A stretch of 64,000 nt of DNA. Origin: a virus (taxonomy: Duplodnaviria > Caudoviricetes). Positions within the stretch are counted from its first letter, which is position 1; every line of letters starts with the position of its first letter. A program made the translations under genes and the position numbers. This document shows, piece after piece, positions 1 to 64,000 of the stretch. Below the pieces are notes generated by a model, which ran no database searches, was not told the DNA's origin, and was given only the letters and a program-made list of their open reading frames with translations. The stretch lies in IMG/VR virus record IMGVR_UViG_3300029305_005280; one strand, written 5' to 3'.

Positions 1-7
1 TCGTAAA

Positions 8-1534
8 ATGAATCAGGTTGTTTTGAACTCAGGTAAGAATAATTACTATTTTATTACAAATAAGATTGTTCAAGAAAATGATACTGACCATTACAAGATG
101 GTTATGAAATCATTGAAAGAGCCTAGTGAATTTGTTAGAGATGAACAGGGCAATATAATTGGCTCATATAGATATACTTTACAGTCTGATGAGTATTTCA
201 TCAACACAAACAAGACACTAACTGAATATGAAATTCTTGGTCCGGGTTCTCTAATAGGATTGAACGTAACATTCAATCCAAGTGAAGAACAAGATATAAC
301 GAATACTTTTGAGCTTGATGTTCAAGCTGTTCTATATCAAGATGTTATTATTTTAGGAATCAAAGCATTTGGTGACTATTGTAAATCCATTCCTGCTACA
401 TATGAAATGTACTGTAGAGAACAACAAATCTATAATATTGTTGCAAATGATACTTTGATGATAAAAATGAATGATTCAAATAGTGTTAAATCAAGACCTA
501 TTTTTACATCTTGGAATGATACATTGATTGATAAGGATTTTGAAATAAGTTATAAATCTTCATCAGGTGAAATCATCACACTACCTCAGATAAACATTCA
601 GAGTGATGAGTGCTCATGGTCAGGTAGGGCATGTTTAAACTTGAATATTTCTAGTGAAGAGCCACAATTGATTGAAGGAATTTCAAAAGATTCAAATAAT
701 AGCTATGATTACAAATCAATACAGATGCTAATGTTAGAGTCTACCAACGATATTGGAGACAGTGCATATCGTATCTATCCTGATTTTAATACAACTAATT
801 TTAGCGTAGAACCAGAACAACTTTACATCCAAAGTGATGTTTTTGTAAATAAAGTTGGCGGAACTAACATTGACATTTCCTATGTTGATTTGCTGGGTGA
901 TAGAAAAGCAGTTGATTTATATTTATATGCTTTAAATGATGTATTTACTACTTCACCTTTCTCAATCCGTGATGATGGCGCTATTATTTGTAATATGATT
1001 GATATGACAAACCAAACTGTAACAGTTGAAGTTATGCTTGATACTGATGGTAAGTATATGTTATCTATTGATAATCTGTCTGAGGAAATCAAGTTGTCAG
1101 TGGAAGTAAACAATGTTCCTGCATTGTCATTGAGTAGTAAGTCACAATTTGTAGGAGCAGGTATGTCTTATTACATACTTGAGCCAGCTGAGAAACATAC
1201 AATCAAGTTTTCAATTGATAAAGCAGCCGACACTAATTCAGACCATTTCATAATAAACTCATTATTCAAATTCATTGATAATACTTTATTTGAGACAGAG
1301 TATGGTATTACAACAGATAATATTCTGAATAGAATTAGAACCCTCGATGTTGATTCTATCTTTAAGTACAACAATGTTGTAACAGATAAAGATGAGATTT
1401 ATATAGAGGACCCACTTGATGGTAAATCATTCTTCAACTCAAATCACGTTATGAATCAATTTACTATTGGTAAGGCAGAGCTAAGATTATCTGATTCTAC
1501 CGATGCATATATTTTACCGATAAATAATAGGTGA
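8..1534 (+). CDS. C-terminal part of a large virion structural (baseplate/tail) protein, probably starting before the window
   Basis: The frame is open from position 2. The protein is acidic and N/S/T-rich and lies directly upstream of a baseplate-wedge-like gene. Function is inferred from context only. Confidence 0.45.
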   Translation: MNQVVLNSGKNNYYFITNKIVQENDTDHYKMVMKSLKEPSEFVRDEQGNIIGSYRYTLQSDEYFINTNKTLTEYEILGPGSLIGLNVTFNPSEEQDITNTFELDVQAVLYQDVIILGIKAFGDYCKSIPATYEMYCREQQIYNIVANDTLMIKMNDSNSVKSRPIFTSWNDTLIDKDFEISYKSSSGEIITLPQINIQSDECSWSGRACLNLNISSEEPQLIEGISKDSNNSYDYKSIQMLMLESTNDIGDSAYRIYPDFNTTNFSVEPEQLYIQSDVFVNKVGGTNIDISYVDLLGDRKAVDLYLYALNDVFTTSPFSIRDDGAIICNMIDMTNQTVTVEVMLDTDGKYMLSIDNLSEEIKLSVEVNNVPALSLSSKSQFVGAGMSYYILEPAEKHTIKFSIDKAADTNSDHFIINSLFKFIDNTLFETEYGITTDNILNRIRTLDVDSIFKYNNVVTDKDEIYIEDPLDGKSFFNSNHVMNQFTIGKAELRLSDSTDAYILPINNR

Positions 1535-1538
1535 TAAG

Positions 1539-2828
1539 ATGGCAGTATTTAGATTACAAGAAAATATGCCTGATGTTTATGTAAGGAAATCAAGAGATTT
1601 TCAACTTCTTTGTAATAGCTTTGATGCTGTTTTTAATAGTGTAAAAAATGATATTGATAGTATTACAAATGTAGTTGATACAAGATTATGTAGCGAAAGA
1701 TTACTTCCTTTGTTGCAAACTAAACTTGGTTTCTTTACAAATAAACATTTAACTGCAACAGAATTAAGAACCGTTCTTCAAGCTTTCAAATACATTGTTA
1801 GGGATAAAGGTTCAAGAACAGGTATAAGAGAAGCTATTGAAGTATTTTTGAAAGTTGCAAATGCTTCAAACAAATCAAGAATACAGATTGTTGATAATTT
1901 TGTTTCAATTGATGGACACACTAGTGAAACTAGACCTGGTAACACATACATTGTAGAAGTTGCTATTGAAGGACAGCAAATGGATACAACTTTACTTACA
2001 GAGTTGTTAAAGTATGTACTGCCTGCAGGTTATCAACTAAAATATAGTTTCTATAACGCAACTCAAACAGTAACACAAATACATGATAAGGATACTGTTC
2101 ACATCATATTTGTTGATAAGAGTGATAATAATGGAATTAGACTCACTACATCAAATGATTCTGATGATAGATATCCATATGAATTAACTTGGGTTGATTT
2201 TGAGTCAGCTGATGAAAGTTATTATTATATCAAAGAAAATAATGCATATATTAAATTGCATTCAATTCCTAATGATTGGCCAAATGGAGAATATTATAGA
2301 GCTAAGTATATCTATGAATATGAGAATAATGCTGTTGAGGTAAAAGAGATACTGTTACCTCAATATGAACCCAGTAAGTATTACAGAAGTATTGGTATTG
2401 AAGATGAGATTGTTCTAATTACAACTCCAGAAGCTCCTGAAGATTGGGGAAGTAGCGAAACAACATTTTACTATGATAGTGACGGTTCTGAGCCTATTGA
2501 GTTTGAAGCAGAATATAGACCATTGGTTGATGGCGTCTATGTTCCATTTGAAGAGAACAAATATTATGCAAAAACTAGTAGTGGTACTTATGAACTTGTT
2601 ACTGGTAAATTTGTTGAGGCGGGAACATATTATACACAAACAATTGACACTAGATATTACAAAGTTGTACTTCCTTATAACAGCATAAACGGAGTAGGTA
2701 CAACAACGACATTTAAGTTTACAAGTAATGATATTTCAGAAACATCATTTGATAATGCAAAGAAAGCAGAACTACCGAGTGATGAATCCGGTGTTGATTG
2801 GATGAAAGATTTGGAGGATTCTGAATAA
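1539..2828 (+). CDS. Baseplate wedge / tail protein (P2 gpI-like N-terminus)
   Basis: The N-terminal segment 'DTRLCSERLLPLLQTKLGF...FKYIVRDKGSRTGIREAIE' resembles gpI-type baseplate proteins; the C-terminus is Tyr-rich. Confidence 0.55.
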   Translation: MAVFRLQENMPDVYVRKSRDFQLLCNSFDAVFNSVKNDIDSITNVVDTRLCSERLLPLLQTKLGFFTNKHLTATELRTVLQAFKYIVRDKGSRTGIREAIEVFLKVANASNKSRIQIVDNFVSIDGHTSETRPGNTYIVEVAIEGQQMDTTLLTELLKYVLPAGYQLKYSFYNATQTVTQIHDKDTVHIIFVDKSDNNGIRLTTSNDSDDRYPYELTWVDFESADESYYYIKENNAYIKLHSIPNDWPNGEYYRAKYIYEYENNAVEVKEILLPQYEPSKYYRSIGIEDEIVLITTPEAPEDWGSSETTFYYDSDGSEPIEFEAEYRPLVDGVYVPFEENKYYAKTSSGTYELVTGKFVEAGTYYTQTIDTRYYKVVLPYNSINGVGTTTTFKFTSNDISETSFDNAKKAELPSDESGVDWMKDLEDSE

Positions 2829-2829
2829 T

Positions 2830-3327
2830 ATGAAAGATTTGAAAGCTATTATTGGCAATTCAATTTCATACAGAGGTAACCTTTCAGTTACGCTAAATGT
2901 AAAGGGACATAAATATCCCTTTACATTTAATAATCATGGAACAAAACATTTGTTAGACACAATTACACGGGCTCTGGCGGGTTATTCAATAACAGGTGCT
3001 ACCCCTCGTTATATTGATTTTCAACATACTCTCGATGGAACTCAATATCAGTCGGTGTTAAAAAATCTGGTTCCATTTACAGGTATTGTTTATGGAGAAG
3101 CTGCCGATGCTGAAGAAAATGAAGGAAGAGTTCTTCTAAATGCAACTTTAACATATGAAGATAAACAGTATATTACCACATTGTATAGCCCTAGACTTGT
3201 TATACTTGATGATGAGAAACGAGTCCTTGCGGAAATCACAGAAGGTGACTTCCAAACATTGTGGAATTCAATTACAGATGCAACTGATGCACTAATTGAA
3301 TGGAAAATGATATTCACAACAGTTTAA
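2830..3327 (+). CDS. Hypothetical virion structural protein
   Basis: Has a GGAGG RBS and is tightly packed in the structural operon. Confidence 0.5.
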   Translation: MKDLKAIIGNSISYRGNLSVTLNVKGHKYPFTFNNHGTKHLLDTITRALAGYSITGATPRYIDFQHTLDGTQYQSVLKNLVPFTGIVYGEAADAEENEGRVLLNATLTYEDKQYITTLYSPRLVILDDEKRVLAEITEGDFQTLWNSITDATDALIEWKMIFTTV

Positions 3328-3337
3328 GGAGATTATT

Positions 3338-3967
3338 ATGTCATATATTAACAAAGATGCAATTAGTGTATTCCCACTTGCAAAAAATAGGCCGTCTGAT
3401 AGAAGTGCACGCTTATTCTATGAAAATAATGTTGCAAATATTATTAGGCAGTTGGTAGATACTGAAGGTTTTATTATCCTACCCGAAGCAGGAACAGATG
3501 CAACACAGGACTTATTTATATTAAACAATGATTCTTCAAAGACTGTTCTTGATGGCGCTGAGGATTTACTTAAGATAACATTTAGTATAAATGCACCTCT
3601 TGTATTTAATCTTTATGGTTATTATTTTAATATCTGGAACGAGTCAACTGGTTCTGTTGATATTTTCAATCAGCAGAAGTTAAGTCAAGATGAAGTTAAT
3701 AATGGATTTGAAGTTTGGGCTTATATTGATATTGACTCAGTTGCAAAAGAAATTCTTGGTCAAGATGTTAATAATTTCTATGAAGGGCTTGTGTTCTGTA
3801 CCGGAGCAACTGCACTTGACACAGAAGGTAGACATAAGTTAAAGATTGCAGATTGTTGGATTGATTCTGATGGAAATTTGAAATCAACGATTGCAAATAA
3901 CAGTTATATGAAATTAAATTCAAAAAGTCTGGATGTTACCATCAGCAGAATTGATGGTAAGCACTAA
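3338..3967 (+). CDS. Hypothetical protein (end of structural module)
   Basis: AAGGAG RBS; 209-aa ORF. Confidence 0.55.
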   Translation: MSYINKDAISVFPLAKNRPSDRSARLFYENNVANIIRQLVDTEGFIILPEAGTDATQDLFILNNDSSKTVLDGAEDLLKITFSINAPLVFNLYGYYFNIWNESTGSVDIFNQQKLSQDEVNNGFEVWAYIDIDSVAKEILGQDVNNFYEGLVFCTGATALDTEGRHKLKIADCWIDSDGNLKSTIANNSYMKLNSKSLDVTISRIDGKH

Positions 3968-4016
3968 GAGACAATTGTATATATTATTATAAATCTAAGA
4001 ATGTATAGAGGTTAAT

Positions 4017-4322
4017 ATGAGTAGAAAATTAAATGTTATCACTTGTCCTAAATGTGGCAGAGAATACATGCCCGCGGAAATTTTCATACCAAAAAATCTT
4101 TTAGGAGCTCCTTCAGTTATTAAAAGAAATGCTGATGGAAAAATTGAAGATTTTATTGGAACAGATATGGACCTAAATGAAAGATATTGTTGTGATTCAT
4201 GTAACACAGTATTTGGAGTTGTTGCTGATATTTCTTTCAGAAGTAATGTTGATGCAAGATTCGATATCATGAATGATTATTCTTCAGAAATGGGTCCAAA
4301 ATTTACACTGGTTGAGTACTAA
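4017..4322 (+). CDS. Zn-ribbon protein
   Basis: CPKC and CDSC pairs; GAGG RBS. Confidence 0.65.
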   Translation: MSRKLNVITCPKCGREYMPAEIFIPKNLLGAPSVIKRNADGKIEDFIGTDMDLNERYCCDSCNTVFGVVADISFRSNVDARFDIMNDYSSEMGPKFTLVEY

Positions 4323-5995
4323 TGATAAAAATAAAAGAATTGACACCAAAGAAGATACCTGGACTATCTTCTTTGTTTGTTACTTTTGACTACTGTAAGG
4401 AAATTGTTGCAGTTATTAAAACTTGTACTCCTGCATATTTTGATAAGAAAACTTCGGTGTGGGAGATACCTACAACAAGGCTTGCAAAGTTCATAAATGG
4501 TGTTAATCAATTTGATGATATTGAGTTTTATCCTCAGCACAAGAAACGACTAGAAGATAAAGTATTTAAACTAAGTAATTATAAAACAACACCCTATGAT
4601 TATCAGTATGAGGGCATACAATATGGTTTAAATCATGATAAGTGGTTACTTCTTGATGCACCCGGCCTTGGAAAAACCCTACAGTTAATCTATCTTGCTC
4701 AAGAGTTAAAAAAACGTGATAACATTGAACATTGTTTGATACTATGTGGTATAAACACATTAAAAACAAACTGGAAAAAGGAAATACAAAAACATTCAAA
4801 CTTATCCTGCACGATACTTGGAGAAAGAGTAAACAAGAAAGGTAAAGTTGTTTATGAAGGCGTATCTCAGCGGTTAGCTCAATTAAAACATAAGATAAAA
4901 GAGTTTTTTGTTATTACTAATATAGAAACCTTACGAGATGATGAAATCGTTGCAGCGCTAAAGCAAGGCAAGAATAAATTTGATATGATTGTGGTGGATG
5001 AGATACACACTTGTAAGTCGCATCAATCTCAACAAGGAAAAAATTTACTGAAGTTAAACAACGCAAAATACAAAGTTGGTTTAACAGGAACATTGCTCTT
5101 GAATAATCCACTTGATGCATACATTCCTCTAAAGTGGACTGAAAATGAACGAGCTCCATATACTAATTTCAGATATCAGTATTGTCAGTATGGTGGTCCT
5201 TTTGGTAATGATTTTATCGGGTATAAAAACATTGATGTTTTAAAAGAGCAGATAAATACTTGCTCACTGCGCAGAACGAAAGATTTGCTTGATTTGCCAC
5301 CAAAAACAATCATTGATGAATATCTTGATATGTCCGATAGACAAGCACAATTTTATCAAAATATTGTTGATGGTGTTCTTGATGAAGTGGATAAAGTTCA
5401 TATTTCAACAGCAAATCTACTCGCAATGGTGGGACGATTAAGACAGGCAACTGCTTGTCCATCAATATTAACAACAGAAAATATTCCGTCTGCAAAGATG
5501 GATAGATGCTGTGAATTGATTGAAGAGATAACTGGAAATGGAAACAAAGTTGTTGTTTTTTCTACATTTAAGCAAACATTGAATGAGCTAGAACAAAGGT
5601 TACAGCAATATAATCCTTTGCTTTGTCATGGCGATGTCCCCGATGATGTAATATCTAAAAACATTGATACTTTTCAATCATCAGATTTTAACAAAGTTAT
5701 GCTTTGTACACATCAAAAGATGGGAACCGGTGTAACATTAACAGCCGCAAGTTATGCTATATTCATTGATTCACCTTGGACCGATGGACAAGCAGAACAA
5801 GCGGAGGATAGAATACATCGTATTGGTAGTAAAGACCCAGTGTTTATCTACTATCTATGGTGCAACGATACCTTTGATTTAAGAACACAAGAGATAGTCA
5901 GAGATAAAGCGTTACTGGGTGATTGGATAATTGACAACAAGTGTTCGCCGGGAATGTCTGAACGGTTACATCAGATGATATTAGATTTAAAATAA
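4322..5995 (+). CDS. SNF2-family (SF2) helicase/ATPase
   Basis: Motifs DAPGLGKT, DEIH, LTGT, GTGVTLT and QAEDRIHRIG. Confidence 0.92.
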   Translation: MIKIKELTPKKIPGLSSLFVTFDYCKEIVAVIKTCTPAYFDKKTSVWEIPTTRLAKFINGVNQFDDIEFYPQHKKRLEDKVFKLSNYKTTPYDYQYEGIQYGLNHDKWLLLDAPGLGKTLQLIYLAQELKKRDNIEHCLILCGINTLKTNWKKEIQKHSNLSCTILGERVNKKGKVVYEGVSQRLAQLKHKIKEFFVITNIETLRDDEIVAALKQGKNKFDMIVVDEIHTCKSHQSQQGKNLLKLNNAKYKVGLTGTLLLNNPLDAYIPLKWTENERAPYTNFRYQYCQYGGPFGNDFIGYKNIDVLKEQINTCSLRRTKDLLDLPPKTIIDEYLDMSDRQAQFYQNIVDGVLDEVDKVHISTANLLAMVGRLRQATACPSILTTENIPSAKMDRCCELIEEITGNGNKVVVFSTFKQTLNELEQRLQQYNPLLCHGDVPDDVISKNIDTFQSSDFNKVMLCTHQKMGTGVTLTAASYAIFIDSPWTDGQAEQAEDRIHRIGSKDPVFIYYLWCNDTFDLRTQEIVRDKALLGDWIIDNKCSPGMSERLHQMILDLK

Positions 5996-6021
5996 GCCGC
6001 AAATGCGACTTATTTTTTTTT
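5991..6021 (+). terminator. Rho-independent terminator
   Basis: Stem aataagccgc/gcgacttatt followed by a T-run. Confidence 0.7.
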
Positions 6022-6036
6022 GTTTTTCTATTGATT

Positions 6037-6068
6037 TAGTTGTATTTTTATATTATATTATTTATAAT
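6037..6068 (+). promoter_or_regulatory. Sigma-A-type phage promoter (TAG-TTGTAT-N17-TATAAT) for the replication operon
   Basis: Matches the 13-copy consensus TAGTTG-N20-TATAAT found across the window. Confidence 0.7.
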
Positions 6069-6144
6069 ATAATTGATAATAATATTACTGTTAATATGTT
6101 ATTATTAAGTTTTACATATAAGGATTTTTAATTTAGGTGATTAG

Positions 6145-6924
6145 TTGATAAAAGAGTATAGAGAGGTGTTTCAACAATCTGCAAGTGTTATACCCGATTA
6201 TAAAAAAATATCTCAAATTGAGTTAGCAGAAAAATATCTTGAAAAAGGGCCCAATTCTGATGCTTATTTGTCGGCATTGATTCTAAGATACTGGAATATT
6301 ATCGAAAAGATGCTATATAAAGATTATGGGTTGTACGATGAAAAAGAAGCATATGATTGGTTTATGGATTCTTTGTTATATGCAATAACATATAAACCGT
6401 GGCAGGACCCAAAAAGTGGAGTCTATCAAGACCCTAAAGCAATTGAAAAAGTTCTGAACACATGTATCAAATGTAGTAGAGCAAACTGGTTTCAAGCGTC
6501 CAATAGACATAAAAGAAAAATAAATCATAATACAAGTAGTTTAGAAGCATTGTCTGAAGAGTTTAAAGATTCCTATCTACCTCGAGAATTAACAGTTGAT
6601 TTAAATCAAGACGGATATACATATTTGATTGAAGAAGCATTCAATAAACAACAATATCTATTTGCATTGATTGTGGACGTAATTGTTCACGATATTTCGT
6701 TAGACAAAGTTACTGATACAAAGAGTTTGATATTAGTAATCAAGAGGTCAATTAGAACATTGCCTGTTGATTATTATAAGATTTTTGCAAAAAATTATGG
6801 ATTCGACCCACAGCAAGTTGAAAAATCATTTTCGTTCATTTACAATATGAGTGACCAAAAATTAAAACAGTCAATTGAGAATTACATATACAAGTTAAGA
6901 AATATTCTGAAAAGAGAGGATTAG
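6145..6924 (+). CDS. Hypothetical protein, possibly sigma-factor-like
   Basis: The helical segment 'LILRYWNIIEKMLYKDY...EAYDWFMDSLLYAI' loosely resembles sigma region 2; weak support. Confidence 0.35.
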   Translation: MIKEYREVFQQSASVIPDYKKISQIELAEKYLEKGPNSDAYLSALILRYWNIIEKMLYKDYGLYDEKEAYDWFMDSLLYAITYKPWQDPKSGVYQDPKAIEKVLNTCIKCSRANWFQASNRHKRKINHNTSSLEALSEEFKDSYLPRELTVDLNQDGYTYLIEEAFNKQQYLFALIVDVIVHDISLDKVTDTKSLILVIKRSIRTLPVDYYKIFAKNYGFDPQQVEKSFSFIYNMSDQKLKQSIENYIYKLRNILKRED

Positions 6925-6928
6925 TTAT

Positions 6929-7642
6929 TTGTTAGTTGACCTTCTCAGTATGGATAATTATGTTAACTTTAATATAAAACTTGCTGAAATTCTTGGGCTG
7001 CACCCTGCAATCTATATTAGTGAATTGCTTAACATAAATGAAAAAGCTGTTCGTAAAGATAAGGTAGCCGATAATTGTTTTAAAGTAGTTAGAAGTTATA
7101 TCACAAAGAGAACAACATTATCCATCGAAGAACAAAAAGAAATTGATGCTTTACTTGTTAGTATTGGTGTACTAAAAGTAAACCCAGAAAGTAGCGATGC
7201 ATTGACATTGGACCTGACAATATTAACATCACTTGTATCTGCGGAACCGACAGATATTGAAAAACTTAAAAAGATTGTAAATACAACTAAGCCAAAGAAG
7301 AGAACAAAGGCTCAAGTAATAATTGAACAACTAAAAACACTTGTTGTAGTTGAGAATGAAGAGTTGCGTCAAGCATATTATGATTGGATTGATGCTGTTA
7401 ACGCAAAACAAGGATGGATGTCAGCAAAGTCTGTTACGGTAGGGCAAAAAACTATTGATGCATATTGCAATCATAATCTCGATTTAGCTTTGCAACTTCT
7501 TGAGATAGCATCAATGGGTGGATATAGAGATATACAGTGGGCCATAAATACATACGAAAAAGATTATAAATTAAATTATAGAATACCCGCTGCACCTGTT
7601 AAACAAAGAGTCACTACGGCATTAAGTGAGGAGGTATTCTAA
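6929..7642 (+). CDS. Putative replication initiator (wHTH + DnaD-like)
   Basis: The N-terminus 'NIKLAEILGLHPAIYISELL...ITKRTTLSIEEQK' is typical of phage initiators, and the gene sits directly upstream of a DnaC-like loader. Confidence 0.6.
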   Translation: MLVDLLSMDNYVNFNIKLAEILGLHPAIYISELLNINEKAVRKDKVADNCFKVVRSYITKRTTLSIEEQKEIDALLVSIGVLKVNPESSDALTLDLTILTSLVSAEPTDIEKLKKIVNTTKPKKRTKAQVIIEQLKTLVVVENEELRQAYYDWIDAVNAKQGWMSAKSVTVGQKTIDAYCNHNLDLALQLLEIASMGGYRDIQWAINTYEKDYKLNYRIPAAPVKQRVTTALSEEVF

Positions 7643-8330
7643 TTTGATATTGAGTAATGATTGTTTTACAAAAGATATTTGTGCAAAGTTTAAAAAAGGT
7701 CATTGTGTCGATGGTGAGTTTTGCATCAAATTATTCAAACTCAATGCTTTATATGACCAGGCATTGATTAGTGACAAGCAACGTCAAAGAATCAACTTGA
7801 GGATTGACGCAGATGGTACGGATAGGAATGAATTTCAAAGATTACAAAATATTGAAAACGATATTTTGAATTTTGTGAATGAAGGATGTAACCTATATCT
7901 CTATTCTACAACATGTGGTAATGGAAAATCGTCTTGGGCCCTCAGGCTAATTCAATCATATTTCAATAAAATATGGCCTTCCGCAACAATTGAATGTAAA
8001 GCATTGTTTGTAAATGTTCCAAAATTTTTTCTTGCACTTAAAGATAATATTAGTGTAAAAAGTGATTATATACAACATATAAAAGATAATGTTGCAGAGT
8101 GTGATATTGTTGTCTGGGACGATATCGGAACTAAGGTTGGAACTGAATTTGAAGTTGAAAATTTGTTGAATATCATAAATAATAGAATTGATAACGGTAA
8201 ATCAAATATTTACACATCAAATATAACTCCTGTTCAATTGCAGGAAAGAGTGGGAGAGAGACTGTATTCCCGTATTATAAATCTTTCTACAAATATTGAA
8301 CTTAGAGGAATGGATAAAAGAGGTTTATAA
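7626..8330 (+). CDS. DnaC/IstB-like helicase loader ATPase
   Basis: Walker A STTCGNGKS, Walker B VVWDDIG, and YTSN and RLYSRI motifs. Confidence 0.85.
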   Translation: MRRYSNLILSNDCFTKDICAKFKKGHCVDGEFCIKLFKLNALYDQALISDKQRQRINLRIDADGTDRNEFQRLQNIENDILNFVNEGCNLYLYSTTCGNGKSSWALRLIQSYFNKIWPSATIECKALFVNVPKFFLALKDNISVKSDYIQHIKDNVAECDIVVWDDIGTKVGTEFEVENLLNIINNRIDNGKSNIYTSNITPVQLQERVGERLYSRIINLSTNIELRGMDKRGL

Positions 8331-9595
8331 TGGTTCAGTTACAATTTATCAATAAACTTATTAGTACTGGTGACACATCATTATTACTAATGAATAATCT
8401 TACTGATGAGTTTTTTAGCGATTATAAGAAAGAGTATCATTGGATAAAGGAACATATAAATAAATATGGCAATTGTCCTGATATGCACTCTTTTATAGAT
8501 AGGTTTCCTGATTTTGATGTTGTTGATGTGAAAGAGACAACATCTTATCTTATAGATGAATTGTATCAGGATTATAACAAAAGAAAACTTGCAGGTGTTT
8601 TTAATCGTGTTAGAGAGTTAATCAATCAAGATAAGATTGATGAAGCAATGGCTGTATATACAACTGCTGCATCTGATGTTGTTCAATCAACTCATCTTGA
8701 GACAGTTGACATATTTCATAACACTTCACGATATAATGATTATGTTGATAAATGTACAGCATTTGATAAGTTCTATGTAAAAACAGGATTCAAAGAATTG
8801 GATGAACTTATTGGCGGTTGGGACCGCTTGGAAGAATTGGGTACAATCGTTGCAAGACCCGGTATCGGTAAATCGTGGGTTCTACATAAAGTTGCGTTAG
8901 CAGCTGCAGAACAAGGGCTTACAGTTGGAATCTATTCTGGTGAGATGAGCGAAAATAAGGTCGGATATCGTATTGACACTCTTATCTCACATATTTCAAA
9001 TAGTGCTATTATGCGTGGCAATGATTCTGTTCAGCTTGATTACAAGCGGTATATGGAAGAACTTCCAAACAAGTTTAAAGGTACAATCAAAGTTTTAACT
9101 CCAGCAATGATAAATGGAGCCGCAAGTGTTACAGCTTTAAGAGCATTTATTGAAAAAGAGAAGCTTGATATATTGTGTGTTGACCAACATTCATTGCTTG
9201 AAGATGATAGACGAGCACGAAACCCTGTTGAGAAAGCAGCTAATATTTCACGAGACCTTAAAAATTTACAGGTATTGAAAAAGATTCCTATTATTGCGGT
9301 ATCTCAGCAAAATAGAGATGCAACAGAAAATGGTCCTAGTACTGCAAATGTAGCTCAGTCTGATAGAATTTCACAGGATAGTACAGTAATTGTTTTTCTT
9401 GAACAGAAAGATAATGTTTTAACACTTAATCTCGTAAAAGCAAGAGATAGTGGTAATGGTAAAAAATTACAGTATGCTGTTGATTTTAATAAAGGTATCT
9501 TTACTTTTATACCAACGGAAGAAAGTGTTCAGTCACCACAAGCTGTTGCTGATTTGATTGATGAATATGAAGGTGAAGGCGTGGACGCATTTTAA
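8330..9595 (+). CDS. dnaB: Replicative DnaB-like helicase
   Basis: Motifs TGFKELD, ARPGIGKS, SGEM, VDQ, SQQNR, SDRISQDS and KARD. Confidence 0.9.
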   Translation: MVQLQFINKLISTGDTSLLLMNNLTDEFFSDYKKEYHWIKEHINKYGNCPDMHSFIDRFPDFDVVDVKETTSYLIDELYQDYNKRKLAGVFNRVRELINQDKIDEAMAVYTTAASDVVQSTHLETVDIFHNTSRYNDYVDKCTAFDKFYVKTGFKELDELIGGWDRLEELGTIVARPGIGKSWVLHKVALAAAEQGLTVGIYSGEMSENKVGYRIDTLISHISNSAIMRGNDSVQLDYKRYMEELPNKFKGTIKVLTPAMINGAASVTALRAFIEKEKLDILCVDQHSLLEDDRRARNPVEKAANISRDLKNLQVLKKIPIIAVSQQNRDATENGPSTANVAQSDRISQDSTVIVFLEQKDNVLTLNLVKARDSGNGKKLQYAVDFNKGIFTFIPTEESVQSPQAVADLIDEYEGEGVDAF

Positions 9596-10545
9596 TGTAT
9601 TTGACAATTGGAAATAAAGTTATAACAACCGAAATAAAAGATATACTTAATATATTAAAGAGCGAATTAACTAATGGAAAACTAAAAGATATAGGTAGTG
9701 CAAAGGGCGATAATATTCCTTGTACGTGCCCAAGACATAAAGATGGTATGGAACGCCATCCTTCATGCATGATATTCACAAAACAAGATGACGATAAAAC
9801 TCAATATGGTTTCGCTCATTGTTTTACTTGTGGTTATGCAGAACCTTTACCAAGATTTGTAGCTGATTGTTTTGATGAAGAAGATATTGGATTTGGAGAA
9901 GAATGGTTATTAACTAGATGTGATACGGCTTTCATGTCTCAAGTTCAATATCTACCTCCTATTGAGTTAGATAAGAAACAAGAGTCAAAAGTATTTCTTG
10001 ACGAAAGTATCTTAAAAAACTACGAATACTATCATGACTATATGTGGCATCGTAAACTCAGTAAGTGGGTTGTTGACACGTTCGAAGTTGGATATGACCC
10101 AACAAAGCAAATGCTAACATTTCCTGTCAGAGACGATAAAGGTCGTCTTCTTTTTATAACAGGCAGATATGTTAATTTTAAAAGGTTTGAAATTCCTGAA
10201 AAGGTCGAAAAACCAGTTTATTTATTGTATTACATACTACAGCAGAACATAAAAACAGTTGCTGTGTGTGAAAGTCAGATAAATTGTTTATATCTTTGGT
10301 CACTTGGAATTCCCGCAGTGTGCTTATTTGGTACGGGTACACCAATGCAGTATGAATTATTAAAGAAGAGTGGTATAAGGTCTTTCAACCTATTCTTCGA
10401 TGGTGACTGGGGTGGTAGAAAAGGTGCAGAGAGATTTAAAAAATATATGCCAAAGGATAGAATCGTTACTGACTATCTATTGCCACCTGAAAAGGATGTA
10501 AATAATCTAACGCTTGAAGAAATTAACAACTTGGAATACTGTTAG
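9595..10545 (+). CDS. dnaG: DNA primase (CHC2 Zn finger + TOPRIM)
   Basis: CPRH...HCFTC zinc finger; TOPRIM motifs VCES, FFDGDWGG and KDVN. Confidence 0.88.
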   Translation: MYLTIGNKVITTEIKDILNILKSELTNGKLKDIGSAKGDNIPCTCPRHKDGMERHPSCMIFTKQDDDKTQYGFAHCFTCGYAEPLPRFVADCFDEEDIGFGEEWLLTRCDTAFMSQVQYLPPIELDKKQESKVFLDESILKNYEYYHDYMWHRKLSKWVVDTFEVGYDPTKQMLTFPVRDDKGRLLFITGRYVNFKRFEIPEKVEKPVYLLYYILQQNIKTVAVCESQINCLYLWSLGIPAVCLFGTGTPMQYELLKKSGIRSFNLFFDGDWGGRKGAERFKKYMPKDRIVTDYLLPPEKDVNNLTLEEINNLEYC

Positions 10546-10574
10546 TTGTATTTTAAGTTGATTTATCATATAAT
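10543..10574 (+). promoter_or_regulatory. Sigma-A-type phage promoter for ssb-polA-yhhQ
   Basis: TAG-TTGTAT-N17-TATAAT. Confidence 0.7.
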
Positions 10575-10607
10575 TAAATTATCAATAAAAGAAAAGGAGT
10601 CAAATAA

Positions 10608-11477
10608 ATGGCACAAGTTTCGTTTGATGCTGTTCCTGCTGAAAATCAGGGCGGCGGTAATTTTAATTCTGTTGAGTTTTTTACTCTAAGAAATGATGGA
10701 GATGAAGCGCTTGTAAGAATTCTTCATGACAGTACAGACTCATTCAATATCTTTACTGTCCATGATAATCTTTCCGTAAATGGCAAACGCAGAAAGGTAA
10801 ATTGTTTAAGAAGTCCAAAGGACCCTGTTGAAATGTGTCCGCTTTGTGCAAGTGGTAATAATATTGTAAATAGAATTTATATCAATATGCTTGTATATGG
10901 AAAAGATGCAAATGGTCAGATGACTATCACACCTGTGGTTTGGGAGCGTAGTTTTGCTTATGCATCAAGACTTAAAGTACTTATTGATGAATATGGTCCT
11001 CTTTCACAGTCAATTTTTAAGATTAAGAGAAGTGGCGCTGCAGGAAGTATGGAAACAAAATATGATATTCTATACTGTAACCCCAAAATTTATCCTGATA
11101 ATCTGTATCCAATTGCAAATACAGAAAAGTTTGAAGGATATTCCGCACTTGGCAGCGTGATTATGAATAAAACTGCTGCTGATATGAATGTGTTCTTAAA
11201 TACTGGTGCATTCCCTGCAGCACCTCAGAATGAAAATGCAAATGCAGCACCTCAGCAGATGAGTTATCAGCCAAAAGTTGAAACAAACGCACCTGTTTAT
11301 TCGGAGGTTCCGCCTGCAATTCCTGTAAATCCTACACCAGCAACAGGTGGTTATGTTCCTCAGGGAACTGGTACACCGAGCGCAGCACCACAGAGATGGA
11401 ACACAACCGGAGCACCTGCTCCTGTGGTTGAGAGTCCTTCAACCACAGGAAATGGGCCTGGACCTAGATATTATTGA
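10608..11477 (+). CDS. gp32-like single-stranded DNA-binding protein
   Basis: 'FFTLRNDGDEALVRIL...H...C...CPLC...FKIKRSG...TKY' pattern with a Pro-rich tail; lies between primase and polymerase. Confidence 0.75.
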   Translation: MAQVSFDAVPAENQGGGNFNSVEFFTLRNDGDEALVRILHDSTDSFNIFTVHDNLSVNGKRRKVNCLRSPKDPVEMCPLCASGNNIVNRIYINMLVYGKDANGQMTITPVVWERSFAYASRLKVLIDEYGPLSQSIFKIKRSGAAGSMETKYDILYCNPKIYPDNLYPIANTEKFEGYSALGSVIMNKTAADMNVFLNTGAFPAAPQNENANAAPQQMSYQPKVETNAPVYSEVPPAIPVNPTPATGGYVPQGTGTPSAAPQRWNTTGAPAPVVESPSTTGNGPGPRYY

Positions 11478-13954
11478 TGGCAGGGTCTTTATGGGGCGAA
11501 GAGTTTGTTATTCCTAAAACTCCTCCAAAGAAAGTTATAAACAAGGTTAATAACCCCAAAGATGCAACTAAAGTTGTAACAAAAGCATTGAAATCTAATA
11601 GCCTCCCACTTGAGTTTAGGTTGGAGGCTATTAGGACTAATGTACTTAAGATACTTGGAAGATATGCAGACCGTACTCAGGTAATCAGGACAAGAGAAGA
11701 GTTAACTGCATATATTGATGCTGCAATTCAAAATGGCGTTATAGCTGTCGACACGGAGACAAATAATAGTCTTGACCCTATAACTTGTAAGTTGATGGGC
11801 CCGTGTATTTATACCCCAGGTCAAAAGAATGCTTACATACCACTAAATCACATACATCCTGTTACTCGTGTTAGGCTTGAAAATCAGCTTACTGAACAGG
11901 ATATCATTGAAGAATTTAGTAGGTTGACTGATATCAAGATTATCATGCACAATGGTAAGTTCGATTATCAGGTTATAAAATGTACTTGTGGTTTAGCATT
12001 GAAATGTTACTGGGATACAATGATAGCTGTTCGTATTCTCGACGAGAATGAAAAACGGGCAGGATTGAAGGAACAATATATAGATAAGATTGATTCTTCA
12101 ATTGAAAAGTACTCAATTGAGCACTTGTTTAAAGATGTTGAATATGCAGTTGTTGACCCTGAAATATTTGCTTTGTATGCTGCTACTGATGCTTTCATGA
12201 CCTATGAATTATACAAATGGCAAGAAGCACAGTTTAATAGAGCGGGGCATGAAAGAATAAAAGAATTATTCTTTGGTATTGAGATGCCTGTTATGGAAGT
12301 TGCAGCAGAAATGGAGCTAACAGGAGTTTGCATCGATAAAGAGTATGCAAGTAGATTAAGTAAAAAATATCATAAATTTATTGATGATGTTGATATTAGA
12401 ATTGCTGAACAACTTGAACAGTATCGCGATGTGATTTCTGAATGGAGAAAAACACCGGAAGCAAACTTTAAAGCACAGAAGGAAAATAAAAAGGGCGAAT
12501 TAACTTATGCAAAATCAAAAAGTGAACAGTTGAAGGACCCACCTGAGTTAACAAGTCCGACTCAGTTTGCTATACTATTATATGATGTTCTAGGAACAAA
12601 AGTTGTTGATAAGAAAAAGCCCAGAGGCACTGGTGAAGACATTCTTGTTCATATTGATAATCCATTATGTAAATTAGTATTAGAAAAAAGAGGACTTGAA
12701 AAATTAGTTGGTACATATATTGATAAGATACCAGGTTGTGTAAATGATGCAGATGGACGATTACATGCACATTTTAATCAGCTTGGTACGGATACGGGTC
12801 GATTTAGTTCTTCGGACCCTAACTTACAAAACATTCCCTCAAAGAATAAAGAAATTCGTTTGATGTTTGTTCCGTCACCCGGTTATGTGATGGTAGGCGG
12901 TGACTTTAGTCAACAGGAGCCCCGACTTTTGAGCAACTATGCAATGGATGAAAACATGATGAATGCATACCGTCAAGGAAAAGATTTGTATGCAACTATT
13001 GCAACTCAGATTCATAATAATACATACTGGGATAATATGGAGCATTTTGAAGACGGAACTCCTAACCCTGCTGGTAAGAAGCGTAGAAGTGGAGTTAAGA
13101 GTTTGATGCTGGGCATTATGTACGGTATGGGCTCTGCATCTTTAGCAGAAGCTATCGGAGGCACTATCAAAGATGCTCAGAAAATCATTGATGATTTCTA
13201 TGCAGGTTTTCCAAAAGTAAAGAAATGGATTGATGAGACTGACAGTAATGCCAAAAAGTATGGCTATGTTGAAGACTTCTGGGGAAGACGCAGAAGGTTA
13301 CCTGATATTCAACTTCCTAAATACAAGATTGTAGAAAAGAGTGCTTCAAAGAATTCAGTGGATATAAATCCTCTTCTTGGTGCAAAAGGAATTGTTAAAA
13401 AGACTGTTAATCCTTTGATTGCTCAGTATCAAAAACAACTTGAAGAAGCAAGAGGATGGCAGCAAGTAAGCAAGATTAAATCAGATGCATTACTTAATGG
13501 CATTGAAATACATGATAATGGTGGATTTATTGCATACGCAGAAAGACAATGTGTAAATGCTCGTGTTCAAGGTGGGGCTGCAACAATGTCAAAACTTGCA
13601 ATGAGGAAAGTATATGACAATCCTGAGTTGCGTAGACTTGGATTCCGGATGCTATTACAGGTGCACGATGAACTTATTGGAGAGTGCCCCATTGAAAATG
13701 CTGATGAGGTAGCTGCTTTGCTTTCTGACATCATGAAGCATTCAGCAGAACCCGTTGTTACAATTCCATTCAAATGTGACACTGAAGTCAGTGCTTGCTG
13801 GTATTATGATGATTATAGTAATACACTTAAAGCAGAATTCAATAAGCTCCTTGACAAAGGAATGTTGAAAAATGATGCATACAATACTATTCTAAACGAG
13901 CACACTGAGTGTACCGAAGAACAAATCAAAGATTTCTTATCAGATATATTGTAA
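11474..13954 (+). CDS. polA: Family A DNA polymerase with 3'-5' exonuclease and no 5' nuclease domain
   Basis: Exonuclease motifs DTET, HNGKFD and YAATD; polymerase motifs TGRFSSSDPNLQNIP, DFSQQEPR (A), RRSGVKSLMLGIMYG (B) and QVHDE (C). Confidence 0.95.
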   Translation: MMAGSLWGEEFVIPKTPPKKVINKVNNPKDATKVVTKALKSNSLPLEFRLEAIRTNVLKILGRYADRTQVIRTREELTAYIDAAIQNGVIAVDTETNNSLDPITCKLMGPCIYTPGQKNAYIPLNHIHPVTRVRLENQLTEQDIIEEFSRLTDIKIIMHNGKFDYQVIKCTCGLALKCYWDTMIAVRILDENEKRAGLKEQYIDKIDSSIEKYSIEHLFKDVEYAVVDPEIFALYAATDAFMTYELYKWQEAQFNRAGHERIKELFFGIEMPVMEVAAEMELTGVCIDKEYASRLSKKYHKFIDDVDIRIAEQLEQYRDVISEWRKTPEANFKAQKENKKGELTYAKSKSEQLKDPPELTSPTQFAILLYDVLGTKVVDKKKPRGTGEDILVHIDNPLCKLVLEKRGLEKLVGTYIDKIPGCVNDADGRLHAHFNQLGTDTGRFSSSDPNLQNIPSKNKEIRLMFVPSPGYVMVGGDFSQQEPRLLSNYAMDENMMNAYRQGKDLYATIATQIHNNTYWDNMEHFEDGTPNPAGKKRRSGVKSLMLGIMYGMGSASLAEAIGGTIKDAQKIIDDFYAGFPKVKKWIDETDSNAKKYGYVEDFWGRRRRLPDIQLPKYKIVEKSASKNSVDINPLLGAKGIVKKTVNPLIAQYQKQLEEARGWQQVSKIKSDALLNGIEIHDNGGFIAYAERQCVNARVQGGAATMSKLAMRKVYDNPELRRLGFRMLLQVHDELIGECPIENADEVAALLSDIMKHSAEPVVTIPFKCDTEVSACWYYDDYSNTLKAEFNKLLDKGMLKNDAYNTILNEHTECTEEQIKDFLSDIL

Positions 13955-13958
13955 GATA

Positions 13959-14007
13959 TACTTGAGTTCAAATACCTTAATCCTCAAGTAAAATAAAAAA
14001 TTAGGAG
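13959..14007 (+). promoter_or_regulatory. preQ1-I-like riboswitch candidate overlapping the yhhQ Shine-Dalgarno
   Basis: 8-bp stem tacttgag/ctcaagta with loop ttcaaataccttaatc, then an A-rich tail aaataaaaaa and ttaggag (SD). It lies directly upstream of a queuosine-precursor transporter. Confidence 0.65.
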
Positions 14008-14017
14008 TTTTAAAAAA

Positions 14018-14725
14018 ATGTTAACAAAAGTAAAAAATGAATTAAAGGAATACAGCAGACTTCTACATACAATTCCTTCATGGGTATTAACTTTGTTTGT
14101 CCTTAGTGTAGTTGCAATGAATCTTTTTGCCAATAAATCAATCAATCTTCCGGTCAGCTGGTTAGCTCTTGATTGTGGAATGATTTTTGCTTGGGCTCCA
14201 TTTCTTTGTATGGATATTGTTGTAAAACATTTCGGACCAAAAGCAGCTGTTAGATTAACAATTATTGCAACACTTGTCAATGTTTTGGTTTCAGTTATGT
14301 TTTTCTTTGGTGCACTTATTCCAGGCACATGGGGAGAATCATTCAATGGTGACATGAATATGATAAACACAGCTCTCAACAACACATTGAAGGGAAATTG
14401 GTATATTGTATTTGGTAGTACACTTGCATTCATTGTTGCAGGAATTGTTAATAGTATTACAAATCATGCAACAGGTAAGTTATGTAAAAATGACAATTTT
14501 CGTACATTTGCTCTAAGAACATATGTGTCAACGTTCATTGGTCAATTTGTAGATAACATGGTTTTCTCACTTGTAGTAAGTCAAGTATTGTTCGGGTGGA
14601 CCCTTTTACAGTGTGTCACTTGTTCTCTTACTGGAGCTCTGTGTGAACTGCTTTGTGAAACAGTATTCAGTCCTGTCGGTTGGAGAATTGTTAAGAAATG
14701 GAAAAAAGATAACCTTACAGTGTAA
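14018..14725 (+). CDS. yhhQ: VUT/YhhQ-family queuosine precursor transporter
   Basis: Multi-TM protein with 'NLFANK', 'PFLCMDIVVKHFGPK', 'GSTLAF' and 'LRTYVSTFIGQFVDNMVF' signatures. Confidence 0.88.
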   Translation: MLTKVKNELKEYSRLLHTIPSWVLTLFVLSVVAMNLFANKSINLPVSWLALDCGMIFAWAPFLCMDIVVKHFGPKAAVRLTIIATLVNVLVSVMFFFGALIPGTWGESFNGDMNMINTALNNTLKGNWYIVFGSTLAFIVAGIVNSITNHATGKLCKNDNFRTFALRTYVSTFIGQFVDNMVFSLVVSQVLFGWTLLQCVTCSLTGALCELLCETVFSPVGWRIVKKWKKDNLTV

Positions 14726-14738
14726 GGATAGAATATGT

Positions 14739-14774
14739 GGGATAGTTGAATTACTTTCAGCTATCCCTTATAAT
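14739..14774 (+). promoter_or_regulatory. Promoter (TAG-TTGAAT-N17-TATAAT) superimposed on an inverted repeat (terminator- or operator-like)
   Basis: The hairpin gggatagttgaa/ttcagctatccc contains the -35 box. Confidence 0.65.
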
Positions 14775-14808
14775 ATAACTATAAACAATGAAACGGAGTT
14801 AAAAATAA

Positions 14809-15756
14809 ATGAGTGTTGTGTATTTCTTTAGCGGGGCTTACAAGCAGCCTTTAAAAAGAGAACTAAACATTGACCAGTTGTTTTCTGTTTATCATGAAAA
14901 AACATTGATTAAGAAAACAATTCAATATAAGAAAGAACATCCTGAATATACAGCAAAGATTATGGTCGATAGTGGTGCGTTCTCTTTATATCAGAAATTT
15001 AAAAAGAATGGTGAAATTCTTACTGATGAAGAATTAACTGCTTATACTGACGATTACATAGAGTTTTTGAATGAAGTAGGAGATGACTTATATTCATTTG
15101 TTGGAGTGGATACTGTTCCTAATCCCGATGACGTTGACCAAAGTTTTGCACAGAAGACTTGGGACAATTACCTTTATATGTATGAAAGACTAAGACCAGA
15201 GATTCGAGATAAACTAATGCCTGTTTTCCACTTTGGAGAAGATTTTAAGTGGTTAAGAAATATGTTGGAACACAAACACTCTACAGGTAAAGGTCTTGAG
15301 TGGGTTGGACTTGCTATCTCACTTGAAGGTAATCAGAAAGTAAGAATTAGTTGGGCAAATGAATGTCGTCGTATTATCAATGAAAGTAGCAACCCTAATG
15401 TTAAGACACATGCTTTTGGTGTAGGTGTTAAATCAGTTCTTGACCACATTGAAGTTACTTCGACAGATGCAACTTCTTGGTTAAAGCGTGCTGCTTACGG
15501 TATGGTAAGTATTCATGACAAAACAATTTACATAAGTGAACTTCAACAGCAAAAATTTGATGGAAGACATCTCACTGAAAAATCTGTGGCAATGCAAGGT
15601 GATGTTGAAAAGATTGTAAATGACCGAGGATTTACGCTTGAAGAGTTAGCAACTGACCCTTATGCAAGAGCAAAATTTAATATACTTGATACAATTGATT
15701 GGGTGAATAACTTAAATCAGAATAAGTTTTTAACCGCAAAGAAGGAACTATGGTAA
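14809..15756 (+). CDS. dpdA: TGT-fold base-exchange enzyme, DpdA-like 7-deazaguanine DNA transglycosylase
   Basis: VDSGAF, VDTVP, PVFH, GLA, HAFGV and STDATSW map onto TGT/DpdA catalytic motifs. It is adjacent to yhhQ, and no CxCxxC Zn site is seen. Confidence 0.75.
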   Translation: MSVVYFFSGAYKQPLKRELNIDQLFSVYHEKTLIKKTIQYKKEHPEYTAKIMVDSGAFSLYQKFKKNGEILTDEELTAYTDDYIEFLNEVGDDLYSFVGVDTVPNPDDVDQSFAQKTWDNYLYMYERLRPEIRDKLMPVFHFGEDFKWLRNMLEHKHSTGKGLEWVGLAISLEGNQKVRISWANECRRIINESSNPNVKTHAFGVGVKSVLDHIEVTSTDATSWLKRAAYGMVSIHDKTIYISELQQQKFDGRHLTEKSVAMQGDVEKIVNDRGFTLEELATDPYARAKFNILDTIDWVNNLNQNKFLTAKKELW

Positions 15757-15757
15757 T

Positions 15758-16468
15758 ATGGAAAGAGCATTGATAACAGGAACAAGTTGTGGTGTAGGTA
15801 GGGCTGCAGCAGTTAAGTTTCTAGATGAAGGATATGAGGTTTATGGACTTGATATCAAAGAACCTACTATTGTACATAAGAATTATCATCATGTTATTTG
15901 TGATGTAAGTAAGAAAGAACAACTTCCTTATATCAAAGACCTTGAATACATTGTTAACAATGCAGGCATTGTAACTCCACAGGTAGATGCAATTGATGTT
16001 AATCTTTATGGTTACATCAATATTCTTGAAGAATATGGTGACTGTCCTTCTCTTAAAAGTATTGTCCAAGTAGGCAGCACTGCTTCATACAAAGGTTACG
16101 ATAATATAAGGTATTGTGCCTCTCAGGGCGGAAGAGACGCACTAACAAAGTGGGCTGCAAACAATTTTGGTAACGATAAGAGACATGTTATTGTTAATTC
16201 TCTTAATCTTGATGGTATCGTAGCAGCTGACCCTGAAAAAGGAATTCAAGGTACATCGCTTGAACCTGAGTTATATGCACAGCCCCATTTGATGGAAACT
16301 ATTAAGAACCTCAGCGTGTTAAAGAAATTAGCAACTGTCGAGGAAATTGCGGAATGGATTTATTTCTTACTTGTTAAGAATACAGTGATGACTGGTCAAA
16401 TTCTGTCAATTGATGGAGAACTTATTGGTGCTTATAGATTTATTCAGTATCCGGGGTGGAACGATTAA
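15758..16468 (+). CDS. Short-chain dehydrogenase/reductase with atypical YxxxQ motif
   Basis: TGTSCGVG (TGxxxGxG), NNAG, catalytic S, YCASQ in place of YxxxK, and C-terminal TGQILSIDG. Confidence 0.85.
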   Translation: MERALITGTSCGVGRAAAVKFLDEGYEVYGLDIKEPTIVHKNYHHVICDVSKKEQLPYIKDLEYIVNNAGIVTPQVDAIDVNLYGYINILEEYGDCPSLKSIVQVGSTASYKGYDNIRYCASQGGRDALTKWAANNFGNDKRHVIVNSLNLDGIVAADPEKGIQGTSLEPELYAQPHLMETIKNLSVLKKLATVEEIAEWIYFLLVKNTVMTGQILSIDGELIGAYRFIQYPGWND

Positions 16469-17352
16469 TGAATAAGATTTGTGCATTGATTCCTTGCTTA
16501 ATGCTGGATAATAACAGAGAGATAAATAAAAAATCAATAACCTCAAATCAAGAGCATCTAAAACTAGATGCTTATGTAATATATGACCAATGTTTCACAG
16601 AAAATGATTTCATTCCCGATTGTGAATATATTGGTCACGCTGATAAGCGTATGGGATGGGTTGAACCACGAAATGCACTTTTAAGATGGTTTTACAACTC
16701 AGACTATGACTATGCTTTTTGGATTGATGCAAATTCAACAGTGTCAAAACCTACACTAAATGATTTAACTACAATCATCGATAATATTAGAAATGGTACA
16801 TTAGATGATTGTGATTCTATATTTGCTACTTTAGGGATGTGGGTATCTCAAGAAAGGATTCAGTGTAAATCAGCTGAAGACTTCTATGATAATGTAAGAT
16901 TACTTCCATCAAGAATGGATAGAAGTTATAATTGGATGCACGGCATGTTTCATAAGAATTTTAAAAAATACTATAATCAAGAGTTCTATATTGATGAAAG
17001 ATGTGATACACGTAAAGGAACTCCTGATGATGTTTATTTTGCAAGATTGCTGAGAAAGTATACTAACTGCTGGGTAGCCCCCACTGTTGTAGTAAATAAG
17101 CCCTCATCTAAGATGTCTTGTACGTGGGCAAATGAAAAAGGAACATACGATTATCCTCCTGTTCTATTTGATATTGTGGATGATTATATCCTTGAAGAGT
17201 CAGAAAAGAATAGTTATCATATATGCAATAAAAATGTGCAGTTAAAGGAAATTGTAATTCCAAGAAATGATTATCTGCGTGAACATATTAAACATTATGT
17301 ACCACGAGGTAAAAAGAAAGAAACTTTAAATTCAAGAATGACATTGTTTTAA
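16468..17352 (+). CDS. GT-A fold glycosyltransferase (GT2/TAGT-like)
   Basis: 'GWVEPRNALL...DYDYAFWIDAN' (variant DxD region) and 'PDDVYFARLL' (ED-type acceptor base motif). Confidence 0.6.
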   Translation: MNKICALIPCLMLDNNREINKKSITSNQEHLKLDAYVIYDQCFTENDFIPDCEYIGHADKRMGWVEPRNALLRWFYNSDYDYAFWIDANSTVSKPTLNDLTTIIDNIRNGTLDDCDSIFATLGMWVSQERIQCKSAEDFYDNVRLLPSRMDRSYNWMHGMFHKNFKKYYNQEFYIDERCDTRKGTPDDVYFARLLRKYTNCWVAPTVVVNKPSSKMSCTWANEKGTYDYPPVLFDIVDDYILEESEKNSYHICNKNVQLKEIVIPRNDYLREHIKHYVPRGKKKETLNSRMTLF

Positions 17353-17365
17353 AGGAAGTGAACTG

Positions 17366-19090
17366 ATGAACCTTTTAGTACTATCAGGTGGTAGTGGAAA
17401 TGATTCATTGATTAGAGGACTTAAAAAGTTATATCCCTCAATCAACGTAAAGGTACTTGTTAATGCATATGATGCAGGTAAATCAACAGGTATTTGTAGA
17501 AAAGTGACTGATACATTAGGAGTGTCAGATATTAGAAAAAATCATATTAGAATGTATGAATCAATGACAAAGTATCCTAACAAATGTATTCTTGAATTCT
17601 ATAATGATAGATATGATTTTACAAAAGGGCACGAATGTGAAGAAATTCTACAAAAGTTATCAGAATGGAATCTGAGTCAATTTGGTGATTTTGTTCAAGC
17701 ATTCTTTTCCCGAACTAAATCAAAAGAGTATACATATAATGATTTTAATGTGTCCAATATTGTTTATGCAGAGATGTATGCTGCATTTGGATATAAGAAA
17801 ACAAATTCTATTTTTTGTGGTTTACTGGGCATTGACGATTTCTTACTATTAAATTCATTTGACAACGTTTACATTCAAGCAAGAACAAAATCCAATCATC
17901 TAATCGAAGATGAAGGGGATATTGTGGAATATTGTAATCCCTCTGACCCTATTGTTGGTATTGAGTATATCGGTGATTATAACAATGAGTTGAATCAAGA
18001 AGCAGTTAACGCAATCCAGTGGGCTGATTATATTGTTATTTCAACTGGAACATTCTGGAGCTCAATCTATCCTACATTACAGTATGGTGATTTGTATAAG
18101 TATATAAATGCATCTACTGCAAAGAAAGTGTGGGCAATAAACAACGAATGTGACAAAGATTCTTATGGTGTTGGAAGTAATCAATTTATCGAGTTTTTTG
18201 AAGAACTCGGGTTGAACTTAAATGATTTTCTTATTCTTGAGAATACTGATGCAGTACAAATTTTGAAAGAAGAAAATCCCACAAAGAACATTGTTTTCAA
18301 ATCAATGGATTCTTACAACGGGAAGCATAACCCCGATAAGTATGCTGCAGAAATTTTAAGATTGTATTATGGTATTGATTCTGCTGATTCATATGATACA
18401 ATATTGTTTGATTTTGATGATACACTGTGGGCAAGAGATGCCACTACCATAAATCCTCAGTCTTTATACTATTCTATTGATAATCTTAAACTGATGAATC
18501 AAAATTTAAGCAACAAGAGTGCAATTATTTCAGGTAACTCTTACAAAAGTATTCATAATAAGTTAGTCACAGTTTATGGTGCTCACTTTGATTCATTTGA
18601 TGTGGATGTGTGGGCTGATGCAAATACTAATTGCTATCGTAAAGGTGAGTTAGTTGATTCAATTTCTGATTTTATCATGGACAATGAAACTACAAAACTT
18701 ATTGTTGATTATCTATCAAGAAGATACAATGTTATTCCTGATGGAATTAAATTTGAAAATGATACTACTTATTTAAAGATAAAGCCTCTTGATGGTTTTA
18801 CAAGGAGAATTCTTGCCGATTACCTAAATAACTATGTATTTAAAAACATTGGATGCAGCCAATGCAAGGCAGTCACAACAGGTAATACGACATTAGATAT
18901 CATACATATAAACAACACTAAGGCAAAACTTCTGGATGTTTTAGATTGTAAGAATAAGAAAGTTCTTTATATTGGAGACGAAGTTAACTTTGGTAATGAT
19001 GCAGACATTGCAAGTAAATGTACTGCATATGTAAACACAAGTGGTGTTGAAGAAACACATTGTATATTGGAGTTGTTAAGTAAAAAATGA
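17366..19090 (+). CDS. CofD/YvcK(GlmR)-like transferase fused to a HAD-IIB (PMM-like) phosphatase/mutase
   Basis: N-terminal SGGSG, NAYDAGKSTG, SDIRKN and AIQWADYIVISTGTFWSSIYP; C-terminal DFDDTL, SGN, K and IGDEVNFGND. Confidence 0.8.
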   Translation: MNLLVLSGGSGNDSLIRGLKKLYPSINVKVLVNAYDAGKSTGICRKVTDTLGVSDIRKNHIRMYESMTKYPNKCILEFYNDRYDFTKGHECEEILQKLSEWNLSQFGDFVQAFFSRTKSKEYTYNDFNVSNIVYAEMYAAFGYKKTNSIFCGLLGIDDFLLLNSFDNVYIQARTKSNHLIEDEGDIVEYCNPSDPIVGIEYIGDYNNELNQEAVNAIQWADYIVISTGTFWSSIYPTLQYGDLYKYINASTAKKVWAINNECDKDSYGVGSNQFIEFFEELGLNLNDFLILENTDAVQILKEENPTKNIVFKSMDSYNGKHNPDKYAAEILRLYYGIDSADSYDTILFDFDDTLWARDATTINPQSLYYSIDNLKLMNQNLSNKSAIISGNSYKSIHNKLVTVYGAHFDSFDVDVWADANTNCYRKGELVDSISDFIMDNETTKLIVDYLSRRYNVIPDGIKFENDTTYLKIKPLDGFTRRILADYLNNYVFKNIGCSQCKAVTTGNTTLDIIHINNTKAKLLDVLDCKNKKVLYIGDEVNFGNDADIASKCTAYVNTSGVEETHCILELLSKK

Positions 19091-19791
19091 TTTATGGATT
19101 AATCATAAGCGCGGGAAATCAAAAAAGATTTGCTAGTGAGAAACCAAAGGCGTTGCTTGACACACCCATTGGAGAAACGTTGCTTGATTTGAATATGGCA
19201 AATATGCATGAAGTGTGTGACCTTGTTTATGTTGTTTGTTCAACTCAGAATCAATCATGGTTTGACACTTCTGATAAGATTATTATTGATTCAGGTAAAG
19301 GTTGTGGAGACGCTGTAATGAAAGCATTACAGCAACTATCCTTGAAAGCTGATGATAAGGTCTTCATTCAATGGGGCGATTCATATCATAAGGTAAGCTT
19401 GTACAGATTACTTCAAGATAGATATATAGGTAAATTTTTAATTCCTTGTCAAAAAGAAGATAATCCATATGTTTGGATTATTCCTGAACGTAGGGGCGTG
19501 AAAGTATATTTTTCAAAATATGGCGAAACTTGTACTTCGGGATATCATGACCTAAGTTTGTTCTATGGTAATGCTTTAGAGTTGCTCTCATATCTTGAAG
19601 AATTTCGTGACCAAATTGAAAAAGATGGCAACTATATACATAAGCACGGTAATGAAATGCAATTCCTTGATGTGTTTAATGAAACAGTAATGCCCGCAGC
19701 TATTATAGAGGTATCAGATTATCAAGGTTTTTCATTCAACACAATAGATGAATTTCAAAAAATTATAGATAAGTTTGATTTTTCAAACTAA
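19087..19791 (+). CDS. Sugar-phosphate nucleotidyltransferase (GlmU-N/NTP_transferase-like)
   Basis: ISAGNQKRF...PKALL, GKGCGDAV and QWGD. Confidence 0.8.
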   Translation: MIYGLIISAGNQKRFASEKPKALLDTPIGETLLDLNMANMHEVCDLVYVVCSTQNQSWFDTSDKIIIDSGKGCGDAVMKALQQLSLKADDKVFIQWGDSYHKVSLYRLLQDRYIGKFLIPCQKEDNPYVWIIPERRGVKVYFSKYGETCTSGYHDLSLFYGNALELLSYLEEFRDQIEKDGNYIHKHGNEMQFLDVFNETVMPAAIIEVSDYQGFSFNTIDEFQKIIDKFDFSN

Positions 19792-19834
19792 CATATTATA
19801 ATAAAAATAAAAAAGATATAATGGAGATGACTCA

Positions 19835-20959
19835 ATGATTATTAGAACAGAATTGCTACAGGATTCCTGTGCAAAAATTCTTAGCGCAGTTGACTCGAAT
19901 GTTCTTTCTGCAGTAACTGAAACTCTTGAGATTAGTGCTTCCGACGGTGTATTTACAATGGCAGTAACTAACAGAGAATATTTTGTGGAAATTAAGATGG
20001 ACATCGAAGTTGCTGAAACATTCCACGCAACCGTTAATGCAAATCTTTTCCTAAAACTTATTGCAAAGGTAACCTCTGAAACAATTGAATTGAATACAAA
20101 TGGTAATTCTTTACATATCAAGTGTAATGGTGATTATAAGATTCCTCTTATCTATGATGGAGAAGCACTTATGGAATTACCTCGCATTAGCATTGAAGAA
20201 GTAAACGAAACTATTGACGTCGATAGTTCTATTCTTCGTTCTCTTGTGAATTACAATAGCAAGGAATTAGGTAAAGGGACAATTTCTAAACCAATTCAAC
20301 GTCTCTATTATGTTGATAAAGAGGGAGCTATTACTTTTACAACTGGTGCGTGTGTTAATAAGTTTGATATTCCGATGACTTCAAAACTTCTTCTTAATGA
20401 TAAACTTGTTAAGTTGTTTAAGTTGTTTAAGGATACAAAAGTTAAGATGACTGTTGGTCATAATAAGATTAACAATGATACTTTCGCAACTGTTGTTTCA
20501 TTTGAAGCACCTGGTGTGTATATTACAGCAGCCCTTAGTTGTGACGATAGTATGTTTGTATCATATCCTGTTGACCCTGTTAGAGGTCGTGCAAATTCAG
20601 TATATCCTTACGCTGTTGCAGTTAACAAAGATACCCTACTTCAGACCATTGATAGATTGATGCTATTCAATCAGACTTCAAGTAAAGCCGATTTCTCACA
20701 GGCAATTGTAAAACTTGAATTTGGAAGTGATGCAGTTGTTGTGTCAGACCGTATGGGAATCAACAAAGAAGAAATCCCATATAGCAAATCAATTGAAGGA
20801 ATTGATACATATAGCGCACTTATTGACAGTGGCGACCTAACCAAAACACTTGCAAGTTGCGTAAATCAGTTTGTAAATATTGCTTTTGGCAATAGTCAAG
20901 CATTTGTACTATCAGAGGGAATGATTAAGTGGGTAATTCCCGAATGCACTGAGGCCTAA
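19835..20959 (+). CDS. dnaN: DNA polymerase III beta-type sliding clamp
   Basis: 374 aa with the three-domain beta-clamp pattern ('FTMAVTNREYFV', 'LFLKLIAKV', 'YPVDP...VNKDTLLQTIDRL'); clamp-loader genes are present. Confidence 0.8.
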   Translation: MIIRTELLQDSCAKILSAVDSNVLSAVTETLEISASDGVFTMAVTNREYFVEIKMDIEVAETFHATVNANLFLKLIAKVTSETIELNTNGNSLHIKCNGDYKIPLIYDGEALMELPRISIEEVNETIDVDSSILRSLVNYNSKELGKGTISKPIQRLYYVDKEGAITFTTGACVNKFDIPMTSKLLLNDKLVKLFKLFKDTKVKMTVGHNKINNDTFATVVSFEAPGVYITAALSCDDSMFVSYPVDPVRGRANSVYPYAVAVNKDTLLQTIDRLMLFNQTSSKADFSQAIVKLEFGSDAVVVSDRMGINKEEIPYSKSIEGIDTYSALIDSGDLTKTLASCVNQFVNIAFGNSQAFVLSEGMIKWVIPECTEA

Positions 20960-21430
20960 GTGGCTCAAAATAGAGGAAAGGTGTTTGAGGAGAAAGTAAA
21001 ACAGGACCTCCTCAAACTGCCTGATATTTGTGTTGAACGACTTCCAGACCAGATGTCAGGATTTAAAGGTTCAAAAAATGTATGTGATTTTGAAGCTTAT
21101 TGGTACCCACATCTATATTATCTTGAATGTAAAACAACACACGAAAATACATTTGCTCTGTCAGCTTTAACTCAATATGATAAGCTACTTGAGAGAAAAG
21201 GTAAAAAAGGTGTTAGGTCTGGAGTTATGCTATGGTTCATAAAACATGATAAAGTTTGTTATGTTCCAATAGCAACATTTGAAAAGTTAAAAAATGATGG
21301 TAAGAAATCTGTAAACATTAAGATGTTGGGAACGGATGAATACCGAATAATTGAGATACCCGCTGTAAAGAAAAGAGTTTTTCTTGACTGCGATTTTAAT
21401 ATATTAAAACAATTGCAGGAGGGTGATTGA
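20960..21430 (+). CDS. recU: RecU-like Holliday junction resolvase
   Basis: NRGKVFE, CDF, LECKTT and Q motifs. Confidence 0.8.
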   Translation: MAQNRGKVFEEKVKQDLLKLPDICVERLPDQMSGFKGSKNVCDFEAYWYPHLYYLECKTTHENTFALSALTQYDKLLERKGKKGVRSGVMLWFIKHDKVCYVPIATFEKLKNDGKKSVNIKMLGTDEYRIIEIPAVKKRVFLDCDFNILKQLQEGD

Positions 21431-21984
21431 TGTACATAAATTCAGAATTTGATTCTTGGGTTAAGCAGAATGTAAATAATATGGATTATGCTGTAATTGA
21501 ACCTCCTTGTTTAAATAGGGGTCAGTATTCTTACATATGGTCAAACATAGGGCTTATTGATATTTTTCAGACATTTGATATTAAGTATCTATTTATGTGG
21601 GTAGATGTTAATACGCTACCAAGGCTGTTTACCGTTTATCAAGAATCGGATTATGAGTTCAAAGCATTACTTCCGTGGGTAAAGATTACAAAAACTGATA
21701 ATCTTTTTTATACTTTAACCAACACACTTAAAAGTAATGTTGAATATCTTGCAGTATTTCAGAAACCGAATGTTCCAAAGTTAAAATTTAATGATAAGAA
21801 CATTATTGTTGATGAACAAGATTCATACACTCATAAACCAAAAAAGTGGGAAGAATACTTACAGAAGCAATTATCTTATAGCGGTTTAGAAGGAATCTAT
21901 ATCCATTCAAATGGTGACTATGAGAGGTTGATTTCAATTAACCAGGACGATGAACCTAAAGTTCATAAAACCGAATTATTTTAG
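21427..21984 (+). CDS. MT-A70-family methyltransferase-like protein with degenerate catalytic motif (EPPC)
   Basis: VIEPPC...YLFMWV...LPWVK...NVEYLAVF...THKP follows the MT-A70 motif order. Confidence 0.6.
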   Translation: MMYINSEFDSWVKQNVNNMDYAVIEPPCLNRGQYSYIWSNIGLIDIFQTFDIKYLFMWVDVNTLPRLFTVYQESDYEFKALLPWVKITKTDNLFYTLTNTLKSNVEYLAVFQKPNVPKLKFNDKNIIVDEQDSYTHKPKKWEEYLQKQLSYSGLEGIYIHSNGDYERLISINQDDEPKVHKTELF

Positions 21985-21995
21985 GAGAATGAAGA

Positions 21996-22481
21996 ATGAA
22001 AGCAAATGTTGAAGCTGCTCTATCAAACATTGATACAACTTATGCAGAGTTGATTGAAATTGCAAATGATGTTTTTGCAAACACAACTGCAGAATTAGAC
22101 GTAATTCTTGAACAAGCGTACAATGATATTGAGACAATGACAAATGATAAGTTGCGTGATTATATGACTCGTTTGTCATTGAAAGCATATTCATTTAGTG
22201 AAGTAAAAGAAAAATCTGCATTTAAAGCTGCCTTAGCCGAAACAATTAGAAAGCAAGCTTATGCAGTTCAGTTTAATGAAGCTGCAGGCACTGTTGGTGC
22301 AAAAGAAAATGCAGCTATTTTAAATACATCTGCTGAAATACTTGCAGATGAAATTCATACCCTTATTTCTAATATGTTGAAAACAAAATTAGATGAAGCA
22401 CATAGAGTTGTAAATACTTTACAAACAGTGTTGATGACTCGTATGCAGGAAGCTAAGATGGTTTCCGAAGTAATTTCGTAA
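21996..22481 (+). CDS. Helical protein, possible UvsY-like recombination mediator
   Basis: All-alpha coiled-coil character and position directly upstream of recA; function is an inference. Confidence 0.4.
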   Translation: MKANVEAALSNIDTTYAELIEIANDVFANTTAELDVILEQAYNDIETMTNDKLRDYMTRLSLKAYSFSEVKEKSAFKAALAETIRKQAYAVQFNEAAGTVGAKENAAILNTSAEILADEIHTLISNMLKTKLDEAHRVVNTLQTVLMTRMQEAKMVSEVIS

Positions 22482-22493
22482 AGGACAGATTAT

Positions 22494-23666
22494 ATGGCAA
22501 GTGTACTTGAAGTAGCAAAAAAGCTTAATCGTGCATATAAGAATGATAAGTTAGCAATTACAGCTGATGTAATGCCATCTTATCGTAGATTACCTTGTAA
22601 TGACCTCGGTGTAGATTTTCCGTTATATGGTGGTCTTCCTTATGGCAGAATTGTAACTGTGTCAGGAAAAGAGCACTCGGGAAAAACAACAGCAGCTTGT
22701 GTATTTCTTGCAGCATATCAGAGAGCTAATCCTGATAAAACAAGTGTATTTGTTGATGTTGAACACTCACTTGATAAAACATTCCAAGCTGCAATGACAG
22801 GTTTAGATTTGACAAAACTCCTATATGTTAATCCTGATGGTATGTCAGGTGAACAGATTATGGAGACAATTATTGAGCTGCAGGATTCTGATGACATTGG
22901 AATGATTGTTATGGACTCAATTGCAGCACTTGTATCTTCACGAGATTATGACTCAGATATGGAAAAAGATAATGGTATGGCTGCAAGTATCGCAAAACCT
23001 CTTGCAAAGTTTATTCGTAAAATGCTGGACACCTTATCAACAAAAGAGAATATTTTGTTATTGATTAATCAGGTAAGACAGGTGGGCACAACATTTACAG
23101 GGGCTGCTATCTATGATGAACCTGGTGGTCATGCACCTAAATACTATGCATCAATCAAGTTAAGATTTGGAACACGAACATTCACACAGGGCGATAAAGT
23201 GGATTGTCGTGATGGTGAAAATGCAGATGGATTTAGACTTTCATTTGCAACAACAAAGAATAAAACTGCTTCTACTCAAAGGGGTGGCGGTTTCTTAACA
23301 TTTAGATACGATACTGGTCTTGATTGGGCATTTGATTTGCTTGAAGTTGCAATCAAATATGAGTTTATTAGTAGACCTAACTCCATGACTTATATTCTTA
23401 TGAATTTGGAAACGGGTGAGCCTTATACCGACGAAAATGATAATCCGCTAAAATTTGTTGGAAAGCAAAAACTAAAAGACTTTCTTGCAGAAAATCCTGA
23501 TTTTCAAGTAAAATATCTTGAGATGTTAAATAGACATATTCAGGCTACAGCTAATGATTATGGAAGTCTTCTTGATGCAAGAGTACTCGCAGAAATCAAA
23601 GCAGAAGAATCAGCAGTTAAGAATAATGATATTGATGAGGAGTCAAATACTAATGCCCCAGCGTAG
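22494..23666 (+). CDS. recA: RecA/UvsX recombinase
   Basis: GGLPYGRI, GKEHSGKTT, VDVEHSLD, DSIAAL, INQVR, PGGHAPKYYAS and KNK. Confidence 0.93.
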   Translation: MASVLEVAKKLNRAYKNDKLAITADVMPSYRRLPCNDLGVDFPLYGGLPYGRIVTVSGKEHSGKTTAACVFLAAYQRANPDKTSVFVDVEHSLDKTFQAAMTGLDLTKLLYVNPDGMSGEQIMETIIELQDSDDIGMIVMDSIAALVSSRDYDSDMEKDNGMAASIAKPLAKFIRKMLDTLSTKENILLLINQVRQVGTTFTGAAIYDEPGGHAPKYYASIKLRFGTRTFTQGDKVDCRDGENADGFRLSFATTKNKTASTQRGGGFLTFRYDTGLDWAFDLLEVAIKYEFISRPNSMTYILMNLETGEPYTDENDNPLKFVGKQKLKDFLAENPDFQVKYLEMLNRHIQATANDYGSLLDARVLAEIKAEESAVKNNDIDEESNTNAPA

Positions 23667-24003
23667 GCAAAGAATAGATAAAGTAGGTCCTACAAGACAA
23701 TATTCAAAAAAACAAGAAAGTAAGGTAGCTTCACGGTTCAATGGTGATAGAACTCTAAATAGTGGAGCTACCCCCATTCAAAAGGGCGACGTATTATTAG
23801 ATAAGTTTCTTCTTGAGTGTAAAACCAAAGTTAAGCCTTCAACATCAATTGGCATACAAAAAGAATGGCTTGAAAAGAATGAAAAAGAAGCACTATTTAT
23901 GGGAAAACCTTATTCAGCTCTTGTTTTTAATTTTGGGCCTGATGAAAAGAATTATTATGTAATTGACGAGTATCTATTTGAAACACTTGTTAATTCACTT
24001 TAG
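23653..24003 (+). CDS. PD-(D/E)XK nuclease, Holliday-junction-resolvase-like
   Basis: QE...SGA...KGDV...LECK; start placed at ATG 23653. Confidence 0.7.
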   Translation: MPQRRQRIDKVGPTRQYSKKQESKVASRFNGDRTLNSGATPIQKGDVLLDKFLLECKTKVKPSTSIGIQKEWLEKNEKEALFMGKPYSALVFNFGPDEKNYYVIDEYLFETLVNSL

Positions 24004-24013
24004 AGGTGTGGTA

Positions 24014-24811
24014 ATGGATATTGATTCAATTTTAATATGGCAGAAGTTTAATTGCTATAATTTTGTTGAGAGTACTCATTCATATTATTATAACGGAAAT
24101 AAAGTTAAACATTCTGTCACAGGATTTATTGACAGATTTTTTGAGCCTTTTGATTCTGAAACTATTAGTAAAAAATATGCTGCAAAACATGGTCTCGAGC
24201 AAAAAGATGTGTTAGATGAGTGGAAAAGAAAAGGTGATATTTCCGCTACAGCAGGTACTATTATTCATAGTTTTATGGAAAATGCAAAAAGAGGTAAAAC
24301 CTTTGATATTGATTATTCTCAAGCAGTAAAGCAAGGTATCTATGAAGAAGTAAAGGAAAGAGTTGAAATTCTACTTCCACAGGCAAAAGCATTTCACGAA
24401 GATACTGTTGGTAAGTTATATCCTATTCATCTTGAATATACAGTTGGTATCAAAGATATAATAGCTGGCAATATTGATATGTTGTGTTGGAATGCTTATG
24501 CTCAAGAATTTCAAATCTGGGACTATAAAAATCTAAAAGAATTTACAACAACAAATTATTTTAATAAGTGGGCGAAAGAATCATTTGCTCATTTACCTGA
24601 CTCAAGTTTAACACACTATTCAATTCAGTTGAATATGTATAAAGCAATAATTCAAAGAGAGTTAGGAATACCTATTGGTGGATGTTATCTTGTGCATTTC
24701 GATTATGTTAATCCTGATGCACAGTTTAAAGTATATAATTGTTTAGATTTACAAAAACAATGTAATGTTGAACTTGACAAGTTGATTCAGGAGGAAACTG
24801 TTAATGGATGA
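24014..24811 (+). CDS. PD-(D/E)XK (Cas4/RecB-like) exonuclease
   Basis: SVT, GTIIH, E, AGNID, DYK and YSIQLNMY. Confidence 0.8.
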   Translation: MDIDSILIWQKFNCYNFVESTHSYYYNGNKVKHSVTGFIDRFFEPFDSETISKKYAAKHGLEQKDVLDEWKRKGDISATAGTIIHSFMENAKRGKTFDIDYSQAVKQGIYEEVKERVEILLPQAKAFHEDTVGKLYPIHLEYTVGIKDIIAGNIDMLCWNAYAQEFQIWDYKNLKEFTTTNYFNKWAKESFAHLPDSSLTHYSIQLNMYKAIIQRELGIPIGGCYLVHFDYVNPDAQFKVYNCLDLQKQCNVELDKLIQEETVNG

Positions 24812-25331
24812 TAAAATGCGTGATGATTATAATGAGTATTTAACACAACATATTGGAAATGTTAAAATAGGATTTGATTGGTTATGCAAGAATCTCTCAG
24901 AATTATTTGATGGATATGATGCTGATTATTTAGGTAGTATCATTTCAAATCATGATGCATCTAAATATGATGATGAAGAATACTATGCATATTGTGAGTA
25001 TTTTTATGGAAAGAAAACAAAAGAGGTAAATGATGAATTTGATGTTGCTTGGTTGCATCATCAACATTGTAATCCACATCACTGGCAGCATTGGTTGCTT
25101 AGAGAAGATGACGGTGGTAATAAGGCTCTTGAAATGCCATATGAGTACATCATTGAAATGGTTTGTGACCATTGGGCCTTTAGTTGGGCAAAAAATGATT
25201 TGTATGAAATTTTTAATTGGTACAAGAATAATAAATCTAAGATGCTTCTTCACAAAAATACTCAATCAACCTATGAGGATATTTTACATAAGTTAAAAAC
25301 AAAACTGGATGAAATTCATAGTCAGAAGTAA
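24804..25331 (+). CDS. HD-superfamily phosphohydrolase (DUF5662-like)
   Basis: H...HDASK...AWLHHQHCNPHHWQHW...EMVCDHW. Confidence 0.7.
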   Translation: MDDKMRDDYNEYLTQHIGNVKIGFDWLCKNLSELFDGYDADYLGSIISNHDASKYDDEEYYAYCEYFYGKKTKEVNDEFDVAWLHHQHCNPHHWQHWLLREDDGGNKALEMPYEYIIEMVCDHWAFSWAKNDLYEIFNWYKNNKSKMLLHKNTQSTYEDILHKLKTKLDEIHSQK

Positions 25332-25335
25332 GGGA

Positions 25336-25367
25336 TAGTTGAAATAATCTTACTTCTACTATATAAT
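25336..25367 (+). promoter_or_regulatory. Sigma-A-type phage promoter
   Basis: TAG-TTGAAA-N17-TATAAT. Confidence 0.75.
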
Positions 25368-25403
25368 ATAAATGTAAAGAAAATAAACTTTACGGAATAC
25401 ATA

Positions 25404-25772
25404 ATGAAAGAGGATTCAAAGATGGCAAAGAAGATTACTGACAAAAGAAAAATTGAACTGCTCACAATGACTGATGACGCATTGGATGCAACAGTTAAGA
25501 TTCAGGGAACTGAATTTGACCGTAAGAGAAAAGTTGCTCCTGCAACCCTCAAGAAAATGGCTTCAATGTATAAAAAGAAGTCAAGCATTTCTGAAATTGC
25601 AAATAAGCTGGGACTTAATTATCTAACAGTTCGTTATAACGTTGACCCTGTGTTTAAGGCAGAGTTCAATGCAAAGCGTGATGGTAAGCATACAGGAAAA
25701 GATAATATTACTATTAAGGACCGCGTAGCTTATAAGCGTTCTTTGGTTGCTGCTGGCAAAGTAACAGCGTAA
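25404..25772 (+). CDS. Basic HTH DNA-binding protein
   Basis: HTH 'SISEIANKLGLNYLTVRY'; has its own promoter and terminator. Confidence 0.65.
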   Translation: MKEDSKMAKKITDKRKIELLTMTDDALDATVKIQGTEFDRKRKVAPATLKKMASMYKKKSSISEIANKLGLNYLTVRYNVDPVFKAEFNAKRDGKHTGKDNITIKDRVAYKRSLVAAGKVTA

Positions 25773-25787
25773 TATACATATAAGATA

Positions 25788-25830
25788 TAAGCTATGAGCC
25801 TTGTGCTAAGGCTCATAGCTTAGTTATTTT
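25788..25830 (+). terminator. Terminator hairpin
   Basis: 15-bp perfect stem taagctatgagcctt/aaggctcatagctta. Confidence 0.75.
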
Positions 25831-25844
25831 AAGGAGATAGCTAT

Positions 25845-26492
25845 ATGGCTTTAACTGAACAAGAAGTTCTTTCAAACAAAGATGAATTTATTACTTTACT
25901 CAAATCAATCAAGCGTGAAAATGCACTTATTGCTGAGTTAATCGAAAAACTTGAAAATTCTGACTTTTTTGTAGCACCTGCTTCAACAAAATATCATTCA
26001 AATTTTGAAGGTGGACTCTGTCAACATTCTTTGAATGTTTACTATAACCTCCTTCATCTTGTTGAAAAGAAACAAGGGCTTGATGCTGCTTGTTACGATG
26101 ATGATTCATTGAAAATTGTTGGTTTATTACATGATATCAGTAAGATGAACACATATGAAAGATATGTTAAGAATAATAAAGTTTACAAACCCGACGGCAA
26201 GCAGTATGATAATCTTGGAAGATATGAATGGATTCCTTCACTGGAATGGAAGCGTAAAGAAAAAACATTTGTATATGGTTCTCATGAATGTTCCTCAGAA
26301 TTTATTACACGCCAGTATATCCCTCTAACTTTAGATGAAAGTGTAGCTATTCTTCATCATATGGGAAGTATGTCCTGGGATAGTGCAAAGGACAATATTG
26401 GAGAAGTGTTTAATCAATATCCTTTAGCGTTGATGTTATACATGGCTGATATGATGAGTTCATATATCGACGAAGGAACACGTAATGAATGA
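25845..26492 (+). CDS. HD-domain phosphohydrolase
   Basis: APASTKYH...GGLCQHSLNV...LLHDISK...H...HHMG...AD. Confidence 0.85.
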   Translation: MALTEQEVLSNKDEFITLLKSIKRENALIAELIEKLENSDFFVAPASTKYHSNFEGGLCQHSLNVYYNLLHLVEKKQGLDAACYDDDSLKIVGLLHDISKMNTYERYVKNNKVYKPDGKQYDNLGRYEWIPSLEWKRKEKTFVYGSHECSSEFITRQYIPLTLDESVAILHHMGSMSWDSAKDNIGEVFNQYPLALMLYMADMMSSYIDEGTRNE

Positions 26493-26859
26493 TGTAGTAA
26501 AAAGGGAGTTAGAGAAAGTTAGGGCTCCTTTGCCCGATTATAACGACGACACATCTGTTATAAAAATTCCTAAACATAGCAATATCATTGAAGACCCATA
26601 TGTAAAAGGGTTGTGTTGTATTCTTCAACTTGCTCCCTATATTCTTAAGGAACCTCCAAATTTTTCATTGTCTTCAAATTGGAATAAAGGAATTGTTCCT
26701 GTTAGTGAGTATCTAAAGATTGAAATAGTTGATGTTTATGGTAACATGATAAAGGTGGATGGTATTGGGTTTGAGTATGAAACTCAAACAGACAAACAGG
26801 ATTCATATCTAGGTCTATGGTTACCAAAAGAAGGAACTCATATTGTTGCAAAATTATAG
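26485..26859 (+). CDS. Hypothetical protein
   Basis: Translationally coupled ORF. Confidence 0.55.
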   Translation: MNDVVKRELEKVRAPLPDYNDDTSVIKIPKHSNIIEDPYVKGLCCILQLAPYILKEPPNFSLSSNWNKGIVPVSEYLKIEIVDVYGNMIKVDGIGFEYETQTDKQDSYLGLWLPKEGTHIVAKL

Positions 26860-26894
26860 GGTTAGTTGAATTTCCGACTAACCCTATTTATAAT
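26856..26894 (+). promoter_or_regulatory. Promoter (TAG-TTGAAT-N17-TATAAT) superimposed on a hairpin
   Basis: The inverted repeat atagggttagttg/cgactaaccctat contains the -35 box. Confidence 0.65.
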
Positions 26895-26925
26895 ATAATA
26901 AAGAATAACTGTAAAGGAAAGATAA

Positions 26926-27948
26926 TTGATGGCTGAATCATTAGCAGTTCGTTATCGTCCTAAAGATTTTACGGATGTTTGCGGACAAAGTTCAATCATA
27001 AAGATTCTTGAGCGACAAACACAGCTGCAAGAATACAAGCATACATATTTATTTACAGGGCCCTCAGGAACTGGTAAAACTACAATTGCAAGAATATTAG
27101 CAAGTAAAATAAATGGTAGTTTAGCAGGACTTGAGGAACTTGACGCTGCATCAAACAATGGTGTTGAGAATGTAAGAACGATTATCAAAGGAGCTCAGGA
27201 ACGGTCAATTAGTAGTAAGTATAAGATTTATATTATCGACGAATGTCACGCTCTAAGTAATCAGGCTTGGCAAGCATTTCTTAAATGCATTGAGGAACCT
27301 CCTGAGTTTACAATATTCATGTTTTGTACAACGGACCCTCAAAAAATTCCAAGTACTATTGTAAATAGATGCCAGCGTTATAATTTAAGTAAGATTAGTA
27401 CTGAGCAGATTAGAAGTCGTCTTGCATTTATCTGCCAGAAAGAGGGTTTTACTAATTATCAAGAAAGTATTGACTACATTGCAAAAATAAGTGATGGTGG
27501 TGCCCGTGATGCAATTTCAACTCTTGAAAAGGTAGCATCTTTGAGTACTGATATTAGTATCCAGAATACACTTGATGCTCTGGGTACGTATTCTTATGAT
27601 ATGTTTTTTGAATTGGTGAATAATATTATTGACAGTAATCAGGTAGAAGTAGCAAAAACAATTTCTACAATCTATCATAAAGGTAATGACTTGAAACTTT
27701 TTGTTGACCAATTCTTTAATTTTTGTTTGGATGTTACAAAATACTGTTTGTTTAAATCAACTGATATGATTGGTATTCCTTCAAGTCTTGAGGACAAACT
27801 ACAAGCAAGTGTAAATTTTGAGAATCCTGAAAAATATTACATGCACATTGTTGATAAACTTCTCGAGTTAAAAAATAGAATTAAAAATGACACATCAGTT
27901 AGAACAACAGTTGAAACAACATTCTTACATATATCAAGGTGGGAATAA
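26926..27948 (+). CDS. dnaX: Clamp loader ATPase subunit (DnaX gamma-like, lacking Zn module and tau C-terminus)
   Basis: LAVRYRP, GPSGTGKTT, ELDAASNNGV, IIDECH, LKCIEEPP, NRCQ and GGARDA. Confidence 0.92.
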   Translation: MMAESLAVRYRPKDFTDVCGQSSIIKILERQTQLQEYKHTYLFTGPSGTGKTTIARILASKINGSLAGLEELDAASNNGVENVRTIIKGAQERSISSKYKIYIIDECHALSNQAWQAFLKCIEEPPEFTIFMFCTTDPQKIPSTIVNRCQRYNLSKISTEQIRSRLAFICQKEGFTNYQESIDYIAKISDGGARDAISTLEKVASLSTDISIQNTLDALGTYSYDMFFELVNNIIDSNQVEVAKTISTIYHKGNDLKLFVDQFFNFCLDVTKYCLFKSTDMIGIPSSLEDKLQASVNFENPEKYYMHIVDKLLELKNRIKNDTSVRTTVETTFLHISRWE

Positions 27949-28740
27949 ATGGTTGGTCAGGTAAAATTATTACAGCTTATAGATAGATATATTGATACAG
28001 GAACATTACCAAGAACTTTACTCTTTGAGGGTGACTATGGTTGTGGTAAGCATACTGTGACTTCATACATTTCGGAAAAATTAGGTCTTCCTGTTTTAGA
28101 CATAACGGAAACATTATCATTGGAAGTGTTGGAGCAGATTACTCTGAAACCGGTTCCTCAAATATATTTAATCAATAGCAGCAGCATATCTGTAAAAGAG
28201 CAAAATATGATATTGAAGTTTCTTGAGGAACCATTAAAAAATTCATATATCATTATACTTGCTGAAACGAAAACACAATTGTTAAACACTGTAATCAATA
28301 GATGTGTCAGTCTAAGTTTCGAGAAGTATACAAAGGAAGAGCTTCTTGAATTTTGCACAAGCTCCAATACAGATATACTAGAGTTTGCAGATACACCCGG
28401 TCGTGTTAGGTTGTTTGAACAGCATCCTGTGACTGAAATGAAATCATTTTGTGAGAAGATATTTTTACAAATTAGTATTGCAAATTATTCAAATATACTA
28501 ACAATTCCTAATCGTATTAACTTCAAGGACAATGATAAGTTGTTTGATTTCAATGTTTTTGTTTTCGTGCTTATTCATGTTGCCATGAATCTATATATTA
28601 AAGGAATGATTCCATATAAAGCATATCTAGTGACTGATGAGTTTTACAATGATACAAAGATTCCGCATATAAATAAACTACAGCTGTTTGAGCATTATTT
28701 GTTTAGGCTTAAACTGGTTTATGAGGAGGCTAGTAAATGA
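27949..28740 (+). CDS. holB: Clamp loader delta-prime subunit
   Basis: LLFEGDYGCGK, QNMILKFLEEP and LLNTVINRC. Confidence 0.82.
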   Translation: MVGQVKLLQLIDRYIDTGTLPRTLLFEGDYGCGKHTVTSYISEKLGLPVLDITETLSLEVLEQITLKPVPQIYLINSSSISVKEQNMILKFLEEPLKNSYIIILAETKTQLLNTVINRCVSLSFEKYTKEELLEFCTSSNTDILEFADTPGRVRLFEQHPVTEMKSFCEKIFLQISIANYSNILTIPNRINFKDNDKLFDFNVFVFVLIHVAMNLYIKGMIPYKAYLVTDEFYNDTKIPHINKLQLFEHYLFRLKLVYEEASK

Positions 28741-29651
28741 CACTTGAGGAATTTAAAACTTCGATAGAACAAAAAACAGTGGGTAATCAGCTGGTTATAT
28801 TTGTATATGAAGATGTGCCATTTGTAGCTGACCAGTATATTCGTGAAATTGCAAAAATCAAAGAACAAAAAATACAATATCTTGAATCAATTGATAGTTT
28901 ATCAAGTGGAGTTGCAGATATATTTGGAATGTCCGATGTAAAAGACGGTATAAGAGTATACCGAACAAAAGAAATTGAAACGCTATCAGATAAGTTAAGA
29001 TATGAAACAGACTTATATATAGTAGTTAACAAGATAAAAGATAAGGACATTTTATCCATATACTCGGAGTATATTATCAATATTCCTAAACTTGAAGGCT
29101 GGCAATTGAAAGATTATATGTATTCAGTTGCCGAGGGTGTAGACCACAAATCCTTGGATTGGCTTATTAGTGCAAGTGGTGAAGATATTTATAGACTTGA
29201 AAATGAACTTGATAAATTTAGGTTGTTTGGTGTGAATGAACAAAAGTATTTATTCAATGATATGCTTCATGATGGAGCCTTTGTTGATTTATCAAGTTTC
29301 AATGTATTTAACATAACAAATGCAGTCACAAGTAGGGACTATAATACCTTAAAAAATGCATTAAAAGAAATAAAAAGTTTTGATGCTGAACCCTTAGGTG
29401 TTGTGACTTTACTTTATCAAGGTTTTAAAAAACTTATACAAGTGTGGTTAGCAAAACAAGCAACACCTGATAATACAGGACTCAAGTCAAATGTGATATA
29501 CGCACTCAATAAACAGCCGAGGGTGTATACTAAGGAACAATTGATTGCTGCATTTCAACTTTTAAACAATATTGACAAAGAATTAAAAAGCGGTAATATT
29601 GAAATCAAATGGTTGATTGATTATGTCATATGCAGAGTGATGACATATTAA
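28737..29651 (+). CDS. holA: Clamp loader delta subunit
   Basis: 'DIYRLENELDKFRL', 'FNITNAV' and 'LNNIDKELKSG' delta-like signatures; follows dnaX-holB. Confidence 0.75.
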   Translation: MTLEEFKTSIEQKTVGNQLVIFVYEDVPFVADQYIREIAKIKEQKIQYLESIDSLSSGVADIFGMSDVKDGIRVYRTKEIETLSDKLRYETDLYIVVNKIKDKDILSIYSEYIINIPKLEGWQLKDYMYSVAEGVDHKSLDWLISASGEDIYRLENELDKFRLFGVNEQKYLFNDMLHDGAFVDLSSFNVFNITNAVTSRDYNTLKNALKEIKSFDAEPLGVVTLLYQGFKKLIQVWLAKQATPDNTGLKSNVIYALNKQPRVYTKEQLIAAFQLLNNIDKELKSGNIEIKWLIDYVICRVMTY

Positions 29652-29663
29652 GGAGGTTCAAGA

Positions 29664-30719
29664 ATGAGACTACTTGTTTATGCGGACCCACATTGGTGTT
29701 CATACTCAAGTATTGTTAGAAGCCGAGGTTCAAAGTATTCAACTAGATTAGAGAATCTAATTCAATCAATTAACTGGGCTGAATCATTAGCCGAGCAGCT
29801 ACAATGCGACAGGATAGTGTGCTTAGGAGATTTTTTTGACAGGGCTGAATTGAATAGTGAAGAAATTACAGCACTTCAAGAAGTTATATGGGCAAGTATG
29901 CCCCATACATTCTTAGTTGGTAATCATGAAATGGGAAGAAGTAATTTACAATTTAGCTCAGCCCATTTGTTTGATATGCCGATTGACCATACAGTTGTTG
30001 ATTCAACAGGTGTATATGATACAGGTGATGGAACACAATTGTGTTTTCTGCCATACATTTTAGAATCAAATAGGAAACCTTTGTCTGAATATTTTCCTCA
30101 GACCAACAAAAATCGAATTATCTTTTCTCATAATGATATAAAAGATATACAGATGGGAAAATTTTTATCAACTGAAGGTTTTTCTGTCAGTGAAATCGAA
30201 GAAAATTGTGACTTGTTTGTAAATGGTCATCTGCATAACTCTTCACAAGTAGGAAACAAGATTATTAACTTAGGAAATGTAACTGGACAAAATTTCAGTG
30301 AAGATGCTTCAATCTATAGACATTATGTATTACTACTTGATACTGTGGAGCATAAAATTGAATGGATTGAGAATCCTTATGCATTGAATTTCTATAAATT
30401 AGATTTTTCCACATATAGAGACAATGAAGCAGATGCAAGAGTTATATGTGAAACTATTGACAGTCTCGGGAATAATGCAGTAGTAACTATTAAAGTTTTA
30501 CCAGAGAATGATTTCTTGATAAAAGACCTTGCTGCAAACTCACCGAATTTGATTGAATATAGAATAATTATTGATATGGTTTCCGATATAAACATTCCTG
30601 TAGAGAATACACCACAAGTAACAGTGGACCATCTATCACAATTTGTTGATTATATCAAGAGTGAAGTTGGGTCATCAAAAGAAATCATTGAAGAATTAGA
30701 TAAGATTGTCGAGGGATAG
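29664..30719 (+). CDS. sbcD: SbcD/Mre11-like metallophosphoesterase nuclease
   Basis: ADPH, GDFFD, GNHE, SH and GHLH. Confidence 0.85.
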   Translation: MRLLVYADPHWCSYSSIVRSRGSKYSTRLENLIQSINWAESLAEQLQCDRIVCLGDFFDRAELNSEEITALQEVIWASMPHTFLVGNHEMGRSNLQFSSAHLFDMPIDHTVVDSTGVYDTGDGTQLCFLPYILESNRKPLSEYFPQTNKNRIIFSHNDIKDIQMGKFLSTEGFSVSEIEENCDLFVNGHLHNSSQVGNKIINLGNVTGQNFSEDASIYRHYVLLLDTVEHKIEWIENPYALNFYKLDFSTYRDNEADARVICETIDSLGNNAVVTIKVLPENDFLIKDLAANSPNLIEYRIIIDMVSDINIPVENTPQVTVDHLSQFVDYIKSEVGSSKEIIEELDKIVEG

Positions 30720-30720
30720 T

Positions 30721-32592
30721 ATGAAGTTAAATTTTAAGAATATTAAGATTGAAAACTTTCTCTCTTTAGGTAAAGTCGAAGTTAATCTTGCAGATAACGG
30801 ATACACTTTTGTTACTGGTGTGAATGAAAATCCATCTGATAATGCGTTAAGTAATGGTAGCGGAAAAAGTTCTATCTGGGAAGCAATATCGTGGTGTTTG
30901 TGTGGAGAGACAATTCGTGGTAACTGTAAAGATATTGTTAATCTAAATACTGACGGTGGAGCTCTTGTGGAGCTCAATTTCAATGTTGACGCTAAAGAAT
31001 ATAAGATTATTCGGACAAAAGAACATAAAGAATATAAAACAACCTTAAAGATTTTCATTGATGGTGAAGATGTGTCAGGAAAAGGTATTCGTGACAGTGA
31101 AAAATTGCTAAATGAATATTTACCTGATTTAACAAGTTCATTGATTGGTTCAGTTATCATTCTTGGTCAAGGAATGCCTCAACGATTTTCTAATAATACT
31201 CCGTCAGGACGTAAGGAAGTTTTAGAGAAACTTTCAAAATCTGATTTCATGATTCAAGACTTAAAGAATAGGATTTCAAACAGAAAGTCAAAACTGTCAG
31301 AAGATTTGAGAACAGTTGAAGATAACATATTGAAGCAAACAACAACTCTCAGTATTTGTGAGCAGAATAAATCAAAAGATGAAAATCTGTTAGATTCCTT
31401 TAAGAATGTTGTTGATTATGTTGCATTATTGGAGGAAGCTAAGAAAGCACTTTTTCAATCAAAAGAGGAGGAAACTCAATTAAATTCTTCTTTGGTCTTA
31501 ATAAATGAAACTATTGAAAGATGCTATACTGAAAGTAGAAATTTATCCGCTCAACGAGATGCGGAACTTACTGCAATTGATACAAAATATAGAGAGCCGT
31601 TGCAAGAGTACATAAATACATGTAATGACTTATATACATCGTATCAAATTGCGGAAACAAAGTTGAGAGAACTTGAAAAGATTACTGATATATGTCCGAC
31701 ATGTAAACAAAAATTACCTGATGTTCATAAACCCAACACCGACGAGGTTAAGCATCAAGTTGAATTTTTGAATCAACAATATCTTGCACAGAAACAACTT
31801 AGAAATACATTGCAGGAAGAATACTTCTCTGAACGTAAGAGAGTTGAGGAAGAGTTCAAATCAAAAGATTCAAGTATAACTATAGAGCTCAATAGTTTAA
31901 AGCAACAAAAATTACAGCTTGAAAAATCAATAAGTTCAGTTGTTTCAACTATTCAGTCACAGAATAATTCAATCAATTCAATTCAGAATAACATAGATAA
32001 TTTGCAGAGAAACATTGATGAGTGTAATAGCAGATTATCCGAAATAAAGTTACAAATAGAAGCGTTAACACAGGATATACTGTATAATAATAATGTTAAG
32101 AGTGATTTACAAACACGGCTCGATATTATTTCAAAATTCAATACAGTTGTCACAAGAGATTTTAGAGGTTACTTGCTTTTGAATGTCATCAAGTTTATCA
32201 ACGAAAAAGCAAAGGAATATTCTCAAGATATCTTTGATACTGATAGAATTGAATTTAAACTTGATGGAAACTTATTGTCCATTACATATGATGGAAAACA
32301 GTATGAAACATTGAGTGGTGGAGAAAAACAAAAAGTTGATATTATCATTCAATTTGCAATTAGAGATATGATGTGTAAATTTCTTGGTTTTTCGTCAAAC
32401 ATTCTTGTGGTCGATGAAATATTTGATAACCTTGATAGAATAGGTTGCGAAAAAGTTATAAATCTTATTTCCACTAAATTATCAGATATCAGTAGCGTGT
32501 ACATTATATCACATCACTCTGACATTGATATACCTTATGACAGAGAACTGGTAGTTGTAAAAGATGCAAATGGTGTGAGCAAGATAAGATGA
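30721..32592 (+). CDS. sbcC: SbcC/Rad50-like SMC ATPase
   Basis: NGSGKSS, Q-loop, CPTC hook within a coiled coil, LSGGE, VDEIFDNLD and ISH. Confidence 0.92.
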   Translation: MKLNFKNIKIENFLSLGKVEVNLADNGYTFVTGVNENPSDNALSNGSGKSSIWEAISWCLCGETIRGNCKDIVNLNTDGGALVELNFNVDAKEYKIIRTKEHKEYKTTLKIFIDGEDVSGKGIRDSEKLLNEYLPDLTSSLIGSVIILGQGMPQRFSNNTPSGRKEVLEKLSKSDFMIQDLKNRISNRKSKLSEDLRTVEDNILKQTTTLSICEQNKSKDENLLDSFKNVVDYVALLEEAKKALFQSKEEETQLNSSLVLINETIERCYTESRNLSAQRDAELTAIDTKYREPLQEYINTCNDLYTSYQIAETKLRELEKITDICPTCKQKLPDVHKPNTDEVKHQVEFLNQQYLAQKQLRNTLQEEYFSERKRVEEEFKSKDSSITIELNSLKQQKLQLEKSISSVVSTIQSQNNSINSIQNNIDNLQRNIDECNSRLSEIKLQIEALTQDILYNNNVKSDLQTRLDIISKFNTVVTRDFRGYLLLNVIKFINEKAKEYSQDIFDTDRIEFKLDGNLLSITYDGKQYETLSGGEKQKVDIIIQFAIRDMMCKFLGFSSNILVVDEIFDNLDRIGCEKVINLISTKLSDISSVYIISHHSDIDIPYDRELVVVKDANGVSKIR

Positions 32593-33440
32593 CATACACA
32601 AAACCAACAAATATTTCATATACTGAAATGTGTATATATATTGATGAAAATATATATACTGATTCATTTGATGAAACAACTGTTTATCAATATTTATATC
32701 ATATCATAATGATGCTTGCAAAACAAGCACAATTGTTTAGTAGACATCATTATTATGATTCATTTGCTATATATGGAGCAAATCGAGTTTATTTTAGGTT
32801 GACAAATAAAAAACAATGGCAACCTAATGAAGATAACACTGGATATAAGATGCAAAGGATAAAGAGTGTACTTAATTATATAAAGAATATTCTTTATCAT
32901 TTGAAAGTTGATTTTGAGCAAGAGGAATATGCTCAAACATTAAAAGTTATTGAAGCTAAAGACCTTGAAGTTGATTACAGCAGAATTATATCTAATTCAG
33001 TTGATTCATTGACACTGATTGATTTTGAGAGTACACTTGGAAATGTTAATCGAACTTGCGAGAAATTTTTATCAACCCTACCATATAAGAAGACTACAAG
33101 CGAGTGGTTAAATATTTATATAAGTGTGATGTTATCATTTTTGAACAGTGTTACATTATCAAAAATGCAAGCTAAAAGAATAGCACATTTGGAGGGCACA
33201 GGAAGATTAAAAGATTCTCATATTGATAATTTTTATACTACAAATGAAAAAGGTTCCACAATATTATTTCATTTGCCAAAATCAATGGAGAATTACATAA
33301 CAGTATTAACACGACAACTTAAGCATATTGTTGCAAAAGATTTAAGTGAAATACTACATACAAATATATCGCAAGATATGATGTTATTAGAATCTGAAGC
33401 ATATATCAAGGAGTGTGAAAGTACACAAGATGAATATTAA
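32589..33440 (+). CDS. Hypothetical protein, possibly a late sigma-factor-like protein
   Basis: Sits next to sbcCD, as T4 gp55 sits next to gp46/47; loose helical similarity only. Confidence 0.3.
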   Translation: MTYTKPTNISYTEMCIYIDENIYTDSFDETTVYQYLYHIIMMLAKQAQLFSRHHYYDSFAIYGANRVYFRLTNKKQWQPNEDNTGYKMQRIKSVLNYIKNILYHLKVDFEQEEYAQTLKVIEAKDLEVDYSRIISNSVDSLTLIDFESTLGNVNRTCEKFLSTLPYKKTTSEWLNIYISVMLSFLNSVTLSKMQAKRIAHLEGTGRLKDSHIDNFYTTNEKGSTILFHLPKSMENYITVLTRQLKHIVAKDLSEILHTNISQDMMLLESEAYIKECESTQDEY

Positions 33441-33819
33441 GAATGAAATCAATAATCTTAAAACAGTAGACATCTATAGTTTAATGATGTTTGCATTATA
33501 TAAGATGAGTGATATACCTGAATATTCAGCGTTGAGTCAACTTGCATATATACTTGATAGAGATAGTTTACTTAAACTTTGTGAGTTTTATGGTGGTTTA
33601 ACTATAACAATTCCAACTGTTGATGAATTGGAAAATATGTTATATGCTTTGCTATTGTATCAAGAAGTGGATATTGAACATAAAGATTACAATAAGGCAC
33701 TTGAAGTGCTACATAAAAAAGATTTACCCATTGACATAATTGAGAATAACTATGTTAATGTTAAAGATATATTGAAAAATTACAATTTTAATTCAGGTAG
33801 AAATAAAGATGCTATTTAG
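33430..33819 (+). CDS. Mor-like transcription regulator
   Basis: 'LLKLCEFYGGLTITIP' matches the Mor-family GG..IYIP motif. Confidence 0.5.
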   Translation: MNIKNEINNLKTVDIYSLMMFALYKMSDIPEYSALSQLAYILDRDSLLKLCEFYGGLTITIPTVDELENMLYALLLYQEVDIEHKDYNKALEVLHKKDLPIDIIENNYVNVKDILKNYNFNSGRNKDAI

Positions 33820-34015
33820 GGACAAATTGTATTATATATTAGAGGAACTCAATAGTCATAAAAGAACACCTAATCAGGTTATGCAGAGTTGTATTGAAGA
33901 TAGGTTAGAGAGTTCCTTGAACTCTTACAAGCACTCTTTGGAAAATAGTTATTCTTACTTAAGCACCAAAGATGAAATGAACGTGCTTAAAAAATTAAAC
34001 AGAGGTTTAAAATGA
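33809..34015 (+). CDS. Hypothetical protein
   Basis: Coupled ORF within the operon. Confidence 0.5.
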   Translation: MLFRDKLYYILEELNSHKRTPNQVMQSCIEDRLESSLNSYKHSLENSYSYLSTKDEMNVLKKLNRGLK

Positions 34016-34338
34016 GAAATTTGCTTGAAGACCTTTCAGTTCTGACTACTGTGGGTAAGTATAACTATGAGGAATTGGCCAATAAAACAATTGCAATATT
34101 GAGTCATAATGTGGAAGAATCAATTTGTGATAAAGAGGAACTAGTTACCACTGATATTGGAATTGGCCAATTAACAATAGCGTGTGTTGATGATAGAATA
34201 TATTATAAATTCATTCCGTCACGTAAACTTGAAACCTCAATAAAAGATACGTTTAGAAATAAACAGAGTGCTCTAAAGTTAGAAATTGATGAAACACTCG
34301 GAAAAAGAATAACTAATACATATAAGGATTTGTTTTGA
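34012..34338 (+). CDS. Hypothetical protein
   Basis: Coupled ORF with GAGG RBS. Confidence 0.55.
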   Translation: MRNLLEDLSVLTTVGKYNYEELANKTIAILSHNVEESICDKEELVTTDIGIGQLTIACVDDRIYYKFIPSRKLETSIKDTFRNKQSALKLEIDETLGKRITNTYKDLF

Positions 34339-34850
34339 TGGATGAATTAGTAAAAGGAGTTCCACCGCTGGATTTAATTCCCTTGGACGAAAAAACAGCG
34401 TTGATAGCTCAGCAGATTCTTGATGAGCAAGATATTGATAAGGTAAAGGATTTAACAGCATTATTCAATCTAAATGCTCAAAAAAGAAACGTAATGAGGG
34501 TTATCAAAATGAATGGATTACTTGATAAAGTTACAGACCAAGTAATCGAACGTTTTGAAAAGTATCCTGCAAACTTTAGTAATGATGATTTGATTAAATA
34601 TATGCAAGTTACTGAAAACGCGATTGACCGGGCAAATAAAAATCTTAATCTCGTTGAGGAAACACCAGCAATTCAGCTGATGCAGAATAATCAAGTTAAC
34701 ATAAATATTGATAATGGACTTGACAGAGACTCAAGGGAAAAGGTACTAGATGCAGTTAAGGCTATATTAGCAAATGCAACCAAACCTGAACCTAAAGTAG
34801 TTGATGTTATCGAAATTAAGGAAGATAAAGGTGAAGACAATGATACCTAA
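34335..34850 (+). CDS. Hypothetical helical protein (possible terminase small subunit)
   Basis: Helical body followed by an 'NNQVNINI' strand typical of TerS-like proteins; weak support. Confidence 0.35.
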   Translation: MMDELVKGVPPLDLIPLDEKTALIAQQILDEQDIDKVKDLTALFNLNAQKRNVMRVIKMNGLLDKVTDQVIERFEKYPANFSNDDLIKYMQVTENAIDRANKNLNLVEETPAIQLMQNNQVNINIDNGLDRDSREKVLDAVKAILANATKPEPKVVDVIEIKEDKGEDNDT

Positions 34851-36051
34851 TGCAACCAAAAGAGGTCAAAATGAATCAGAACAGTCATATATTGAGAGGT
34901 TATTACTATTAAAAATAACCAAGAAAACTAAGTTGAGCTGGGCTGAAATTAGTGACCTAATATATAATAACACCGGTAGATATAAATCAGTTAATGCTTG
35001 GAAACATCAAGGTTACAAGCTATTTGATAGATTAAACAGACCTGTTGAGACTTCAAACAATGATTCTGAAGTTATTGATGAATTGAAAGATGTCATTCAG
35101 GAATACAAAAAAGAAAGAATCAAAACTCAAGAAGAAAGAACCCAGAATCAAGCATATGTTAGACGTATTGCTCGTGAGGAGTCAATCATTGAAATCGCAA
35201 AATACTTTGCTGATACAATGTCAAGTAAAAAGATTCTTCCTGAAAAGACTTGGGCTATGACATCTGACTCCACAAATGAAGCAATATTGCAGTTAAGTGA
35301 CTGGCATTATGGCATTGAGGTTAACAATTATTGGAATAAGTTTAATCCTGATATTTGTGAACAAAGAATTACTGCTTTGAGAAATGAAGTAATTAGATTT
35401 TGTCAAACTAATGAGGTAAGAAAGTTACATATTGTAAATCTGTCAGACCTTATCGCTGGCAGAATACACTCAACAATCAGACTTGAATCAAGATGTGATG
35501 TTATCAGTCAAACAATGAGAGTTGCAGAATTGCTTGCAGAATTTATCTCAGATGTTATGATAAATGCAGATGTTGAAGTTGAATACTACGATTGTCTTGA
35601 TAATCATTCAAGATTAGAGCCAATCAAATCAGATTCCCTTGAGCTTGAATCATTAGTAAGAATTATTCCTTGGTACTTAAAATTAAGACTTGAGCACTAT
35701 GATGATATAACAATACATGAAAATGAATACAGCGATGATATTATTACATTTGATGTGATGGAGGGCAGATATCGAGTAGCTGGTGTACATGGTCATAAAG
35801 ATAGACCTAACAAAGTTATCGATAGTTTGACTCTTATGACAAAAACTCACTACGATTTAATCTTAAGTGCTCATTTACATCATTTCTCGTGTGATGAAAA
35901 GAATGAAACACTACATATTAGTAATGGTTCATTGATGGGTACCGACACTTATGCAAAAGATTTAAGATTAAGTTCGAAAGCATCTCAGAATATTATATTA
36001 GTTAATGCAGATTCAGTAGCAGCTGATATCCATAGAATTATTCTTAACTAA
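34840..36051 (+). CDS. Calcineurin-like metallophosphoesterase with N-terminal HTH/coiled coil
   Basis: LSDWHYG, SDL, DNHSR, HGH and AHLHH. Confidence 0.8.
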   Translation: MIPNATKRGQNESEQSYIERLLLLKITKKTKLSWAEISDLIYNNTGRYKSVNAWKHQGYKLFDRLNRPVETSNNDSEVIDELKDVIQEYKKERIKTQEERTQNQAYVRRIAREESIIEIAKYFADTMSSKKILPEKTWAMTSDSTNEAILQLSDWHYGIEVNNYWNKFNPDICEQRITALRNEVIRFCQTNEVRKLHIVNLSDLIAGRIHSTIRLESRCDVISQTMRVAELLAEFISDVMINADVEVEYYDCLDNHSRLEPIKSDSLELESLVRIIPWYLKLRLEHYDDITIHENEYSDDIITFDVMEGRYRVAGVHGHKDRPNKVIDSLTLMTKTHYDLILSAHLHHFSCDEKNETLHISNGSLMGTDTYAKDLRLSSKASQNIILVNADSVAADIHRIILN

Positions 36052-36093
36052 TTGTATATATAAATAGTTAAGTTTCATACTATACTATAAATC

Positions 36094-36120
36094 AAAGGTA
36101 AGTCCTGAAAAGGTAAGTCC
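36094..36120 (+). repeat. 12-bp direct repeat (aaaggtaagtcc x2) upstream of a gene, possible operator
   Basis: Copies at 36094-36105 and 36109-36120. Confidence 0.6.
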
Positions 36121-36140
36121 AATTGTAAAGGAGATATAAT

Positions 36141-36554
36141 ATGAGGTACTATAGCGATGAATTAAAACAATTTTTTGACACTGAGGAAAGTTTACTTTCC
36201 GCTGAGGAAACTGCAAGACAAAAGCAGGAATCTGCAAAGGCAACAAAAGCAAAGTATGCAAAAGCAGTTGAAGATGCAGATAAGGCAGTTGATAATGCAT
36301 ATGAAGCATTGAAAAATGCAAGAGCAGAAGTGCAAAAACTTCAAGAAGAATACGATAAAAAAGTTGATTCTATCATGAATCCTGTTAGAGAACACTTGAA
36401 GCTTATGCAAAAGGAGAGAGCCGATGCAATAAGAGCATTCAATGAAAAATATGGTGTATATACAACAACTTATACTGGAACTAAAGCATTGAATGAGTTC
36501 TTGAAGCTCGATGATTTTTGTAATAATTTCTTTGACAGAAAATTCTTTTTTTAA
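36141..36554 (+). CDS. Hypothetical coiled-coil protein
   Basis: AAGGAG RBS. Confidence 0.6.
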   Translation: MRYYSDELKQFFDTEESLLSAEETARQKQESAKATKAKYAKAVEDADKAVDNAYEALKNARAEVQKLQEEYDKKVDSIMNPVREHLKLMQKERADAIRAFNEKYGVYTTTYTGTKALNEFLKLDDFCNNFFDRKFFF

Positions 36555-36620
36555 TATATAAAATTAAGAAGCTTAACTATTGACAGATAACATTTGAGAT
36601 ACTTTAAATATAGATTATGT

Positions 36621-36665
36621 ATGCCTATTATTTGATTTTACTCAAGTGGTAGGCATTTTATTTTA
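36621..36665 (+). terminator. Terminator hairpin
   Basis: Stem atgcctattatttga/tcaagtggtaggcat with a T-rich tail. Confidence 0.55.
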
Positions 36666-36685
36666 TGAAAGGATAACTTAAAGAT

Positions 36686-37018
36686 ATGGCAAGAAAAGAT
36701 TTTGATGCATACTATTTACAATTGTATAAGCAATACAATGAGTTAAAAAATAATCTTGCAGAAATGTCACAGGAAGTTAACGAAGGTATGATGCCTCCTG
36801 AACGAATGGAGCAGTTGAAAGCAACTATACAACCGGTAAAAAATAGTTTTGAAATGCTGAGCTATATTAAATACTTACTTGATAAACCTACACGTAAGTC
36901 AAAACATGAAGGGTATGCAAAAAGAAATAAAAACATACTCAAGATGAGTGAAAATAATACAGCTGATGATGTTATTCATCGTAATCAAGCTGTGCTAGAG
37001 TCTCTTAAACAACGATAA
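36686..37018 (+). CDS. Hypothetical protein
   Basis: 110-aa ORF with RBS. Confidence 0.6.
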   Translation: MARKDFDAYYLQLYKQYNELKNNLAEMSQEVNEGMMPPERMEQLKATIQPVKNSFEMLSYIKYLLDKPTRKSKHEGYAKRNKNILKMSENNTADDVIHRNQAVLESLKQR

Positions 37019-37043
37019 ATTGTATGTAAAATTGGAGATAAAT

Positions 37044-37319
37044 ATGAAAGAATTATTATCAAAAATAGGCATTACACAGCCTGGTTATTTTTCAAAAGAC
37101 AAGAATTATGTAATTGATTTTGAATCAGACGCTGAATTTAATAAGGCATTTAGCAGACTTGATAAAAGTGACCTTGTTGAAGAAAATGATGATTCGAGTG
37201 TTGTTAATCTTAATGTGACAAATGTACTGTACACTAATGAAGATTATTCACTTAATCTGATTGCTGATTTTGAGCAAGACACATATAAACTTGTTGTTAC
37301 ACAGTTAAAGGAGAACTAA
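37044..37319 (+). CDS. Hypothetical protein
   Basis: GGAG RBS before ATG 37044. Confidence 0.55.
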   Translation: MKELLSKIGITQPGYFSKDKNYVIDFESDAEFNKAFSRLDKSDLVEENDDSSVVNLNVTNVLYTNEDYSLNLIADFEQDTYKLVVTQLKEN

Positions 37320-37322
37320 AAG

Positions 37323-38081
37323 ATGTCAGCTAAGATAATTAAATTTGTTGATAAGTATGTTAAAGACATTGTTACGGACTATGATGCATTATCTGTTCGT
37401 TGTGATGAATTTGATATGACTAAAAAAGGAAAAGAATTACAAGATATTACCTTGCACCTAAAGAACACAATTCGTGCAAATCCTGATATGGTTGCATTAT
37501 CTGCTAATCAAATTGGATTTGATAAAAGAATTATCTGTTTGAATTTCAATGGTGACATTAGAACATTTGTTAATCCGATTATAACAAGAGTTGCAGGGTT
37601 TGAACTATCAAGAGAAACTTGTCATTCAATTCCTGATAAAACATTTATTAGAACAAGATATAACAAGATTGAAGTTACATATCAGACTCCGTTAGGCAAG
37701 GTTGAGTCGGTTGAATTGCTTGGCTTAGCTGCAAGAATTTTCCAGCATCATGTTGACCATCTTGATGGATTGCTTTTATCAGATATTGGACTTGAAATTG
37801 ATGCTGATTTCGACAATGCTACGGATGAAGAACGCAAGGAAGTTATTGATATGTATCTTGATTCTTTAGACTTAACACGTAAACAGTTAGAGGAAGATAT
37901 CAAGACCGACAAAGATGCACAGCAGCTTGCGGATGCAGCACGATTTATTGAAAGTGTTAGAAAAGGTGAAACAGTAGTTGAAAGTGTTCCTTTAACTGAT
38001 GATGAGATTGCCGAAATTGAAGCAATGAAAGAAGAAGCTGAAAATTCAGTCGTTGAATCTGATACGAAAGGTGACGAATAA
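37323..38081 (+). CDS. def: Peptide deformylase-like protein with altered catalytic motifs and an acidic C-terminal extension
   Basis: ALSANQIG (G1), ETCHS (normally EGCLS), QHHVDHLDG (normally QHEXDHLXG) and NP motif. Confidence 0.8.
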   Translation: MSAKIIKFVDKYVKDIVTDYDALSVRCDEFDMTKKGKELQDITLHLKNTIRANPDMVALSANQIGFDKRIICLNFNGDIRTFVNPIITRVAGFELSRETCHSIPDKTFIRTRYNKIEVTYQTPLGKVESVELLGLAARIFQHHVDHLDGLLLSDIGLEIDADFDNATDEERKEVIDMYLDSLDLTRKQLEEDIKTDKDAQQLADAARFIESVRKGETVVESVPLTDDEIAEIEAMKEEAENSVVESDTKGDE

Positions 38082-38569
38082 TGTCTATCAATAATGGTAC
38101 AATCAACGCACTGATACAATTAAATGGCGGAGACTTTGATAGTACAAAGCAACTTGAAGAGCGTGAACCCTATATTACCTCTGATTATTACATGTATGTG
38201 GGGCAAGGTGTTGAGGGAAATCTTCCTATAACACCCATTAAAGTAAGGCAGGCGGACAGAGCAGGCCTTGCTGATACTTTAGTTGCAGGGACAGTTGAAA
38301 TTAAAAATAGTGTAATCAAAGTTGCAAGTAGTATTACAATACAAGATAAATCAATAAAGTCAAACACTACAGGAAGTTCTACTCTTGAGGGCTTTAATGT
38401 AAAGAGTAATAATATTACACCAGCTTCAGGTACAGGAACTATTTCAACAATGAATTTATCAGAGATAAAGAGAATACAGCTAGTTAAAGGTCAATCATAT
38501 GGCACTGAAGCTGAAAAGAATGCTTTAACTGATGTAAAAGTAGGGCAGTTATTTTTTGTTGTGGGGTGA
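38081..38569 (+). CDS. Hypothetical, probable virion fibre-associated protein
   Basis: S/T-rich, with C-terminus 'YGT...GQLFF' typical of phage fibre proteins. Confidence 0.4.
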   Translation: MSINNGTINALIQLNGGDFDSTKQLEEREPYITSDYYMYVGQGVEGNLPITPIKVRQADRAGLADTLVAGTVEIKNSVIKVASSITIQDKSIKSNTTGSSTLEGFNVKSNNITPASGTGTISTMNLSEIKRIQLVKGQSYGTEAEKNALTDVKVGQLFFVVG

Positions 38570-38573
38570 TTAG

Positions 38574-40514
38574 ATGTCATTTACAAAAGACACAAATACA
38601 ATTGCATTATTTGCGTCAACAGGTGACTTCCACGGACAAATCAAATTGTCTGCAACAAGGAATATTGTGAACAATACCTTTACTGTAAAAGTAGAAGGTG
38701 TTAGGGCATATTGTAAGTATGGGTGGAATTTTGCAACAAATGTTGAGGTTAGATTAGCAACTGATAGTTCCGGAAGTGGTGCGGTTTCCGACACAGGTAA
38801 GATTAGTTCATCAGGTAGCAATTCGTATAAAGGATGGTTGCCAAGTAGCGGGTATAGTGACACTGCAACATGTTCAAAAACATTCAGTGCGAATGCCGAT
38901 GGGACTTGTCCTGCAGTTTATCTATATGCAAGATTTTACAATAATAGTGTTTACTGGATAAATGCAGGAAAAAGCACAAAAGTTGAGACAACTTATCACG
39001 CTAATATTAGTAGTTCCGTGCAGTCTGATGCAGGCGGTCAGATTGATAGAAGCGGTCCCACCGTTTCAATAAGTAAAGGAACAGAAGCAGTAACATCAAT
39101 TAGTTTTACTGGCAGCTCTAATGCAAATTGTGACCAATGGCAGTATCAGCTTGATGGTGGAAGTTGGACCTCTTGTGATTGGAGTGAGGGTAAAGGAAGT
39201 TCAAAAACTTTAACTGTTACAGAAGGTTCACATAATGTCAGATTGTGGGCCAGAAGAACTTACAATCATGTTGGTGGTTATTCGGGTTACGTGTATTATG
39301 ACACCACAAGACCTACAATAAGTGATTTTACAATGACTCCAACAAGTAGCACAACCGCTACTGTTAAGTTTAAATGCAATAAAGACTGCAATTGGTATCT
39401 TGAAGGGCCTGACGGAACAATATTAACAAGTTGGTCTTCTGCAGTTAGTGCTAATACACAAGTTAGTAAATCAGTCACTGTTTCCAGCACAAATGGGACA
39501 TATACATTACACGTAAGGCGAACAAGCAACAGTTCGTTAACAAAGACAGCAACTACAACTTGTGATACAGTTTTACCAACAATAAACACATTTACAATGA
39601 CTCCTGTTAATGGAACGACTGCTAATATTAAGTTTAAATGTAATAAATCATTTAATTATTACATAAAGAAACCTGATGGCACAACAACTTCTTGGTCAGG
39701 TACATATGCAGCTAATACAGAGCATTCAGTTAATTTGACTGTCAGTTCAGTGAGCGGTACTTATACATTGTATGTCAGAAGAACATCAGCAAACTGCTTA
39801 ACTGCAAGTAAAACAGCGACTTGCGATACAAGATTACCTGTCATTGAAAGTTTTACTTTGACACCAATTAGTGCAACTCAAGCTAATGCTTATATCAAAG
39901 TATCATTAGCTTCAACGTGGTCAATAAATACTTCATCAGTAAATGACCCAACGGGTTCTGCAAATCTTACATATTCTGGCATTGTAACTCTTGATGAAAA
40001 CCAGAATAAGTCGTATACATTGACGGTTGCAAGAACAAGTTGTAGCGGATTAACTGCAACTAAAACTGTTGTTTGTGACACCACAAGACCTACAATAAAC
40101 ATCAAAGATGTTTCAACTCTTGCAAATACAGTCACTTTTACTGCAGAATCAAATGTGCCTTGCAAGAATTGGAAGTACATAATAAAATATAAAACAAATA
40201 GTGCTGATAAGACAGCAGTATTTAACAGTGGTAGCACCTCAAGCAAGACATTTACTATCAATGATGTAAGAATGAACGAAGAGTTTGAACTTCATGTTGA
40301 AGCTACAAAAGTTTCAAACGGAGCTCTTGGTACAACAAAGTATGCTGAAACAATAACTTGTTTGGGTATCGGGCATATTGTTAAAGATAATCAAAACAAG
40401 GAAAAACTTGTTACAGCTTATGTATATACGCAAGATAAGGGATGGGTATCTGCTGTCCCCTATATTTGCACAAGTATTAAAAATGGTAAACCACAATGGG
40501 ATTATGGTCGATAA
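38574..40514 (+). CDS. Ig/FN3-like repeat adhesin or virion decoration protein
   Basis: About five ~87-aa beta repeats beginning D-x-x-x-P-(T/V)-(I/V); Thr/Ser-rich. Confidence 0.65.
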   Translation: MSFTKDTNTIALFASTGDFHGQIKLSATRNIVNNTFTVKVEGVRAYCKYGWNFATNVEVRLATDSSGSGAVSDTGKISSSGSNSYKGWLPSSGYSDTATCSKTFSANADGTCPAVYLYARFYNNSVYWINAGKSTKVETTYHANISSSVQSDAGGQIDRSGPTVSISKGTEAVTSISFTGSSNANCDQWQYQLDGGSWTSCDWSEGKGSSKTLTVTEGSHNVRLWARRTYNHVGGYSGYVYYDTTRPTISDFTMTPTSSTTATVKFKCNKDCNWYLEGPDGTILTSWSSAVSANTQVSKSVTVSSTNGTYTLHVRRTSNSSLTKTATTTCDTVLPTINTFTMTPVNGTTANIKFKCNKSFNYYIKKPDGTTTSWSGTYAANTEHSVNLTVSSVSGTYTLYVRRTSANCLTASKTATCDTRLPVIESFTLTPISATQANAYIKVSLASTWSINTSSVNDPTGSANLTYSGIVTLDENQNKSYTLTVARTSCSGLTATKTVVCDTTRPTINIKDVSTLANTVTFTAESNVPCKNWKYIIKYKTNSADKTAVFNSGSTSSKTFTINDVRMNEEFELHVEATKVSNGALGTTKYAETITCLGIGHIVKDNQNKEKLVTAYVYTQDKGWVSAVPYICTSIKNGKPQWDYGR

Positions 40515-40523
40515 AGATAGAAG

Positions 40524-41138
40524 GTGAAATTGATGAATGATATAGTGTTGAAAGGAATACTAAAAGATATTGAACCTTCACACAATATTGATGGAATTAG
40601 CTTTGATAAAGCGAAGCTGATTGCAAAAAGAACCAATGGTGACGAAGATGTCATCAATCTAAGATTCAAATCTTTTAGTAACAGATATAAAGAAAATGAT
40701 GAAGTTACTTTACAAGGTAACATTCGTTCATATTCATATAAAGTATCAGAAGATAAGAATAAAGTTGTTATCTATGTGTTCACTTATTTTGATGAACCCG
40801 ATGAAATTGAAGAGGGTGTAACTAATAAAGTTACTATTGATGGCAGAATTTGCAAAATAAATGAGTTAAGAACAAACAAGAATAATAGACAAAATATTCA
40901 CTTCATTGTTGCAAATAATCTTATGTCAGGTGACGGCACAAAGAGACTTAACAGTTATATTCCTTGTATTGCTTGGAATAATCTTGCAAGAGAATTATCA
41001 AAGTTAACAGTTAATACAAAAATACAACTTAAGGGTGAATTGCACTCAAGAGAACATAAGAAAGTTCATGAAAATGGTGATGTTGAAATTCGTGTTGCTC
41101 ACGAACTTCTTGTACTTGGATATGAGGTGCTTGCATAA
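40524..41138 (+). CDS. ssb: Tandem OB-fold single-stranded DNA-binding protein
   Basis: Two SSB-like OB folds (NKVTIDGRICK, YIPCIAWNNLA, GELHSREH). Confidence 0.8.
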   Translation: MKLMNDIVLKGILKDIEPSHNIDGISFDKAKLIAKRTNGDEDVINLRFKSFSNRYKENDEVTLQGNIRSYSYKVSEDKNKVVIYVFTYFDEPDEIEEGVTNKVTIDGRICKINELRTNKNNRQNIHFIVANNLMSGDGTKRLNSYIPCIAWNNLARELSKLTVNTKIQLKGELHSREHKKVHENGDVEIRVAHELLVLGYEVLA

Positions 41139-41488
41139 TGCAGTTTGATTACTTGTATTCAATGCAAGCTACTGGTTCACTTGAAATTGAAGATGTAGGT
41201 AATTGTGCTATTATTGCTACTACTGGTCTTTTTCAAGAGTATATTCTTATTATAAAAACAGAAGGTGGAGATACTCAAATATTGCAGTACGGTCCACAAT
41301 GGGTTGAAGAGGATATGCCTATATTAAGTGAAGTTAGTTGCACATATAGCAGATTCCAATACAATCAACGAAAGATTGAGCGTTATATAGATACCTGGTT
41401 AAATAGTAAAACTATTGCACAACAGGCGATAGCGGTCACAATCGAGGAAGCAAAAGAACATTTGAAAGATATGAGGACTTTTGTATGA
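41138..41488 (+). CDS. Hypothetical protein
   Basis: Coupled ORF. Confidence 0.55.
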   Translation: MQFDYLYSMQATGSLEIEDVGNCAIIATTGLFQEYILIIKTEGGDTQILQYGPQWVEEDMPILSEVSCTYSRFQYNQRKIERYIDTWLNSKTIAQQAIAVTIEEAKEHLKDMRTFV

Positions 41489-41688
41489 TTGAGAGAGATA
41501 AAGTTAAAGATTATAGCGGAAGAATTATTGGATTTGTTGATTATGACACAACAAATGGTAATAAGATTGTCAGAGATTTCTATGGAAAAATTCTCGGCAA
41601 ATACAATAAAAGGTTGAACATTACAACAGACTTTTACGGGCGCACTGTTGCCAAGGGAGACCGTTGTTTAATGTTACTACATAAATAA
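41485..41688 (+). CDS. Small repeat protein (D-[YF]-x-G-[RK]-x-x-G x3)
   Basis: DYSGRIIG / DFYGKILG / DFYGRTVA. Confidence 0.55.
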   Translation: MIERDKVKDYSGRIIGFVDYDTTNGNKIVRDFYGKILGKYNKRLNITTDFYGRTVAKGDRCLMLLHK

Positions 41689-41690
41689 TA

Positions 41691-41722
41691 TAGTTGACTT
41701 TTCGTTTCTTATACATTATAAT
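41691..41722 (+). promoter_or_regulatory. Sigma-A-type phage promoter
   Basis: TAG-TTGACT-N17-TATAAT. Confidence 0.8.
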
Positions 41723-41755
41723 ATAAATGTAAAAAGGAAAGGAAGGTCAATTTTT

Positions 41756-42232
41756 ATGACACTAATTGAAAGAAGAAAAGCAAAATATCCTGAGACAGCT
41801 ACATTCCATTATCATAATGCTAACCCAAAGAATAAAATAACAACTGATTGTGTTATTAGGGCATTAAGTGTTGGAATGGAAAAATCCTACGAAGATGTTG
41901 TTATGGAAATGGCAAAGTTTCAATGCGAAACAGGATTCGACATGAGTAGCACAGAGGGGATTGATAGATACCTCAAGAAGAATGGTTGGACTCGTTGTAA
42001 ACAACCTAAAAAAGATGATGGTACGAAATACACAGGCAAAGAGTTCTGTATGACACTCTCACACCCAATCTATAGTGAGGAATTAAATCTGTGCAAAGAG
42101 CCTTTTAATTGGCATAGAGTTATTGCTGATTGTGGAGGACATCATATCGTAGCAATTGTAGAAGGGCAGATATGGGACACTTGGAATTCCACTGCAGGTT
42201 CGATAGGTATTGTATGGGTCAAGACTGATTGA
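41756..42232 (+). CDS. Conserved phage protein, possible papain-like fold
   Basis: NP...DCVIRAL...HIVAI...DTW (C/H/D). Confidence 0.45.
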   Translation: MTLIERRKAKYPETATFHYHNANPKNKITTDCVIRALSVGMEKSYEDVVMEMAKFQCETGFDMSSTEGIDRYLKKNGWTRCKQPKKDDGTKYTGKEFCMTLSHPIYSEELNLCKEPFNWHRVIADCGGHHIVAIVEGQIWDTWNSTAGSIGIVWVKTD

Positions 42233-42245
42233 CCCATACTTTTTT
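42212..42245 (+). terminator. Rho-independent terminator
   Basis: Stem gtatgggtcaa/ttgacccatac followed by T6. Confidence 0.75.
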
Positions 42246-42319
42246 AACATTTCATTGGTGTATTCATACCCCTAAATTGTATAACTTAATATAGAAATAT
42301 TTGATACTGGAGACATTAC

Positions 42320-44566
42320 ATGAAAGTTATAAAAAGAAATGGAGCAGAAGTTGAATTTGACTCTGCTAAGATTGAACGTGCGCTTGAGAAAGCAAATGAT
42401 TCAATTGATATTAAAAGTAAAAGAATCAGCAAAAAACTAATCAGATTGATTGCTGAAGAAATATCGGAAGCATACATTACTTCAAAACGAACACGTAATG
42501 TTGAATATATTCAAGACCAAATTGAAAATAAGTTAATTGATTACAATGCTTATGCGGTTGCAAAAGAATATATTACATATAGATATAAGAGAACATTAGG
42601 AAGAACATCTAGTACAACTAATGATAAAATCATGGCGTTACTAGATAATGATAACGAAGAACTAAAGCAGGAAAATAGCAATAAGAATCCTGTTATTGCA
42701 TCAACACAGAGAGATTATATGGCGGGAGAGATTAGTAAGGATATTACTACACGTATCTTATTGTCTGATGATATTGTTGATGCACATAATCAAGGTATCA
42801 TACATTTCCATGATGCTGATTATTTTGCTCAGCACATCTTTAATTGTTGCTTAGTTAACCTTGAGGATATGCTTCAGAATGGAACCGTTATAAGCGGTAC
42901 CTTGATTGAAAAGCCTCATTCTTTCTCAACTGCTTGTAATATTGCTACACAGATTATTGCTCAGATTGCAAGTAATCAGTATGGTGGGCAAACGATTAGT
43001 TTAGCACATCTTGCTCCTTTTGTTGAGATAAGTAGACAAAAGATTCGTAAACAAGTGGAAGCTGAACAGAAATTAGCATTTGAATCTTGTCATGCAGGTA
43101 CACTTACTGAGTTTTCAGACAAGATGAAAGATGCTATTGAGCGTATAACGGAGCAGAGAGTTGCAGAGGAAGTAAAAAGAGGAATTCAAACTATTCAATA
43201 CCAAGTTGTAACTCTTATGACAACTAATGGTCAAGCGCCTTTCTTGTCAGTTAATATGTATCTTAACGAAGCTAAGAATGAAGAAGAAAAGATTGACCTT
43301 GCTTTAGTTATTGAAGAATTCCTCAGACAAAGAATTGAAGGAGTTAAGAACGAGAAGGGTGTTTGGATTACTCCTGCATTCCCGAAACTCCTATATGTGT
43401 TAGAAGAGGACAATTGTAGAGAGGGAACTAAATATTGGTATTTAACACAACTAGCAGCAAAATGTACTGCTAAGAGAATGGTTCCTGACTATATTTCAGA
43501 AAAGAAAATGCTTGAATATAAGATAAATGCAGATGGTACAGGTTCTTGTTATCCTTGTATGGGTTGCCGTTCTTTCTTAACTCCTTGGAGGACAAAGGAA
43601 GATAAATCTAAATCAAAAATTCAAGCAGGTAACAAATTCTATGGAAGATTCAATCAGGGTGTTGTGACAATAAACCTTGTTGATGTGGGTCTGTCTGCTG
43701 AAAAAGATTTAGATAGATTTTGGAGTGAATTTGATGCAAGATTAGAGTTATGCCACAAAGCATTACAGTTGCGACATGAAAGACTTGCTAATACAACAAG
43801 TGATACATCACCTATACACTGGCAACACGGTGCTATTGCTCGTTTAGATAAAGGTGAAAGCATTCATGATTTGTTACATGATGGCTATTCAACTATATCA
43901 CTTGGTTATGCAGGTTTGTGGGAATGCGTTTATGCTCTTACTGGTAAGAAATTAACCGAAACTGAGGGTGAAACTTTAGGGCTAGAGATTATGCAGCACA
44001 TGAACGATAAGTGCAAAGAATGGAAGGAAGCAGAAAATATTGACTATTCTGTTTATGGCACACCTATTGAGTCTGTTACCTACAAGTTTGCAAAAGCGTG
44101 TCAGGAAAGATATGGTATTATTGATGGTGTAACTGATAAAAATTATATTACAAATAGCTACCATATTCATGTTACCGAGCCGATTGATGCTTTTGATAAA
44201 TTAGCAACAGAAGCAAGATTCCAAAAGTTATCTCCCGGTGGAGCAATTAGTTATATTGAAGTACCAAATCTACAAAATAACCTCGAAGCTGTATTGTCAG
44301 TAATCAAATTTATCTATGACAATATTATGTATGCTGAGCTAAACACCAAAAGTGATTACTGTCACGTTTGTGGTTATGATGGTGAGATTTTAATACAAGA
44401 GGATTCAAATGGTAAACTATTCTGGGAATGCCCCAACTGTGGTAACACTGACCAAGATAAAATGAATGTAGCCAGAAGAACCTGTGGATATATTGGAACT
44501 GAGTTTTGGAATCAAGGACGCACACAAGAAATCAAAGAACGAGTAGTGCATTTAGGTAATGAATAA
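42320..44566 (+). CDS. nrdD: Anaerobic (class III) ribonucleoside-triphosphate reductase with ATP cone
   Basis: VIKRNG ATP cone, HFHD, NCCLV, MGCRSFL, TNSYH, CxxC...CPNC and RRTCGY glycyl-radical loop. Confidence 0.97.
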   Translation: MKVIKRNGAEVEFDSAKIERALEKANDSIDIKSKRISKKLIRLIAEEISEAYITSKRTRNVEYIQDQIENKLIDYNAYAVAKEYITYRYKRTLGRTSSTTNDKIMALLDNDNEELKQENSNKNPVIASTQRDYMAGEISKDITTRILLSDDIVDAHNQGIIHFHDADYFAQHIFNCCLVNLEDMLQNGTVISGTLIEKPHSFSTACNIATQIIAQIASNQYGGQTISLAHLAPFVEISRQKIRKQVEAEQKLAFESCHAGTLTEFSDKMKDAIERITEQRVAEEVKRGIQTIQYQVVTLMTTNGQAPFLSVNMYLNEAKNEEEKIDLALVIEEFLRQRIEGVKNEKGVWITPAFPKLLYVLEEDNCREGTKYWYLTQLAAKCTAKRMVPDYISEKKMLEYKINADGTGSCYPCMGCRSFLTPWRTKEDKSKSKIQAGNKFYGRFNQGVVTINLVDVGLSAEKDLDRFWSEFDARLELCHKALQLRHERLANTTSDTSPIHWQHGAIARLDKGESIHDLLHDGYSTISLGYAGLWECVYALTGKKLTETEGETLGLEIMQHMNDKCKEWKEAENIDYSVYGTPIESVTYKFAKACQERYGIIDGVTDKNYITNSYHIHVTEPIDAFDKLATEARFQKLSPGGAISYIEVPNLQNNLEAVLSVIKFIYDNIMYAELNTKSDYCHVCGYDGEILIQEDSNGKLFWECPNCGNTDQDKMNVARRTCGYIGTEFWNQGRTQEIKERVVHLGNE

Positions 44567-45128
44567 TGGACGCATTTTAATATCAAGTATTTTAGCAGGA
44601 ATAATGATATCAGGTGCAACTATAAGTTATATAAATGCTCCCACATTGATTAGTGGAGCATTTATATTTTCTATAGGATTACTAACAATACTACAATTTA
44701 AGTTAAAGCTGTACACAGGAGTAGTTAGTTATGCAGCATCATTGAAAGACCTTATGTCTTTGGGTATTGTAGTATCAGGTAATATTATTGGTTGTTGTTT
44801 GATGTTTCTATTTCCGTCAGAAGTTGCTATTGATATTGTACAACAAAAGTTATTAACACCATATGTTGTATTGTTTGTTGAAGCCGTACTGTGCAATATA
44901 TTGATATATGTTGCAGTGGAATCTTATAAGAATAATCATATCATCGTTGTAGTATTTGCAGTTGCAGCTTTTATATTTGCGGGATTTGAACATTCGATTG
45001 CGAATATTTGTTTCTTCATATCAGCAAGAATGTTTACACTTAATGTCTTAATAAACATTATAGTTGTTATGTTAGGCAATGCTTTAGGTGGTATCTTATT
45101 TCATAGATTAAGGAAGTTAGTAAGATAA
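44559..45128 (+). CDS. Formate/nitrite transporter (FNT/FocA family)
   Basis: LAGIMIS, FSIGL...LYTG, GNIIG, LCNILI, GFEHSIAN and GNALGG. Confidence 0.85.
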   Translation: MNNGRILISSILAGIMISGATISYINAPTLISGAFIFSIGLLTILQFKLKLYTGVVSYAASLKDLMSLGIVVSGNIIGCCLMFLFPSEVAIDIVQQKLLTPYVVLFVEAVLCNILIYVAVESYKNNHIIVVVFAVAAFIFAGFEHSIANICFFISARMFTLNVLINIIVVMLGNALGGILFHRLRKLVR

Positions 45129-45638
45129 ATGAAAGTTGCAAAGATTGAAAAAAATTCAGTTTCTAATGGGCCTGGGGTTAGAGTTGTTGTTTGGTGTCAG
45201 GGGTGTTCAATACAATGCCCTGAATGTCATAACAAAGGTACTTGGGACCCTGAAGGTGGAGAATATATAACCCAGTTTGATGTTATAAGTATTTTTGAGG
45301 AACTTGAAAAACCTTGGGTTAGAGGCATCACATTCTCGGGTGGACACCCACTTGAAGATTACAATATTGAAGGTGTCATTGAATTAGCAAGTAATATCAA
45401 AGAAAAGTTTCCTGAAAAAGATATATGGTTGTACACAGGGTTGAAATTATGTTTCAATGATTTCAGTGATAATACTTCTTTAACAACTTGTTTACGATTG
45501 TGTGATGTTGTAGTTGATGGTCCATATATCAATGAATTAAGAAATATAAGTTTACCATATTGTGGCAGTTCCAATCAAAGAGTTATTGATGTAGAGAGAA
45601 CACTTGAAAATAAAGAAATAACATTATACAAAGAATAG
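45129..45638 (+). CDS. nrdG: Anaerobic RNR activating radical-SAM enzyme
   Basis: NGPGVR, CSIQCPEC, SGGHP, DGPY and GSSNQR. Confidence 0.95.
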   Translation: MKVAKIEKNSVSNGPGVRVVVWCQGCSIQCPECHNKGTWDPEGGEYITQFDVISIFEELEKPWVRGITFSGGHPLEDYNIEGVIELASNIKEKFPEKDIWLYTGLKLCFNDFSDNTSLTTCLRLCDVVVDGPYINELRNISLPYCGSSNQRVIDVERTLENKEITLYKE

Positions 45639-45663
45639 CATTTTACTGCTATTCTTTTTTTTT
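45630..45663 (+). terminator. Rho-independent terminator
   Basis: Stem aaagaatagca/tgctattcttt followed by a T-run. Confidence 0.75.
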
Positions 45664-45666
45664 GTT

Positions 45667-45698
45667 TAGTTGAAATATCTTTACTGTCAATATATAAT
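45667..45698 (+). promoter_or_regulatory. Sigma-A-type phage promoter
   Basis: TAG-TTGAAA-N17-TATAAT. Confidence 0.8.
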
Positions 45699-45730
45699 AA
45701 AGTTAGAAAATAAAAAAAGAGGTAATAAAT

Positions 45731-45973
45731 ATGCACACATATGTTGACCATCAAGGAATTTGGCGTTGTAGTTGTGGTACCATTCGTGATTTTGCTGAAA
45801 CTATTGTTGAACACGTTTGCCCTTTTATTGACAGTATTGTAACTTGTATCTTTAATGATAAGATGTTTACAGTGACTAAAACTGATACAGTAGAGATGAT
45901 AATCAATAGATGGAATGATGTAGATTATAACAATTACGAATATAGACTTGTTGAACGTTTAGTTGTAAAATGA
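45731..45973 (+). CDS. Hypothetical protein
   Basis: GAGG RBS downstream of a promoter. Confidence 0.55.
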   Translation: MHTYVDHQGIWRCSCGTIRDFAETIVEHVCPFIDSIVTCIFNDKMFTVTKTDTVEMIINRWNDVDYNNYEYRLVERLVVK

Positions 45974-45991
45974 GTATACTTACTATATAAT
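45960..45991 (+). promoter_or_regulatory. Sigma-A-type phage promoter
   Basis: TAG-TTGTAA-N17-TATAAT. Confidence 0.7.
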
Positions 45992-46027
45992 AAATATGTA
46001 GATTAAAAAAGGAAGGTTGATTACATA

Positions 46028-46201
46028 ATGACGTTGAAAAAGATTGGAAATCTAATTTCGTACATAATGGCATTTGCAAGTATTTTACTTCTTACGTGGA
46101 TGTTCTTTAGTTGGGTTGAAGTTGTTTCGCATAATCTTGAACCTGGCTATGTTTACAGTAATGCTAATTTCTTTACATGGATGCTGGAGGTAGTTAAATA
46201 A
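46028..46201 (+). CDS. Small membrane protein (57 aa, not in the ORF track)
   Basis: MTLKKIGNLISYIMAFASILLLTWMFFSWVEVV...; its stop overlaps the next ATG. Confidence 0.6.
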   Translation: MTLKKIGNLISYIMAFASILLLTWMFFSWVEVVSHNLEPGYVYSNANFFTWMLEVVK

Positions 46202-46740
46202 TGAAATTGATGATTGACATTCTAGAGGAAATGCTTCCTTTTGGATTAAAGATTGAACACTATAAAGAGCACAGTACAAAGTATACAATTACACTTGTAT
46301 ACAAAGCAAGTTATGGTACAATGGCAACTGTAGAACTACCTAAGATGGTAATTCCTGGCACTGAAAAAGAAATGTGCGGTTATGCTATTTGTACTGCAAT
46401 GTCAACTATTATGATTAATCAGAATAATCTTATTGAAGCAAAAGAATGGATGGATATGATTGTATCTGGTGAGTATAAGACCTTGGGTGTTAGGCCTATT
46501 GGTTGGTCTGTATGTAAGCTTCAACAAAGATATATAAATAGTCAACCCTGTTATCAGTATCAAACTTTATATGAGTTCATTGAAACATACGAGGAAGCTG
46601 ACCTTCTTGCACAGTATGAAATGAAGCGTAAATGTGGCAATGATTTGATATTTATATTCCCCGGTGCAAACAGGAACCTCAGTGATGAGGAAAGGGAACA
46701 AGTTAAAGAGCTTGCTAGAAAGTATAAGGTGGAAAAGTAA
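46201..46740 (+). CDS. Hypothetical protein
   Basis: GGAGG RBS. Confidence 0.6.
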   Translation: MKLMIDILEEMLPFGLKIEHYKEHSTKYTITLVYKASYGTMATVELPKMVIPGTEKEMCGYAICTAMSTIMINQNNLIEAKEWMDMIVSGEYKTLGVRPIGWSVCKLQQRYINSQPCYQYQTLYEFIETYEEADLLAQYEMKRKCGNDLIFIFPGANRNLSDEEREQVKELARKYKVEK

Positions 46741-47126
46741 TGAGTTATAAATACGGAAGAAGTAACTGGTCTGATAATTCAGGTTGTGGTGGGATTATTT
46801 TTGTGGCAGTGATTATTGTTATCATGTTTGTTTGTTCACTTGCTGCTGTTTTACATACAACTGAATACACAAATCTTACAGTAACTGATAAAAGTTACTC
46901 TGGTGAGTCTGATGGATATATTGTGTGGTTTGAAGATGCTAATGGTACTCAGTATGAATTTGAAAATTCGGATTCATTACTAAGGGGTAAATTCAATTCA
47001 GGAACAATTCAAGGTAAACTTAAAGAAGGTTGTACATACAATATTACAACCACAGGATGGAGAATTCCATTGTTTAGCGCATACCCAAATATTATTGAGT
47101 ATCAATTAGTCGAAGATAAAGAATAA
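46740..47126 (+). CDS. Membrane-anchored protein (DUF1523-like)
   Basis: N-terminal TM; 'VTDK...FENSDS...GKFNS...GWRIPLFSAYPNI'. Confidence 0.6.
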   Translation: MSYKYGRSNWSDNSGCGGIIFVAVIIVIMFVCSLAAVLHTTEYTNLTVTDKSYSGESDGYIVWFEDANGTQYEFENSDSLLRGKFNSGTIQGKLKEGCTYNITTTGWRIPLFSAYPNIIEYQLVEDKE

Positions 47127-47143
47127 TTGATACAGGAGGAAGG

Positions 47144-47797
47144 TTGTTATATATGTCAGGTATTTTTGGTATAGATGAAGTTTTTGAGTTACTTGGTAAA
47201 GATGCATTATCAATTGAAACTGTAAATAAGAAAAGTCGTGAAAGTATCGAAGTTGAAGGATTTAAAGTATATCGGCAATCTTTAAGATATGCCACTTTCT
47301 ATCAAAAAGGCACAACTTGTGTTTGTTGTGGACGACAGGGAGCTTATTTTAAGTTAGAAGAGGATACTGACGGCACTAGTCCTGAAAGAAGACATTTTAA
47401 TCTTTATTCTGAAGATGGAATGTTGATGACTAAAGACCATATTCGACCTCTTAAACTTAAAGGTGAAGACCATATTGATAATATGCAGACCCTTTGTGAA
47501 GAATGTAATAAAGCAAAGGGTAGTAAATATAGTTGTATGCTGGAAACTATTGTTGCTCGTAATACTGAAAATCCTGAAAATGAACATAATTTTCTTAAGT
47601 TAGAGGACGCAGTTGTTTACATTTGTGATAAGCGACATATATTAGGAAACAAATCAAAACCAGGTAAATTAGCACGTAAGGTAGTTAAGGTTACTCAAGA
47701 TATACTTAATGCAATAAACATGAAAGAACCCTACAATGGTTTTGAGTGGTTTATAGAAGATAGGTTATGGGAGGGCAAGTCCTACGGTGAACAGTAG
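47144..47797 (+). CDS. HNH endonuclease-domain protein
   Basis: CVCC...TKDHIRP...G...NMQTLCEECNKAKG. Confidence 0.8.
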   Translation: MLYMSGIFGIDEVFELLGKDALSIETVNKKSRESIEVEGFKVYRQSLRYATFYQKGTTCVCCGRQGAYFKLEEDTDGTSPERRHFNLYSEDGMLMTKDHIRPLKLKGEDHIDNMQTLCEECNKAKGSKYSCMLETIVARNTENPENEHNFLKLEDAVVYICDKRHILGNKSKPGKLARKVVKVTQDILNAINMKEPYNGFEWFIEDRLWEGKSYGEQ

Positions 47798-47960
47798 AGA
47801 ATTGAAAGATTTAAAGTATCTTGCATACAAGGAATCAAAGAATTATAATCTTGCTCCCAGTGTGCAGATTGAAGCAATGAAAGCTTATGCACTTCTTTGT
47901 ATTGCAGAGAAGTTGGACATAGAAAAAGAAAATAAAGAGGTGAAAGAAACTGATTATTGA
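47787..47960 (+). CDS. Small hypothetical protein (57 aa, GTG start, not in the ORF track)
   Basis: GGAGG RBS; the ORF fills the gap between the HNH and RNA ligase genes. Confidence 0.45.
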   Translation: MNSRELKDLKYLAYKESKNYNLAPSVQIEAMKAYALLCIAEKLDIEKENKEVKETDY

Positions 47961-49110
47961 TGGAAAGAGAGCTCTGGTATACATAACTACTCTTGATGAA
48001 ATCAAACCCATCGAAGGATATGACAGAGTTGAACATGGTCGTGTTGGCGGTTGGTGGTGTATTATCAATAAAGCCGATAATATGACTGTTGGAGACAAAG
48101 TTGTATACTTTGAGGTTGATAGTAAGGTTCCTGATAAGGACGAACGATTTGCATTTCTTGAGAAGAGACATTATAAGATTAAGACTCTAAAGATGTGTAA
48201 AGTTTTGTCACAGGGTCTTATTATGCCTATTTCCGCATTTCCTGAATTAGAAGGAAAAGATGTAGGAACTGATGTCACTGAGATTCTAAAAGTTGTATAT
48301 GCAGAAGCAGAAGACAATACTCGTAAGAATGGCAACCCTAATGCAAAATATGATTCAATGAAATCACGCCATAAGAAACTATTCAAGAAGCCTTGGGCAA
48401 GATGGATGATGAAACGAGCTTGGGGGAGAAAGGTCATGTTTTTCTTCTTTGGTAAAAAGAAAGATAATCCTCGTGGATTTCCTTCTTTTATTTCGAAGAC
48501 TGATGAAGAACGAATTGAAAACCAGCCCTGGCGACTACAGGAAGATAGAGAATGGTTAACAACTGAAAAGCTTGATGGTACCTCTTGTACATACGCTCTT
48601 GAACGTAAGGGTAGGAATAAATTTGAGTTCTACGTTTGTTCTCGTAATGTAAGACAAGCGGACGAAAATCAAGTTACATATCACGACCATAATATCTATT
48701 GGGACCTTGCATTTAAGTACAATATTGAACAACATCTTAAAGATTATCTTGATTTACATACTGATTACAAGTGGGTATGTATTCAAGGTGAGGGTGTTGG
48801 TTCAGTACAAGGGAACCCACTTAAACTTGACTCTGATGACCTATACATATTCAACTTTAAAACTTCAGAATATGGAAGACACGGCTCATTGGAAGGAAAG
48901 GATATTGTTGAAGGCTGGGGTATGAAATGGGTACCTATCCTTGGTGTTGTCAAACTTCCTGAAACAATGGAAGAAATGAAAGAGCAAGCGGAAGGTAGTT
49001 CAGTTGTAAATCCTAAAGTACTTCGTGAAGGCATCGTTTACAGAAGCCTTGATGGAAAAGAATCATTTAAGAATGTAGCAAATTCATATTTGCTTAAACA
49101 TAATTCATAA
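47950..49110 (+). CDS. RNA ligase (Rnl2/DRB0094 family), probable non-canonical CTG start
   Basis: TEKLDGTS, QGEG and REGIV..SFK motifs. The family N-terminus (IKPIEGYDRVE...GW...VGDKVVYFEVD) extends in frame to CTG 47950, which follows GAGGTG. Confidence 0.85.
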   Translation: MIIDGKRALVYITTLDEIKPIEGYDRVEHGRVGGWWCIINKADNMTVGDKVVYFEVDSKVPDKDERFAFLEKRHYKIKTLKMCKVLSQGLIMPISAFPELEGKDVGTDVTEILKVVYAEAEDNTRKNGNPNAKYDSMKSRHKKLFKKPWARWMMKRAWGRKVMFFFFGKKKDNPRGFPSFISKTDEERIENQPWRLQEDREWLTTEKLDGTSCTYALERKGRNKFEFYVCSRNVRQADENQVTYHDHNIYWDLAFKYNIEQHLKDYLDLHTDYKWVCIQGEGVGSVQGNPLKLDSDDLYIFNFKTSEYGRHGSLEGKDIVEGWGMKWVPILGVVKLPETMEEMKEQAEGSSVVNPKVLREGIVYRSLDGKESFKNVANSYLLKHNS

Positions 49111-49129
49111 TTATTAAGGAGAAAGATAA

Positions 49130-50083
49130 ATGGCTATTGCAATTATTCTATGTTTAGTTTTCCTGGCTCTTATTGCAGGAACTATTGTTTATGCTGTCCG
49201 TAGTTACAGCAAGGTTGAATCCTCGTATTATAGTGAACAGTCAGAAAAGACTATTGCTAAGAACAAGAAGCTCAAGAAGCAAGGACTTATCGCAATTGTT
49301 CTCTGTGTAATCTGTGTAATTGGATTTATTTTCATCCCTTGGTCATTCCATACTGTTGACCAGAGTGAAGTAGCAGTTGTTAAGTCTCTCGGTAAGATTA
49401 AGAATACTCGTGATGCTGGTACATATTTTGATTTCTGGGTACTCAATTCTTACACAACGTATAGCACTAAGGTACAGGAAGTAACTCTGGAAGATATGGC
49501 ATACTCGAGTGATGCACAGCAAATGACACTTGCAATTAAATTCCAGTATCAGATTATGCCCGATAAGATTAAGGAAATTACCACACAGTATGGCAACCTT
49601 ACAACTCTTGAAGCTCGAATTACACCAACTGTTAGAGATAAAGTAAAAGGTGTTTGCTCTTCACTTACTGCTATGGAAATCATTGCACAGCGTGAAACAC
49701 TTTCAGCTAAAGCATTTGAATCTGTAAAAGACGCACTTGGTACTGGATATCATGTAAATATCACAAGTGTAGCAATTACTAACATTGATTTTAGTGACCA
49801 GTTTGAAACAGCTGTTGAAGAGAAGATGATTGCAGAACAGCAAGCACTCAAGGCTGAATATGAAAATGAAGCAAAGGTAGCAAAAGCAGAAGCTGATGCA
49901 AAGGCAAAATTGCTTGAAGCAGAGGCGCAAGCGGAAGCAAATAAACTTCTTCAGAATTCTATCACTGACAAGACCCTCAAAGAAAAGTATCTCGACAAGT
50001 GGGACGGTAAGCTACCTGAAGTAGTTGCAGGAGAAGATATTTCAATGATTCTTCCTTCTTATGGTGAAGATGCAGCTAACTAA
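49130..50083 (+). CDS. SPFH/prohibitin (band 7) membrane protein
   Basis: Two TM helices, SPFH domain, AEA-rich coiled coil and KWDGKLP. Confidence 0.88.
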   Translation: MAIAIILCLVFLALIAGTIVYAVRSYSKVESSYYSEQSEKTIAKNKKLKKQGLIAIVLCVICVIGFIFIPWSFHTVDQSEVAVVKSLGKIKNTRDAGTYFDFWVLNSYTTYSTKVQEVTLEDMAYSSDAQQMTLAIKFQYQIMPDKIKEITTQYGNLTTLEARITPTVRDKVKGVCSSLTAMEIIAQRETLSAKAFESVKDALGTGYHVNITSVAITNIDFSDQFETAVEEKMIAEQQALKAEYENEAKVAKAEADAKAKLLEAEAQAEANKLLQNSITDKTLKEKYLDKWDGKLPEVVAGEDISMILPSYGEDAAN

Positions 50084-50097
50084 CATTGATGAATAAT

Positions 50098-50131
50098 AAA
50101 TAGCTGCAAGGAATACCTTGCAGCTATTTTT
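50098..50131 (+). terminator. Terminator
   Basis: Stem aaatagctgcaagg/ccttgcagctattt followed by Ts. Confidence 0.75.
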
Positions 50132-50148
50132 GTATATAGAGGTTAAAC

Positions 50149-50628
50149 ATGAAATTTGAAAAAATAAGTTACTCTCAGTTTAAGAAAGATAATCTAGATA
50201 TTTTTATTGGTTATGAACAGATTAAGCTGCCTAAGAGAGCCACAATGTATTCGGCAGGTTATGATATTTTTAGTGTATGCTCCTTTGAATTAAAACCTAG
50301 ACAAAGTATACTGCTGCCAACTGGAATTAAAGCACAACTTGATTGTGACAAAGTGCTGGTTATTGCACCAAGAAGTGGTCAAGGGTTCAAATATAAAGTA
50401 CAACTTTACAATACAGTTGGAATTATCGACGCTGACTATTATAATAATGAAAAGAATGAAGGTCATATGTGGGTAAAACTCTACAATGACTCACCTGATG
50501 GAGAAACTCTAAGCATAACAGCAGGGGATGCAATCTGTCAGGGTATCATAATGCCATACTTTACAGTTGAAGGAGATAATGTTGATGATGTTCGAACAGG
50601 TGGGTTCGGTAGCACAAGTGAACATTGA
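50149..50628 (+). CDS. dut: Trimeric dUTPase
   Basis: SAGYD, PRSG, GIIDADYY, QGI and RTGGFGST. Confidence 0.95.
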   Translation: MKFEKISYSQFKKDNLDIFIGYEQIKLPKRATMYSAGYDIFSVCSFELKPRQSILLPTGIKAQLDCDKVLVIAPRSGQGFKYKVQLYNTVGIIDADYYNNEKNEGHMWVKLYNDSPDGETLSITAGDAICQGIIMPYFTVEGDNVDDVRTGGFGSTSEH

Positions 50629-51970
50629 TATTGAAAAAGATATCTATGACTTTTGTAACCAGATAAAGTCAACCTCTTCCACAAATGAGAAGAAAGCTAT
50701 AATTGCTAAATATCAAGGTAACAAAGGTGTTGAAGAGTTTCTTAAATTCCTTTTTGACAAAACAATTGTTACGGGAATTAGTAAACAGAAAATGCATAAA
50801 GTATTGAGTGGTTCGGTTGAACTGCCACATGAACATAAATGTAAATCAATACTTGAAATTATTGAATATTTGAAAGAGCACAATACAGGAACTGATGTTG
50901 ATATCAATGTATGTCAGGATTATATTAGTTTAGTTTATTGTAATGCACTGTTCAGACCTGGTTTCATTTCTGAAGAATTAGCACTTGAATATAAAGATAT
51001 GCTTGAAAAGATTATTACCAAGTCACTAAGGTTAGGTATTGATACTAAACTTGTTAACAATGCTATTCCCGGACTGATTAAAGTGCATGAAGTGCAGCAA
51101 GCAAATGCACTTAAAAATGTCAAGTTAAAAGATAACGAATGGATTTGTTTGTCCGAAAAGTTAAACGGTAATCGTGCAACTTACATTGATGGAAAGTTGA
51201 TTAGTAGGCAAGGAAAAGAGTTTACAAATGTTGACCATATAATCAAAGATTTGAATCGTCTCAGAAGTAACTTTGATGTCAATATGGTCTTTGATGGTGA
51301 GATTATACGAAAGAATGTTGACAACCTAAGTGATAATGAAAACTTTCGTATTGGTACAGGACTACTAACATCAGACGCAGAGGACAAGACCGCTTTATCT
51401 TTTGTAATCTTCGATTTGCTGCCTTGCAGTGAGTTTAAAAATGGTCAAAGTAAACTAACCTATAAGGATAGAATGAGCCAAATGTGCCAAGTTTGTGAGT
51501 GGATTTCAAACGGGGCATATAATCATATTGGTGTTGTAGATTTTCTGTACGAAGGAAATGACCATTCAATGATTGAAACTTGTCTTGCAGAAATGGATTC
51601 TCAGGGCAAAGAGGGTTGTATGCTTGCACGTGATGTTCCTTATTATTGTAAACGACATAACGGTTTACTTAAGGTAAAAACTTTCTACACAATGGACCTT
51701 GAGGTTGTGGGATTTGAAGAAGGCAAAGGTAGACTTGAAGGTACTTTGGGTGCATTGATTGTTAAGTACAAGGACAATCTTGTTGGTGTTGGTGGTTTCA
51801 CAGATGTAATGAAGGACGAAATATGGAATAATAGAGATAAGTATCTTGGACGTATTGCAGAAGTAAAATACAAAGAAATTACTCATGATAAAGTGACAGG
51901 AAAAGAAAGTTTACAATTCCCCACATTTGTACAATTTAGAGAAGAAGGAAAACAAGTTAGTTACGATTAA
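50618..51970 (+). CDS. lig: ATP-dependent DNA ligase
   Basis: SEKLNGNR, SRQGK, FDGE, FDL, EGCM, LLKVK and SLQFPTF; probable GTG start at 50618. Confidence 0.92.
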   Translation: MNIDIEKDIYDFCNQIKSTSSTNEKKAIIAKYQGNKGVEEFLKFLFDKTIVTGISKQKMHKVLSGSVELPHEHKCKSILEIIEYLKEHNTGTDVDINVCQDYISLVYCNALFRPGFISEELALEYKDMLEKIITKSLRLGIDTKLVNNAIPGLIKVHEVQQANALKNVKLKDNEWICLSEKLNGNRATYIDGKLISRQGKEFTNVDHIIKDLNRLRSNFDVNMVFDGEIIRKNVDNLSDNENFRIGTGLLTSDAEDKTALSFVIFDLLPCSEFKNGQSKLTYKDRMSQMCQVCEWISNGAYNHIGVVDFLYEGNDHSMIETCLAEMDSQGKEGCMLARDVPYYCKRHNGLLKVKTFYTMDLEVVGFEEGKGRLEGTLGALIVKYKDNLVGVGGFTDVMKDEIWNNRDKYLGRIAEVKYKEITHDKVTGKESLQFPTFVQFREEGKQVSYD

Positions 51971-52002
51971 TAGTTGAATATTTTTTCCATATACTATATA
52001 AT
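51971..52002 (+). promoter_or_regulatory. Sigma-A-type phage promoter
   Basis: TAG-TTGAAT-N17-TATAAT. Confidence 0.8.
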
Positions 52003-52029
52003 AAAATAAAAAAGTAAAGGAGCATAACA

Positions 52030-52224
52030 ATGACTGTTAGTAAATTAAGAGAAATTCTTGCAATCATTGACCCCGACACAGAAGTAAAGATTAAAATTGA
52101 CACTTGGGACATGAGAGATAAGGATTGTTTTGTTGCAAGTGTTAGTATGAGTACAAATGAGAATGGAGAACTTGTTGCGACATTACATCATGGCGTACAT
52201 GAAAAAGTAGAAGATGACGAGTAA
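52030..52224 (+). CDS. Hypothetical protein
   Basis: AAGGAG RBS. Confidence 0.6.
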   Translation: MTVSKLREILAIIDPDTEVKIKIDTWDMRDKDCFVASVSMSTNENGELVATLHHGVHEKVEDDE

Positions 52225-53404
52225 TATATTTATTCCAAAAAGATTAAAAGTTGGTTTCAATGAAAGGTCTGATACTTATTCAAAGAAACTTGCTTATGTT
52301 ATCTACTGGGACGATAAAGGAAAACTTCGTAAACAAGATTCGTGGGAACATTGGAGAGACAAGAATATTGAACCTGAAGAATATGATAATACACCAACTG
52401 AAGGTTTTGTACTAAACAAAAATGTTGGTGGTTATGCATATCATTGGGATGCAAGAAAGTCCTATATTCGTATCTATGACCCAAGAGGATTTGAATTTGA
52501 AATCACTCTTCCAAATCTTCTATACATACTTGAAAATACAAACAGCGTAAAAGGTAAGGGCCTCGAAGGAGAATTTGTTTACGGTTGGGATGGCAAAGAT
52601 TTATTACTGGTTCCTGTTTGTGCTCCAGAATATCAAGCGATGGAAAAGAGAACTAATCTATTATTCCACGGCGAGTATATTAAAGGTAAAGATTTAAAGG
52701 TTGGTTATACATATACAAATGCCAATGGAGGGCGATATGTGTATCTTGGAAAGCATGACCTGTGGAGCCTACATTATAGTGATTTCAATGAGAATGACAC
52801 ATATCGGATAAATCAATTTTGTACAGAAAATCCTGATTATACTTTGAATACCGCTGTTCCCTATGTAGAATACGTAAAACCTTACAGTAAAGGTAAAAGG
52901 TTCTGGTTCTTTGAATTAGCAACAGGATTAACGATTAACTATTCTTCAGTGACGAAACGATTTTATTCCGTTGAAGAGCACCCACACAAAGACTATCATA
53001 TCTTTGAAGACCATATATCACATGATAGTGAGTGGTCGCCCATTGATTACACAAAAACCGAATATCATACAGTTACTTTTGATGAGCTTAAAGAGCATAT
53101 ACAGCCATATATTGATAGATGTACATATGTTGAAACAACTACTTATCTATCACTTAATTCAAAAGGTGTACTTGAAAAAGTATTTGTTAGATGTGTAAAA
53201 AATAAGGAATTAAACAAAGTTGTGTTGTACGCATCTTCAAATCGTGATAATAGGTATTGGGGTTATTCTGCAAACGAAGCTCATCGAGTATCTTCACTTG
53301 AGGAAATGTTTAATAAATTTAAGCCAGTTAAAGTTGTGCAATATTTAGAGAATGGCAATGAATATAGATGGAGAGGAGCTTACATACGTGGCTACACAGA
53401 ATGA
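52214..53404 (+). CDS. Conserved hypothetical phage protein
   Basis: 396-aa coupled ORF. Confidence 0.65.
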   Translation: MTSNIFIPKRLKVGFNERSDTYSKKLAYVIYWDDKGKLRKQDSWEHWRDKNIEPEEYDNTPTEGFVLNKNVGGYAYHWDARKSYIRIYDPRGFEFEITLPNLLYILENTNSVKGKGLEGEFVYGWDGKDLLLVPVCAPEYQAMEKRTNLLFHGEYIKGKDLKVGYTYTNANGGRYVYLGKHDLWSLHYSDFNENDTYRINQFCTENPDYTLNTAVPYVEYVKPYSKGKRFWFFELATGLTINYSSVTKRFYSVEEHPHKDYHIFEDHISHDSEWSPIDYTKTEYHTVTFDELKEHIQPYIDRCTYVETTTYLSLNSKGVLEKVFVRCVKNKELNKVVLYASSNRDNRYWGYSANEAHRVSSLEEMFNKFKPVKVVQYLENGNEYRWRGAYIRGYTE

Positions 53405-53804
53405 TGCACTCATCATGGTGCTAAAAACAAGATTGAAAAGAAAAAAAGAAAAACTTGGTTCAAAAATAAAGTTTGAACCCAAAACCACTTGTATTATTGA
53501 GTTATTTGGCGAGAAAGTTAATATCCATACACTTAGAATTGGAACCATTGAACCATACCTATTGTTACTAAAGTCGATGGTTGATGCGTGTGATTTTTCA
53601 CCCGTCAGTGCTACCTCTTGTGTCATGGCAGGATTTACACTAGAAGATTGGTATAATGATTTTGTGTCCAAATACAACTCACTCAAATACGCCGATGATG
53701 CTGCTGAGTTAGCTAAGCTTGAGAAAAAGTTAGATGTTATGTTATCTAATGATAAAAAGATTGAACTTGAAATTGAGGAAATTTCAAAGTTACTTGGTGA
53801 CTGA
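53352..53804 (+). CDS. Hypothetical protein (start uncertain)
   Basis: Coupled ORF with a C-terminal coiled coil. Confidence 0.5.
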   Translation: MAMNIDGEELTYVATQNDALIMVLKTRLKRKKEKLGSKIKFEPKTTCIIELFGEKVNIHTLRIGTIEPYLLLLKSMVDACDFSPVSATSCVMAGFTLEDWYNDFVSKYNSLKYADDAAELAKLEKKLDVMLSNDKKIELEIEEISKLLGD

Positions 53805-54307
53805 TGATGTCAAATGAGTATAAAGATTGGATAGCAGAATTTACTCCCGTTCAAAGACGTAATCTGGAGTTATGTTCAAAATATCCAATTCTATGCATTC
53901 GTTCACGAAAAGATGGAAAAGTCTCAGATGAATACGATTATTCGATGACTGAATTTGATGACATTCCTCCGGGTTGGAGAAGTGCATTTGGTAAAGAATG
54001 GGCACAAGAAATTCAGGAAGCAATAAATGAGCTTCCTGAAGACATTCGTGAACAAGTGTATATAACACAGTTAAAAGAAAAATATGGATGTTTTCGACAA
54101 TATTTCAGTCATTATACCGATAAGTTAAGAGAAGTTATCCGCAAGTATGAAGCTAAATCTGAACGAATATGCATACATTGTGGTAAACCTGCTACAAAAA
54201 TTTCAACAGGTTGGATTAGCCCTTGGTGTGATGATTGTGCGAATGTAATACATGATACTTGCGTTGATATTGATGAATATTTTAAGGAGATTAAATCTGA
54301 TGATTAA
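53804..54307 (+). CDS. Hypothetical protein with C-terminal Zn finger
   Basis: PPGW...QLKEKYG..R.Y...CIHCG...WCDDC. Confidence 0.6.
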   Translation: MMSNEYKDWIAEFTPVQRRNLELCSKYPILCIRSRKDGKVSDEYDYSMTEFDDIPPGWRSAFGKEWAQEIQEAINELPEDIREQVYITQLKEKYGCFRQYFSHYTDKLREVIRKYEAKSERICIHCGKPATKISTGWISPWCDDCANVIHDTCVDIDEYFKEIKSDD

Positions 54308-54482
54308 CATTTTAGAATTGTTGTGGATTGTTCCTTTATGTTTGTTCGTCGGCTTTCTTGGTTCTTCTTTTATACTTGGGGCAACTAAAGGAAATAAAGA
54401 ATATGAGGCATATCAAAATGGTTATACAAATGGTTTCAATGACGCACTTGCCAAGATGAATAAGAAGGTGCCGACAGAATGA
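54300..54482 (+). CDS. Small membrane protein
   Basis: One TM helix; AAGGAG RBS before ATG 54300. Confidence 0.5.
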   Translation: MINILELLWIVPLCLFVGFLGSSFILGATKGNKEYEAYQNGYTNGFNDALAKMNKKVPTE

Positions 54483-54730
54483 TTTTTGGTTATTTTGAGA
54501 CGCTTGAGGAATTGTATGACCGAGGACTTGACTCTGACTTCAATATGTTTGAGGACAAAACAGGTGGATTTATATATCTAATACATATCTCAGGTCAGAT
54601 TGAAATGATTTTTATTGAAGATTGTGATGATTTAAGTCAGTACTTTACATATAAATTGTCACATATAGAAGAAAACCCTTCCGAAATGACACTACGAATT
54701 TATGTTGAGGAGCAAGAAAATCATGAATAA
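54479..54730 (+). CDS. Hypothetical protein
   Basis: Coupled ORF. Confidence 0.5.
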   Translation: MIFGYFETLEELYDRGLDSDFNMFEDKTGGFIYLIHISGQIEMIFIEDCDDLSQYFTYKLSHIEENPSEMTLRIYVEEQENHE

Positions 54731-55115
54731 TATTGACGGATTAATCAATGATGGTGGTGACCGCATTTCCTATGGTGACGGAAATGCTATAAGAGAGCCA
54801 TCTACAGGAAAAGGAAGATATGACCTTATATCACCATTTGGTATTGATAGAATTGCCAAATGGTACGAACTAGGTGCAAAGAAGTATGCAGACCGAAATT
54901 GGGAAAAAGGTATGCCATTTTCCCGTTATGTGGACTCTGCAAAAAGACATCTTAATAAGTATGTAATGGGTATGGAAGATGAAGACCACCTTGCTGCTGC
55001 TTGTTGGAATATCATTGCAATTATGCACCATCAAGAACTTGGTGAATTACATTTCGATGATATGCCTCATTACTTATGTCCAAGACCACTGACAGATAAC
55101 AAGGAGATTGAATAA
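54723..55115 (+). CDS. dATP/dGTP diphosphohydrolase-domain protein
   Basis: GKGRYDLI...GAKKYADRNWEKG...SAKRHL...EDHLAAACWN. Confidence 0.8.
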   Translation: MNNIDGLINDGGDRISYGDGNAIREPSTGKGRYDLISPFGIDRIAKWYELGAKKYADRNWEKGMPFSRYVDSAKRHLNKYVMGMEDEDHLAAACWNIIAIMHHQELGELHFDDMPHYLCPRPLTDNKEIE

Positions 55116-55602
55116 AATGAAAAAGTATAGTAATTATAATGATAAGGCAAGTTATGACACTTGCAGCTGTAGTGCAAACGCCATTAGTGGTAGCACTGTA
55201 TTCGGGCATGCATTTACACAGAATAATAATGGCGTTTTGTCTAATGCAGTATATATTGGTCGCCAGTATTTAAAGAAGCATAAGCTTCCTGGTGATATCA
55301 GGTTTGTTGATGATAATGGTAAACTTGAACAGATGTATATTAAGCAAGTCATCTATCGTAATCCTGCAACTATTGTATTTTGGAGTGACGGTAGCAAGAC
55401 TGTTTGTAAGTGTTCAGGTGGAGACAAATACAATCCTGAGACAGGTCTTGCTATTTGTATCTTGAAGAAAATGTGTGGAGCATCTTCCGTTAAGAGTACT
55501 CTTACCACTTGGTGCCCTATGGAGGAAGATTATAAGAAAGGTAGAAAGCCTGTTATTGTATCAATCAAAGAAGTAAGAGCAAAAGAAAAGAAATCTAAGT
55601 AA
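55108..55602 (+). CDS. Conserved hypothetical phage protein
   Basis: 'VIYRNPATIVFWSDGSKTVCKC...D.YNPETGLAICILKK'. Confidence 0.6.
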   Translation: MNKMKKYSNYNDKASYDTCSCSANAISGSTVFGHAFTQNNNGVLSNAVYIGRQYLKKHKLPGDIRFVDDNGKLEQMYIKQVIYRNPATIVFWSDGSKTVCKCSGGDKYNPETGLAICILKKMCGASSVKSTLTTWCPMEEDYKKGRKPVIVSIKEVRAKEKKSK

Positions 55603-55604
55603 AT

Positions 55605-55636
55605 TAGTTGATATTATTGACTTTCCATATTATAAT
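55605..55636 (+). promoter_or_regulatory. Sigma-A-type phage promoter
   Basis: TAG-TTGATA-N17-TATAAT. Confidence 0.75.
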
Positions 55637-55659
55637 ATAGACATAAATTAAAAGGAAGG

Positions 55660-55857
55660 TTGATAAAGATGGCAGAAATGAATTATATGTATGTCCTTAT
55701 TGATGGTGTGAATAAGATTCATTATGGTGCTTGGGATGATGAATTTAAAGCTCGTGAAAAAGCAAGAGAGTATGAAAGTCTAAATCATCTTCCCAAGGGT
55801 CAAATTGATATTTACGAGATACCTCATTGGGAATTTCATTTCAAAGAAAATATGTAA
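55660..55857 (+). CDS. Hypothetical protein
   Basis: RBS and own promoter. Confidence 0.5.
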   Translation: MIKMAEMNYMYVLIDGVNKIHYGAWDDEFKAREKAREYESLNHLPKGQIDIYEIPHWEFHFKENM

Positions 55858-55859
55858 TT

Positions 55860-55891
55860 TAGTTGGATATCAAACAAAGATATATTATAAT
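55860..55891 (+). promoter_or_regulatory. Sigma-A-type promoter driving the large ncRNA/tRNA region
   Basis: TAG-TTGGAT-N17-TATAAT with no ORF downstream. Confidence 0.7.
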
Positions 55892-55930
55892 AGTAAATGT
55901 AAAATAAATAATAAATTTGTTTTACAAATA

Positions 55931-56920
55931 GGTGCCACGAAGCCCGAATTAAGACACTATGGTTAGAGTTAAGAGCCCGCCGTAGCTTGTGTACAAGTGG
56001 GAATAAGAAGCAGCAGTGGTAAATGGAGTGTGATGAACAGCCTATACATAATCTGGTTGAGGGTGTGGAACCATTCAATGTAGTCTATTTTGAAGTGACA
56101 AGATTGATAAAAACCCTAAAAGGAAATTTCGGTTGAACTCCGATATATCTATGAGGATGCACTGTGGAATAGCAACAAAAATACTACATTACGCGTAAGC
56201 AAGTTAGTTGAGTTGTTCCTCATAGACTAACCGCCCGCAGGCCATTAACTAGTATAGGCCGTTCCAGTATTGGCGGATGATTAAGGACAGTAGGGACAAC
56301 TTCGCCTGCCGAGAGAATGAAGCTCGCTCAGGTAAAAGCCATAAGCCACCTGGTAACAGGTCCGTGGAACTAAAATGCTGAGAGATAAGTTGTCAGATAA
56401 TCAGTGGGAAAGATTATCAAACATTCCGTAGTGAGTATAAAGCCATATTCAAGTATGCTACAATGTACAAACTCAATGAAACAGTGAATAAACTGTATTT
56501 ACCACGCTTGACCGTGAGGTGAAATTCCCTGGCAGGTCTGACTAAATACGACATAAGTAACTGATTAGCCATCCGTACAATGGTTGAATTGAGATGTAGC
56601 AGAGTTTAGCACAACGATAGCTCAAGGGAAGAGCACCAGCCGTGAGGGCTGGGGGTTGGAGTCCGAATCTTCTGAGTGTGACCAAAAAGAAAAACTCTTA
56701 AAAATACAAGAGTATGAAGTAACAAGGTAACAATGATTAGCAAACGGTTAGTCGCCAAGAGTGGTAAGAAAAGACTGTTGGAAGTGGTTGCAAACATGAA
56801 CCCAACCCTTGTTCCCATAGGTGAAAGTCCTATGGCGGAGAATGCGTTTTATTGAATGGTGCAAGCATTGGAATCTGATGCTTTGGTAAGTGTTGAACGA
56901 GGTGAGAATCCTCGGCACCA
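55931..56920 (+). ncRNA. Large (~990 nt) structured ncRNA candidate, GOLLD/ROOL-like
   Basis: No credible ORF, GC-richer than its flanks, and has its own promoter. The 5' GGTGCC pairs with the 3' GGCACC-A. It contains several T-loop hairpins and an embedded tRNA-like element, and lies at the head of the tRNA array. Confidence 0.6.
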
Positions 56921-57006
56921 AATGGATTGATGATTAGACTAAATAACGATAACACTTGCATTTTCATAACTTTTATTGTATATAAAATAGTTCTTAGATT
57001 AAATAT

Positions 57007-57091
57007 GCGGGATTGGTGGAATTGGCAGACACAAGGGACTTAAAATCCCTCGGGTCAAACCGTACCGGTTCAAGTCCGGTATCCCGCACCA
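57007..57091 (+). tRNA. tRNA-Leu(UAA)
   Basis: Cloverleaf with long V arm, loop CTTAAAA and CCA end. Confidence 0.95.
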
Positions 57092-57154
57092 ATGTCTGAG
57101 TTTGCAAGTGTTCACCGAAGACATAAATCCTAAACTTGCACAACCTTCCTATAT

Positions 57155-57229
57155 GCAGCGTTACCTCAATGGTTAGAGGGCACGCCTTATAAGCGTGTCA
57201 CGTTGGTTCAACTCCATCACGCTGTACCA
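57155..57229 (+). tRNA. tRNA-Ile(UAU)
   Basis: cacgc-CTTATAA-gcgtg, GTTCAAC T loop and CCA. Confidence 0.9.
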
Positions 57230-57289
57230 ATTACAAGTCTAAGTGTTACTTAGCGTGGGTACTACGATAGTGCCACCCTCCTTTTATAT

Positions 57290-57364
57290 GGCGCCATCGT
57301 CTAAAGGTTAGGACACGAGACCTTCAATCTCGTAATCCGGGTTCGAGTCCCGGTGGCGTCACCA
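57290..57364 (+). tRNA. tRNA-Glu(UUC) with C33
   Basis: cgaga-CCTTCAA-tctcg, Glu-type body and CCA. Confidence 0.85.
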
Positions 57365-57723
57365 GTCTCGGAGCAAGACGCGCAAGCTGTCCCGTTTGAG
57401 GCCTTTGGACGTGAAAAGGCAAGTTTGATACCGGAGTTCGCTAGAAAACCTACCGGCGCGTGTTAATTTGTTTTTGTTAGTTTAACAGGGTTTACGCATA
57501 TTAACTAAACATAAACTATCCGGATGTAACTGGTATTCGTAAATAATTAGTCCGGCCGGCTAATTATGCAGTTATTTATTTAAAATAACTTATTGAAGAA
57601 GAGTTCGAGTCTCTGACCTAATGGACTTACAGAATGTGAATTATATCTCTTTGTCACATACAGTAAATCGTTCGAGTCGACAAGGGCAGGTGCAATACAT
57701 AAGTTAAAAGGGAATTCAAATAT

Positions 57724-57799
57724 TGGGGTGTCGCCAAGTGGTAAGGCACAGGACTTTGACTCCTGCATTCCGGTGGTTCGAATCCACCCACCCCAGCCA
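57724..57799 (+). tRNA. tRNA-Gln(UUG)
   Basis: cagga-CTTTGAC-tcctg and CCA. Confidence 0.95.
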
Positions 57800-58058
57800 A
57801 AGGTAGCCATACCCTATATTAAATAGTGCAAAAATGGTCGAAAGTCAAATGTTAATAAGACTCCAGTTCGGTGCATGAACAGGTTAGCGGATATGCATAG
57901 GTGCTCATATTGGTTAAAAGTAAGGGGTTGCCGAAATTCGACTTTACAAGGGAGTGGAAGCACAACCACAGTATATAAACCCCTACCCCATTTGATTTAT
58001 GTGGGTTAAAAGATAGTGTGAGAAGTGCACTCTCCAATTTCTATAAATCATTATATAA

Positions 58059-58158
58059 CACAGTATAGTTTAGTGGCAAAAAACAACCGAATCCCAGGTA
58101 ACAGACAATCCTCACAAGGGATTAAGATACTCAAGTTCGATTCTTGATGCTGTGTCCA
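58059..58158 (+). ncRNA. tRNA-like RNA with aberrant anticodon arm
   Basis: Acceptor CACAGTA/TGCTGTG-T-CCA, D-like arm and perfect T arm TCAAG-TTCGATT-CTTGA, but no canonical anticodon arm. Confidence 0.6.
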
Positions 58159-58334
58159 CACGCTATGGTTTTTAGATTCCTTGAGCGTTTTGAACTCCGT
58201 GCAGAACTGAGGACGCTTGGTTTAGAGCAAAACAACAAAGGGCGCTATGACTCTTGAAAGAATAGAGCAAGTCAAATTTGATAATAGTGGCGTTTATGCG
58301 AGTGGGCCGACTACACAGGGAAACTTCGCTACAT

Positions 58335-58409
58335 ATACCCTTGGTGTAATTAGTAGCACGATAGTCTCCAAAACTATTAGTCAAGGTTCAAGTCCTTGAG
58401 GGTATGCCA
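58335..58409 (+). tRNA. tRNA-Trp(CCA)
   Basis: atagt-CTCCAAA-actat and CCA. Confidence 0.9.
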
Positions 58410-58413
58410 AGAT

Positions 58414-58445
58414 TAGTTGAATAATTGCTCGAAAGGGCTTATTAT
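58414..58445 (+). promoter_or_regulatory. Sigma-A-type phage promoter variant
   Basis: TAG-TTGAAT-N17-TATTAT. Confidence 0.55.
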
Positions 58446-58478
58446 ATAAAATAGAAAGATAAGTAAAGGATGAAGAAA

Positions 58479-58777
58479 ATGTTTAAGAAAAAGACAAAAG
58501 TAATTGCCCCCCCCCGACCACTCAGGAAATGATTGCTTCGGCAACAAAGAAGATTGAATCAGATATTGTAGCATATAGTGCACAAAAAGATTCTGCACTG
58601 AGTGTATTTCGACAGACTGCAAATAGACTTGAGTCTGTAAACAAGGGACTTACAAATTCGGTTAAGGACCTTGATACTTTAATGAATTTTGCATGTAAGC
58701 AGAAAGAGTCTGTTGAAAAAGCAATTGCAGATAACGAAGCAGTTCGTAATAAGATTCTTGACATTATCGGAAAATAA
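58479..58777 (+). CDS. Coiled-coil protein interrupted by a C9 tract (frameshifted; the in-frame part is 58529-58777)
   Basis: RBS and ATG at 58479 read MFKKKTKVIAPP, then go out of frame at the C9 run (58507-58515). Confidence 0.55.
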
Positions 58778-58812
58778 TACATAATGAGGCAATATTTTAT
58801 TGCCTCTGATAT

Positions 58813-58889
58813 GCGGAATTGACGCAACTGGTCAGCGTGTCTCCCTTACAAGGAGAAAGTTATAGGTTCGAGTCCTATATTCCGCACCA
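58813..58889 (+). tRNA. tRNA-Val(UAC)
   Basis: tctcc-CTTACAA-ggaga and CCA. Confidence 0.95.
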
Positions 58890-59529
58890 GTTGGAGAGAT
58901 GGTACTACCTTAACTTCACTCCGTAGGGTAACGCTTACAACAAAGATTAGTAAGGTACGCATTTTTGGTTTCAGGTAAGACTTTCTATGGTGTTAATAAA
59001 GAAAGGAAATTAAAGTTGCAGCTGGGTTGGTAAACCTCTTTAACGGGAGAAAGCTTCCTCATTGTAACCAAGTGTAGTTATTAGGTACGACATAAGGCCT
59101 TATGCCGGTATAACAGCACTTGTTTATATATAGAATATGCTTGTGAAAAATTTTGCGTATCATGTAAGGCTGTCCGTTGAGGTTGAGCATATTCATTGCA
59201 TATACTGGTGGGACGGCGCCCAACCCTTAAATGAGTGGCTCACGATATCGATGCCAGTATTCATGTTTTCTATATAACTTTATTTCATATGCATTCCCCT
59301 TTCAATAATACATATAAGATAAAGTTTCGAAGTCCAAGCGGTGAAAGTCCGGCAAGACCTGAAAGAAGGAACTTGGCAAATTACTTTAAACATAAGGTGC
59401 TCCGATATAGCATATAGATACTAGTTCATATATATGCCAGCACTCCAAGTAGACAACTGAGTCGAAGTACGGATTTGATAGAGTCGAGCAGGAGCTAAGT
59501 GGAATTTGAGAAACAGCCTTTATATACTT

Positions 59530-59606
59530 GCAACCGTACATCAGGTGGTTAGATGGCTCGCCTGATAAGCGAGATGTCGAAGGTTCGAGTCCTTCCGGTT
59601 GCACCA
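59530..59606 (+). tRNA. tRNA-Ile(GAU)
   Basis: ctcgc-CTGATAA-gcgag and CCA. Confidence 0.93.
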
Positions 59607-59858
59607 AATCCTGATTGCTGTCACCAAAACAGAATCATACAAGTGTGTGCTTGTGCACTATTCAAAGTTGGAGACGAATAGTGAAAACATAGACCTCTGA
59701 GCTCCAACAAAGAGTGTCTTATCCGAGTTGTGGGTTGTAGGATATTTGAAACTGAGGCAAGATGGTAGGAAACAAGCAAATAGTCCTTATCTAGTATATA
59801 ATAGAAGACGCGGCATAAAATTTGTAACCGCACTTGTAGTAAGTTTACCTTTATATAT

Positions 59859-59934
59859 GTGCCTGTAGCTCAGTTGGTAGAGCACGTGACTTTTAATCAC
59901 GGGGTCCCGAGTTCGAGCCTCGGCAGGCACACCA
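59859..59934 (+). tRNA. tRNA-Lys(UUU)
   Basis: cgtga-CTTTTAA-tcacg and CCA. Confidence 0.95.
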
Positions 59935-59940
59935 ATATAT

Positions 59941-60019
59941 GCCTCTGTAGCTCATCTGCGGTCAGAGCGCTGGTCTGAAAAACCAGAGGTTGTCTGTTCG
60001 ACTCAGACCGGAGGCACCA
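59941..60019 (+). tRNA. tRNA-Phe(GAA)
   Basis: ctggt-CTGAAAA-accag and CCA. Confidence 0.93.
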
Positions 60020-60167
60020 GCGTTGGAAATGAAACTACCCAATGTTTGAGACAAGCTCACAAAGATGCTTGAAGCCCGCAAGGCAAAGTGTTGTCCACAT
60101 CAGTCACTTTAGAGGTGGATAGGTTATAAAGTAGGTATACATATAATATAACTGACGGTGACAATAT

Positions 60168-60237
60168 GGGTGTATACTTTAAGTGGTAAAAACTAATGCT
60201 ATATATTAGATTGCTGGTTCGAGCCCAGCTGCGCCCA
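60168..60237 (+). pseudogene. Degenerate tRNA or tRNA-like RNA
   Basis: Acceptor GGGTGTA/TGCGCCC and intact T arm; the anticodon loop GCTATAT is non-canonical and no CCA is encoded. Confidence 0.55.
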
Positions 60238-60252
60238 AGCTCTCCTATATAT

Positions 60253-60329
60253 GCCGGTGTAGCCGAATTGGCATAGGCGCTTGTCTTAGGAACAAGTTTT
60301 TGCAGGTTCGAGTCCTGTCACCGGTACCA
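60253..60329 (+). tRNA. tRNA-Leu(UAG) lacking the long variable arm
   Basis: cttgt-CTTAGGA-acaag, V region only TTTTT, and CCA. Confidence 0.88.
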
Positions 60330-60443
60330 GCGCTTGTCTTAGCGTGGAAGTTTCAAATATAAGACGTAACGCAAGGGAAGCCAAGGCGTGTTCATTATTA
60401 CGCGAGTAATGACAAAGTGGTGCACCACAAGGCTGCCTCCTAT

Positions 60444-60520
60444 GCCGCAGTGGCTCAGATGGCAAGAGCACTCCGTTCATACCGGAGAGGTCACTGGTTC
60501 AAGGCCAGTCTGCGGCACCA
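60444..60520 (+). tRNA. tRNA-Met(CAU), elongator type
   Basis: ctccg-TTCATAC-cggag, paired G1-C72 and CCA. Confidence 0.9.
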
Positions 60521-60734
60521 GAAGGTCAAGCCCCTTCGTACAAGGCTATGCGTTTAAGCTATGCATTCCGACATAATGCAGAGTTCATAAGTTTATTCTT
60601 TAAAGCTTATCGTGTATGAGGTTTATTACTTTTTGTTACCCAAACCCCACGAAATAGGGCAACCAGCAAAAATCAAAAGCGGAATTGATTTACTTTCGAC
60701 AACATGCAGAAGTACAATGCATGTAAATCATGTA

Positions 60735-60801
60735 AAGAAATGTGTGGTGTAAATTGGTAGCATTCACGATGGGTAAGAGGTTCAATTCCTCTACATTTCT
60801 T
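60735..60801 (+). ncRNA. Anticodon-arm-less tRNA-like RNA
   Basis: 9-bp stem AAGAAATGT/ACATTTCTT, D arm GGTGTAAATTGGTAGCATT and T arm AGAGG-TTCAATT-CCTCT; only about 11 nt lie between the D and T arms. Confidence 0.55.
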
Positions 60802-60882
60802 GACAAGGCATAGAGCAAATGGCCTGCCTATTGCAAGGGCTAATAAATGTGCAGAACCCGTCATACTTAATGCGGGACATAT

Positions 60883-60969
60883 GGGTGGATATACCGTAAG
60901 TGGTAGCGGGGCAGACTGTAAATCTGCTGCCTAACGGCTCGGGTGGTTCGACTCCATCTCCACCCACCA
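60883..60969 (+). tRNA. tRNA-Tyr(GUA)
   Basis: gcaga-CTGTAAA-tctgc, long V arm and CCA. Confidence 0.95.
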
Positions 60970-61190
60970 GAGGGAAGTTGACTTTTTGTATTTCAAACAC
61001 ACCTACTAATAGTGGTAGTAAATACTATAATATATTGTCCTGGCAGACAAAAACCAGTGAAATAAAGAATTGCTGCGGGGTATAAGTGCGTGGTAGTGAC
61101 CGTCGCCTCAACAATGCTTAAGGATATCGTCAAATGCCGATTATTGGGATATAGTAACGAATAAATCTGGGAATAGTTACATAGATTTAT

Positions 61191-61265
61191 CCAGATGTAA
61201 GTCAATGGTAGACGGCGAAGTTTGGGACTTCGTAGCTGGGGGTTCGAATCCCTCCATCTGGACCA
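61191..61265 (+). tRNA. tRNA-Pro(UGG)
   Basis: cgaag-TTTGGGA-cttcg and CCA. Confidence 0.93.
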
Positions 61266-61272
61266 TTTATTT

Positions 61273-61347
61273 GCCCTCATAGTTCAATGGATAGAACAAG
61301 GGTCTTCTAAACCCTAAATCTAAGTTCGATTCTTAGTGAGGGTGCCA
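61273..61347 (+). tRNA. tRNA-Arg(UCU)
   Basis: agggt-CTTCTAA-accct and CCA. Confidence 0.93.
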
Positions 61348-61665
61348 CTAGACGGATTGAGGTCTTGCATAGGTTAGAAAGTAAAAAGGTACGACACTTT
61401 TCCTATAAACCAGTGACTCACACTGTAGAGACTACTAAGAGCTGTGAGGAAAGTCCGATGTGCTCACAGACGCTCAGACAGTAGGCAGCGACGAATAGGC
61501 CTAGTGAAGATGATAACTTTGATAATCAAATAAAAATCCGGTCCAAAGTAAGCATAATATACTAAGTGGCATACATGAGATATTGGTTGGGCAGTGCTTC
61601 GCCTATTTAATCAAAAGCTAGTGTATGTACCCCCAGTTTTCCGGATGGGTCTGGGTAGTTTATCT

Positions 61666-61756
61666 GGAGGAGTACCCAAGTGGTTGAAGGGTCCGGTCTT
61701 GAAAACCGGTAGGTCGGGCAACCGGCGCGGGAGTTCGAATCTCCCCTCCTCCGCCA
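61666..61756 (+). tRNA. tRNA-Ser(UGA)
   Basis: ccggt-CTTGAAA-accgg, long V arm and CCA. Confidence 0.96.
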
Positions 61757-61866
61757 AATCTAAAACACTTGTGGTTCAAGGTTCATGAGTATTCCGTTCG
61801 ATTCGGAAGTAATAAATGGATGATGTAACAATCTCTCATGTTTTTAGTGGTTCAATTCCACTTTAT

Positions 61867-61956
61867 GGAGCGATGGGTGAGAGGTTGAAACCACCTCCCT
61901 GCTAAGGAGGCGAGGTCTACGGGCCTCCGACAGTTCGAATCTGTCTCGCTCCGCCA
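61867..61956 (+). tRNA. tRNA-Ser(GCU)
   Basis: cctcc-CTGCTAA-ggagg, long V arm and CCA. Confidence 0.95.
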
Positions 61957-61961
61957 TATAT

Positions 61962-62050
61962 GGTAGCCGTGGTGGAATTGGTAGACACGCTGGATTGTGG
62001 CTCCAGTACTCTTTTGAGTTGTGAGAGTTCAAGTCTCTCCGGTTACCCCA
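61962..62050 (+). tRNA. tRNA-His(GUG) with a Leu-like D arm and long variable arm
   Basis: G-1:C73 pair, ctgga-TTGTGGC-tccag, V arm ACTC-TTTT-GAGT and CCA. Confidence 0.88.
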
Positions 62051-62079
62051 GATAAAATATAATAACTGAGGTGTTTACG

Positions 62080-62196
62080 ATGCTAAGAGATAAACTTTAC
62101 TATGAAAATAGAATTAGTTTGCTTTCTAATAGAGCAAAAGAGAATCAAAGAATCATTGCGAAACTAAAAAGAAAGCTAAGACAACTTGAGGCATAA
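62080..62196 (+). CDS. Small basic protein (38 aa, not in the ORF track)
   Basis: GAGGTG RBS; MLRDKLYYENRISLL...KRKLRQLEA. Confidence 0.45.
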   Translation: MLRDKLYYENRISLLSNRAKENQRIIAKLKRKLRQLEA

Positions 62197-62203
62197 TAAC
62201 AGA

Positions 62204-63013
62204 ATGAATCATAATAAATATGGTTGTAAACCTCCTCAAATTGATGTAAGAGACTACAAACTTGCAAAAACCGCAGTTGACGCCTCTTCCTTACCTGTCG
62301 CATATGTTCCTATGCAATTACCAGCAGTTAAAAATCAAAAAAGTGTTTCTTCTTGTGTAGCACATACAACAAGTTCGATTCTTGAATTCCATGATATTGA
62401 AAATGGTAATACATTATCAACTAACTTCATATATGGTATTCAAAAACAATTTTGTGGACATGAAGGCTCAGGAATGTATTTGAGAGATGCTTGTAAAATT
62501 GTTAAAGAATATGGCGATATGCTCGAAAGTGACTGCTCTGGTAACGACGAAATACCTAAGTGCTGGGAGATTGCACAGGATGCCCTTAATAACGATAAAT
62601 GCAAAAAGAATGCACAGGCGTTTAAAGTAAAATCTTATTTCAATTGTTCCAGTAATAATGACATTAAAAGAGCAATCTATGAATACGGGCCTGTTTTATG
62701 TTCTATTAAATGGTATGATACGTTCAAAGTGGATAAAGATGGTGCTCTTGAAGGAGCTCAAAAAGGTGACTATGGTTATCATGCAGTAATGATTTATGGA
62801 TGGAATTCAACAGGATTTTTGTGTCAAAATAGTTGGGGCAAAAATTGGGGCGTAAATGGTAGATTTGTTCTTCCTTATAGTATCCCAGTTGCGGAAGCAA
62901 AGGGCTTAGTCGACGAAGAAACATCAAATATTATTATTCCTAAAAGAAATAAATTTTTAGATTTTATTTATAAGATTGTAAATGCCATTGTTAACTTTTT
63001 CAAAGGTAAGTAG
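62204..63013 (+). CDS. Papain-like (C1A) cysteine peptidase
   Basis: VKNQKSVSSCVA (Q/C), HAVMIYGW and QNSWGKNWG. Confidence 0.9.
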   Translation: MNHNKYGCKPPQIDVRDYKLAKTAVDASSLPVAYVPMQLPAVKNQKSVSSCVAHTTSSILEFHDIENGNTLSTNFIYGIQKQFCGHEGSGMYLRDACKIVKEYGDMLESDCSGNDEIPKCWEIAQDALNNDKCKKNAQAFKVKSYFNCSSNNDIKRAIYEYGPVLCSIKWYDTFKVDKDGALEGAQKGDYGYHAVMIYGWNSTGFLCQNSWGKNWGVNGRFVLPYSIPVAEAKGLVDEETSNIIIPKRNKFLDFIYKIVNAIVNFFKGK

Positions 63014-63023
63014 GTGCTAATCA

Positions 63024-63749
63024 ATGAGTGTTGATACATCATTAAAAACCGAAGTATTTGAAAAAGGTGTAAGAAAGAATTCTTTCATTCAGGATAATAA
63101 CAAGTGGTATAATACAACGGGTGTTGGTGGATATTCAACATGTATTGTTGGTAGCCCATCAAGAAGTGGTGCAAATGTTCTTTGCAATTGTGTAGGGCTT
63201 GCTAATGGGGCATTTAATGAAACATATGTTAAATGTAAGCAAACATTAGATTCATCCTTTGTACCTAAACAATATTATGCTTTTACTTCCAATGGTAATA
63301 CGACAATAACAAGAGCAAAATCATTAGGACTAGAAACTATTGACCCTTCAGGTATTCCTCCTCTTGGTGGTTTAATCTCTTGGGGTGGAGGAGCCAATCA
63401 CGTTGCATATATAGCTGATGTTATTGATAATGACACTATAGTTATAGTACAGGCAGGTTATGACACGCCAGTATGGTCTCAGAGAAATACCGCTGATACA
63501 GGTTGGGTATGTGATGCAAGAACTATAAAAAGAGGTTCTTCGAATCTGTGGGCATATCAGAATTCAGTTCCAAGTGGCACTGTTTGTCAAGGATTTGTTG
63601 TTAATCCTGCAGTAGCTGATGCAATAGAAGCAATATATGGAGTTAGACTTGGTAATCAATTATATTCTGCTCATATATGGAAAGATGGTAAATGGAATAA
63701 AACAATTCCTCACCTGTGGTCAAATGGTAAATGGAATAAAACAAATTAA
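63024..63749 (+). CDS. CHAP-domain cell-wall hydrolase-like protein
   Basis: NCVGLANG (Cys) and GGLISWG...NHVAYI (His); duplicated C-terminal W-x-x-GKWNKT. Confidence 0.7.
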   Translation: MSVDTSLKTEVFEKGVRKNSFIQDNNKWYNTTGVGGYSTCIVGSPSRSGANVLCNCVGLANGAFNETYVKCKQTLDSSFVPKQYYAFTSNGNTTITRAKSLGLETIDPSGIPPLGGLISWGGGANHVAYIADVIDNDTIVIVQAGYDTPVWSQRNTADTGWVCDARTIKRGSSNLWAYQNSVPSGTVCQGFVVNPAVADAIEAIYGVRLGNQLYSAHIWKDGKWNKTIPHLWSNGKWNKTN

Positions 63750-63764
63750 AAATTATTAAAGATT

Positions 63765-63796
63765 TAGTTGAATCTTCTCAATTTACATAATATAAT
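63765..63796 (+). promoter_or_regulatory. Sigma-A-type phage promoter
   Basis: TAG-TTGAAT-N17-TATAAT. Confidence 0.75.
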
Positions 63797-63906
63797 TATT
63801 GTATAATATAAAGTAGCATAAAACACAAGATTGCAAAAAAACTTGTTTGTGAGAGTTTTAAACCATCGGTGCCTGCACTGGTAGTATTTTAAATCACAAC
63901 CTATAT

Positions 63907-63982
63907 TCCCACTTAGCTCAGTCGGTAGAGCACTCGGCTGTTAACCAAGCGGTCGCAGGTTCGAGCCCTGCAGTGGGAGCCA
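63907..63982 (+). tRNA. tRNA-Asn(GUU)
   Basis: Loop CTGTTAA, canonical D and T arms, and CCA. Confidence 0.93.
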
Positions 63983-64000
63983 CAGGTCCACTGTTAGGTG

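Follow-up and report, generated by a model that had tools for sequence, protein, structure and literature searches.

The window, by which is meant the whole 64,000-nucleotide stretch analysed (IMG/VR virus record IMGVR_UViG_3300029305_005280; Duplodnaviria, Caudoviricetes; an uncultured large phage), carries the following genes on its plus strand. A family A DNA polymerase with a 3'-5' exonuclease (11474..13954; PF00476, 1.6e-86; PF01612, 1.7e-15; phrog_17) is followed by a Vut_1/YhhQ-type transporter (14018..14725; PF02592, 2.9e-21), which is probably an importer of a 7-deazaguanine precursor. Downstream lie genes for a DpdA-like DNA guanine transglycosylase (14809..15756; phrog_887, 2.8e-36), a short-chain dehydrogenase/reductase (SDR; 15758..16468; PF13561, PF00106), a glycosyltransferase of GT-A fold (GT; 16456..17352), a CofD-like protein with a C-terminal extension (CofD-HAD; 17366..19090; PF01933, 3.5e-21) and a MobA/IspD-like nucleotidyltransferase (19087..19791; PF12804, 2.5e-6). 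Next come the genes for DnaN, a sliding clamp of the beta type on which the enzymes are proposed to dock (19835..20959; PF00712, phrog_947), and for an MT-A70-like protein (21427..21984; PF05063, below cut-off). A three-subunit clamp loader (26926..29651; PF13177, PF00004, PF12169, PF21694) comprises a DnaX-like ATPase (26926-27948), a delta-prime-like subunit (27949-28740) and a delta-like HolA (28737-29651).

The DpdA-like protein is a phage DpdA by homology and by its modelled TGT-type TIM-barrel fold, and base-exchange activity is predicted for it. It shares 33.7% identity with DpdA of phage Dp-1 (tblastn, E 5e-37) and also matches the DpdA proteins of phages 9g and CAjan; a Pfam profile search gave no TGT match. 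The structural model (pLDDT 91.5) has the TGT fold, with Foldseek matches to archaeosine TGT (1j2b, E 2.3e-7) and bacterial TGTs, and residues D54, D101 and D220 are invariant in alignment A2, which served for both the DpdA fold and the complex described below and was chosen mostly among tail-bearing sequences. The GT, which probably starts in reality from the ATG at 16468, has neither a Pfam nor a PHROG match. Its model adopts a GT-A fold, for which Foldseek returned TarP (6h1j, E 5.8e-9), AvpGT, SpsA and TarS at a TM of about 0.5, and the acidic residues D83, D85 and D91 are invariant among its orthologs. The MT-A70-like protein scores 22.6 bits against PF05063, under the gathering cut-off of 23.9. 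Its motif IV, like that of P0122, is EPPC and does not fit [DNSH]PP[YFW], whereas the orthologs in L011 and L001 have DPPW and NPPW; because of this degenerate motif IV, the window protein may be inactive as a methylase.

The DpdA-like protein, the GT and the MT-A70-like protein share a short C-terminal motif. The DpdA-like protein ends in ...FLTAKKELW (tail residues 301-315, a coil; 15709..15753), the GT in ...KKKETLNSRMTLF, with RMTLF as its last five residues (tail residues 285-298 of the 298-aa reading, a basic linker plus the motif; 17308..17349), and the MT-A70-like protein in ...EPKVHKTELF (KTELF at nt 21967-21981), so that all three termini quoted in the original prediction are present in the sequence. 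A C-terminal L[FW] is found in 4 of the 71 proteins of the window, against 0.32 expected from composition (Poisson P = 3e-4, or 4e-3 if three proteins only are counted). The fourth is a 108-aa protein of unknown function ending in YKDLF (34012..34338, plus strand), with no Pfam match; one ortholog has the same ending and, because another ends in KEML, this protein is doubtful as a further client. The original prediction had noted that the predicted small-molecule enzymes lack such a tail, and it is absent, in the window and in syntenic loci, from the SDR (ending in YPGWND, which is kept in orthologs), the CofD-like protein (ELLSKK) and the nucleotidyltransferase (KFDFSN), as well as from the Vut_1 transporter (KKDNLTV). 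Other conserved terminal motifs occur on replisome proteins, namely acidic tails with a final F in DnaB and in the product of ORF 6929-7642, and RYY in an SSB-like protein.

Across all related phage contigs the terminal motifs are kept, whereas the basic linkers that precede them vary. Each of the 120 close homologs of the DpdA-like protein (59-98% identity) has either [KR]x[EDST]L[WF] or KVDLGW as its terminus, behind a variable linker; relatives' tails include KVSLF and KKSLF as well as KVDLGW. All 7 orthologs of the GT retain its LF end, one with an additional terminal D, and L297 and F298 are invariant behind a variable linker. The MT-A70-like protein retains ELF in 5 of 5 cases, with K181, E183, L184 and F185 invariant in 4 sequences. 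The codons for the conserved leucine (CTA, TTG, CTT, CTG, CTC, TTA) and phenylalanine (TTT, TTC) change synonymously and the GT ribosome-binding sites are located past the stop codon, which argues for selection at the level of the protein. The DpdA and GT tails are predicted to be disordered: DpdA residues 301-315 have no secondary structure in the model, with pLDDT dropping from 70 to 53, and GT residues 285-298 fall below 50. One motif closes proteins of three unrelated folds, and the small-molecule enzymes encoded alongside them in the cassette are without it. It is very improbable that these ends serve no partner and merely finish a fold or arise from overlapping signals of the next gene, for AAG AAG GAA before the stop codon of the window dpdA does resemble a ribosome-binding site, but the tails are low-confidence coil, recur on unrelated folds, vary synonymously at L and F, persist before a terminator in Dp-1 and exceed the chance expectation (four against 0.32).

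The phage DnaN (374 aa) is a highly divergent beta-type clamp. It scores 25.4 bits against PF00712 (cut-off 24.4), over the N-terminal domain only, and matches phrog_947 at 1.5e-14; its profile finds the Helicobacter pylori beta clamp at 1.4e-6, and a direct profile comparison gave no link to E. coli beta. The original prediction had also pointed to motifs in two replication proteins, and both are found. The polymerase, for which the ATG at 11477 is the probable true start, begins (M)MAGSLWGEEF (11477..11506); the linker behind this motif is basic, varies in sequence and spans about 50 residues. S4, L5, W6, G7 and F10 (SLWGxxF) are invariant in 9 orthologs, in all of which the motif lies 1-3 residues from the start. 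By analogy, this is a candidate clamp-binding motif and the family A polymerase is a likely client of the phage clamp. In HolA, ADIF had been noted in the place where delta carries its clamp-opening LF motif; residues 59-64 are V-A-D-I-F-G (D-I-F-G at nt 28917-28928), and I62, F63 and G64 are invariant in 3 orthologs.

The original prediction had proposed modelling the tail peptides on the pocket of the phage DnaN, and the peptide modelled was the DpdA tail. When two copies of DnaN were combined with DpdA residues 284-315, the complex scored 0.61, against 0.02 for the best of 3 controls, among them one in which an unrelated protein replaced the clamp (0.02). In the calibration, 58 of 80 solved complexes attained that mark, as did 2 of 110 mismatched pairs, counts that hold only roughly for this model because they were made on single-chain pairs with other alignments. 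The runs share at least 61% of contacts, with pLDDT at 89 for DnaN and only about 50 for the tail. On the DpdA side, the modelled interface consists of the last nine residues (307-315), and on the DnaN side of residues 168, 170-172, 245, 248-249, 252, 329, 331, 355-356, 367 and 369-374. Through a bridging alignment, the E. coli beta cleft (T172-L177, P242, R246, V247, Y323, V344, S346 and V360-L366) falls on the same DnaN stretches. Within the clamp family, 11 of the 20 DnaN residues at this interface show little or no variation, compared with roughly one third of positions overall. In the model, then, the DpdA tail occupies the canonical cleft for peptides on the phage beta clamp. Since many beta-clamp/peptide complexes have been solved, it may pass by likeness of fold, and it is best read as resemblance rather than affinity. 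Docking of the GT, MT-A70-like and polymerase motifs is proposed by analogy with DpdA.

The tail extends well beyond the relatives of the window phage. Among 131 full-length DpdA representatives, one per 50%-identity cluster, 92 have L[FW] as their last two residues and the count rises to 110 when any variant of the motif is admitted, with 2.8 K/R against 0.4 D/E per 8 residues of flank. The DpdA proteins of Dp-1, CAjan and a Pseudomonas phage end in RQRRLF, RVMELF and RIQELF, and in Dp-1 the motif persists though a terminator follows. In phage 9g the end is RLQDLFDE, with LQDLF two residues before the terminus. K or R usually occupies position 1, and Q stands at position -5 in 16 of the 92 L[FW] tails; in the clade of the window phage the Q of the canonical motif is replaced by K/R. 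The tails are conserved, predicted to be disordered, and are terminal short linear motifs of the beta-clamp-binding type that was first proposed. The [K/R]-x-[E/T]-L-[F/W] variant peculiar to the phage that the original prediction inferred is not supported, as the motif runs through the phage DpdA family (Dp-1, CAjan, the Pseudomonas phage and 9g) and lies near the bacterial QxxLF consensus, as the tails with Q at -5 illustrate. Orthogonality of the phage clamp to host partners, also suggested at first, is not supported, as a near-canonical sequence gives no hint of it.

The same closeness to the bacterial consensus, including those tails with Q, and the fact that host and phage clamps are both of the beta type would suit tails that bind a clamp but are aimed at that of the host, instead of or besides that of the phage, whether for recruitment to host-loaded clamps or for competition with host partners. 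This is unlikely, given that a phrog_947 clamp gene lies within about 3 kb of dpdA in 10 of 10 DpdA phages examined (several of them related to one another) and is the adjacent gene in 3, that the window phage carries a full clamp loader, and that the docking was modelled with the phage clamp. That dpdA and the clamp gene lie next to each other may simply reflect a shared replication module.

More doubtful still is a common partner other than a clamp, such as the polymerase, the helicase or an SSB-like protein, or a role of the tails as tags for an unfoldase or protease. A shared terminal motif implies a common partner without saying which, the flank is strongly basic, and replisome proteins (DnaB, the product of ORF 6929-7642 and the SSB-like protein) bear other conserved terminal motifs. 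The tails also recall the ClpX tag of MuA, in which a basic stretch precedes a hydrophobic C-terminus. The motif nevertheless fits both known classes of clamp-binding peptide, the tail scores 0.61 with the clamp and 0.02 with an unrelated protein, and the gene linkage is to the clamp.

We therefore favour, with a probability of about 0.65, the reading that the tails are QxxLF-type beta-clamp-binding motifs that couple base exchange, glycosylation and possibly methylation to replication. A clamp-binding peptide would close a disordered basic linker on DpdA, the GT-A glycosyltransferase and the MT-A70-like protein, and the phage encodes its own beta-type clamp and three-subunit loader together with a family A polymerase bearing a similar N-terminal SLW motif. 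Clamps remaining on fresh DNA would capture the modifying enzymes by way of the cleft that separates their domains II and III, and exchange of guanine for 7-deazaguanine, with further decoration, would take place at or just behind the fork. Were the enzymes hooked onto the phage clamp in this way, new DNA would therefore be modified during copying.

The phage tails resemble the beta-clamp motifs of bacterial Pol III alpha, Pol II, Pol IV, UmuC, MutS, Hda and delta in being short peptides on a flexible segment that end in Leu and then an aromatic residue. Both pentapeptide (KVSLF, KKELW) and hexapeptide (KVDLGW) forms occur among the phage tails, and the xSLF and DLGW tails mirror the known QL[SD]LF and QLxLxL classes. 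The docking site modelled for the DpdA tail is the cleft of a beta-type clamp that involves domains II and III together with the C-terminal strand. The phage tails differ in having mostly K/R rather than Q at position 1 and commonly Trp as the last residue, and whereas the bacterial clients are polymerases and repair proteins, those of the phage would be DNA-modifying enzymes. The logic of using a short peptide that binds the clamp to couple a maintenance or modification enzyme to the fork is familiar from eukaryotes, where DNMT1 and UNG2 are tethered to PCNA through PIP boxes, albeit with another clamp family, motif and chemistry. Among phages, the gp45 clamp of T4 and RB69 likewise serves as a phage-encoded tool-belt, to which gp43, gp55 and gp33 attach through hydrophobic C-terminal tails; gp45 is a PCNA-like trimer, whereas the clamp of the window phage is of the dimeric beta type. 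The proposed interaction of T4 alpha-glucosyltransferase with gp45 offers a precedent for DNA glycosylation together with replication, but a 2025 preprint using C-terminally His-tagged enzymes did not reproduce it.

Bacterial DpdA, a homologous transglycosylase encoded in the dpd cluster of Salmonella Montevideo, inserts 7-deazaguanine into DNA and needs a DNA-associated accessory (PMC10164549). That enzyme relies on the ParB-like ATPase DpdB, whereas most phage DpdAs carry a clamp-type tail instead. No paper connecting DpdA with a clamp was found in the literature. At somewhat less than even odds, about 80% of diverse phage DpdAs might use the sliding clamp as a DNA-encircling accessory that replaces the ParB-like DpdB, with hypermodification pathways (base exchange, glycosylation, methylation) assembled on a clamp tool-belt. 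If so, phage DNA would be shielded from restriction immediately once made. The tail is absent from DpdA of Cellulophaga phage phi3ST:2 and from representative P0169, despite a nearby clamp gene; in phi3ST:2, a ParB-like gene overlaps that of the tail-less DpdA.

A replication module in the window, with all genes called on the + strand, holds genes for a DnaB-type helicase, a primase and an SSB-like protein, followed by those for a family A polymerase (11474-13954), a Vut_1/YhhQ transporter (14018-14725), a DpdA-like transglycosylase (14809-15756), an SDR (15758-16468), a protein without a Pfam or PHROG match (16456-17352), a CofD-like protein (17366-19090), a nucleotidyltransferase (19087-19791) and the phage's own beta-type sliding clamp, DnaN (19835-20959). 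A RecU-like resolvase gene follows that of the clamp, the gene for an MT-A70-like protein (21427-21984) precedes that for a RecA-like protein, and a three-subunit clamp loader (26926-29651) is encoded further downstream. No close DNA relative of the region was found among isolated phages by megablast, and the window DnaN gave zero tblastn matches in the isolated-phage collection. The stretch 13800-14900, which takes in the gap before the transporter gene, contains no preQ1 riboswitch match in Rfam at E values up to 0.1.

Three of these proteins carry a short C-terminal tail ending in L[FW], and the polymerase begins with a related motif. The original prediction listed these termini as clamp-binding-like, and all are found in the sequence: DpdA ends in TAKKELW, the 16456-17352 protein in NSRMTLF and the MT-A70-like protein in HKTELF, while the polymerase starts MAGSLWGEEF when numbered from the ATG at 11477. 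L[FW] ends occur on 4 of the 71 window proteins, where 0.32 would be expected by composition (P = 3e-4). The fourth, a 108-aa protein ending YKDLF, was dropped as a candidate client: its motif has no variable linker ahead of it, and in one ortholog the end is KEML. No L[FW] end is seen, in the window or at syntenic loci, on the transporter, the SDR, the CofD-like protein or the nucleotidyltransferase.

The identity of the tail carriers is best supported for the first two. DpdA matches phrog_887 (2.8e-36) and the DpdA of phage Dp-1 (5e-37), and its model is a TGT-like barrel (pLDDT 91.5); by sequence, comparison with PDB chains returned nothing beyond chance antibody matches. The 16456-17352 protein has a GT-A glycosyltransferase (GT) fold, best matched by TarP (6h1j; E 5.8e-9), and its acidic residues D83, D85 and D91 are invariant. 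The putative MT-A70 assignment is weaker, with a score of 22.6 bits that falls under the cut-off of 23.9. Motif IV of this protein reads EPPC in the window and in one other copy (P0122), and DPPW or NPPW in orthologs from two related loci (L011 and L001); the window copy, which retains its ELF tail, may be catalytically altered or inactive.

The same gene order recurs in related uncultured phage contigs, and with it the motifs. In all of those contigs DpdA ends in ELW, SLF, ALW, TLW or DLGW and the GT in SLF, KLF, QLF or TLF(D), and the polymerase begins M(x)1-3-SLWG[DE]xF. The MT-A70-like end is ELF, as judged from five sequences, a word-based homolog search having given only two matches. The motif is kept in 120 of 120 close DpdA homologs, while the linker preceding it varies. 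Beyond these, an exhaustive search yielded 131 full-length DpdA representatives (one per cluster at 50% identity, 28-63% identical to the query). L[FW] is the terminus of 92 of these, and some variant of the motif is present in 110, with a basic flank and frequently Q at position -5. The DpdA proteins of experimentally studied phages are among the carriers, ending RQRRLF in Dp-1, RVMELF in CAjan, RIQELF in a Pseudomonas phage and RLQDLFDE in 9g. Both modelled tails, those of DpdA and the GT, are coil of low confidence. The ends of DpdA, the GT and the MT-A70-like protein are established as conserved, disordered motifs of the QxxLF clamp-binding type and are candidate clamp hooks. The original interpretation is partly supported. 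Its clamp-type tails held, and a model puts that of DpdA on the phage clamp; its further proposal, of a phage-specific motif making the phage clamp orthogonal to host partners, is unsupported, as the motif is family-wide and near-canonical. That the tails use the host clamp is a live alternative. A second alternative, in which a ribosome-binding site gives rise to the tail as a by-product, was rejected: the conserved Leu and Phe codons vary synonymously and the ribosome-binding sites for genes downstream of the GT lie 3' of its stop codon, which indicates that selection acts on the peptide.

Docking of the tails on a clamp is the reading favored here, with a probability of roughly 0.65. A complex of two DnaN copies with DpdA residues 284-315, predicted with an alignment for each, scored 0.61, against 0.02 for the best of three controls; the mark was attained by 58 of the 80 solved complexes and 2 of the 110 mismatched pairs. 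Contact agreement among runs was at least 61% and the partner pLDDT at least 50. In the model, clamp contact is confined to the last nine residues of DpdA, which meet DnaN residues 168, 170-172, 245, 248-249, 252, 329, 331, 355-356, 367 and 369-374; 11 of the 20 contact positions vary little or not at all across the clamp family. The DnaN profile could not be aligned directly with E. coli beta by hhalign in global or local mode. With ten other phage clamps as a bridge, a MAFFT alignment maps the E. coli peptide-cleft residues T172-L177, P242, R246, V247, Y323, V344, S346 and V360-L366 to the contacted DnaN stretches; at such divergence its positions are good only to within a few residues. The prediction favors binding and puts the DpdA tail in the phage clamp's canonical cleft, although part of its success may come from fold similarity, many clamp-peptide complexes having already been solved. 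The GT, the MT-A70-like protein and the polymerase N-terminus would use the same site, and such docking would couple modification to replication.

Gene linkage is supportive. A clamp gene assigned to phrog_947 lies within about 3 kb of dpdA in all ten DpdA phages compared (Dp-1, 9g, CAjan, a Pseudomonas phage, an IMG/VR contig, Cellulophaga phi3ST:2, BcepGomr, Pan1, Vibrio V07 and Vibrio 83AMN) and is the adjacent gene in three; the type of polymerase differs among them. This linkage is not decisive, because several of the ten phages are interrelated and both genes reside in replication modules. The tail is not universal, being absent from the DpdA of phi3ST:2 and from one representative (P0169) despite a nearby clamp gene. 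A clean correlation between tail-less DpdA and lack of a clamp was sought and not found, three further tail-less representatives lying on contigs too short to judge. The phi3ST:2 locus (L027, 2408-3582) encodes a short tail-less DpdA of 240 aa, overlapped by a gene for a ParB-like nuclease domain protein. Bacterial DpdA depends on the ParB-like ATPase DpdB (PMC10164549), a dependence that this overlap recalls, and the ParB-like phi3ST:2 protein is a possible DpdB-like alternative accessory.

For polymerases and repair proteins, clamp-binding peptides and the role of the clamp as a tool-belt are well known, and in eukaryotes PCNA tethers DNMT1 and UNG2. What is new here is candidate clients of the clamp-binding motif that modify DNA, and the family-wide reach of the motif in phage DpdA. 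Binding of T4 alpha-glucosyltransferase to gp45 is an older in vitro claim that a 2025 preprint did not reproduce with C-terminally tagged enzymes. Commonly used C-terminal tags would mask a motif of this kind. No work making the link came up when the literature was searched for DpdA or deazaguanine in combination with terms for clamps, and the main phage DpdA papers do not mention a clamp. DpdA is seen in the 7-deazaguanine DNA literature as a stand-alone post-replicative enzyme, and two points are left open there: the need for DpdB in the case of bacterial but not phage DpdA, and the spread of modification levels from below 0.1% to 100% (PMC10516641, PMC10164549). A tail that docks on the clamp would offer a concrete and testable answer, in which the replisome delivers the enzyme to fresh DNA. 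As a sequence mark, the tail would also predict which neighboring enzymes, among those whose substrates are not known, act on DNA and which on small molecules. In this window it would single out the GT-A enzyme and leave aside the SDR, CofD-like protein and nucleotidyltransferase.

Other proteins of the window have end signatures of their own. The SDR terminates in YPGW[NDQ][DK] in nearly all orthologs. The helicase (8330-9595; EGEGVDAF) and an unnamed protein upstream of it (6929-7642; ALSEEVF) have acidic tails with a terminal Phe, a pattern retained in orthologs (GDDNTF, EEDTF, GEDVF and GGAPF; GDEVF, GSEIF and PEVVF). These tails are a second class of terminal motif and recall those of T7 gp4 and gp2.5, which bind the polymerase. 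The SSB-like protein (10608-11477) has no Pfam match. Its tail is long and of low complexity, with much P, A and Q, and ends RYY (VRYY, PRYY, TRYY or RPRRY in orthologs); the usual acidic DDDIPF-type end is absent.

The modification cassette is modular among relatives. The interval between transporter and dpdA varies in six related loci (L016, L017, L018, L019, L020 and L021), with insertions of a nucleoside 2-deoxyribosyltransferase, a GDSL-lipase-like protein, or one or two DUF7487 proteins; L[FW] ends are absent from all of these added proteins, and genes for the GT, the CofD-like protein and the nucleotidyltransferase are missing from some relatives. The polymerase gene is split in L001, L002, L016, L019 and L021, with HNH, NUMOD3 or GIY-YIG homing-endonuclease genes between the pieces in L016 and L021, and one RecA-like gene (L018, 12685-15150; 821 aa) holds a LAGLIDADG insertion. 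Both genes are intact in the window. Toward its end the window carries an array of 19 tRNA genes on the + strand (57007-63982), a stretch with a G+C content of 0.40-0.45 compared with about 0.33 elsewhere.

Follow-up and report, generated by a model that had tools for sequence, protein, structure and literature searches.

A candidate phage pathway for salvage of a 7-deazaguanine, its insertion into DNA and its glycosylation

We identified a gene cassette in a large phage from ruminant guts that may encode salvage of a 7-deazaguanine, its insertion into DNA and its subsequent glycosylation. Folds, catalytic motifs, gene linkage and missing synthesis genes outline a candidate pathway. We consider this the best reading of the cassette, with about an even chance of being correct. 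Within it, we infer that the sugar lands on the inserted deazaguanine, and likewise the order of the steps assigned to the short-chain dehydrogenase/reductase-like protein (SDR) and the glycosyltransferase. If the reading is true, a cassette that recurs in several unrelated uncultured phages makes a DNA base of which we found no description; the literature searched returned no paper on such a glycosylated deazaguanine base in DNA.

Gene content and genomic context

The cassette occupies the polA-dnaN interval of the window (the whole 64-kb stretch of DNA analysed), with all of its open reading frames on the + strand (Table 1). The DpdA and SDR genes lie 1 nt apart, and the GT-A gene, if read from the ATG at 16468, overlaps the SDR gene by 1 nt and is separated from the next gene by 13 nt; the last two genes overlap by 4 nt. 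The original prediction described this location and close packing, and named a YhhQ transporter, a DpdA/TGT-fold enzyme, an SDR, a GT-A glycosyltransferase and a GlmU-like nucleotidyltransferase, all of which we recovered. Two metatranscriptome runs of a single study, in which DNA carry-over is possible, yielded contigs that cover nearly the whole cassette.

Table 1. Features of the cassette and its flanks in the window.
Feature	Coordinates	Strand	Evidence
polA	11474-13954	+	Pfam DNA_pol_A 1.6e-86
Conserved leader of importer gene	13961-14007	+	Hairpin, A-rich tail, Shine-Dalgarno AGGAG
Vut_1/YhhQ-family membrane importer (queuosine-precursor transporter family)	14018-14725	+	Pfam Vut_1 (PF02592) 2.9e-21
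DpdA-type (TGT-superfamily) guanine transglycosylase	14809-15756	+	phrog_887 2.8e-36; fold match
Atypical classical SDR	15758-16468	+	Pfam adh_short/adh_short_C2
GT-A fold glycosyltransferase	16468-17352	+	Model fold; Foldseek
YvcK/UPF0052-like (CofD-superfamily) + HAD-IIB fusion	17366-19090	+	Pfam CofD 3.5e-21
Sugar-1-phosphate nucleotidyltransferase (GlmU/RmlA/IspD-like)	19087-19791	+	Pfam NTP_transf_3
dnaN (phage beta sliding clamp)	19835-20959	+	phrog_947 1.5e-14
MT-A70-like methyltransferase, tail ...KTELF	21427-21984	+	Pfam MT-A70 1.1e-4, below cut-off

Genes for the importer, DpdA, SDR and GT-A occur together, in varying order, in four settings: large polA/dnaN phages, ParB/TerL/ClpP phages (L019; contig L020 ends before the DpdA position), an SPP1-portal phage (L021) and a D5-primase phage (L024). 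Much of the synteny comes from a single phage lineage, and independent contexts number about four. The smallest set (importer, DpdA and SDR) is found in L026. Nine distinct loci add GT-A, and the full set, including the mutase fusion and nucleotidyltransferase, is present in the window, L003, L005, L007/L013 and L014. This nested distribution reads like that of a pathway.

Import of the base

The importer would bring a queuosine-type base (preQ0, preQ1 or queuine) into the cell. It matches TIGR00697 ('queuosine precursor transporter') at 1.3e-10, below that model's cut-off, and its gene adjoins that of DpdA in all related loci with sufficient flank. A nucleoside deoxyribosyltransferase-like gene lies next to the importer in L025. 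The FolE, QueC, QueD, QueE and QueF proteins of phages Dp-1 and Flasso gave no significant tblastn match in the window (the best, at E 0.027, fell on an NrdG-like radical-SAM gene). In five relatives that are 92-100% complete, we found no match to the QueC or QueD (PTPS) families and no thymidylate-synthase-family gene, and thus, among these families, no other acceptor-making pathway. The constant importer and these absences agree with the original prediction, which noted that folE, queD, queE and queC were missing from the window and favoured salvage over synthesis. As the phage appears to make no preQ0, we propose that the importer is needed as the source of the base.

The importer leader forms a hairpin with a 6-bp stem and a 16-nt loop with a terminal C. 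Ten relatives have it in the same place with the same architecture; among them occur nine different stems, each perfectly complementary. The architecture is preQ1-I-like, yet belongs to no recognised Rfam family. No Rfam preQ1 family was found at the gathering score, on 1.3 kb at E<=10, in the 76-nt leader searched alone or in the relatives. The folding energy is ordinary (z = -0.58), and pairing of the loop with the Shine-Dalgarno sequence is not above that of shuffled loops. The preQ1-like riboswitch originally proposed here is not confirmed by Rfam, and we describe only a conserved leader made up of the hairpin, the A-rich tail and the Shine-Dalgarno motif.

Insertion into DNA

The DpdA-type transglycosylase would swap guanine in phage DNA for the imported base. 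A Pfam search gave no match for this protein. The family that it matches, phrog_887, is annotated as 'queuine tRNA-ribosyltransferase', and it is 33.7% identical to DpdA of Streptococcus phage Dp-1. The motifs DSGAF, PVFH, HAFG and STDATSW are each present. An AlphaFold model (pLDDT 86.5) matches ArcTGT, bacterial TGT and DpdA (7UI4) with Z scores of 20.1, 19.6 and 18.5, versus 14.8 or less for generic TIM barrels. Within the family, D54, D101, D220 and G204 are invariant and H201 is found in at least 90% of members. By motif, D54, D101, H201/G204 and D220 correspond to Asp95, Asp130, His181/Gly182 and Asp256 of bacterial DpdA (PMC10164549), and the active site looks intact. The protein consists of the catalytic barrel only, without a tRNA-binding module, and has a single Cys and so no Zn motif. 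The window encodes tRNA-Tyr(GTA), tRNA-His(GTG) and tRNA-Asn(GTT). Nevertheless, homology and context suggest DNA, rather than tRNA, as the substrate.

Modification of the base and transfer of the sugar

The atypical SDR would convert the base, before or after insertion, and may create or expose an acceptor group. The bases preQ0 and preQ1 have no hydroxyl group and offer no obvious hydroxyl acceptor. An O-glycoside would thus require queuine or an alcohol made by the SDR; otherwise the linkage would be an unusual N-glycosidic one. In an alignment, the SDR keeps TGxxxGxG, NNAG, Ser107 and Tyr119, but at the position of the catalytic Lys, as aligned with PDB 5gwt, it has an invariant Gln123. 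It accompanies DpdA and the importer even where a glycosyltransferase is lacking (L026), and no GenBank isolate carries it. The SDR stands outside the pair formed by the mutase fusion and the nucleotidyltransferase; a role in tailoring sugar nucleotides is improbable, and the protein may even lack redox activity.

The GT-A enzyme would then move a sugar from an NDP-sugar to the modified DNA base. Its longest reading frame opens at a GTG (16456), but homologues measure 294-297 aa, which makes the ATG at 16468 the probable start. The reading frame (16456-17352) matches no family. The model (pLDDT 92) resembles TarS (Z 14.7) and TarP (Z 14.5). The best structural matches are TarP, TarS and RmlT (about 1e-8 by Foldseek against the PDB), and those in BFVD and Atlas are GT2. 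The nearest solved folds are thus teichoic-acid glycosyltransferases, although the fold leaves the acceptor unspecified. A crystal structure of another structural neighbour, AvpGT, contains the nucleoside Ara-A. Residues D83, D85, D91 and N93 are invariant. The model comprises one GT-A domain and a tail, with no C-terminal polymer-binding or trimerisation domain. Members of the family were found on phage or viral metagenome contigs only, with no match in GenBank phages or in 185,579 bacterial and archaeal species genomes. Comparison of the loci supports reading this protein as a genuine GT-A enzyme whose gene stays close to that of DpdA in phages that are otherwise unrelated.

Supply of the sugar donor

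The donor may be made on site, with the phosphomannomutase-like half of the fusion forming a sugar-1-phosphate, the nucleotidyltransferase activating it, and the YvcK-like half probably binding or handling the UDP-sugar. The N-terminal half of the fusion matches PDB profile 2ppv at 1.3e-14 and 3c3d at only 0.029. The originally described CofD/YvcK-HAD fusion therefore stands as a YvcK/UPF0052-like and HAD protein, and not as a phospholactate transferase (true CofD). A HAD-IIB domain of the alpha-phosphoglucomutase/phosphomannomutase type makes up the C-terminal half (4bnd 1.5e-5, 7myv 7e-3), and its motifs I-IV (DxDxT, SGN, K, GDExxxGND) are intact and invariant. At E<=1e-30, homologues of the fusion fall into no fewer than 240 clusters when grouped at 50% identity. 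The nucleotidyltransferase matches profiles of ST0452, GlmU and IspD (7e-8 to 1e-6), with R14 and K21 invariant.

The nucleotidyltransferase gene always comes directly after the fusion, and one Mollicute has the two fused; adjacency or fusion was seen in L002, L010, L011 and L012. In jumbo phage LR756500 and contig L011, genes resembling T4 beta-glucosyltransferase and thymidylate synthase lie close to the pair, and in Ralstonia jumbo phage RsoM2USA such genes adjoin the fusion. Over these three phages with T4-type DNA glucosyltransferases, the fusion is thus present in all and the nucleotidyltransferase in two. In cellular genomes (one bacterial MAG and one Mollicute), the pair is fused to or adjoins GT2 enzymes. 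The two genes thus look like a generic, separable and optional NDP-sugar supply pair. Of the sugar-building set originally proposed, the mutase half and nucleotidyltransferase remain and the SDR probably does not; co-occurrence of sugar genes with dpdA is seen for GT-A and is optional for the pair.

Clamp-like tails

We propose that the beta-clamp may be a docking platform for DpdA (tail ...KKELW), GT-A (...RMTLF) and the methyltransferase, whose tail is conserved in relatives and which is a neighbouring DNA-modifying enzyme outside the glycosylation pathway. Of the 67 proteins encoded in the window, only 4 have L[FW] at the C-terminus: these three and one 108-aa reading frame. Every locus with dnaN has clamp-binding-like [KR]xxL[FW] tails on the three enzymes and none on the enzymes of soluble metabolites (SDR, fusion and nucleotidyltransferase); where dnaN gave no match, DpdA and GT-A have no such tail. 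Bacterial clamp-binding motifs start with Q, whereas those here start with K or R. Tethering by these tails would make the modification track the replication fork.

A predicted complex of DnaN with GT-A scored 0.38 (best control 0.15; at least 47% of contacts agree between runs; partner pLDDT at least 80) and was graded 'weak support'. This mark was reached for 58 of the 80 solved complexes and for 2 of the 110 mismatched pairs. Passes at 0.60 or below comprise only 7 of the solved complexes and both mismatches, so a pass in this range is likelier to be false than true unless the pairing was already probable.

Alternative explanations

It is possible, but unlikely, that SDR and GT-A act on the imported free base or its nucleoside and that DpdA inserts the bulky product, or that the DNA base is SDR-modified and not glycosylated, with GT-A as a helper. 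To our knowledge, the phage DNA glycosylations described so far all act on the polymer, which argues against this. The GT-A tail also does: being limited to dnaN-encoding phages and common to DpdA and the methyltransferase, it fits an enzyme that works on DNA. Consistent with earlier elaboration are the tailless SDR, kept with importer and DpdA where GT-A is missing, the nucleoside bound by AvpGT, the deoxyribosyltransferase-like gene of L025, and the insertion of queuine, a bulky base, by eukaryotic TGT (PMC10516641).

Slightly more doubtful is a role of GT-A unrelated to DpdA, which would insert plain preQ0 or preQ1, while GT-A, supplied by the mutase and nucleotidyltransferase, decorates a virion protein or a host surface polymer (for example, TarP/TarS-like decoration of teichoic acid for superinfection exclusion). 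Prophage-encoded TarP is a precedent, and both the TarP, TarS and RmlT matches and the use of the donor pair with cellular GT2 enzymes fit this role. However, GT-A and SDR adjoin DpdA and the importer on about four unrelated backbones, and GT-A lacks a polymer-binding domain, shares its tail with DpdA and the methyltransferase, and belongs to a family missing from the 185,579 cellular species genomes searched. The donor genes beside T4-type DNA glucosyltransferases also argue against it.

Least probable, and very unlikely, is glycosylation by GT-A of a queuosine-type base at position 34 of phage or host GUN tRNAs, as in mammalian galactosyl- and mannosyl-queuosine: the window's own tRNAs, the ArcTGT and bacterial TGT scores as high as that of DpdA, and sugars on 7-deazaguanine being known to us solely from tRNA would fit, but its nearest kin are DpdA proteins of phages, the barrel lacks Zn and tRNA-binding modules, the tails track dnaN, and the unit lies in a replication module, in the slot used by Dp-1 and Flasso, or, on small phage contigs, beside packaging or primase genes.

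Comparison with known phages

Dp-1 DNA contains dPreQ1 (PMC6884629). In Dp-1 and Flasso, the genes for FolE, QueC, QueD, QueE (and QueF) plus DpdA occupy the same polA-dnaN slot, and their DpdA proteins end in ...RRLF and ...GKLF. This shared position supports the view that the DpdA-family enzyme of the window occupies an ancestral deazaguanine slot.

Overview of the cassette

We consider it possible, if somewhat short of an even chance, that guanines in the DNA of this phage and its relatives are partly replaced by a glycosylated 7-deazaguanine made from salvaged preQ1 or queuine. The base would be inserted by a clamp-tethered DpdA and glycosylated by a clamp-tethered GT-A enzyme on an acceptor made by an SDR, with a second SDR-made derivative in the related locus L026. 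The observation behind the original prediction proves largely right, save for a riboswitch, and its interpretation right in outline, once the roles given to a "CofD" domain and to the SDR are corrected. As that prediction placed them, six plus-strand genes lie between polA and dnaN, and the cassette genes abut or overlap.

Positions of the features discussed, in the window or in related loci, with clamp-like C-terminal tails
Feature	Source	Position	C-terminal tail
polA	window	11474-13954	
Vut_1/YhhQ importer	window	14018-14725	
DpdA	window	14809-15756	KKELW
SDR	window	15758-16468	
GT-A glycosyltransferase	window	16468-17352 (probable start)	RMTLF
YvcK-like/phosphomannomutase-like fusion	window	17366-19090	
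Sugar-1-phosphate nucleotidyltransferase (predicted)	window	19087-19791	
dnaN	window	19835-20959	
MT-A70-like methyltransferase	window	21427-21984	KTELF
108-aa ORF	window	34012-34338	YKDLF
Peptide deformylase and papain-family cysteine protease	window	37323-38081 and 62186-63013	
NrdD, formate/nitrite-transporter-like ORF, NrdG	window	42320-45638	
DpdA with insertion	L005	7152-8357	
DpdA with insertion	L007	5512-6732	
GDSL/SGNH hydrolase	L021	6823-7401	
GDSL/SGNH hydrolase	L024	5669-6322	
Nucleoside 2-deoxyribosyltransferase-like protein	L025	4012-4500	
polA, Vut_1, DpdA, SDR, dnaN	L026	4270-7838	
Fusion and flanking genes	L001 (RsoM2USA)	29-5141	
Fusion joined to GT2 domain, large GT2 enzyme	L010 (bacterial MAG)	380-6255	
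Fusion joined to nucleotidyltransferase, large GT2	L012 (Mollicute-like)	8001-12060	

Genome context and occurrence

The phage is large and low in GC (34%), and the window covers the part of its genome devoted to replication and nucleotide metabolism. Genes for a DnaB-like helicase, a primase-like protein, PolA, DnaN, a clamp loader, RecA, SbcCD-like proteins, NrdD/NrdG and ligases were identified, as were 19 tRNA genes. The PolA has its nearest kin in phages of Clostridium (phiCTP1), Bacillus (Flasso) and Streptococcus (Dp-1) and in a phage fragment from human faeces. NrdD and NrdG are separated by a truncated ORF of 189 aa that resembles formate/nitrite transporters; it is unusual for a phage to have a FocA-like gene at this position. 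A peptide deformylase and a papain-family cysteine protease are also encoded.

Metagenomes of animal faeces and of the guts of cattle, sheep and goats contain near letter-for-letter copies of the stretch. Part of it was found in 20 runs from 14 studies, and at least 12 studies contain the stretch. The cassette family is common in ruminant gut metagenomes, where it forms hundreds of protein clusters. Two metatranscriptome runs, both from one study, yielded contigs that cover the cassette; this is compatible with its expression and not proof of it. The four sequencing runs examined consist of assembled contigs and are therefore silent on base modification.

Megablast of the cassette region against GenBank phages returned no match. 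GenBank phage records contain no match to the GT-A protein or the SDR (the two cassette genes searched there), and thus the system appears unstudied. No relative of the GT-A protein was identified in representative bacterial and archaeal species genomes, and no paper that ties a glycosyltransferase or an SDR to DpdA was found in the searchable literature.

Proposed import of a base and the importer leader

The first cassette gene encodes a Vut_1/YhhQ importer (Pfam 2.9e-21). No gene for FolE, QueD, QueE, QueC or QueF was identified in the window, and the predicted absence there of the folE, queD, queE and queC genes is borne out. In five IMG/VR relatives (92-100% complete, 118-205 kb) we found no QueC, QueD (PTPS) or thymidylate-synthase-like gene. 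DpdA is therefore the sole visible enzyme that could create an unusual base. Phages with DpdA only are a known group (PMC6884629). Beside the importer, locus L025 encodes a nucleoside 2-deoxyribosyltransferase-like protein, and L021 and L024 encode GDSL/SGNH hydrolases. These accessory genes may aid base salvage, with nucleosides or conjugates as the source.

A preQ1-like riboswitch had been proposed for this cassette, and this part of the prediction was not upheld. No Rfam preQ1 family was matched at the gathering score, nor at E<=10 with 1.3 kb or with the 76-nt leader as query, and the relatives likewise gave no match at any threshold. The leader is nonetheless kept in ten relatives as a hairpin (nine different, perfectly complementary stems) with a loop ending in C, followed by a tail of 62-89% A and the Shine-Dalgarno (SD) sequence of the importer gene. 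It resembles the preQ1-I riboswitch (RF00522) in its short hairpin, C-ending loop and A-rich tail running into the SD of a transporter gene. It differs in its longer loops (10-21 nt), the lack of an Rfam match and a candidate pseudoknot pairing that does not rise above shuffles: the loop can pair with the SD in every copy, and the fraction of shuffled loops that pair at least as well is 0.10-0.64. Hairpin energy is unremarkable (z of -0.58 for the window leader and -0.16 to -3.5 across copies, mostly not significant). RNAalifold gave a 4-bp pairing of the leader with the SD, including 2 compensatory pairs, in a poorly aligned set (MAFFT misaligned P1). A regulatory element rather than a riboswitch is plausible.

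DpdA-type transglycosylase

The window DpdA matches PHROG 887 (2.8e-36) and is 33.7% identical to the DpdA of Dp-1. A Pfam search gave no match for this protein, which PF01702 misses, and PDB sequence and profile searches returned neither TGT nor DpdA; the fold search alone succeeded. The DpdA model (pLDDT 86.5) matches archaeosine TGT (1iq8, Z = 20.1), bacterial TGT (3unt, Z = 19.6) and the DNA preQ0 insertase DpdA (7UI4, Z = 18.5). Ordinary TIM barrels reach Z <= 14.8, and Foldseek matches to TGT structures range from 1e-6 to 1e-5. The modelled fold is that of a TGT-type TIM barrel, in agreement with the fold that had been proposed from the motifs DSGAF, PVFH, HAFG and STDATSW, all of which are present.

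Residues D54 (DSGA), D101, D220 (TDATSW) and G204 are invariant across 11 DpdA members, including those of Dp-1 and Flasso, and H201 is kept in at least 90% of members. The active site of Salmonella DpdA comprises Asp95, Asp130, Asp256 and His181/Gly182, with acid/base, base-recognition and nucleophile roles (PMC10164549). When mapped by motif and order, the window residues appear to fit this set. Because the protein has a single cysteine, no TGT-type zinc site is possible. Kinship with phage DpdA, the slot in a replication module, a clamp-like tail and the absence of a zinc or tRNA-binding module point indirectly to DNA, not tRNA, as the putative substrate.

The DpdA proteins of L005, L007 and L013 (401-406 aa) have an insertion of ~86 residues before the C-terminal helix. 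In these loci the importer and DpdA are also separated by extra small ORFs, namely one of 88 aa and others for an RHH and a DUF7487 protein.

An atypical SDR

The SDR matches Pfam adh_short, and TGxxxGxG, NNAG, S107 and Y119 are present. The catalytic Lys position is occupied by an invariant Gln123, which aligns with the Lys of 5gwt, in 13 SDR members (window, L003, L005, L014, L017 and L019-L026; Y119-x-x-S-Q123-G-x-R126). On this alignment, the cassette SDR lacks the classical Ser-Tyr-Lys (YxxxK) triad. It has an Asp after beta2, a feature that suggests NAD in SDRs. An ESM Atlas feature search with the SDR returned generic SDR clusters only, and the best 120 matches of a large homologue search all come from the same phage family.

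Locus L026 has polA, Vut_1, DpdA, SDR and dnaN and no GT-A gene in its 12.7 kb, which hints at a second deazaguanine derivative that depends on the SDR and carries no sugar. As the SDR is retained there without a GT, we think that it acts on the base and not on a sugar nucleotide. Hydroxyl groups are lacking in preQ0 and preQ1; queuine has two. The SDR would perhaps make the sugar acceptor on the base.

GT-A glycosyltransferase and clamp-like tails

The 298-aa protein encoded after the SDR has no family match by sequence. Its model (pLDDT 92) matches TarS (Z 14.7, rmsd 2.9, 189 aligned) and TarP (Z 14.5). Foldseek values are ~1e-8, and the top matches in PDB, BFVD and ESM Atlas are all GT-A/GT2. 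The residues D83-x-D85, shortly before beta4, and D91-x-N93, shortly after it, are invariant, and either pair may serve as the DxD motif that binds metal and nucleotide, expected after beta4. Both model and structure search agree with the earlier GT-A call, and the protein is predicted to be a GT-A glycosyltransferase with a Rossmann-like fold.

Proteins ending in L[FW] number 4 of the 67 in the window (DpdA, GT-A, a methyltransferase and a 108-aa ORF). In dnaN-carrying loci DpdA, GT-A and the methyltransferase, where present, all end in [KR]xxL[FW]; the SDR, fusion and nucleotidyltransferase never do. In the four loci without a dnaN match, neither DpdA nor GT-A has such a tail. DpdA ends in RRLF in Dp-1 and in GKLF in Flasso, and the tail of the MT-A70-like methyltransferase is kept in relatives. 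The tail sets apart the enzymes presumed to act on DNA from those of soluble metabolites. It is the best argument here for GT-A acting on DNA. Complex prediction for DnaN with GT-A gave 0.38 versus 0.15 for the best control, which is weak support, as passes this low are more often wrong than right unless the pairing is likely beforehand. Clamp-binding-like tails may help predict DNA-acting phage enzymes.

Proposed sugar supply

The N-terminal half of the 574-aa fusion matches YvcK/UPF0052 structures (2ppv, 1.3e-14), and true CofD (3c3d) only at 0.029. The score against the CofD equivalog TIGR01819 is 16.6 bits (cut-off 257); the superfamily-level Pfam model alone matches. A CofD phospholactate transferase identity is rejected by this score and the weak 3c3d match. 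We also considered phospho-alcohol transfer of the CofC/CofD type, which would give a phosphodiester decoration like that of teichoic acid, and discarded it: the domain is YvcK-like, and its partner domain is of the hexose-phosphate mutase type. The C-terminal half matches Lactococcus alpha-phosphoglucomutase (4bnd, 1.5e-5) and phosphomannomutase (7myv, 7e-3), and HAD motifs I-IV are invariant or nearly so (D349-x-D351-x-T353, S389-G-N391, K519, G537-D-E...G543-N-D545). It is a predicted member of the HAD-IIB phosphomannomutase/alpha-phosphoglucomutase family.

The last cassette gene is a probable sugar-1-phosphate nucleotidyltransferase (Pfam NTP_transf_3, 2.5e-6; profile matches to ST0452 at 7e-8, GlmU at ~1e-6 and IspD at 5e-7). 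Its signature (A/G)G-x-x-x-R...PK is invariant at A9, G10, R14, P20 and K21. The original prediction had the mutase-like domain, nucleotidyltransferase, SDR and CofD-like domain build an activated sugar together. This is supported for the mutase domain and nucleotidyltransferase; the SDR, which stays without a GT in L026, probably has no part in it, and the CofD role falls away.

The fusion always precedes the nucleotidyltransferase. Its family comprises at least 240 clusters at 50% identity; a viral contig scan with the fusion as a single-protein query gave no matches. Both genes of the pair also occur in the jumbo phage LR756500 and in L011, where genes resembling T4 beta-glucosyltransferase, thymidylate synthase and guanylate kinase are found nearby. 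In the Ralstonia jumbo phage RsoM2USA the fusion flanks T4-like beta-glucosyltransferase and thymidylate-synthase-like genes; the genes of this region are all annotated as hypothetical. These three loci probably encode a glycosylated-pyrimidine pathway with its own sugar supply. A PF01702 search of RsoM2USA and LR756500, with working controls, found no TGT, an absence that is weak because the model also misses the window DpdA.

Cellular versions exist. A bacterial MAG encodes the fusion linked to a GT2 domain, with a large GT2 enzyme next; in a TGA=Trp Mollicute-like genome the fusion is linked to the nucleotidyltransferase, and again a large GT2 enzyme comes next. These two fusions tie three activities together. 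The mutase fusion and nucleotidyltransferase look like a generic, optional, portable sugar-donor module for phage DNA glycosylation.

Linkage across phages

Related loci with a GT-A were found by an alignment-based GT scan of viral contigs. DpdA (PHROG 887, 1e-32 to 1e-34), SDR, GT-A and Vut_1 co-occur in varied gene order. They are found in large polA/dnaN phages, a ParB/terminase/ClpP contig (L019), an SPP1-portal contig (L021) and a D5-primase contig (L024); a further ParB/terminase/ClpP contig (L020) ends before the DpdA position. Across these gene neighbourhoods, the DpdA-SDR-GT-A-Vut_1 unit is predicted to be mobile. Conservation of the neighbourhood had been named as a check, and GT-A does recur with dpdA on different backbones.

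Gene content is nested. Importer, DpdA and SDR occur alone in L026, GT-A is added in nine distinct loci, and the mutase fusion and nucleotidyltransferase are added in the window and four other lineages. The polA-dnaN slot of Dp-1 and Flasso encodes FolE, QueC, QueD, QueE and DpdA, with QueF in Flasso and a transporter in Dp-1. In the same slot of the window, importer, SDR and GT-A replace the synthesis genes. The base dPreQ1 occurs in Dp-1 DNA (PMC6884629).

Implications

To our knowledge, all phage DNA glycosylations are on pyrimidines, and we know of no earlier sugar-bearing purine-type DNA base. Since the known deazaguanine DNA bases are sugar-free as well, a glycosylated one would form a new DNA base class. 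If the proposal is true, restriction enzymes, and possibly CRISPR nucleases, are expected to be blocked at G-containing sites, and the base would offer fresh targets for modification-dependent defence systems. Phage genome protection would be linked to the pool of queuosine precursors in the gut. DNA-labelling enzymes (a DNA-acting GT-A, a salvage-dependent DpdA) could follow.

Comparison with known modification systems

The cassette shares a DpdA-family enzyme and presumed post-replicative modification with phage DpdA systems (Dp-1, 9g, CAjan and others; DpdA1 type). With Dp-1 and Flasso it also shares the polA-dnaN slot, and the queuosine-precursor transporter is QueT in Dp-1 and Vut_1 here. 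Unlike these systems, the window cassette relies on import alone, without FolE, QueD, QueE, QueC or QueF. It also brings in an atypical SDR and a GT-A, which in some members are joined by an NDP-sugar supply pair. Eight deazaguanine DNA bases have been described, none with a sugar (PMC10516641).

Glycosylated pyrimidines of phage DNA include the glucosyl-5hmC of T4 and arabinosyl or other glycosyl 5-hydroxy- or 5-hydroxymethyl-cytosines (PMC13326640). The likeness lies in the NDP-sugar-derived decoration, and some of these phages encode a sugar-phosphate phosphatase/mutase and nucleotidyltransferase. Among loci with a T4-like glucosyltransferase, the YvcK/PMM fusion is shared with RsoM2USA, LR756500 and L011, and the nucleotidyltransferase with the latter two. 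However, the base proposed here is a purine analogue made by base exchange and not a pyrimidine modified at the nucleotide level, the five relatives lack a thymidylate-synthase-like gene, and an SDR belongs to the core. The transferase is GT-A, whereas the T4-type DNA glucosyltransferase is GT-B.

Domains like YvcK/GlmR (UPF0052, CofD superfamily) and like eukaryote-type phosphomannomutase or Lactococcus alpha-phosphoglucomutase (HAD-IIB) are joined here in one 574-aa protein. In vertebrate tRNA, galactosyl- and mannosyl-queuosine carry a sugar on the cyclopentenediol, added after base insertion by a TGT-family enzyme. The proposed pathway is alike in placing a sugar on a 7-deazaguanine derivative after TGT-family insertion. 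The substrate is tRNA in that case, whereas the context here points to DNA.

Follow-up and report, generated by a model that had tools for sequence, protein, structure and literature searches.

What kind of element fills the kilobase that lies in front of the tRNA genes of this phage, and does it form one molecule? The stretch in question covers positions 55931-56920 of the window, by which we mean the whole 64,000 nucleotides analysed. A sequence-only reading had described it as a giant RNA of about 1 kb, GOLLD-like or new, that is free of open reading frames and closed by a tRNA-like end. The descriptive part of that account is borne out. No credible ORF is present, as the longest ones touching the stretch encode 80 aa and 70 aa, both on the minus strand, and no anchor-defined frame stays open on either strand throughout the 24 members of the RNA family described below. 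The G+C content is raised (0.42-0.44 versus 0.28-0.39 across the 4 kb upstream). The dedicated promoter is there as well: a sigma-70-type sequence, TGGATA-16-TATAAT, lies on the plus strand at 55864-55891, reaches 10 of 12 in a consensus scan, and is kept almost base for base in a relative, L084, where it also precedes the homologous RNA. A terminator scan found no intrinsic terminator after the stretch, which together with the conserved promoter suggests that the stretch is co-transcribed with the tRNA array. The minimum free energy (MFE) fold of the single sequence is modestly better than that of shuffled sequences (z = -2.85). The kilobase before the phage tRNA genes is a real folded non-coding RNA; its unity is a different matter, to which we return.

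The comparison with known RNA families supports the view that this is a new structured RNA. Among the families of Rfam 15, tRNA alone reaches its threshold in the whole window, and a search of 55700-57050 at E<=10 returned no GOLLD, ROOL, OLE, tmRNA, RNase P, group I/II intron, HEARO or Y RNA. The GOLLD model (RF02032, gathering score 150 bits) matches neither 55700-57050 at E<=10, nor the window at the gathering threshold, nor the phage genomes of five relatives at E<=1. The ROOL model (RF03087, gathering score 99.1 bits) matches neither the stretch nor the family members, and it works in this material, since true ROOL located elsewhere in the same phages scores 277-298 bits. The RNA is therefore distinct from ROOL and GOLLD. 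No tmRNA is called by ARAGORN, no Rfam tmRNA family matches the stretch, and the 5'-3' pairing is unsupported; the YrlA model (RF02553) likewise has no match in 55931-56920. BLAST searches against 50,697 deposited phage genomes, with the stretch, two typical members and the invariant motif as queries, gave nothing or tRNA-like bits only. We found no description of the family in the literature, though approximately 8,500 unnamed candidate RNAs from IMG/VR (PMC10690425) may list it without a name. The 417-nt core of the stretch is thus a member of an apparently undescribed family of structured phage RNAs.

The collection of homologues started from the flanking protein of 396 aa, which led to a relative phage (L082-L084) with 51% protein identity. 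In L084, 417 nt of RNA corresponding to window positions 56423-56839 are 84.9% identical, and the RNA region has another head and another tail there. Conservation is higher in the RNA than in the proteins, at 84.9% nucleotide against 51% amino acid identity. A motif scan of metagenomes added L091, which matches window positions 56009-56925 at 81%, as well as the shorter forms L088 and L092, the latter a minimal member of about 330 nt. Scans of viral contigs with the invariant motif brought the total to 24 distinct sequences, all from uncultivated phages and with lengths of 270-441 nt. Most members are about 330 nt long, and the member in the window measures 417 nt. Five phage records were searched for further copies, and each genome carries one. 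The upstream protein of 164 aa has relatives at 80 loci, and none of these loci carries the RNA. In contigs of bacterial genomes the scans returned a single chance match, L098, with both scans using motif variants specific to one subgroup; considering that members were collected by motif scans, the range of the family and its presence in bacterial genomes are under-sampled. L098 was discarded together with L089 and L114, all three being chance motif matches in coding DNA.

The fold of the core (56424-56840, plus strand) was derived from an alignment of the 24 distinct sequences, made with MAFFT and folded with RNAalifold, and the pairs were counted against shuffled alignments and against slid partners. 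RNAalifold predicts ten helices. Across 55 pairs, 96.6% of the alignment cells form standard pairs, compared with 77.9% in shuffles and approximately 42% with slid partners, and 40 of the 55 pairs have changed on both sides; none of 500 shuffles reaches any of these measures. The covariation asked for as a check of the sequence-only reading is thus very strong. One predicted helix, 'helix 2' (alignment columns 8-13 / 19-23), never varies and clashes with P2, and it was dropped. Because the frequent G-U pairs fit only the plus strand, which is the strand of the tRNAs, the RNA is assigned to that strand.

The ends of the core are paired by P1 (56424-56428 / 56836-56840), which occurs among the members as UUCCG/CGGAG, UUGAG/CUCAA, UCGAG/CUCGA, UUGUG/CACAA and GAUUG/CAAUC. 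It is followed by J1/2 (56429-56443), a 15-nt junction, UAGUGAGUAUAAAGC, which is identical in all 24 members, an invariance that comes partly from selection, as members were gathered by scans for this very motif. The 5' strand of P2 (56444-56456) pairs with 56704-56716; the helix is blurred in the alignment, yet nearly every one of the 24 members has the duplex, and its compensatory variants include CAUAC/GUAUG and CAUAAG/CUUAUG. The P3/P4 arm (56457-56600) consists of P3 (56457-56461 / 56596-56600), with three covarying pairs, and P4 (56472-56477 / 56588-56593), with six; it holds two GUACAA motifs (56462-56472 and 56573-56581) and a lineage-specific extra T-loop hairpin (56516-56529). P5 (56601-56607 / 56692-56698), which covaries and is present as AGAGUUU/AAACUCU, AGAGAUU/AAUCUCU, AGGGAUU/AGUCCCU and AGAAAUU/AAUUUCU, encloses a tRNA-shaped arm. 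The next arm (56721-56813) is built from P8 (56721-56727 / 56807-56813), in which six pairs covary, and P9 (56777-56781 / 56802-56806), in which five do. P10 (56815-56835) is the hairpin CCATAGG-TGAAAGT-CCTATGG, which had been picked out from the sequence for its T-loop-like loop UGAAAGU; it is the best-supported helix of the family, with six of seven pairs covarying and 99.4% of cells paired. The long-range helices P1, P2, P5 and P8 make the core a single domain and not a string of hairpins. In this architecture, P1 joins the two ends of the core, and the invariant 15-nt strand sits in a four-way junction of P1, P2, P8 and P10; P2 runs on to a three-way junction, from which the P3/P4 arm with its GUACAA motifs and the P5 arm with a complete cloverleaf extend.

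The tRNA-shaped arm (56608-56684, plus strand) is a non-decoding domain with a cloverleaf layout, in which the D and T stems covary. It has U8, a D stem (56620-56623 / 56631-56634) with GG in the D loop, a T stem-loop (56658-56672) whose loop is of the canonical UUCRANU type, and an acceptor stem followed by NCCA. The acceptor and anticodon stems were assigned by a script in 11 members, as RNAalifold had missed them on a poor MAFFT alignment of the arm only. In these 11 members position 1:72 is always an A/G mismatch (A1/G72), and A73-CCA follows, at 56681-56684 in the window. This CCA is internal to the core and would be exposed only after cleavage. The anticodon loop reads CGUGAGG in the window, without U33; across the family it is mostly 6 nt, in some members 8-9 nt, likewise without U33 and not conserved. 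ARAGORN calls a tRNA in five of the 24 members, with odd anticodons, one of which is UUA. The Rfam tRNA model (RF00005) scores 24.8-27.3 bits in relatives, below its cut-off of 29, and has no match to the arm of the window at E<=10. The non-conserved anticodon loop and the sub-threshold scores point to a tRNA-derived structural mimic and not to a decoder. One member, L101, has neither the arm nor the P3/P4 motifs, and mimicry can therefore account for the function only in part. The real tRNA-like element lies in mid-stretch and had not been listed by the sequence-only reading of this stretch; the tRNA-like terminus proposed there is not supported.

Outside the core, the stretch is made of three further parts on the plus strand. 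The 5' leader (55931-56042; GGUGCCACGAAGCC ... GGUAAAUGGAG..GAUGAACAGCC) is common to the window, L091, L093, L088 and L110, and in L088 and L110 it adjoins the core without an insert. Its 5' UGCCAC (55933-55938) is predicted to form a local helix with GUGGUA (56016-56021), where L110 has CUAC/GUAG for CCAC/GUGG in the window. The accessory insert (56043-56420) has no Rfam match and, among the relatives compared, is found only in the window, L091 and L093/L096; it is structured, its variable hairpins show some compensatory changes, and it includes the hairpin TCGG-TTGAACT-CCGA at 56129-56143, which had been seen correctly. The 3' tail (56857-56920), found only in the window and L091, is composed of a closing helix (56857-56862 / 56915-56920), a hairpin (56863-56883) and the T-arm-like hairpin CGAGG-TGAGAAT-CCTCG (56898-56914), also read correctly. 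The closing helix of the tail, UGGUGC/GCACCA, has two Watson-Crick compensatory changes in L091, where C-G replaces U-A and A-U replaces G-C; in the T-arm-like stem, A-U is likewise replaced by G-C. L084 has a different head and tail, and the homologue of its tail is found in the window at 61034-61181, 4 kb away. On this comparison, the stretch is a chain of leader, insert, core and tail, in which the flanking modules are lineage-specific accessories.

This modularity bears directly on the proposal that the stretch is one indivisible giant RNA of about 1 kb, with its 5' GGUGCC paired to the 3' GGCACC beside a T-arm and with a CCA-ended, tRNA-like terminus. GGTGCC (55931-55936) and GGCACC (56914-56919) are both present, the MFE fold of the stretch does pair positions 1-6 with the 3' end, three G-U wobbles would still let the 3' GGUGCU of L091 pair with GGUGCC, and 55931-56920 is conserved end to end in L091. 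Against it, each end pairs locally and does so with compensatory changes, in the tail of L091 and in the leader of L110; the two changes in the tail are explained only by the local helix and therefore disfavour a 5'-3' closing helix. The supposed CCA end (56918-56920) is part of the local tail stem and is not conserved, as L091 reads GGTGCT there. Leader, insert, core and tail are each closed on themselves and occur separately or elsewhere in relatives: the leader in relatives that lack the tail, the core of L084 between another head and tail. We consider a single indivisible molecule improbable. An RNA-only assembly like those of ROOL and GOLLD would be another way to account for a large RNA at this site; it might be a multimer, perhaps together with the ROOL that closes the array, and would display or enclose the tRNA-shaped arm. 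This reading, drawn by analogy, is consistent with the genomic niche, which is the same as that of ROOL and GOLLD, with the presence of ROOL in five of 15 phage records, with the linker tRNAs that GOLLD sometimes has (bioRxiv 10.1101/2024.12.08.627333), and with the finding of no protein partner near the family RNA. It is unlikely all the same, considering that the complete genomes G004, G005 and G011 have the family RNA and no ROOL, and that most members, at about 330 nt, are much smaller than ROOL or GOLLD.

Three other explanations assign the stretch to a different class of function. It might be the carrier or precursor of a special tRNA, from which RNase P would free the cloverleaf to act as a real tRNA, for example a suppressor; the ARAGORN calls, the UUA anticodon, and an arm that has the acceptor stem, U8, GG, T loop and A73-CCA argue for this, but the anticodon loops of irregular length without U33, the sub-threshold tRNA scores and the constant A/G mismatch at 1:72 make it hard to credit. 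Little more can be said for a cis-acting leader that, like a T-box or a processing enhancer, controls or stabilises the transcript of the tRNA operon, which we regard as very improbable. The window and several relatives do have the RNA at the head of the array, and T-loop motifs are known to bind the tRNA elbow, for instance in RNase P and T-box RNAs; a terminator and an expression platform are lacking, however, and many members are found in mid-array, 5-14 nt from tRNAs, or before protein genes. A protein-coding gene on the opposite strand is almost certainly not the answer. At 10 loci the core is overlapped by minus-strand ORFs of 70-153 aa, which group together in BLASTP, yet no anchor-defined frame is open across the family, the 3' half is open in four of 24 members and in differing frames, and the substitutions in the helices are compensatory. 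The absence of a conserved open frame refutes the antisense ORF.

The surroundings of the family are marked by tRNA genes. In the window the first gene of a 19-tRNA array, tRNA-Leu(UAA), lies on the plus strand at 57007-57091 according to ARAGORN and Rfam, and tRNA-Leu(UAA) is also the first tRNA after the RNA in L084. Same-strand tRNA genes occur in the fetched flank of 22 of the 24 members, the two exceptions having less than 1 kb of flank. Measured from P1, 11 of the 24 are within 5-14 nt of a tRNA on one or both sides, and other members have a promoter directly before P1. This spacing makes excision by tRNA-processing enzymes a reasonable expectation for the family, and such enzymes probably cut the family RNA out. 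The maturation proposed in the sequence-only reading is thus plausible for the family. Clustering of the neighbouring genes revealed no conserved protein partner; the neighbours are GIY-YIG homing endonucleases, a papain-like peptidase and proteins of unknown function. Several relatives have such a GIY-YIG gene about 1.1 kb before the RNA (L104:6898-7830, L111:5045-5947), which fits frequent shuffling of cassettes in these arrays.

Several observations were made on the arrays themselves. Four non-tRNA blocks of the window (58162-58291, 58895-59058, 61034-61181 and 61348-61661) reach 79-92% identity to relatives in which protein identity is about 51%; they have no Rfam match at E<=0.5 and are probably further small structured RNA modules. 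The tRNA model also matches 97 nt at 58059-58155 with 34.6 bits; ARAGORN makes no call there, and the match is possibly a tRNA with an insertion. Similarly, ARAGORN does not call the tRNA-Leu(UAA)-like gene that follows the RNA at L093:2881-3005 (the same in L096), whose anticodon region is enlarged by an insertion of about 60 nt. In L094 (8330-9100) the core is followed by a second promoter and about 750 nt of ORF-poor, G+C-richer sequence before the first tRNA, which may be another RNA module. Two relatives have sub-threshold matches to YrlA, of 39-40 bits and with E about 1e-5, immediately before the leader (L088:2237-2338, L093:1755-1874).

The phage of the window also has a true ROOL (L129:2170-2813, 284 bits), at approximately window positions 64351-64994, about 350 nt past the window end, on a contig that extends beyond the window. 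Five more tRNAs flank it, and most of the tRNA array lies between the family RNA and ROOL. The same phage also occurs in JGI samples 3300018493, 3300018494, 3300018495, 3300024272 and 3300032167 and in several ENA assemblies (ERZ27248306 and neighbouring accessions). In this phage and in G001-G003, ROOL lies 7-10 kb downstream of the family RNA on the same strand, and G008 also has a ROOL, there on the minus strand. Of the seven records with a completeness of 87% or more, three contain ROOL; the family RNA thus often has ROOL in its tRNA island. In the phage of the window, a 549-aa ORF located downstream of ROOL (L129:4290-5939) has a faint match to TROVE (Ro60), the protein partner of Y RNAs, and the closest relative has a 561-aa ORF with a 26-bit TROVE match (G003:C1:35510-35734, L124). 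Among five relatives' genomes TROVE occurs in this one, and the four other carrier phages have none, so the gene is not a general companion of the family.

Comparison with described systems places the family close to known RNAs in its setting and apart from them in its structure. ROOL and GOLLD are RNAs of phages and prophages that occur near tRNA islands and have unknown function (PMC5737381; bioRxiv 10.1101/2024.12.08.627333), and long non-coding RNAs near the tRNAs of phage K have been compared to them (PMC9241854). The family RNA resembles ROOL in being a large structured phage RNA beside tRNA arrays in herbivore-gut and Firmicutes-type phages, and the two occur in the same genomes at opposite ends of the same array; ROOL, however, has another fold and about 580 nt, whereas most family members have about 330 nt, and the integral cloverleaf belongs to the family RNA. 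In GOLLD the 3' region is conserved, the 5' region varies and the linker sometimes holds a tRNA (bioRxiv 10.1101/2024.12.08.627333). The family resembles it in combining a conserved part, variable 5' parts, a tRNA-shaped element inside and a location in phage tRNA islands, and the description of the stretch as GOLLD-like is apt only as an analogy of layout, not as homology. The tRNA-shaped arm of the family is nearly universal, non-decoding and enclosed by a covarying helix, whereas that of GOLLD is an optional linker tRNA. YrlA and other Y RNAs (RF02553) also present a non-decoding tRNA-like module on another RNA scaffold; in the family RNA, by contrast, it is the acceptor end that opens onto the scaffold, while the anticodon arm is the closed one. 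The tRNA cluster of phage T4 contains species 1 and 2 (rnaC/rnaD), stable non-tRNA RNAs of 120-140 nt that are freed by tRNA-processing enzymes; they are likewise non-tRNA RNAs inside a phage tRNA operon and, by their description, are set apart from the family in size and sequence.

We favour the reading that the stretch is a modular structured RNA heading the phage tRNA operon, with a core that is probably a stand-alone RNA of about 420 nt from an uncatalogued family. Its transcription would begin at the 55864-55891 promoter and run into, or together with, the tRNA operon; the enzymes that process the tRNAs next to it, namely RNase P and those of 3' trimming, would also define its ends. What the core does can be proposed more tentatively. 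It could be a stable scaffold that presents the tRNA-shaped arm, with its acceptor, elbow and CCA, to a factor of the host or the phage that recognises tRNA by shape, and thereby serve as a tRNA mimic or decoy in support of the phage tRNA supply, a step argued from shape alone and less likely than not to hold. A wider and more speculative possibility, to which we give rather little weight, is that the family represents a third class of large phage tRNA-island RNA beside ROOL and GOLLD, a tRNA decoy or handling platform that might act with ROOL and the Ro60/Y-RNA genes in shielding phage translation from host factors that attack tRNAs.

Large and intricately folded RNAs are rare in bacteria and phages, and each of them has opened new biology or structural chemistry, as ribozymes and the OLE, ROOL and GOLLD assemblies illustrate. 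The minimal form of about 330 nt, with its strong covariation, its fixed 15-nt junction and a cloverleaf set in a three-way junction, offers a ready target for probing, cryo-EM and assays with RNase P and CCA enzymes. With ROOL and, in this phage, a Ro60-like gene as neighbours, these phages seem to carry whole islands of tRNA-related structured RNAs, and such islands bear on the question of what ROOL and GOLLD do.
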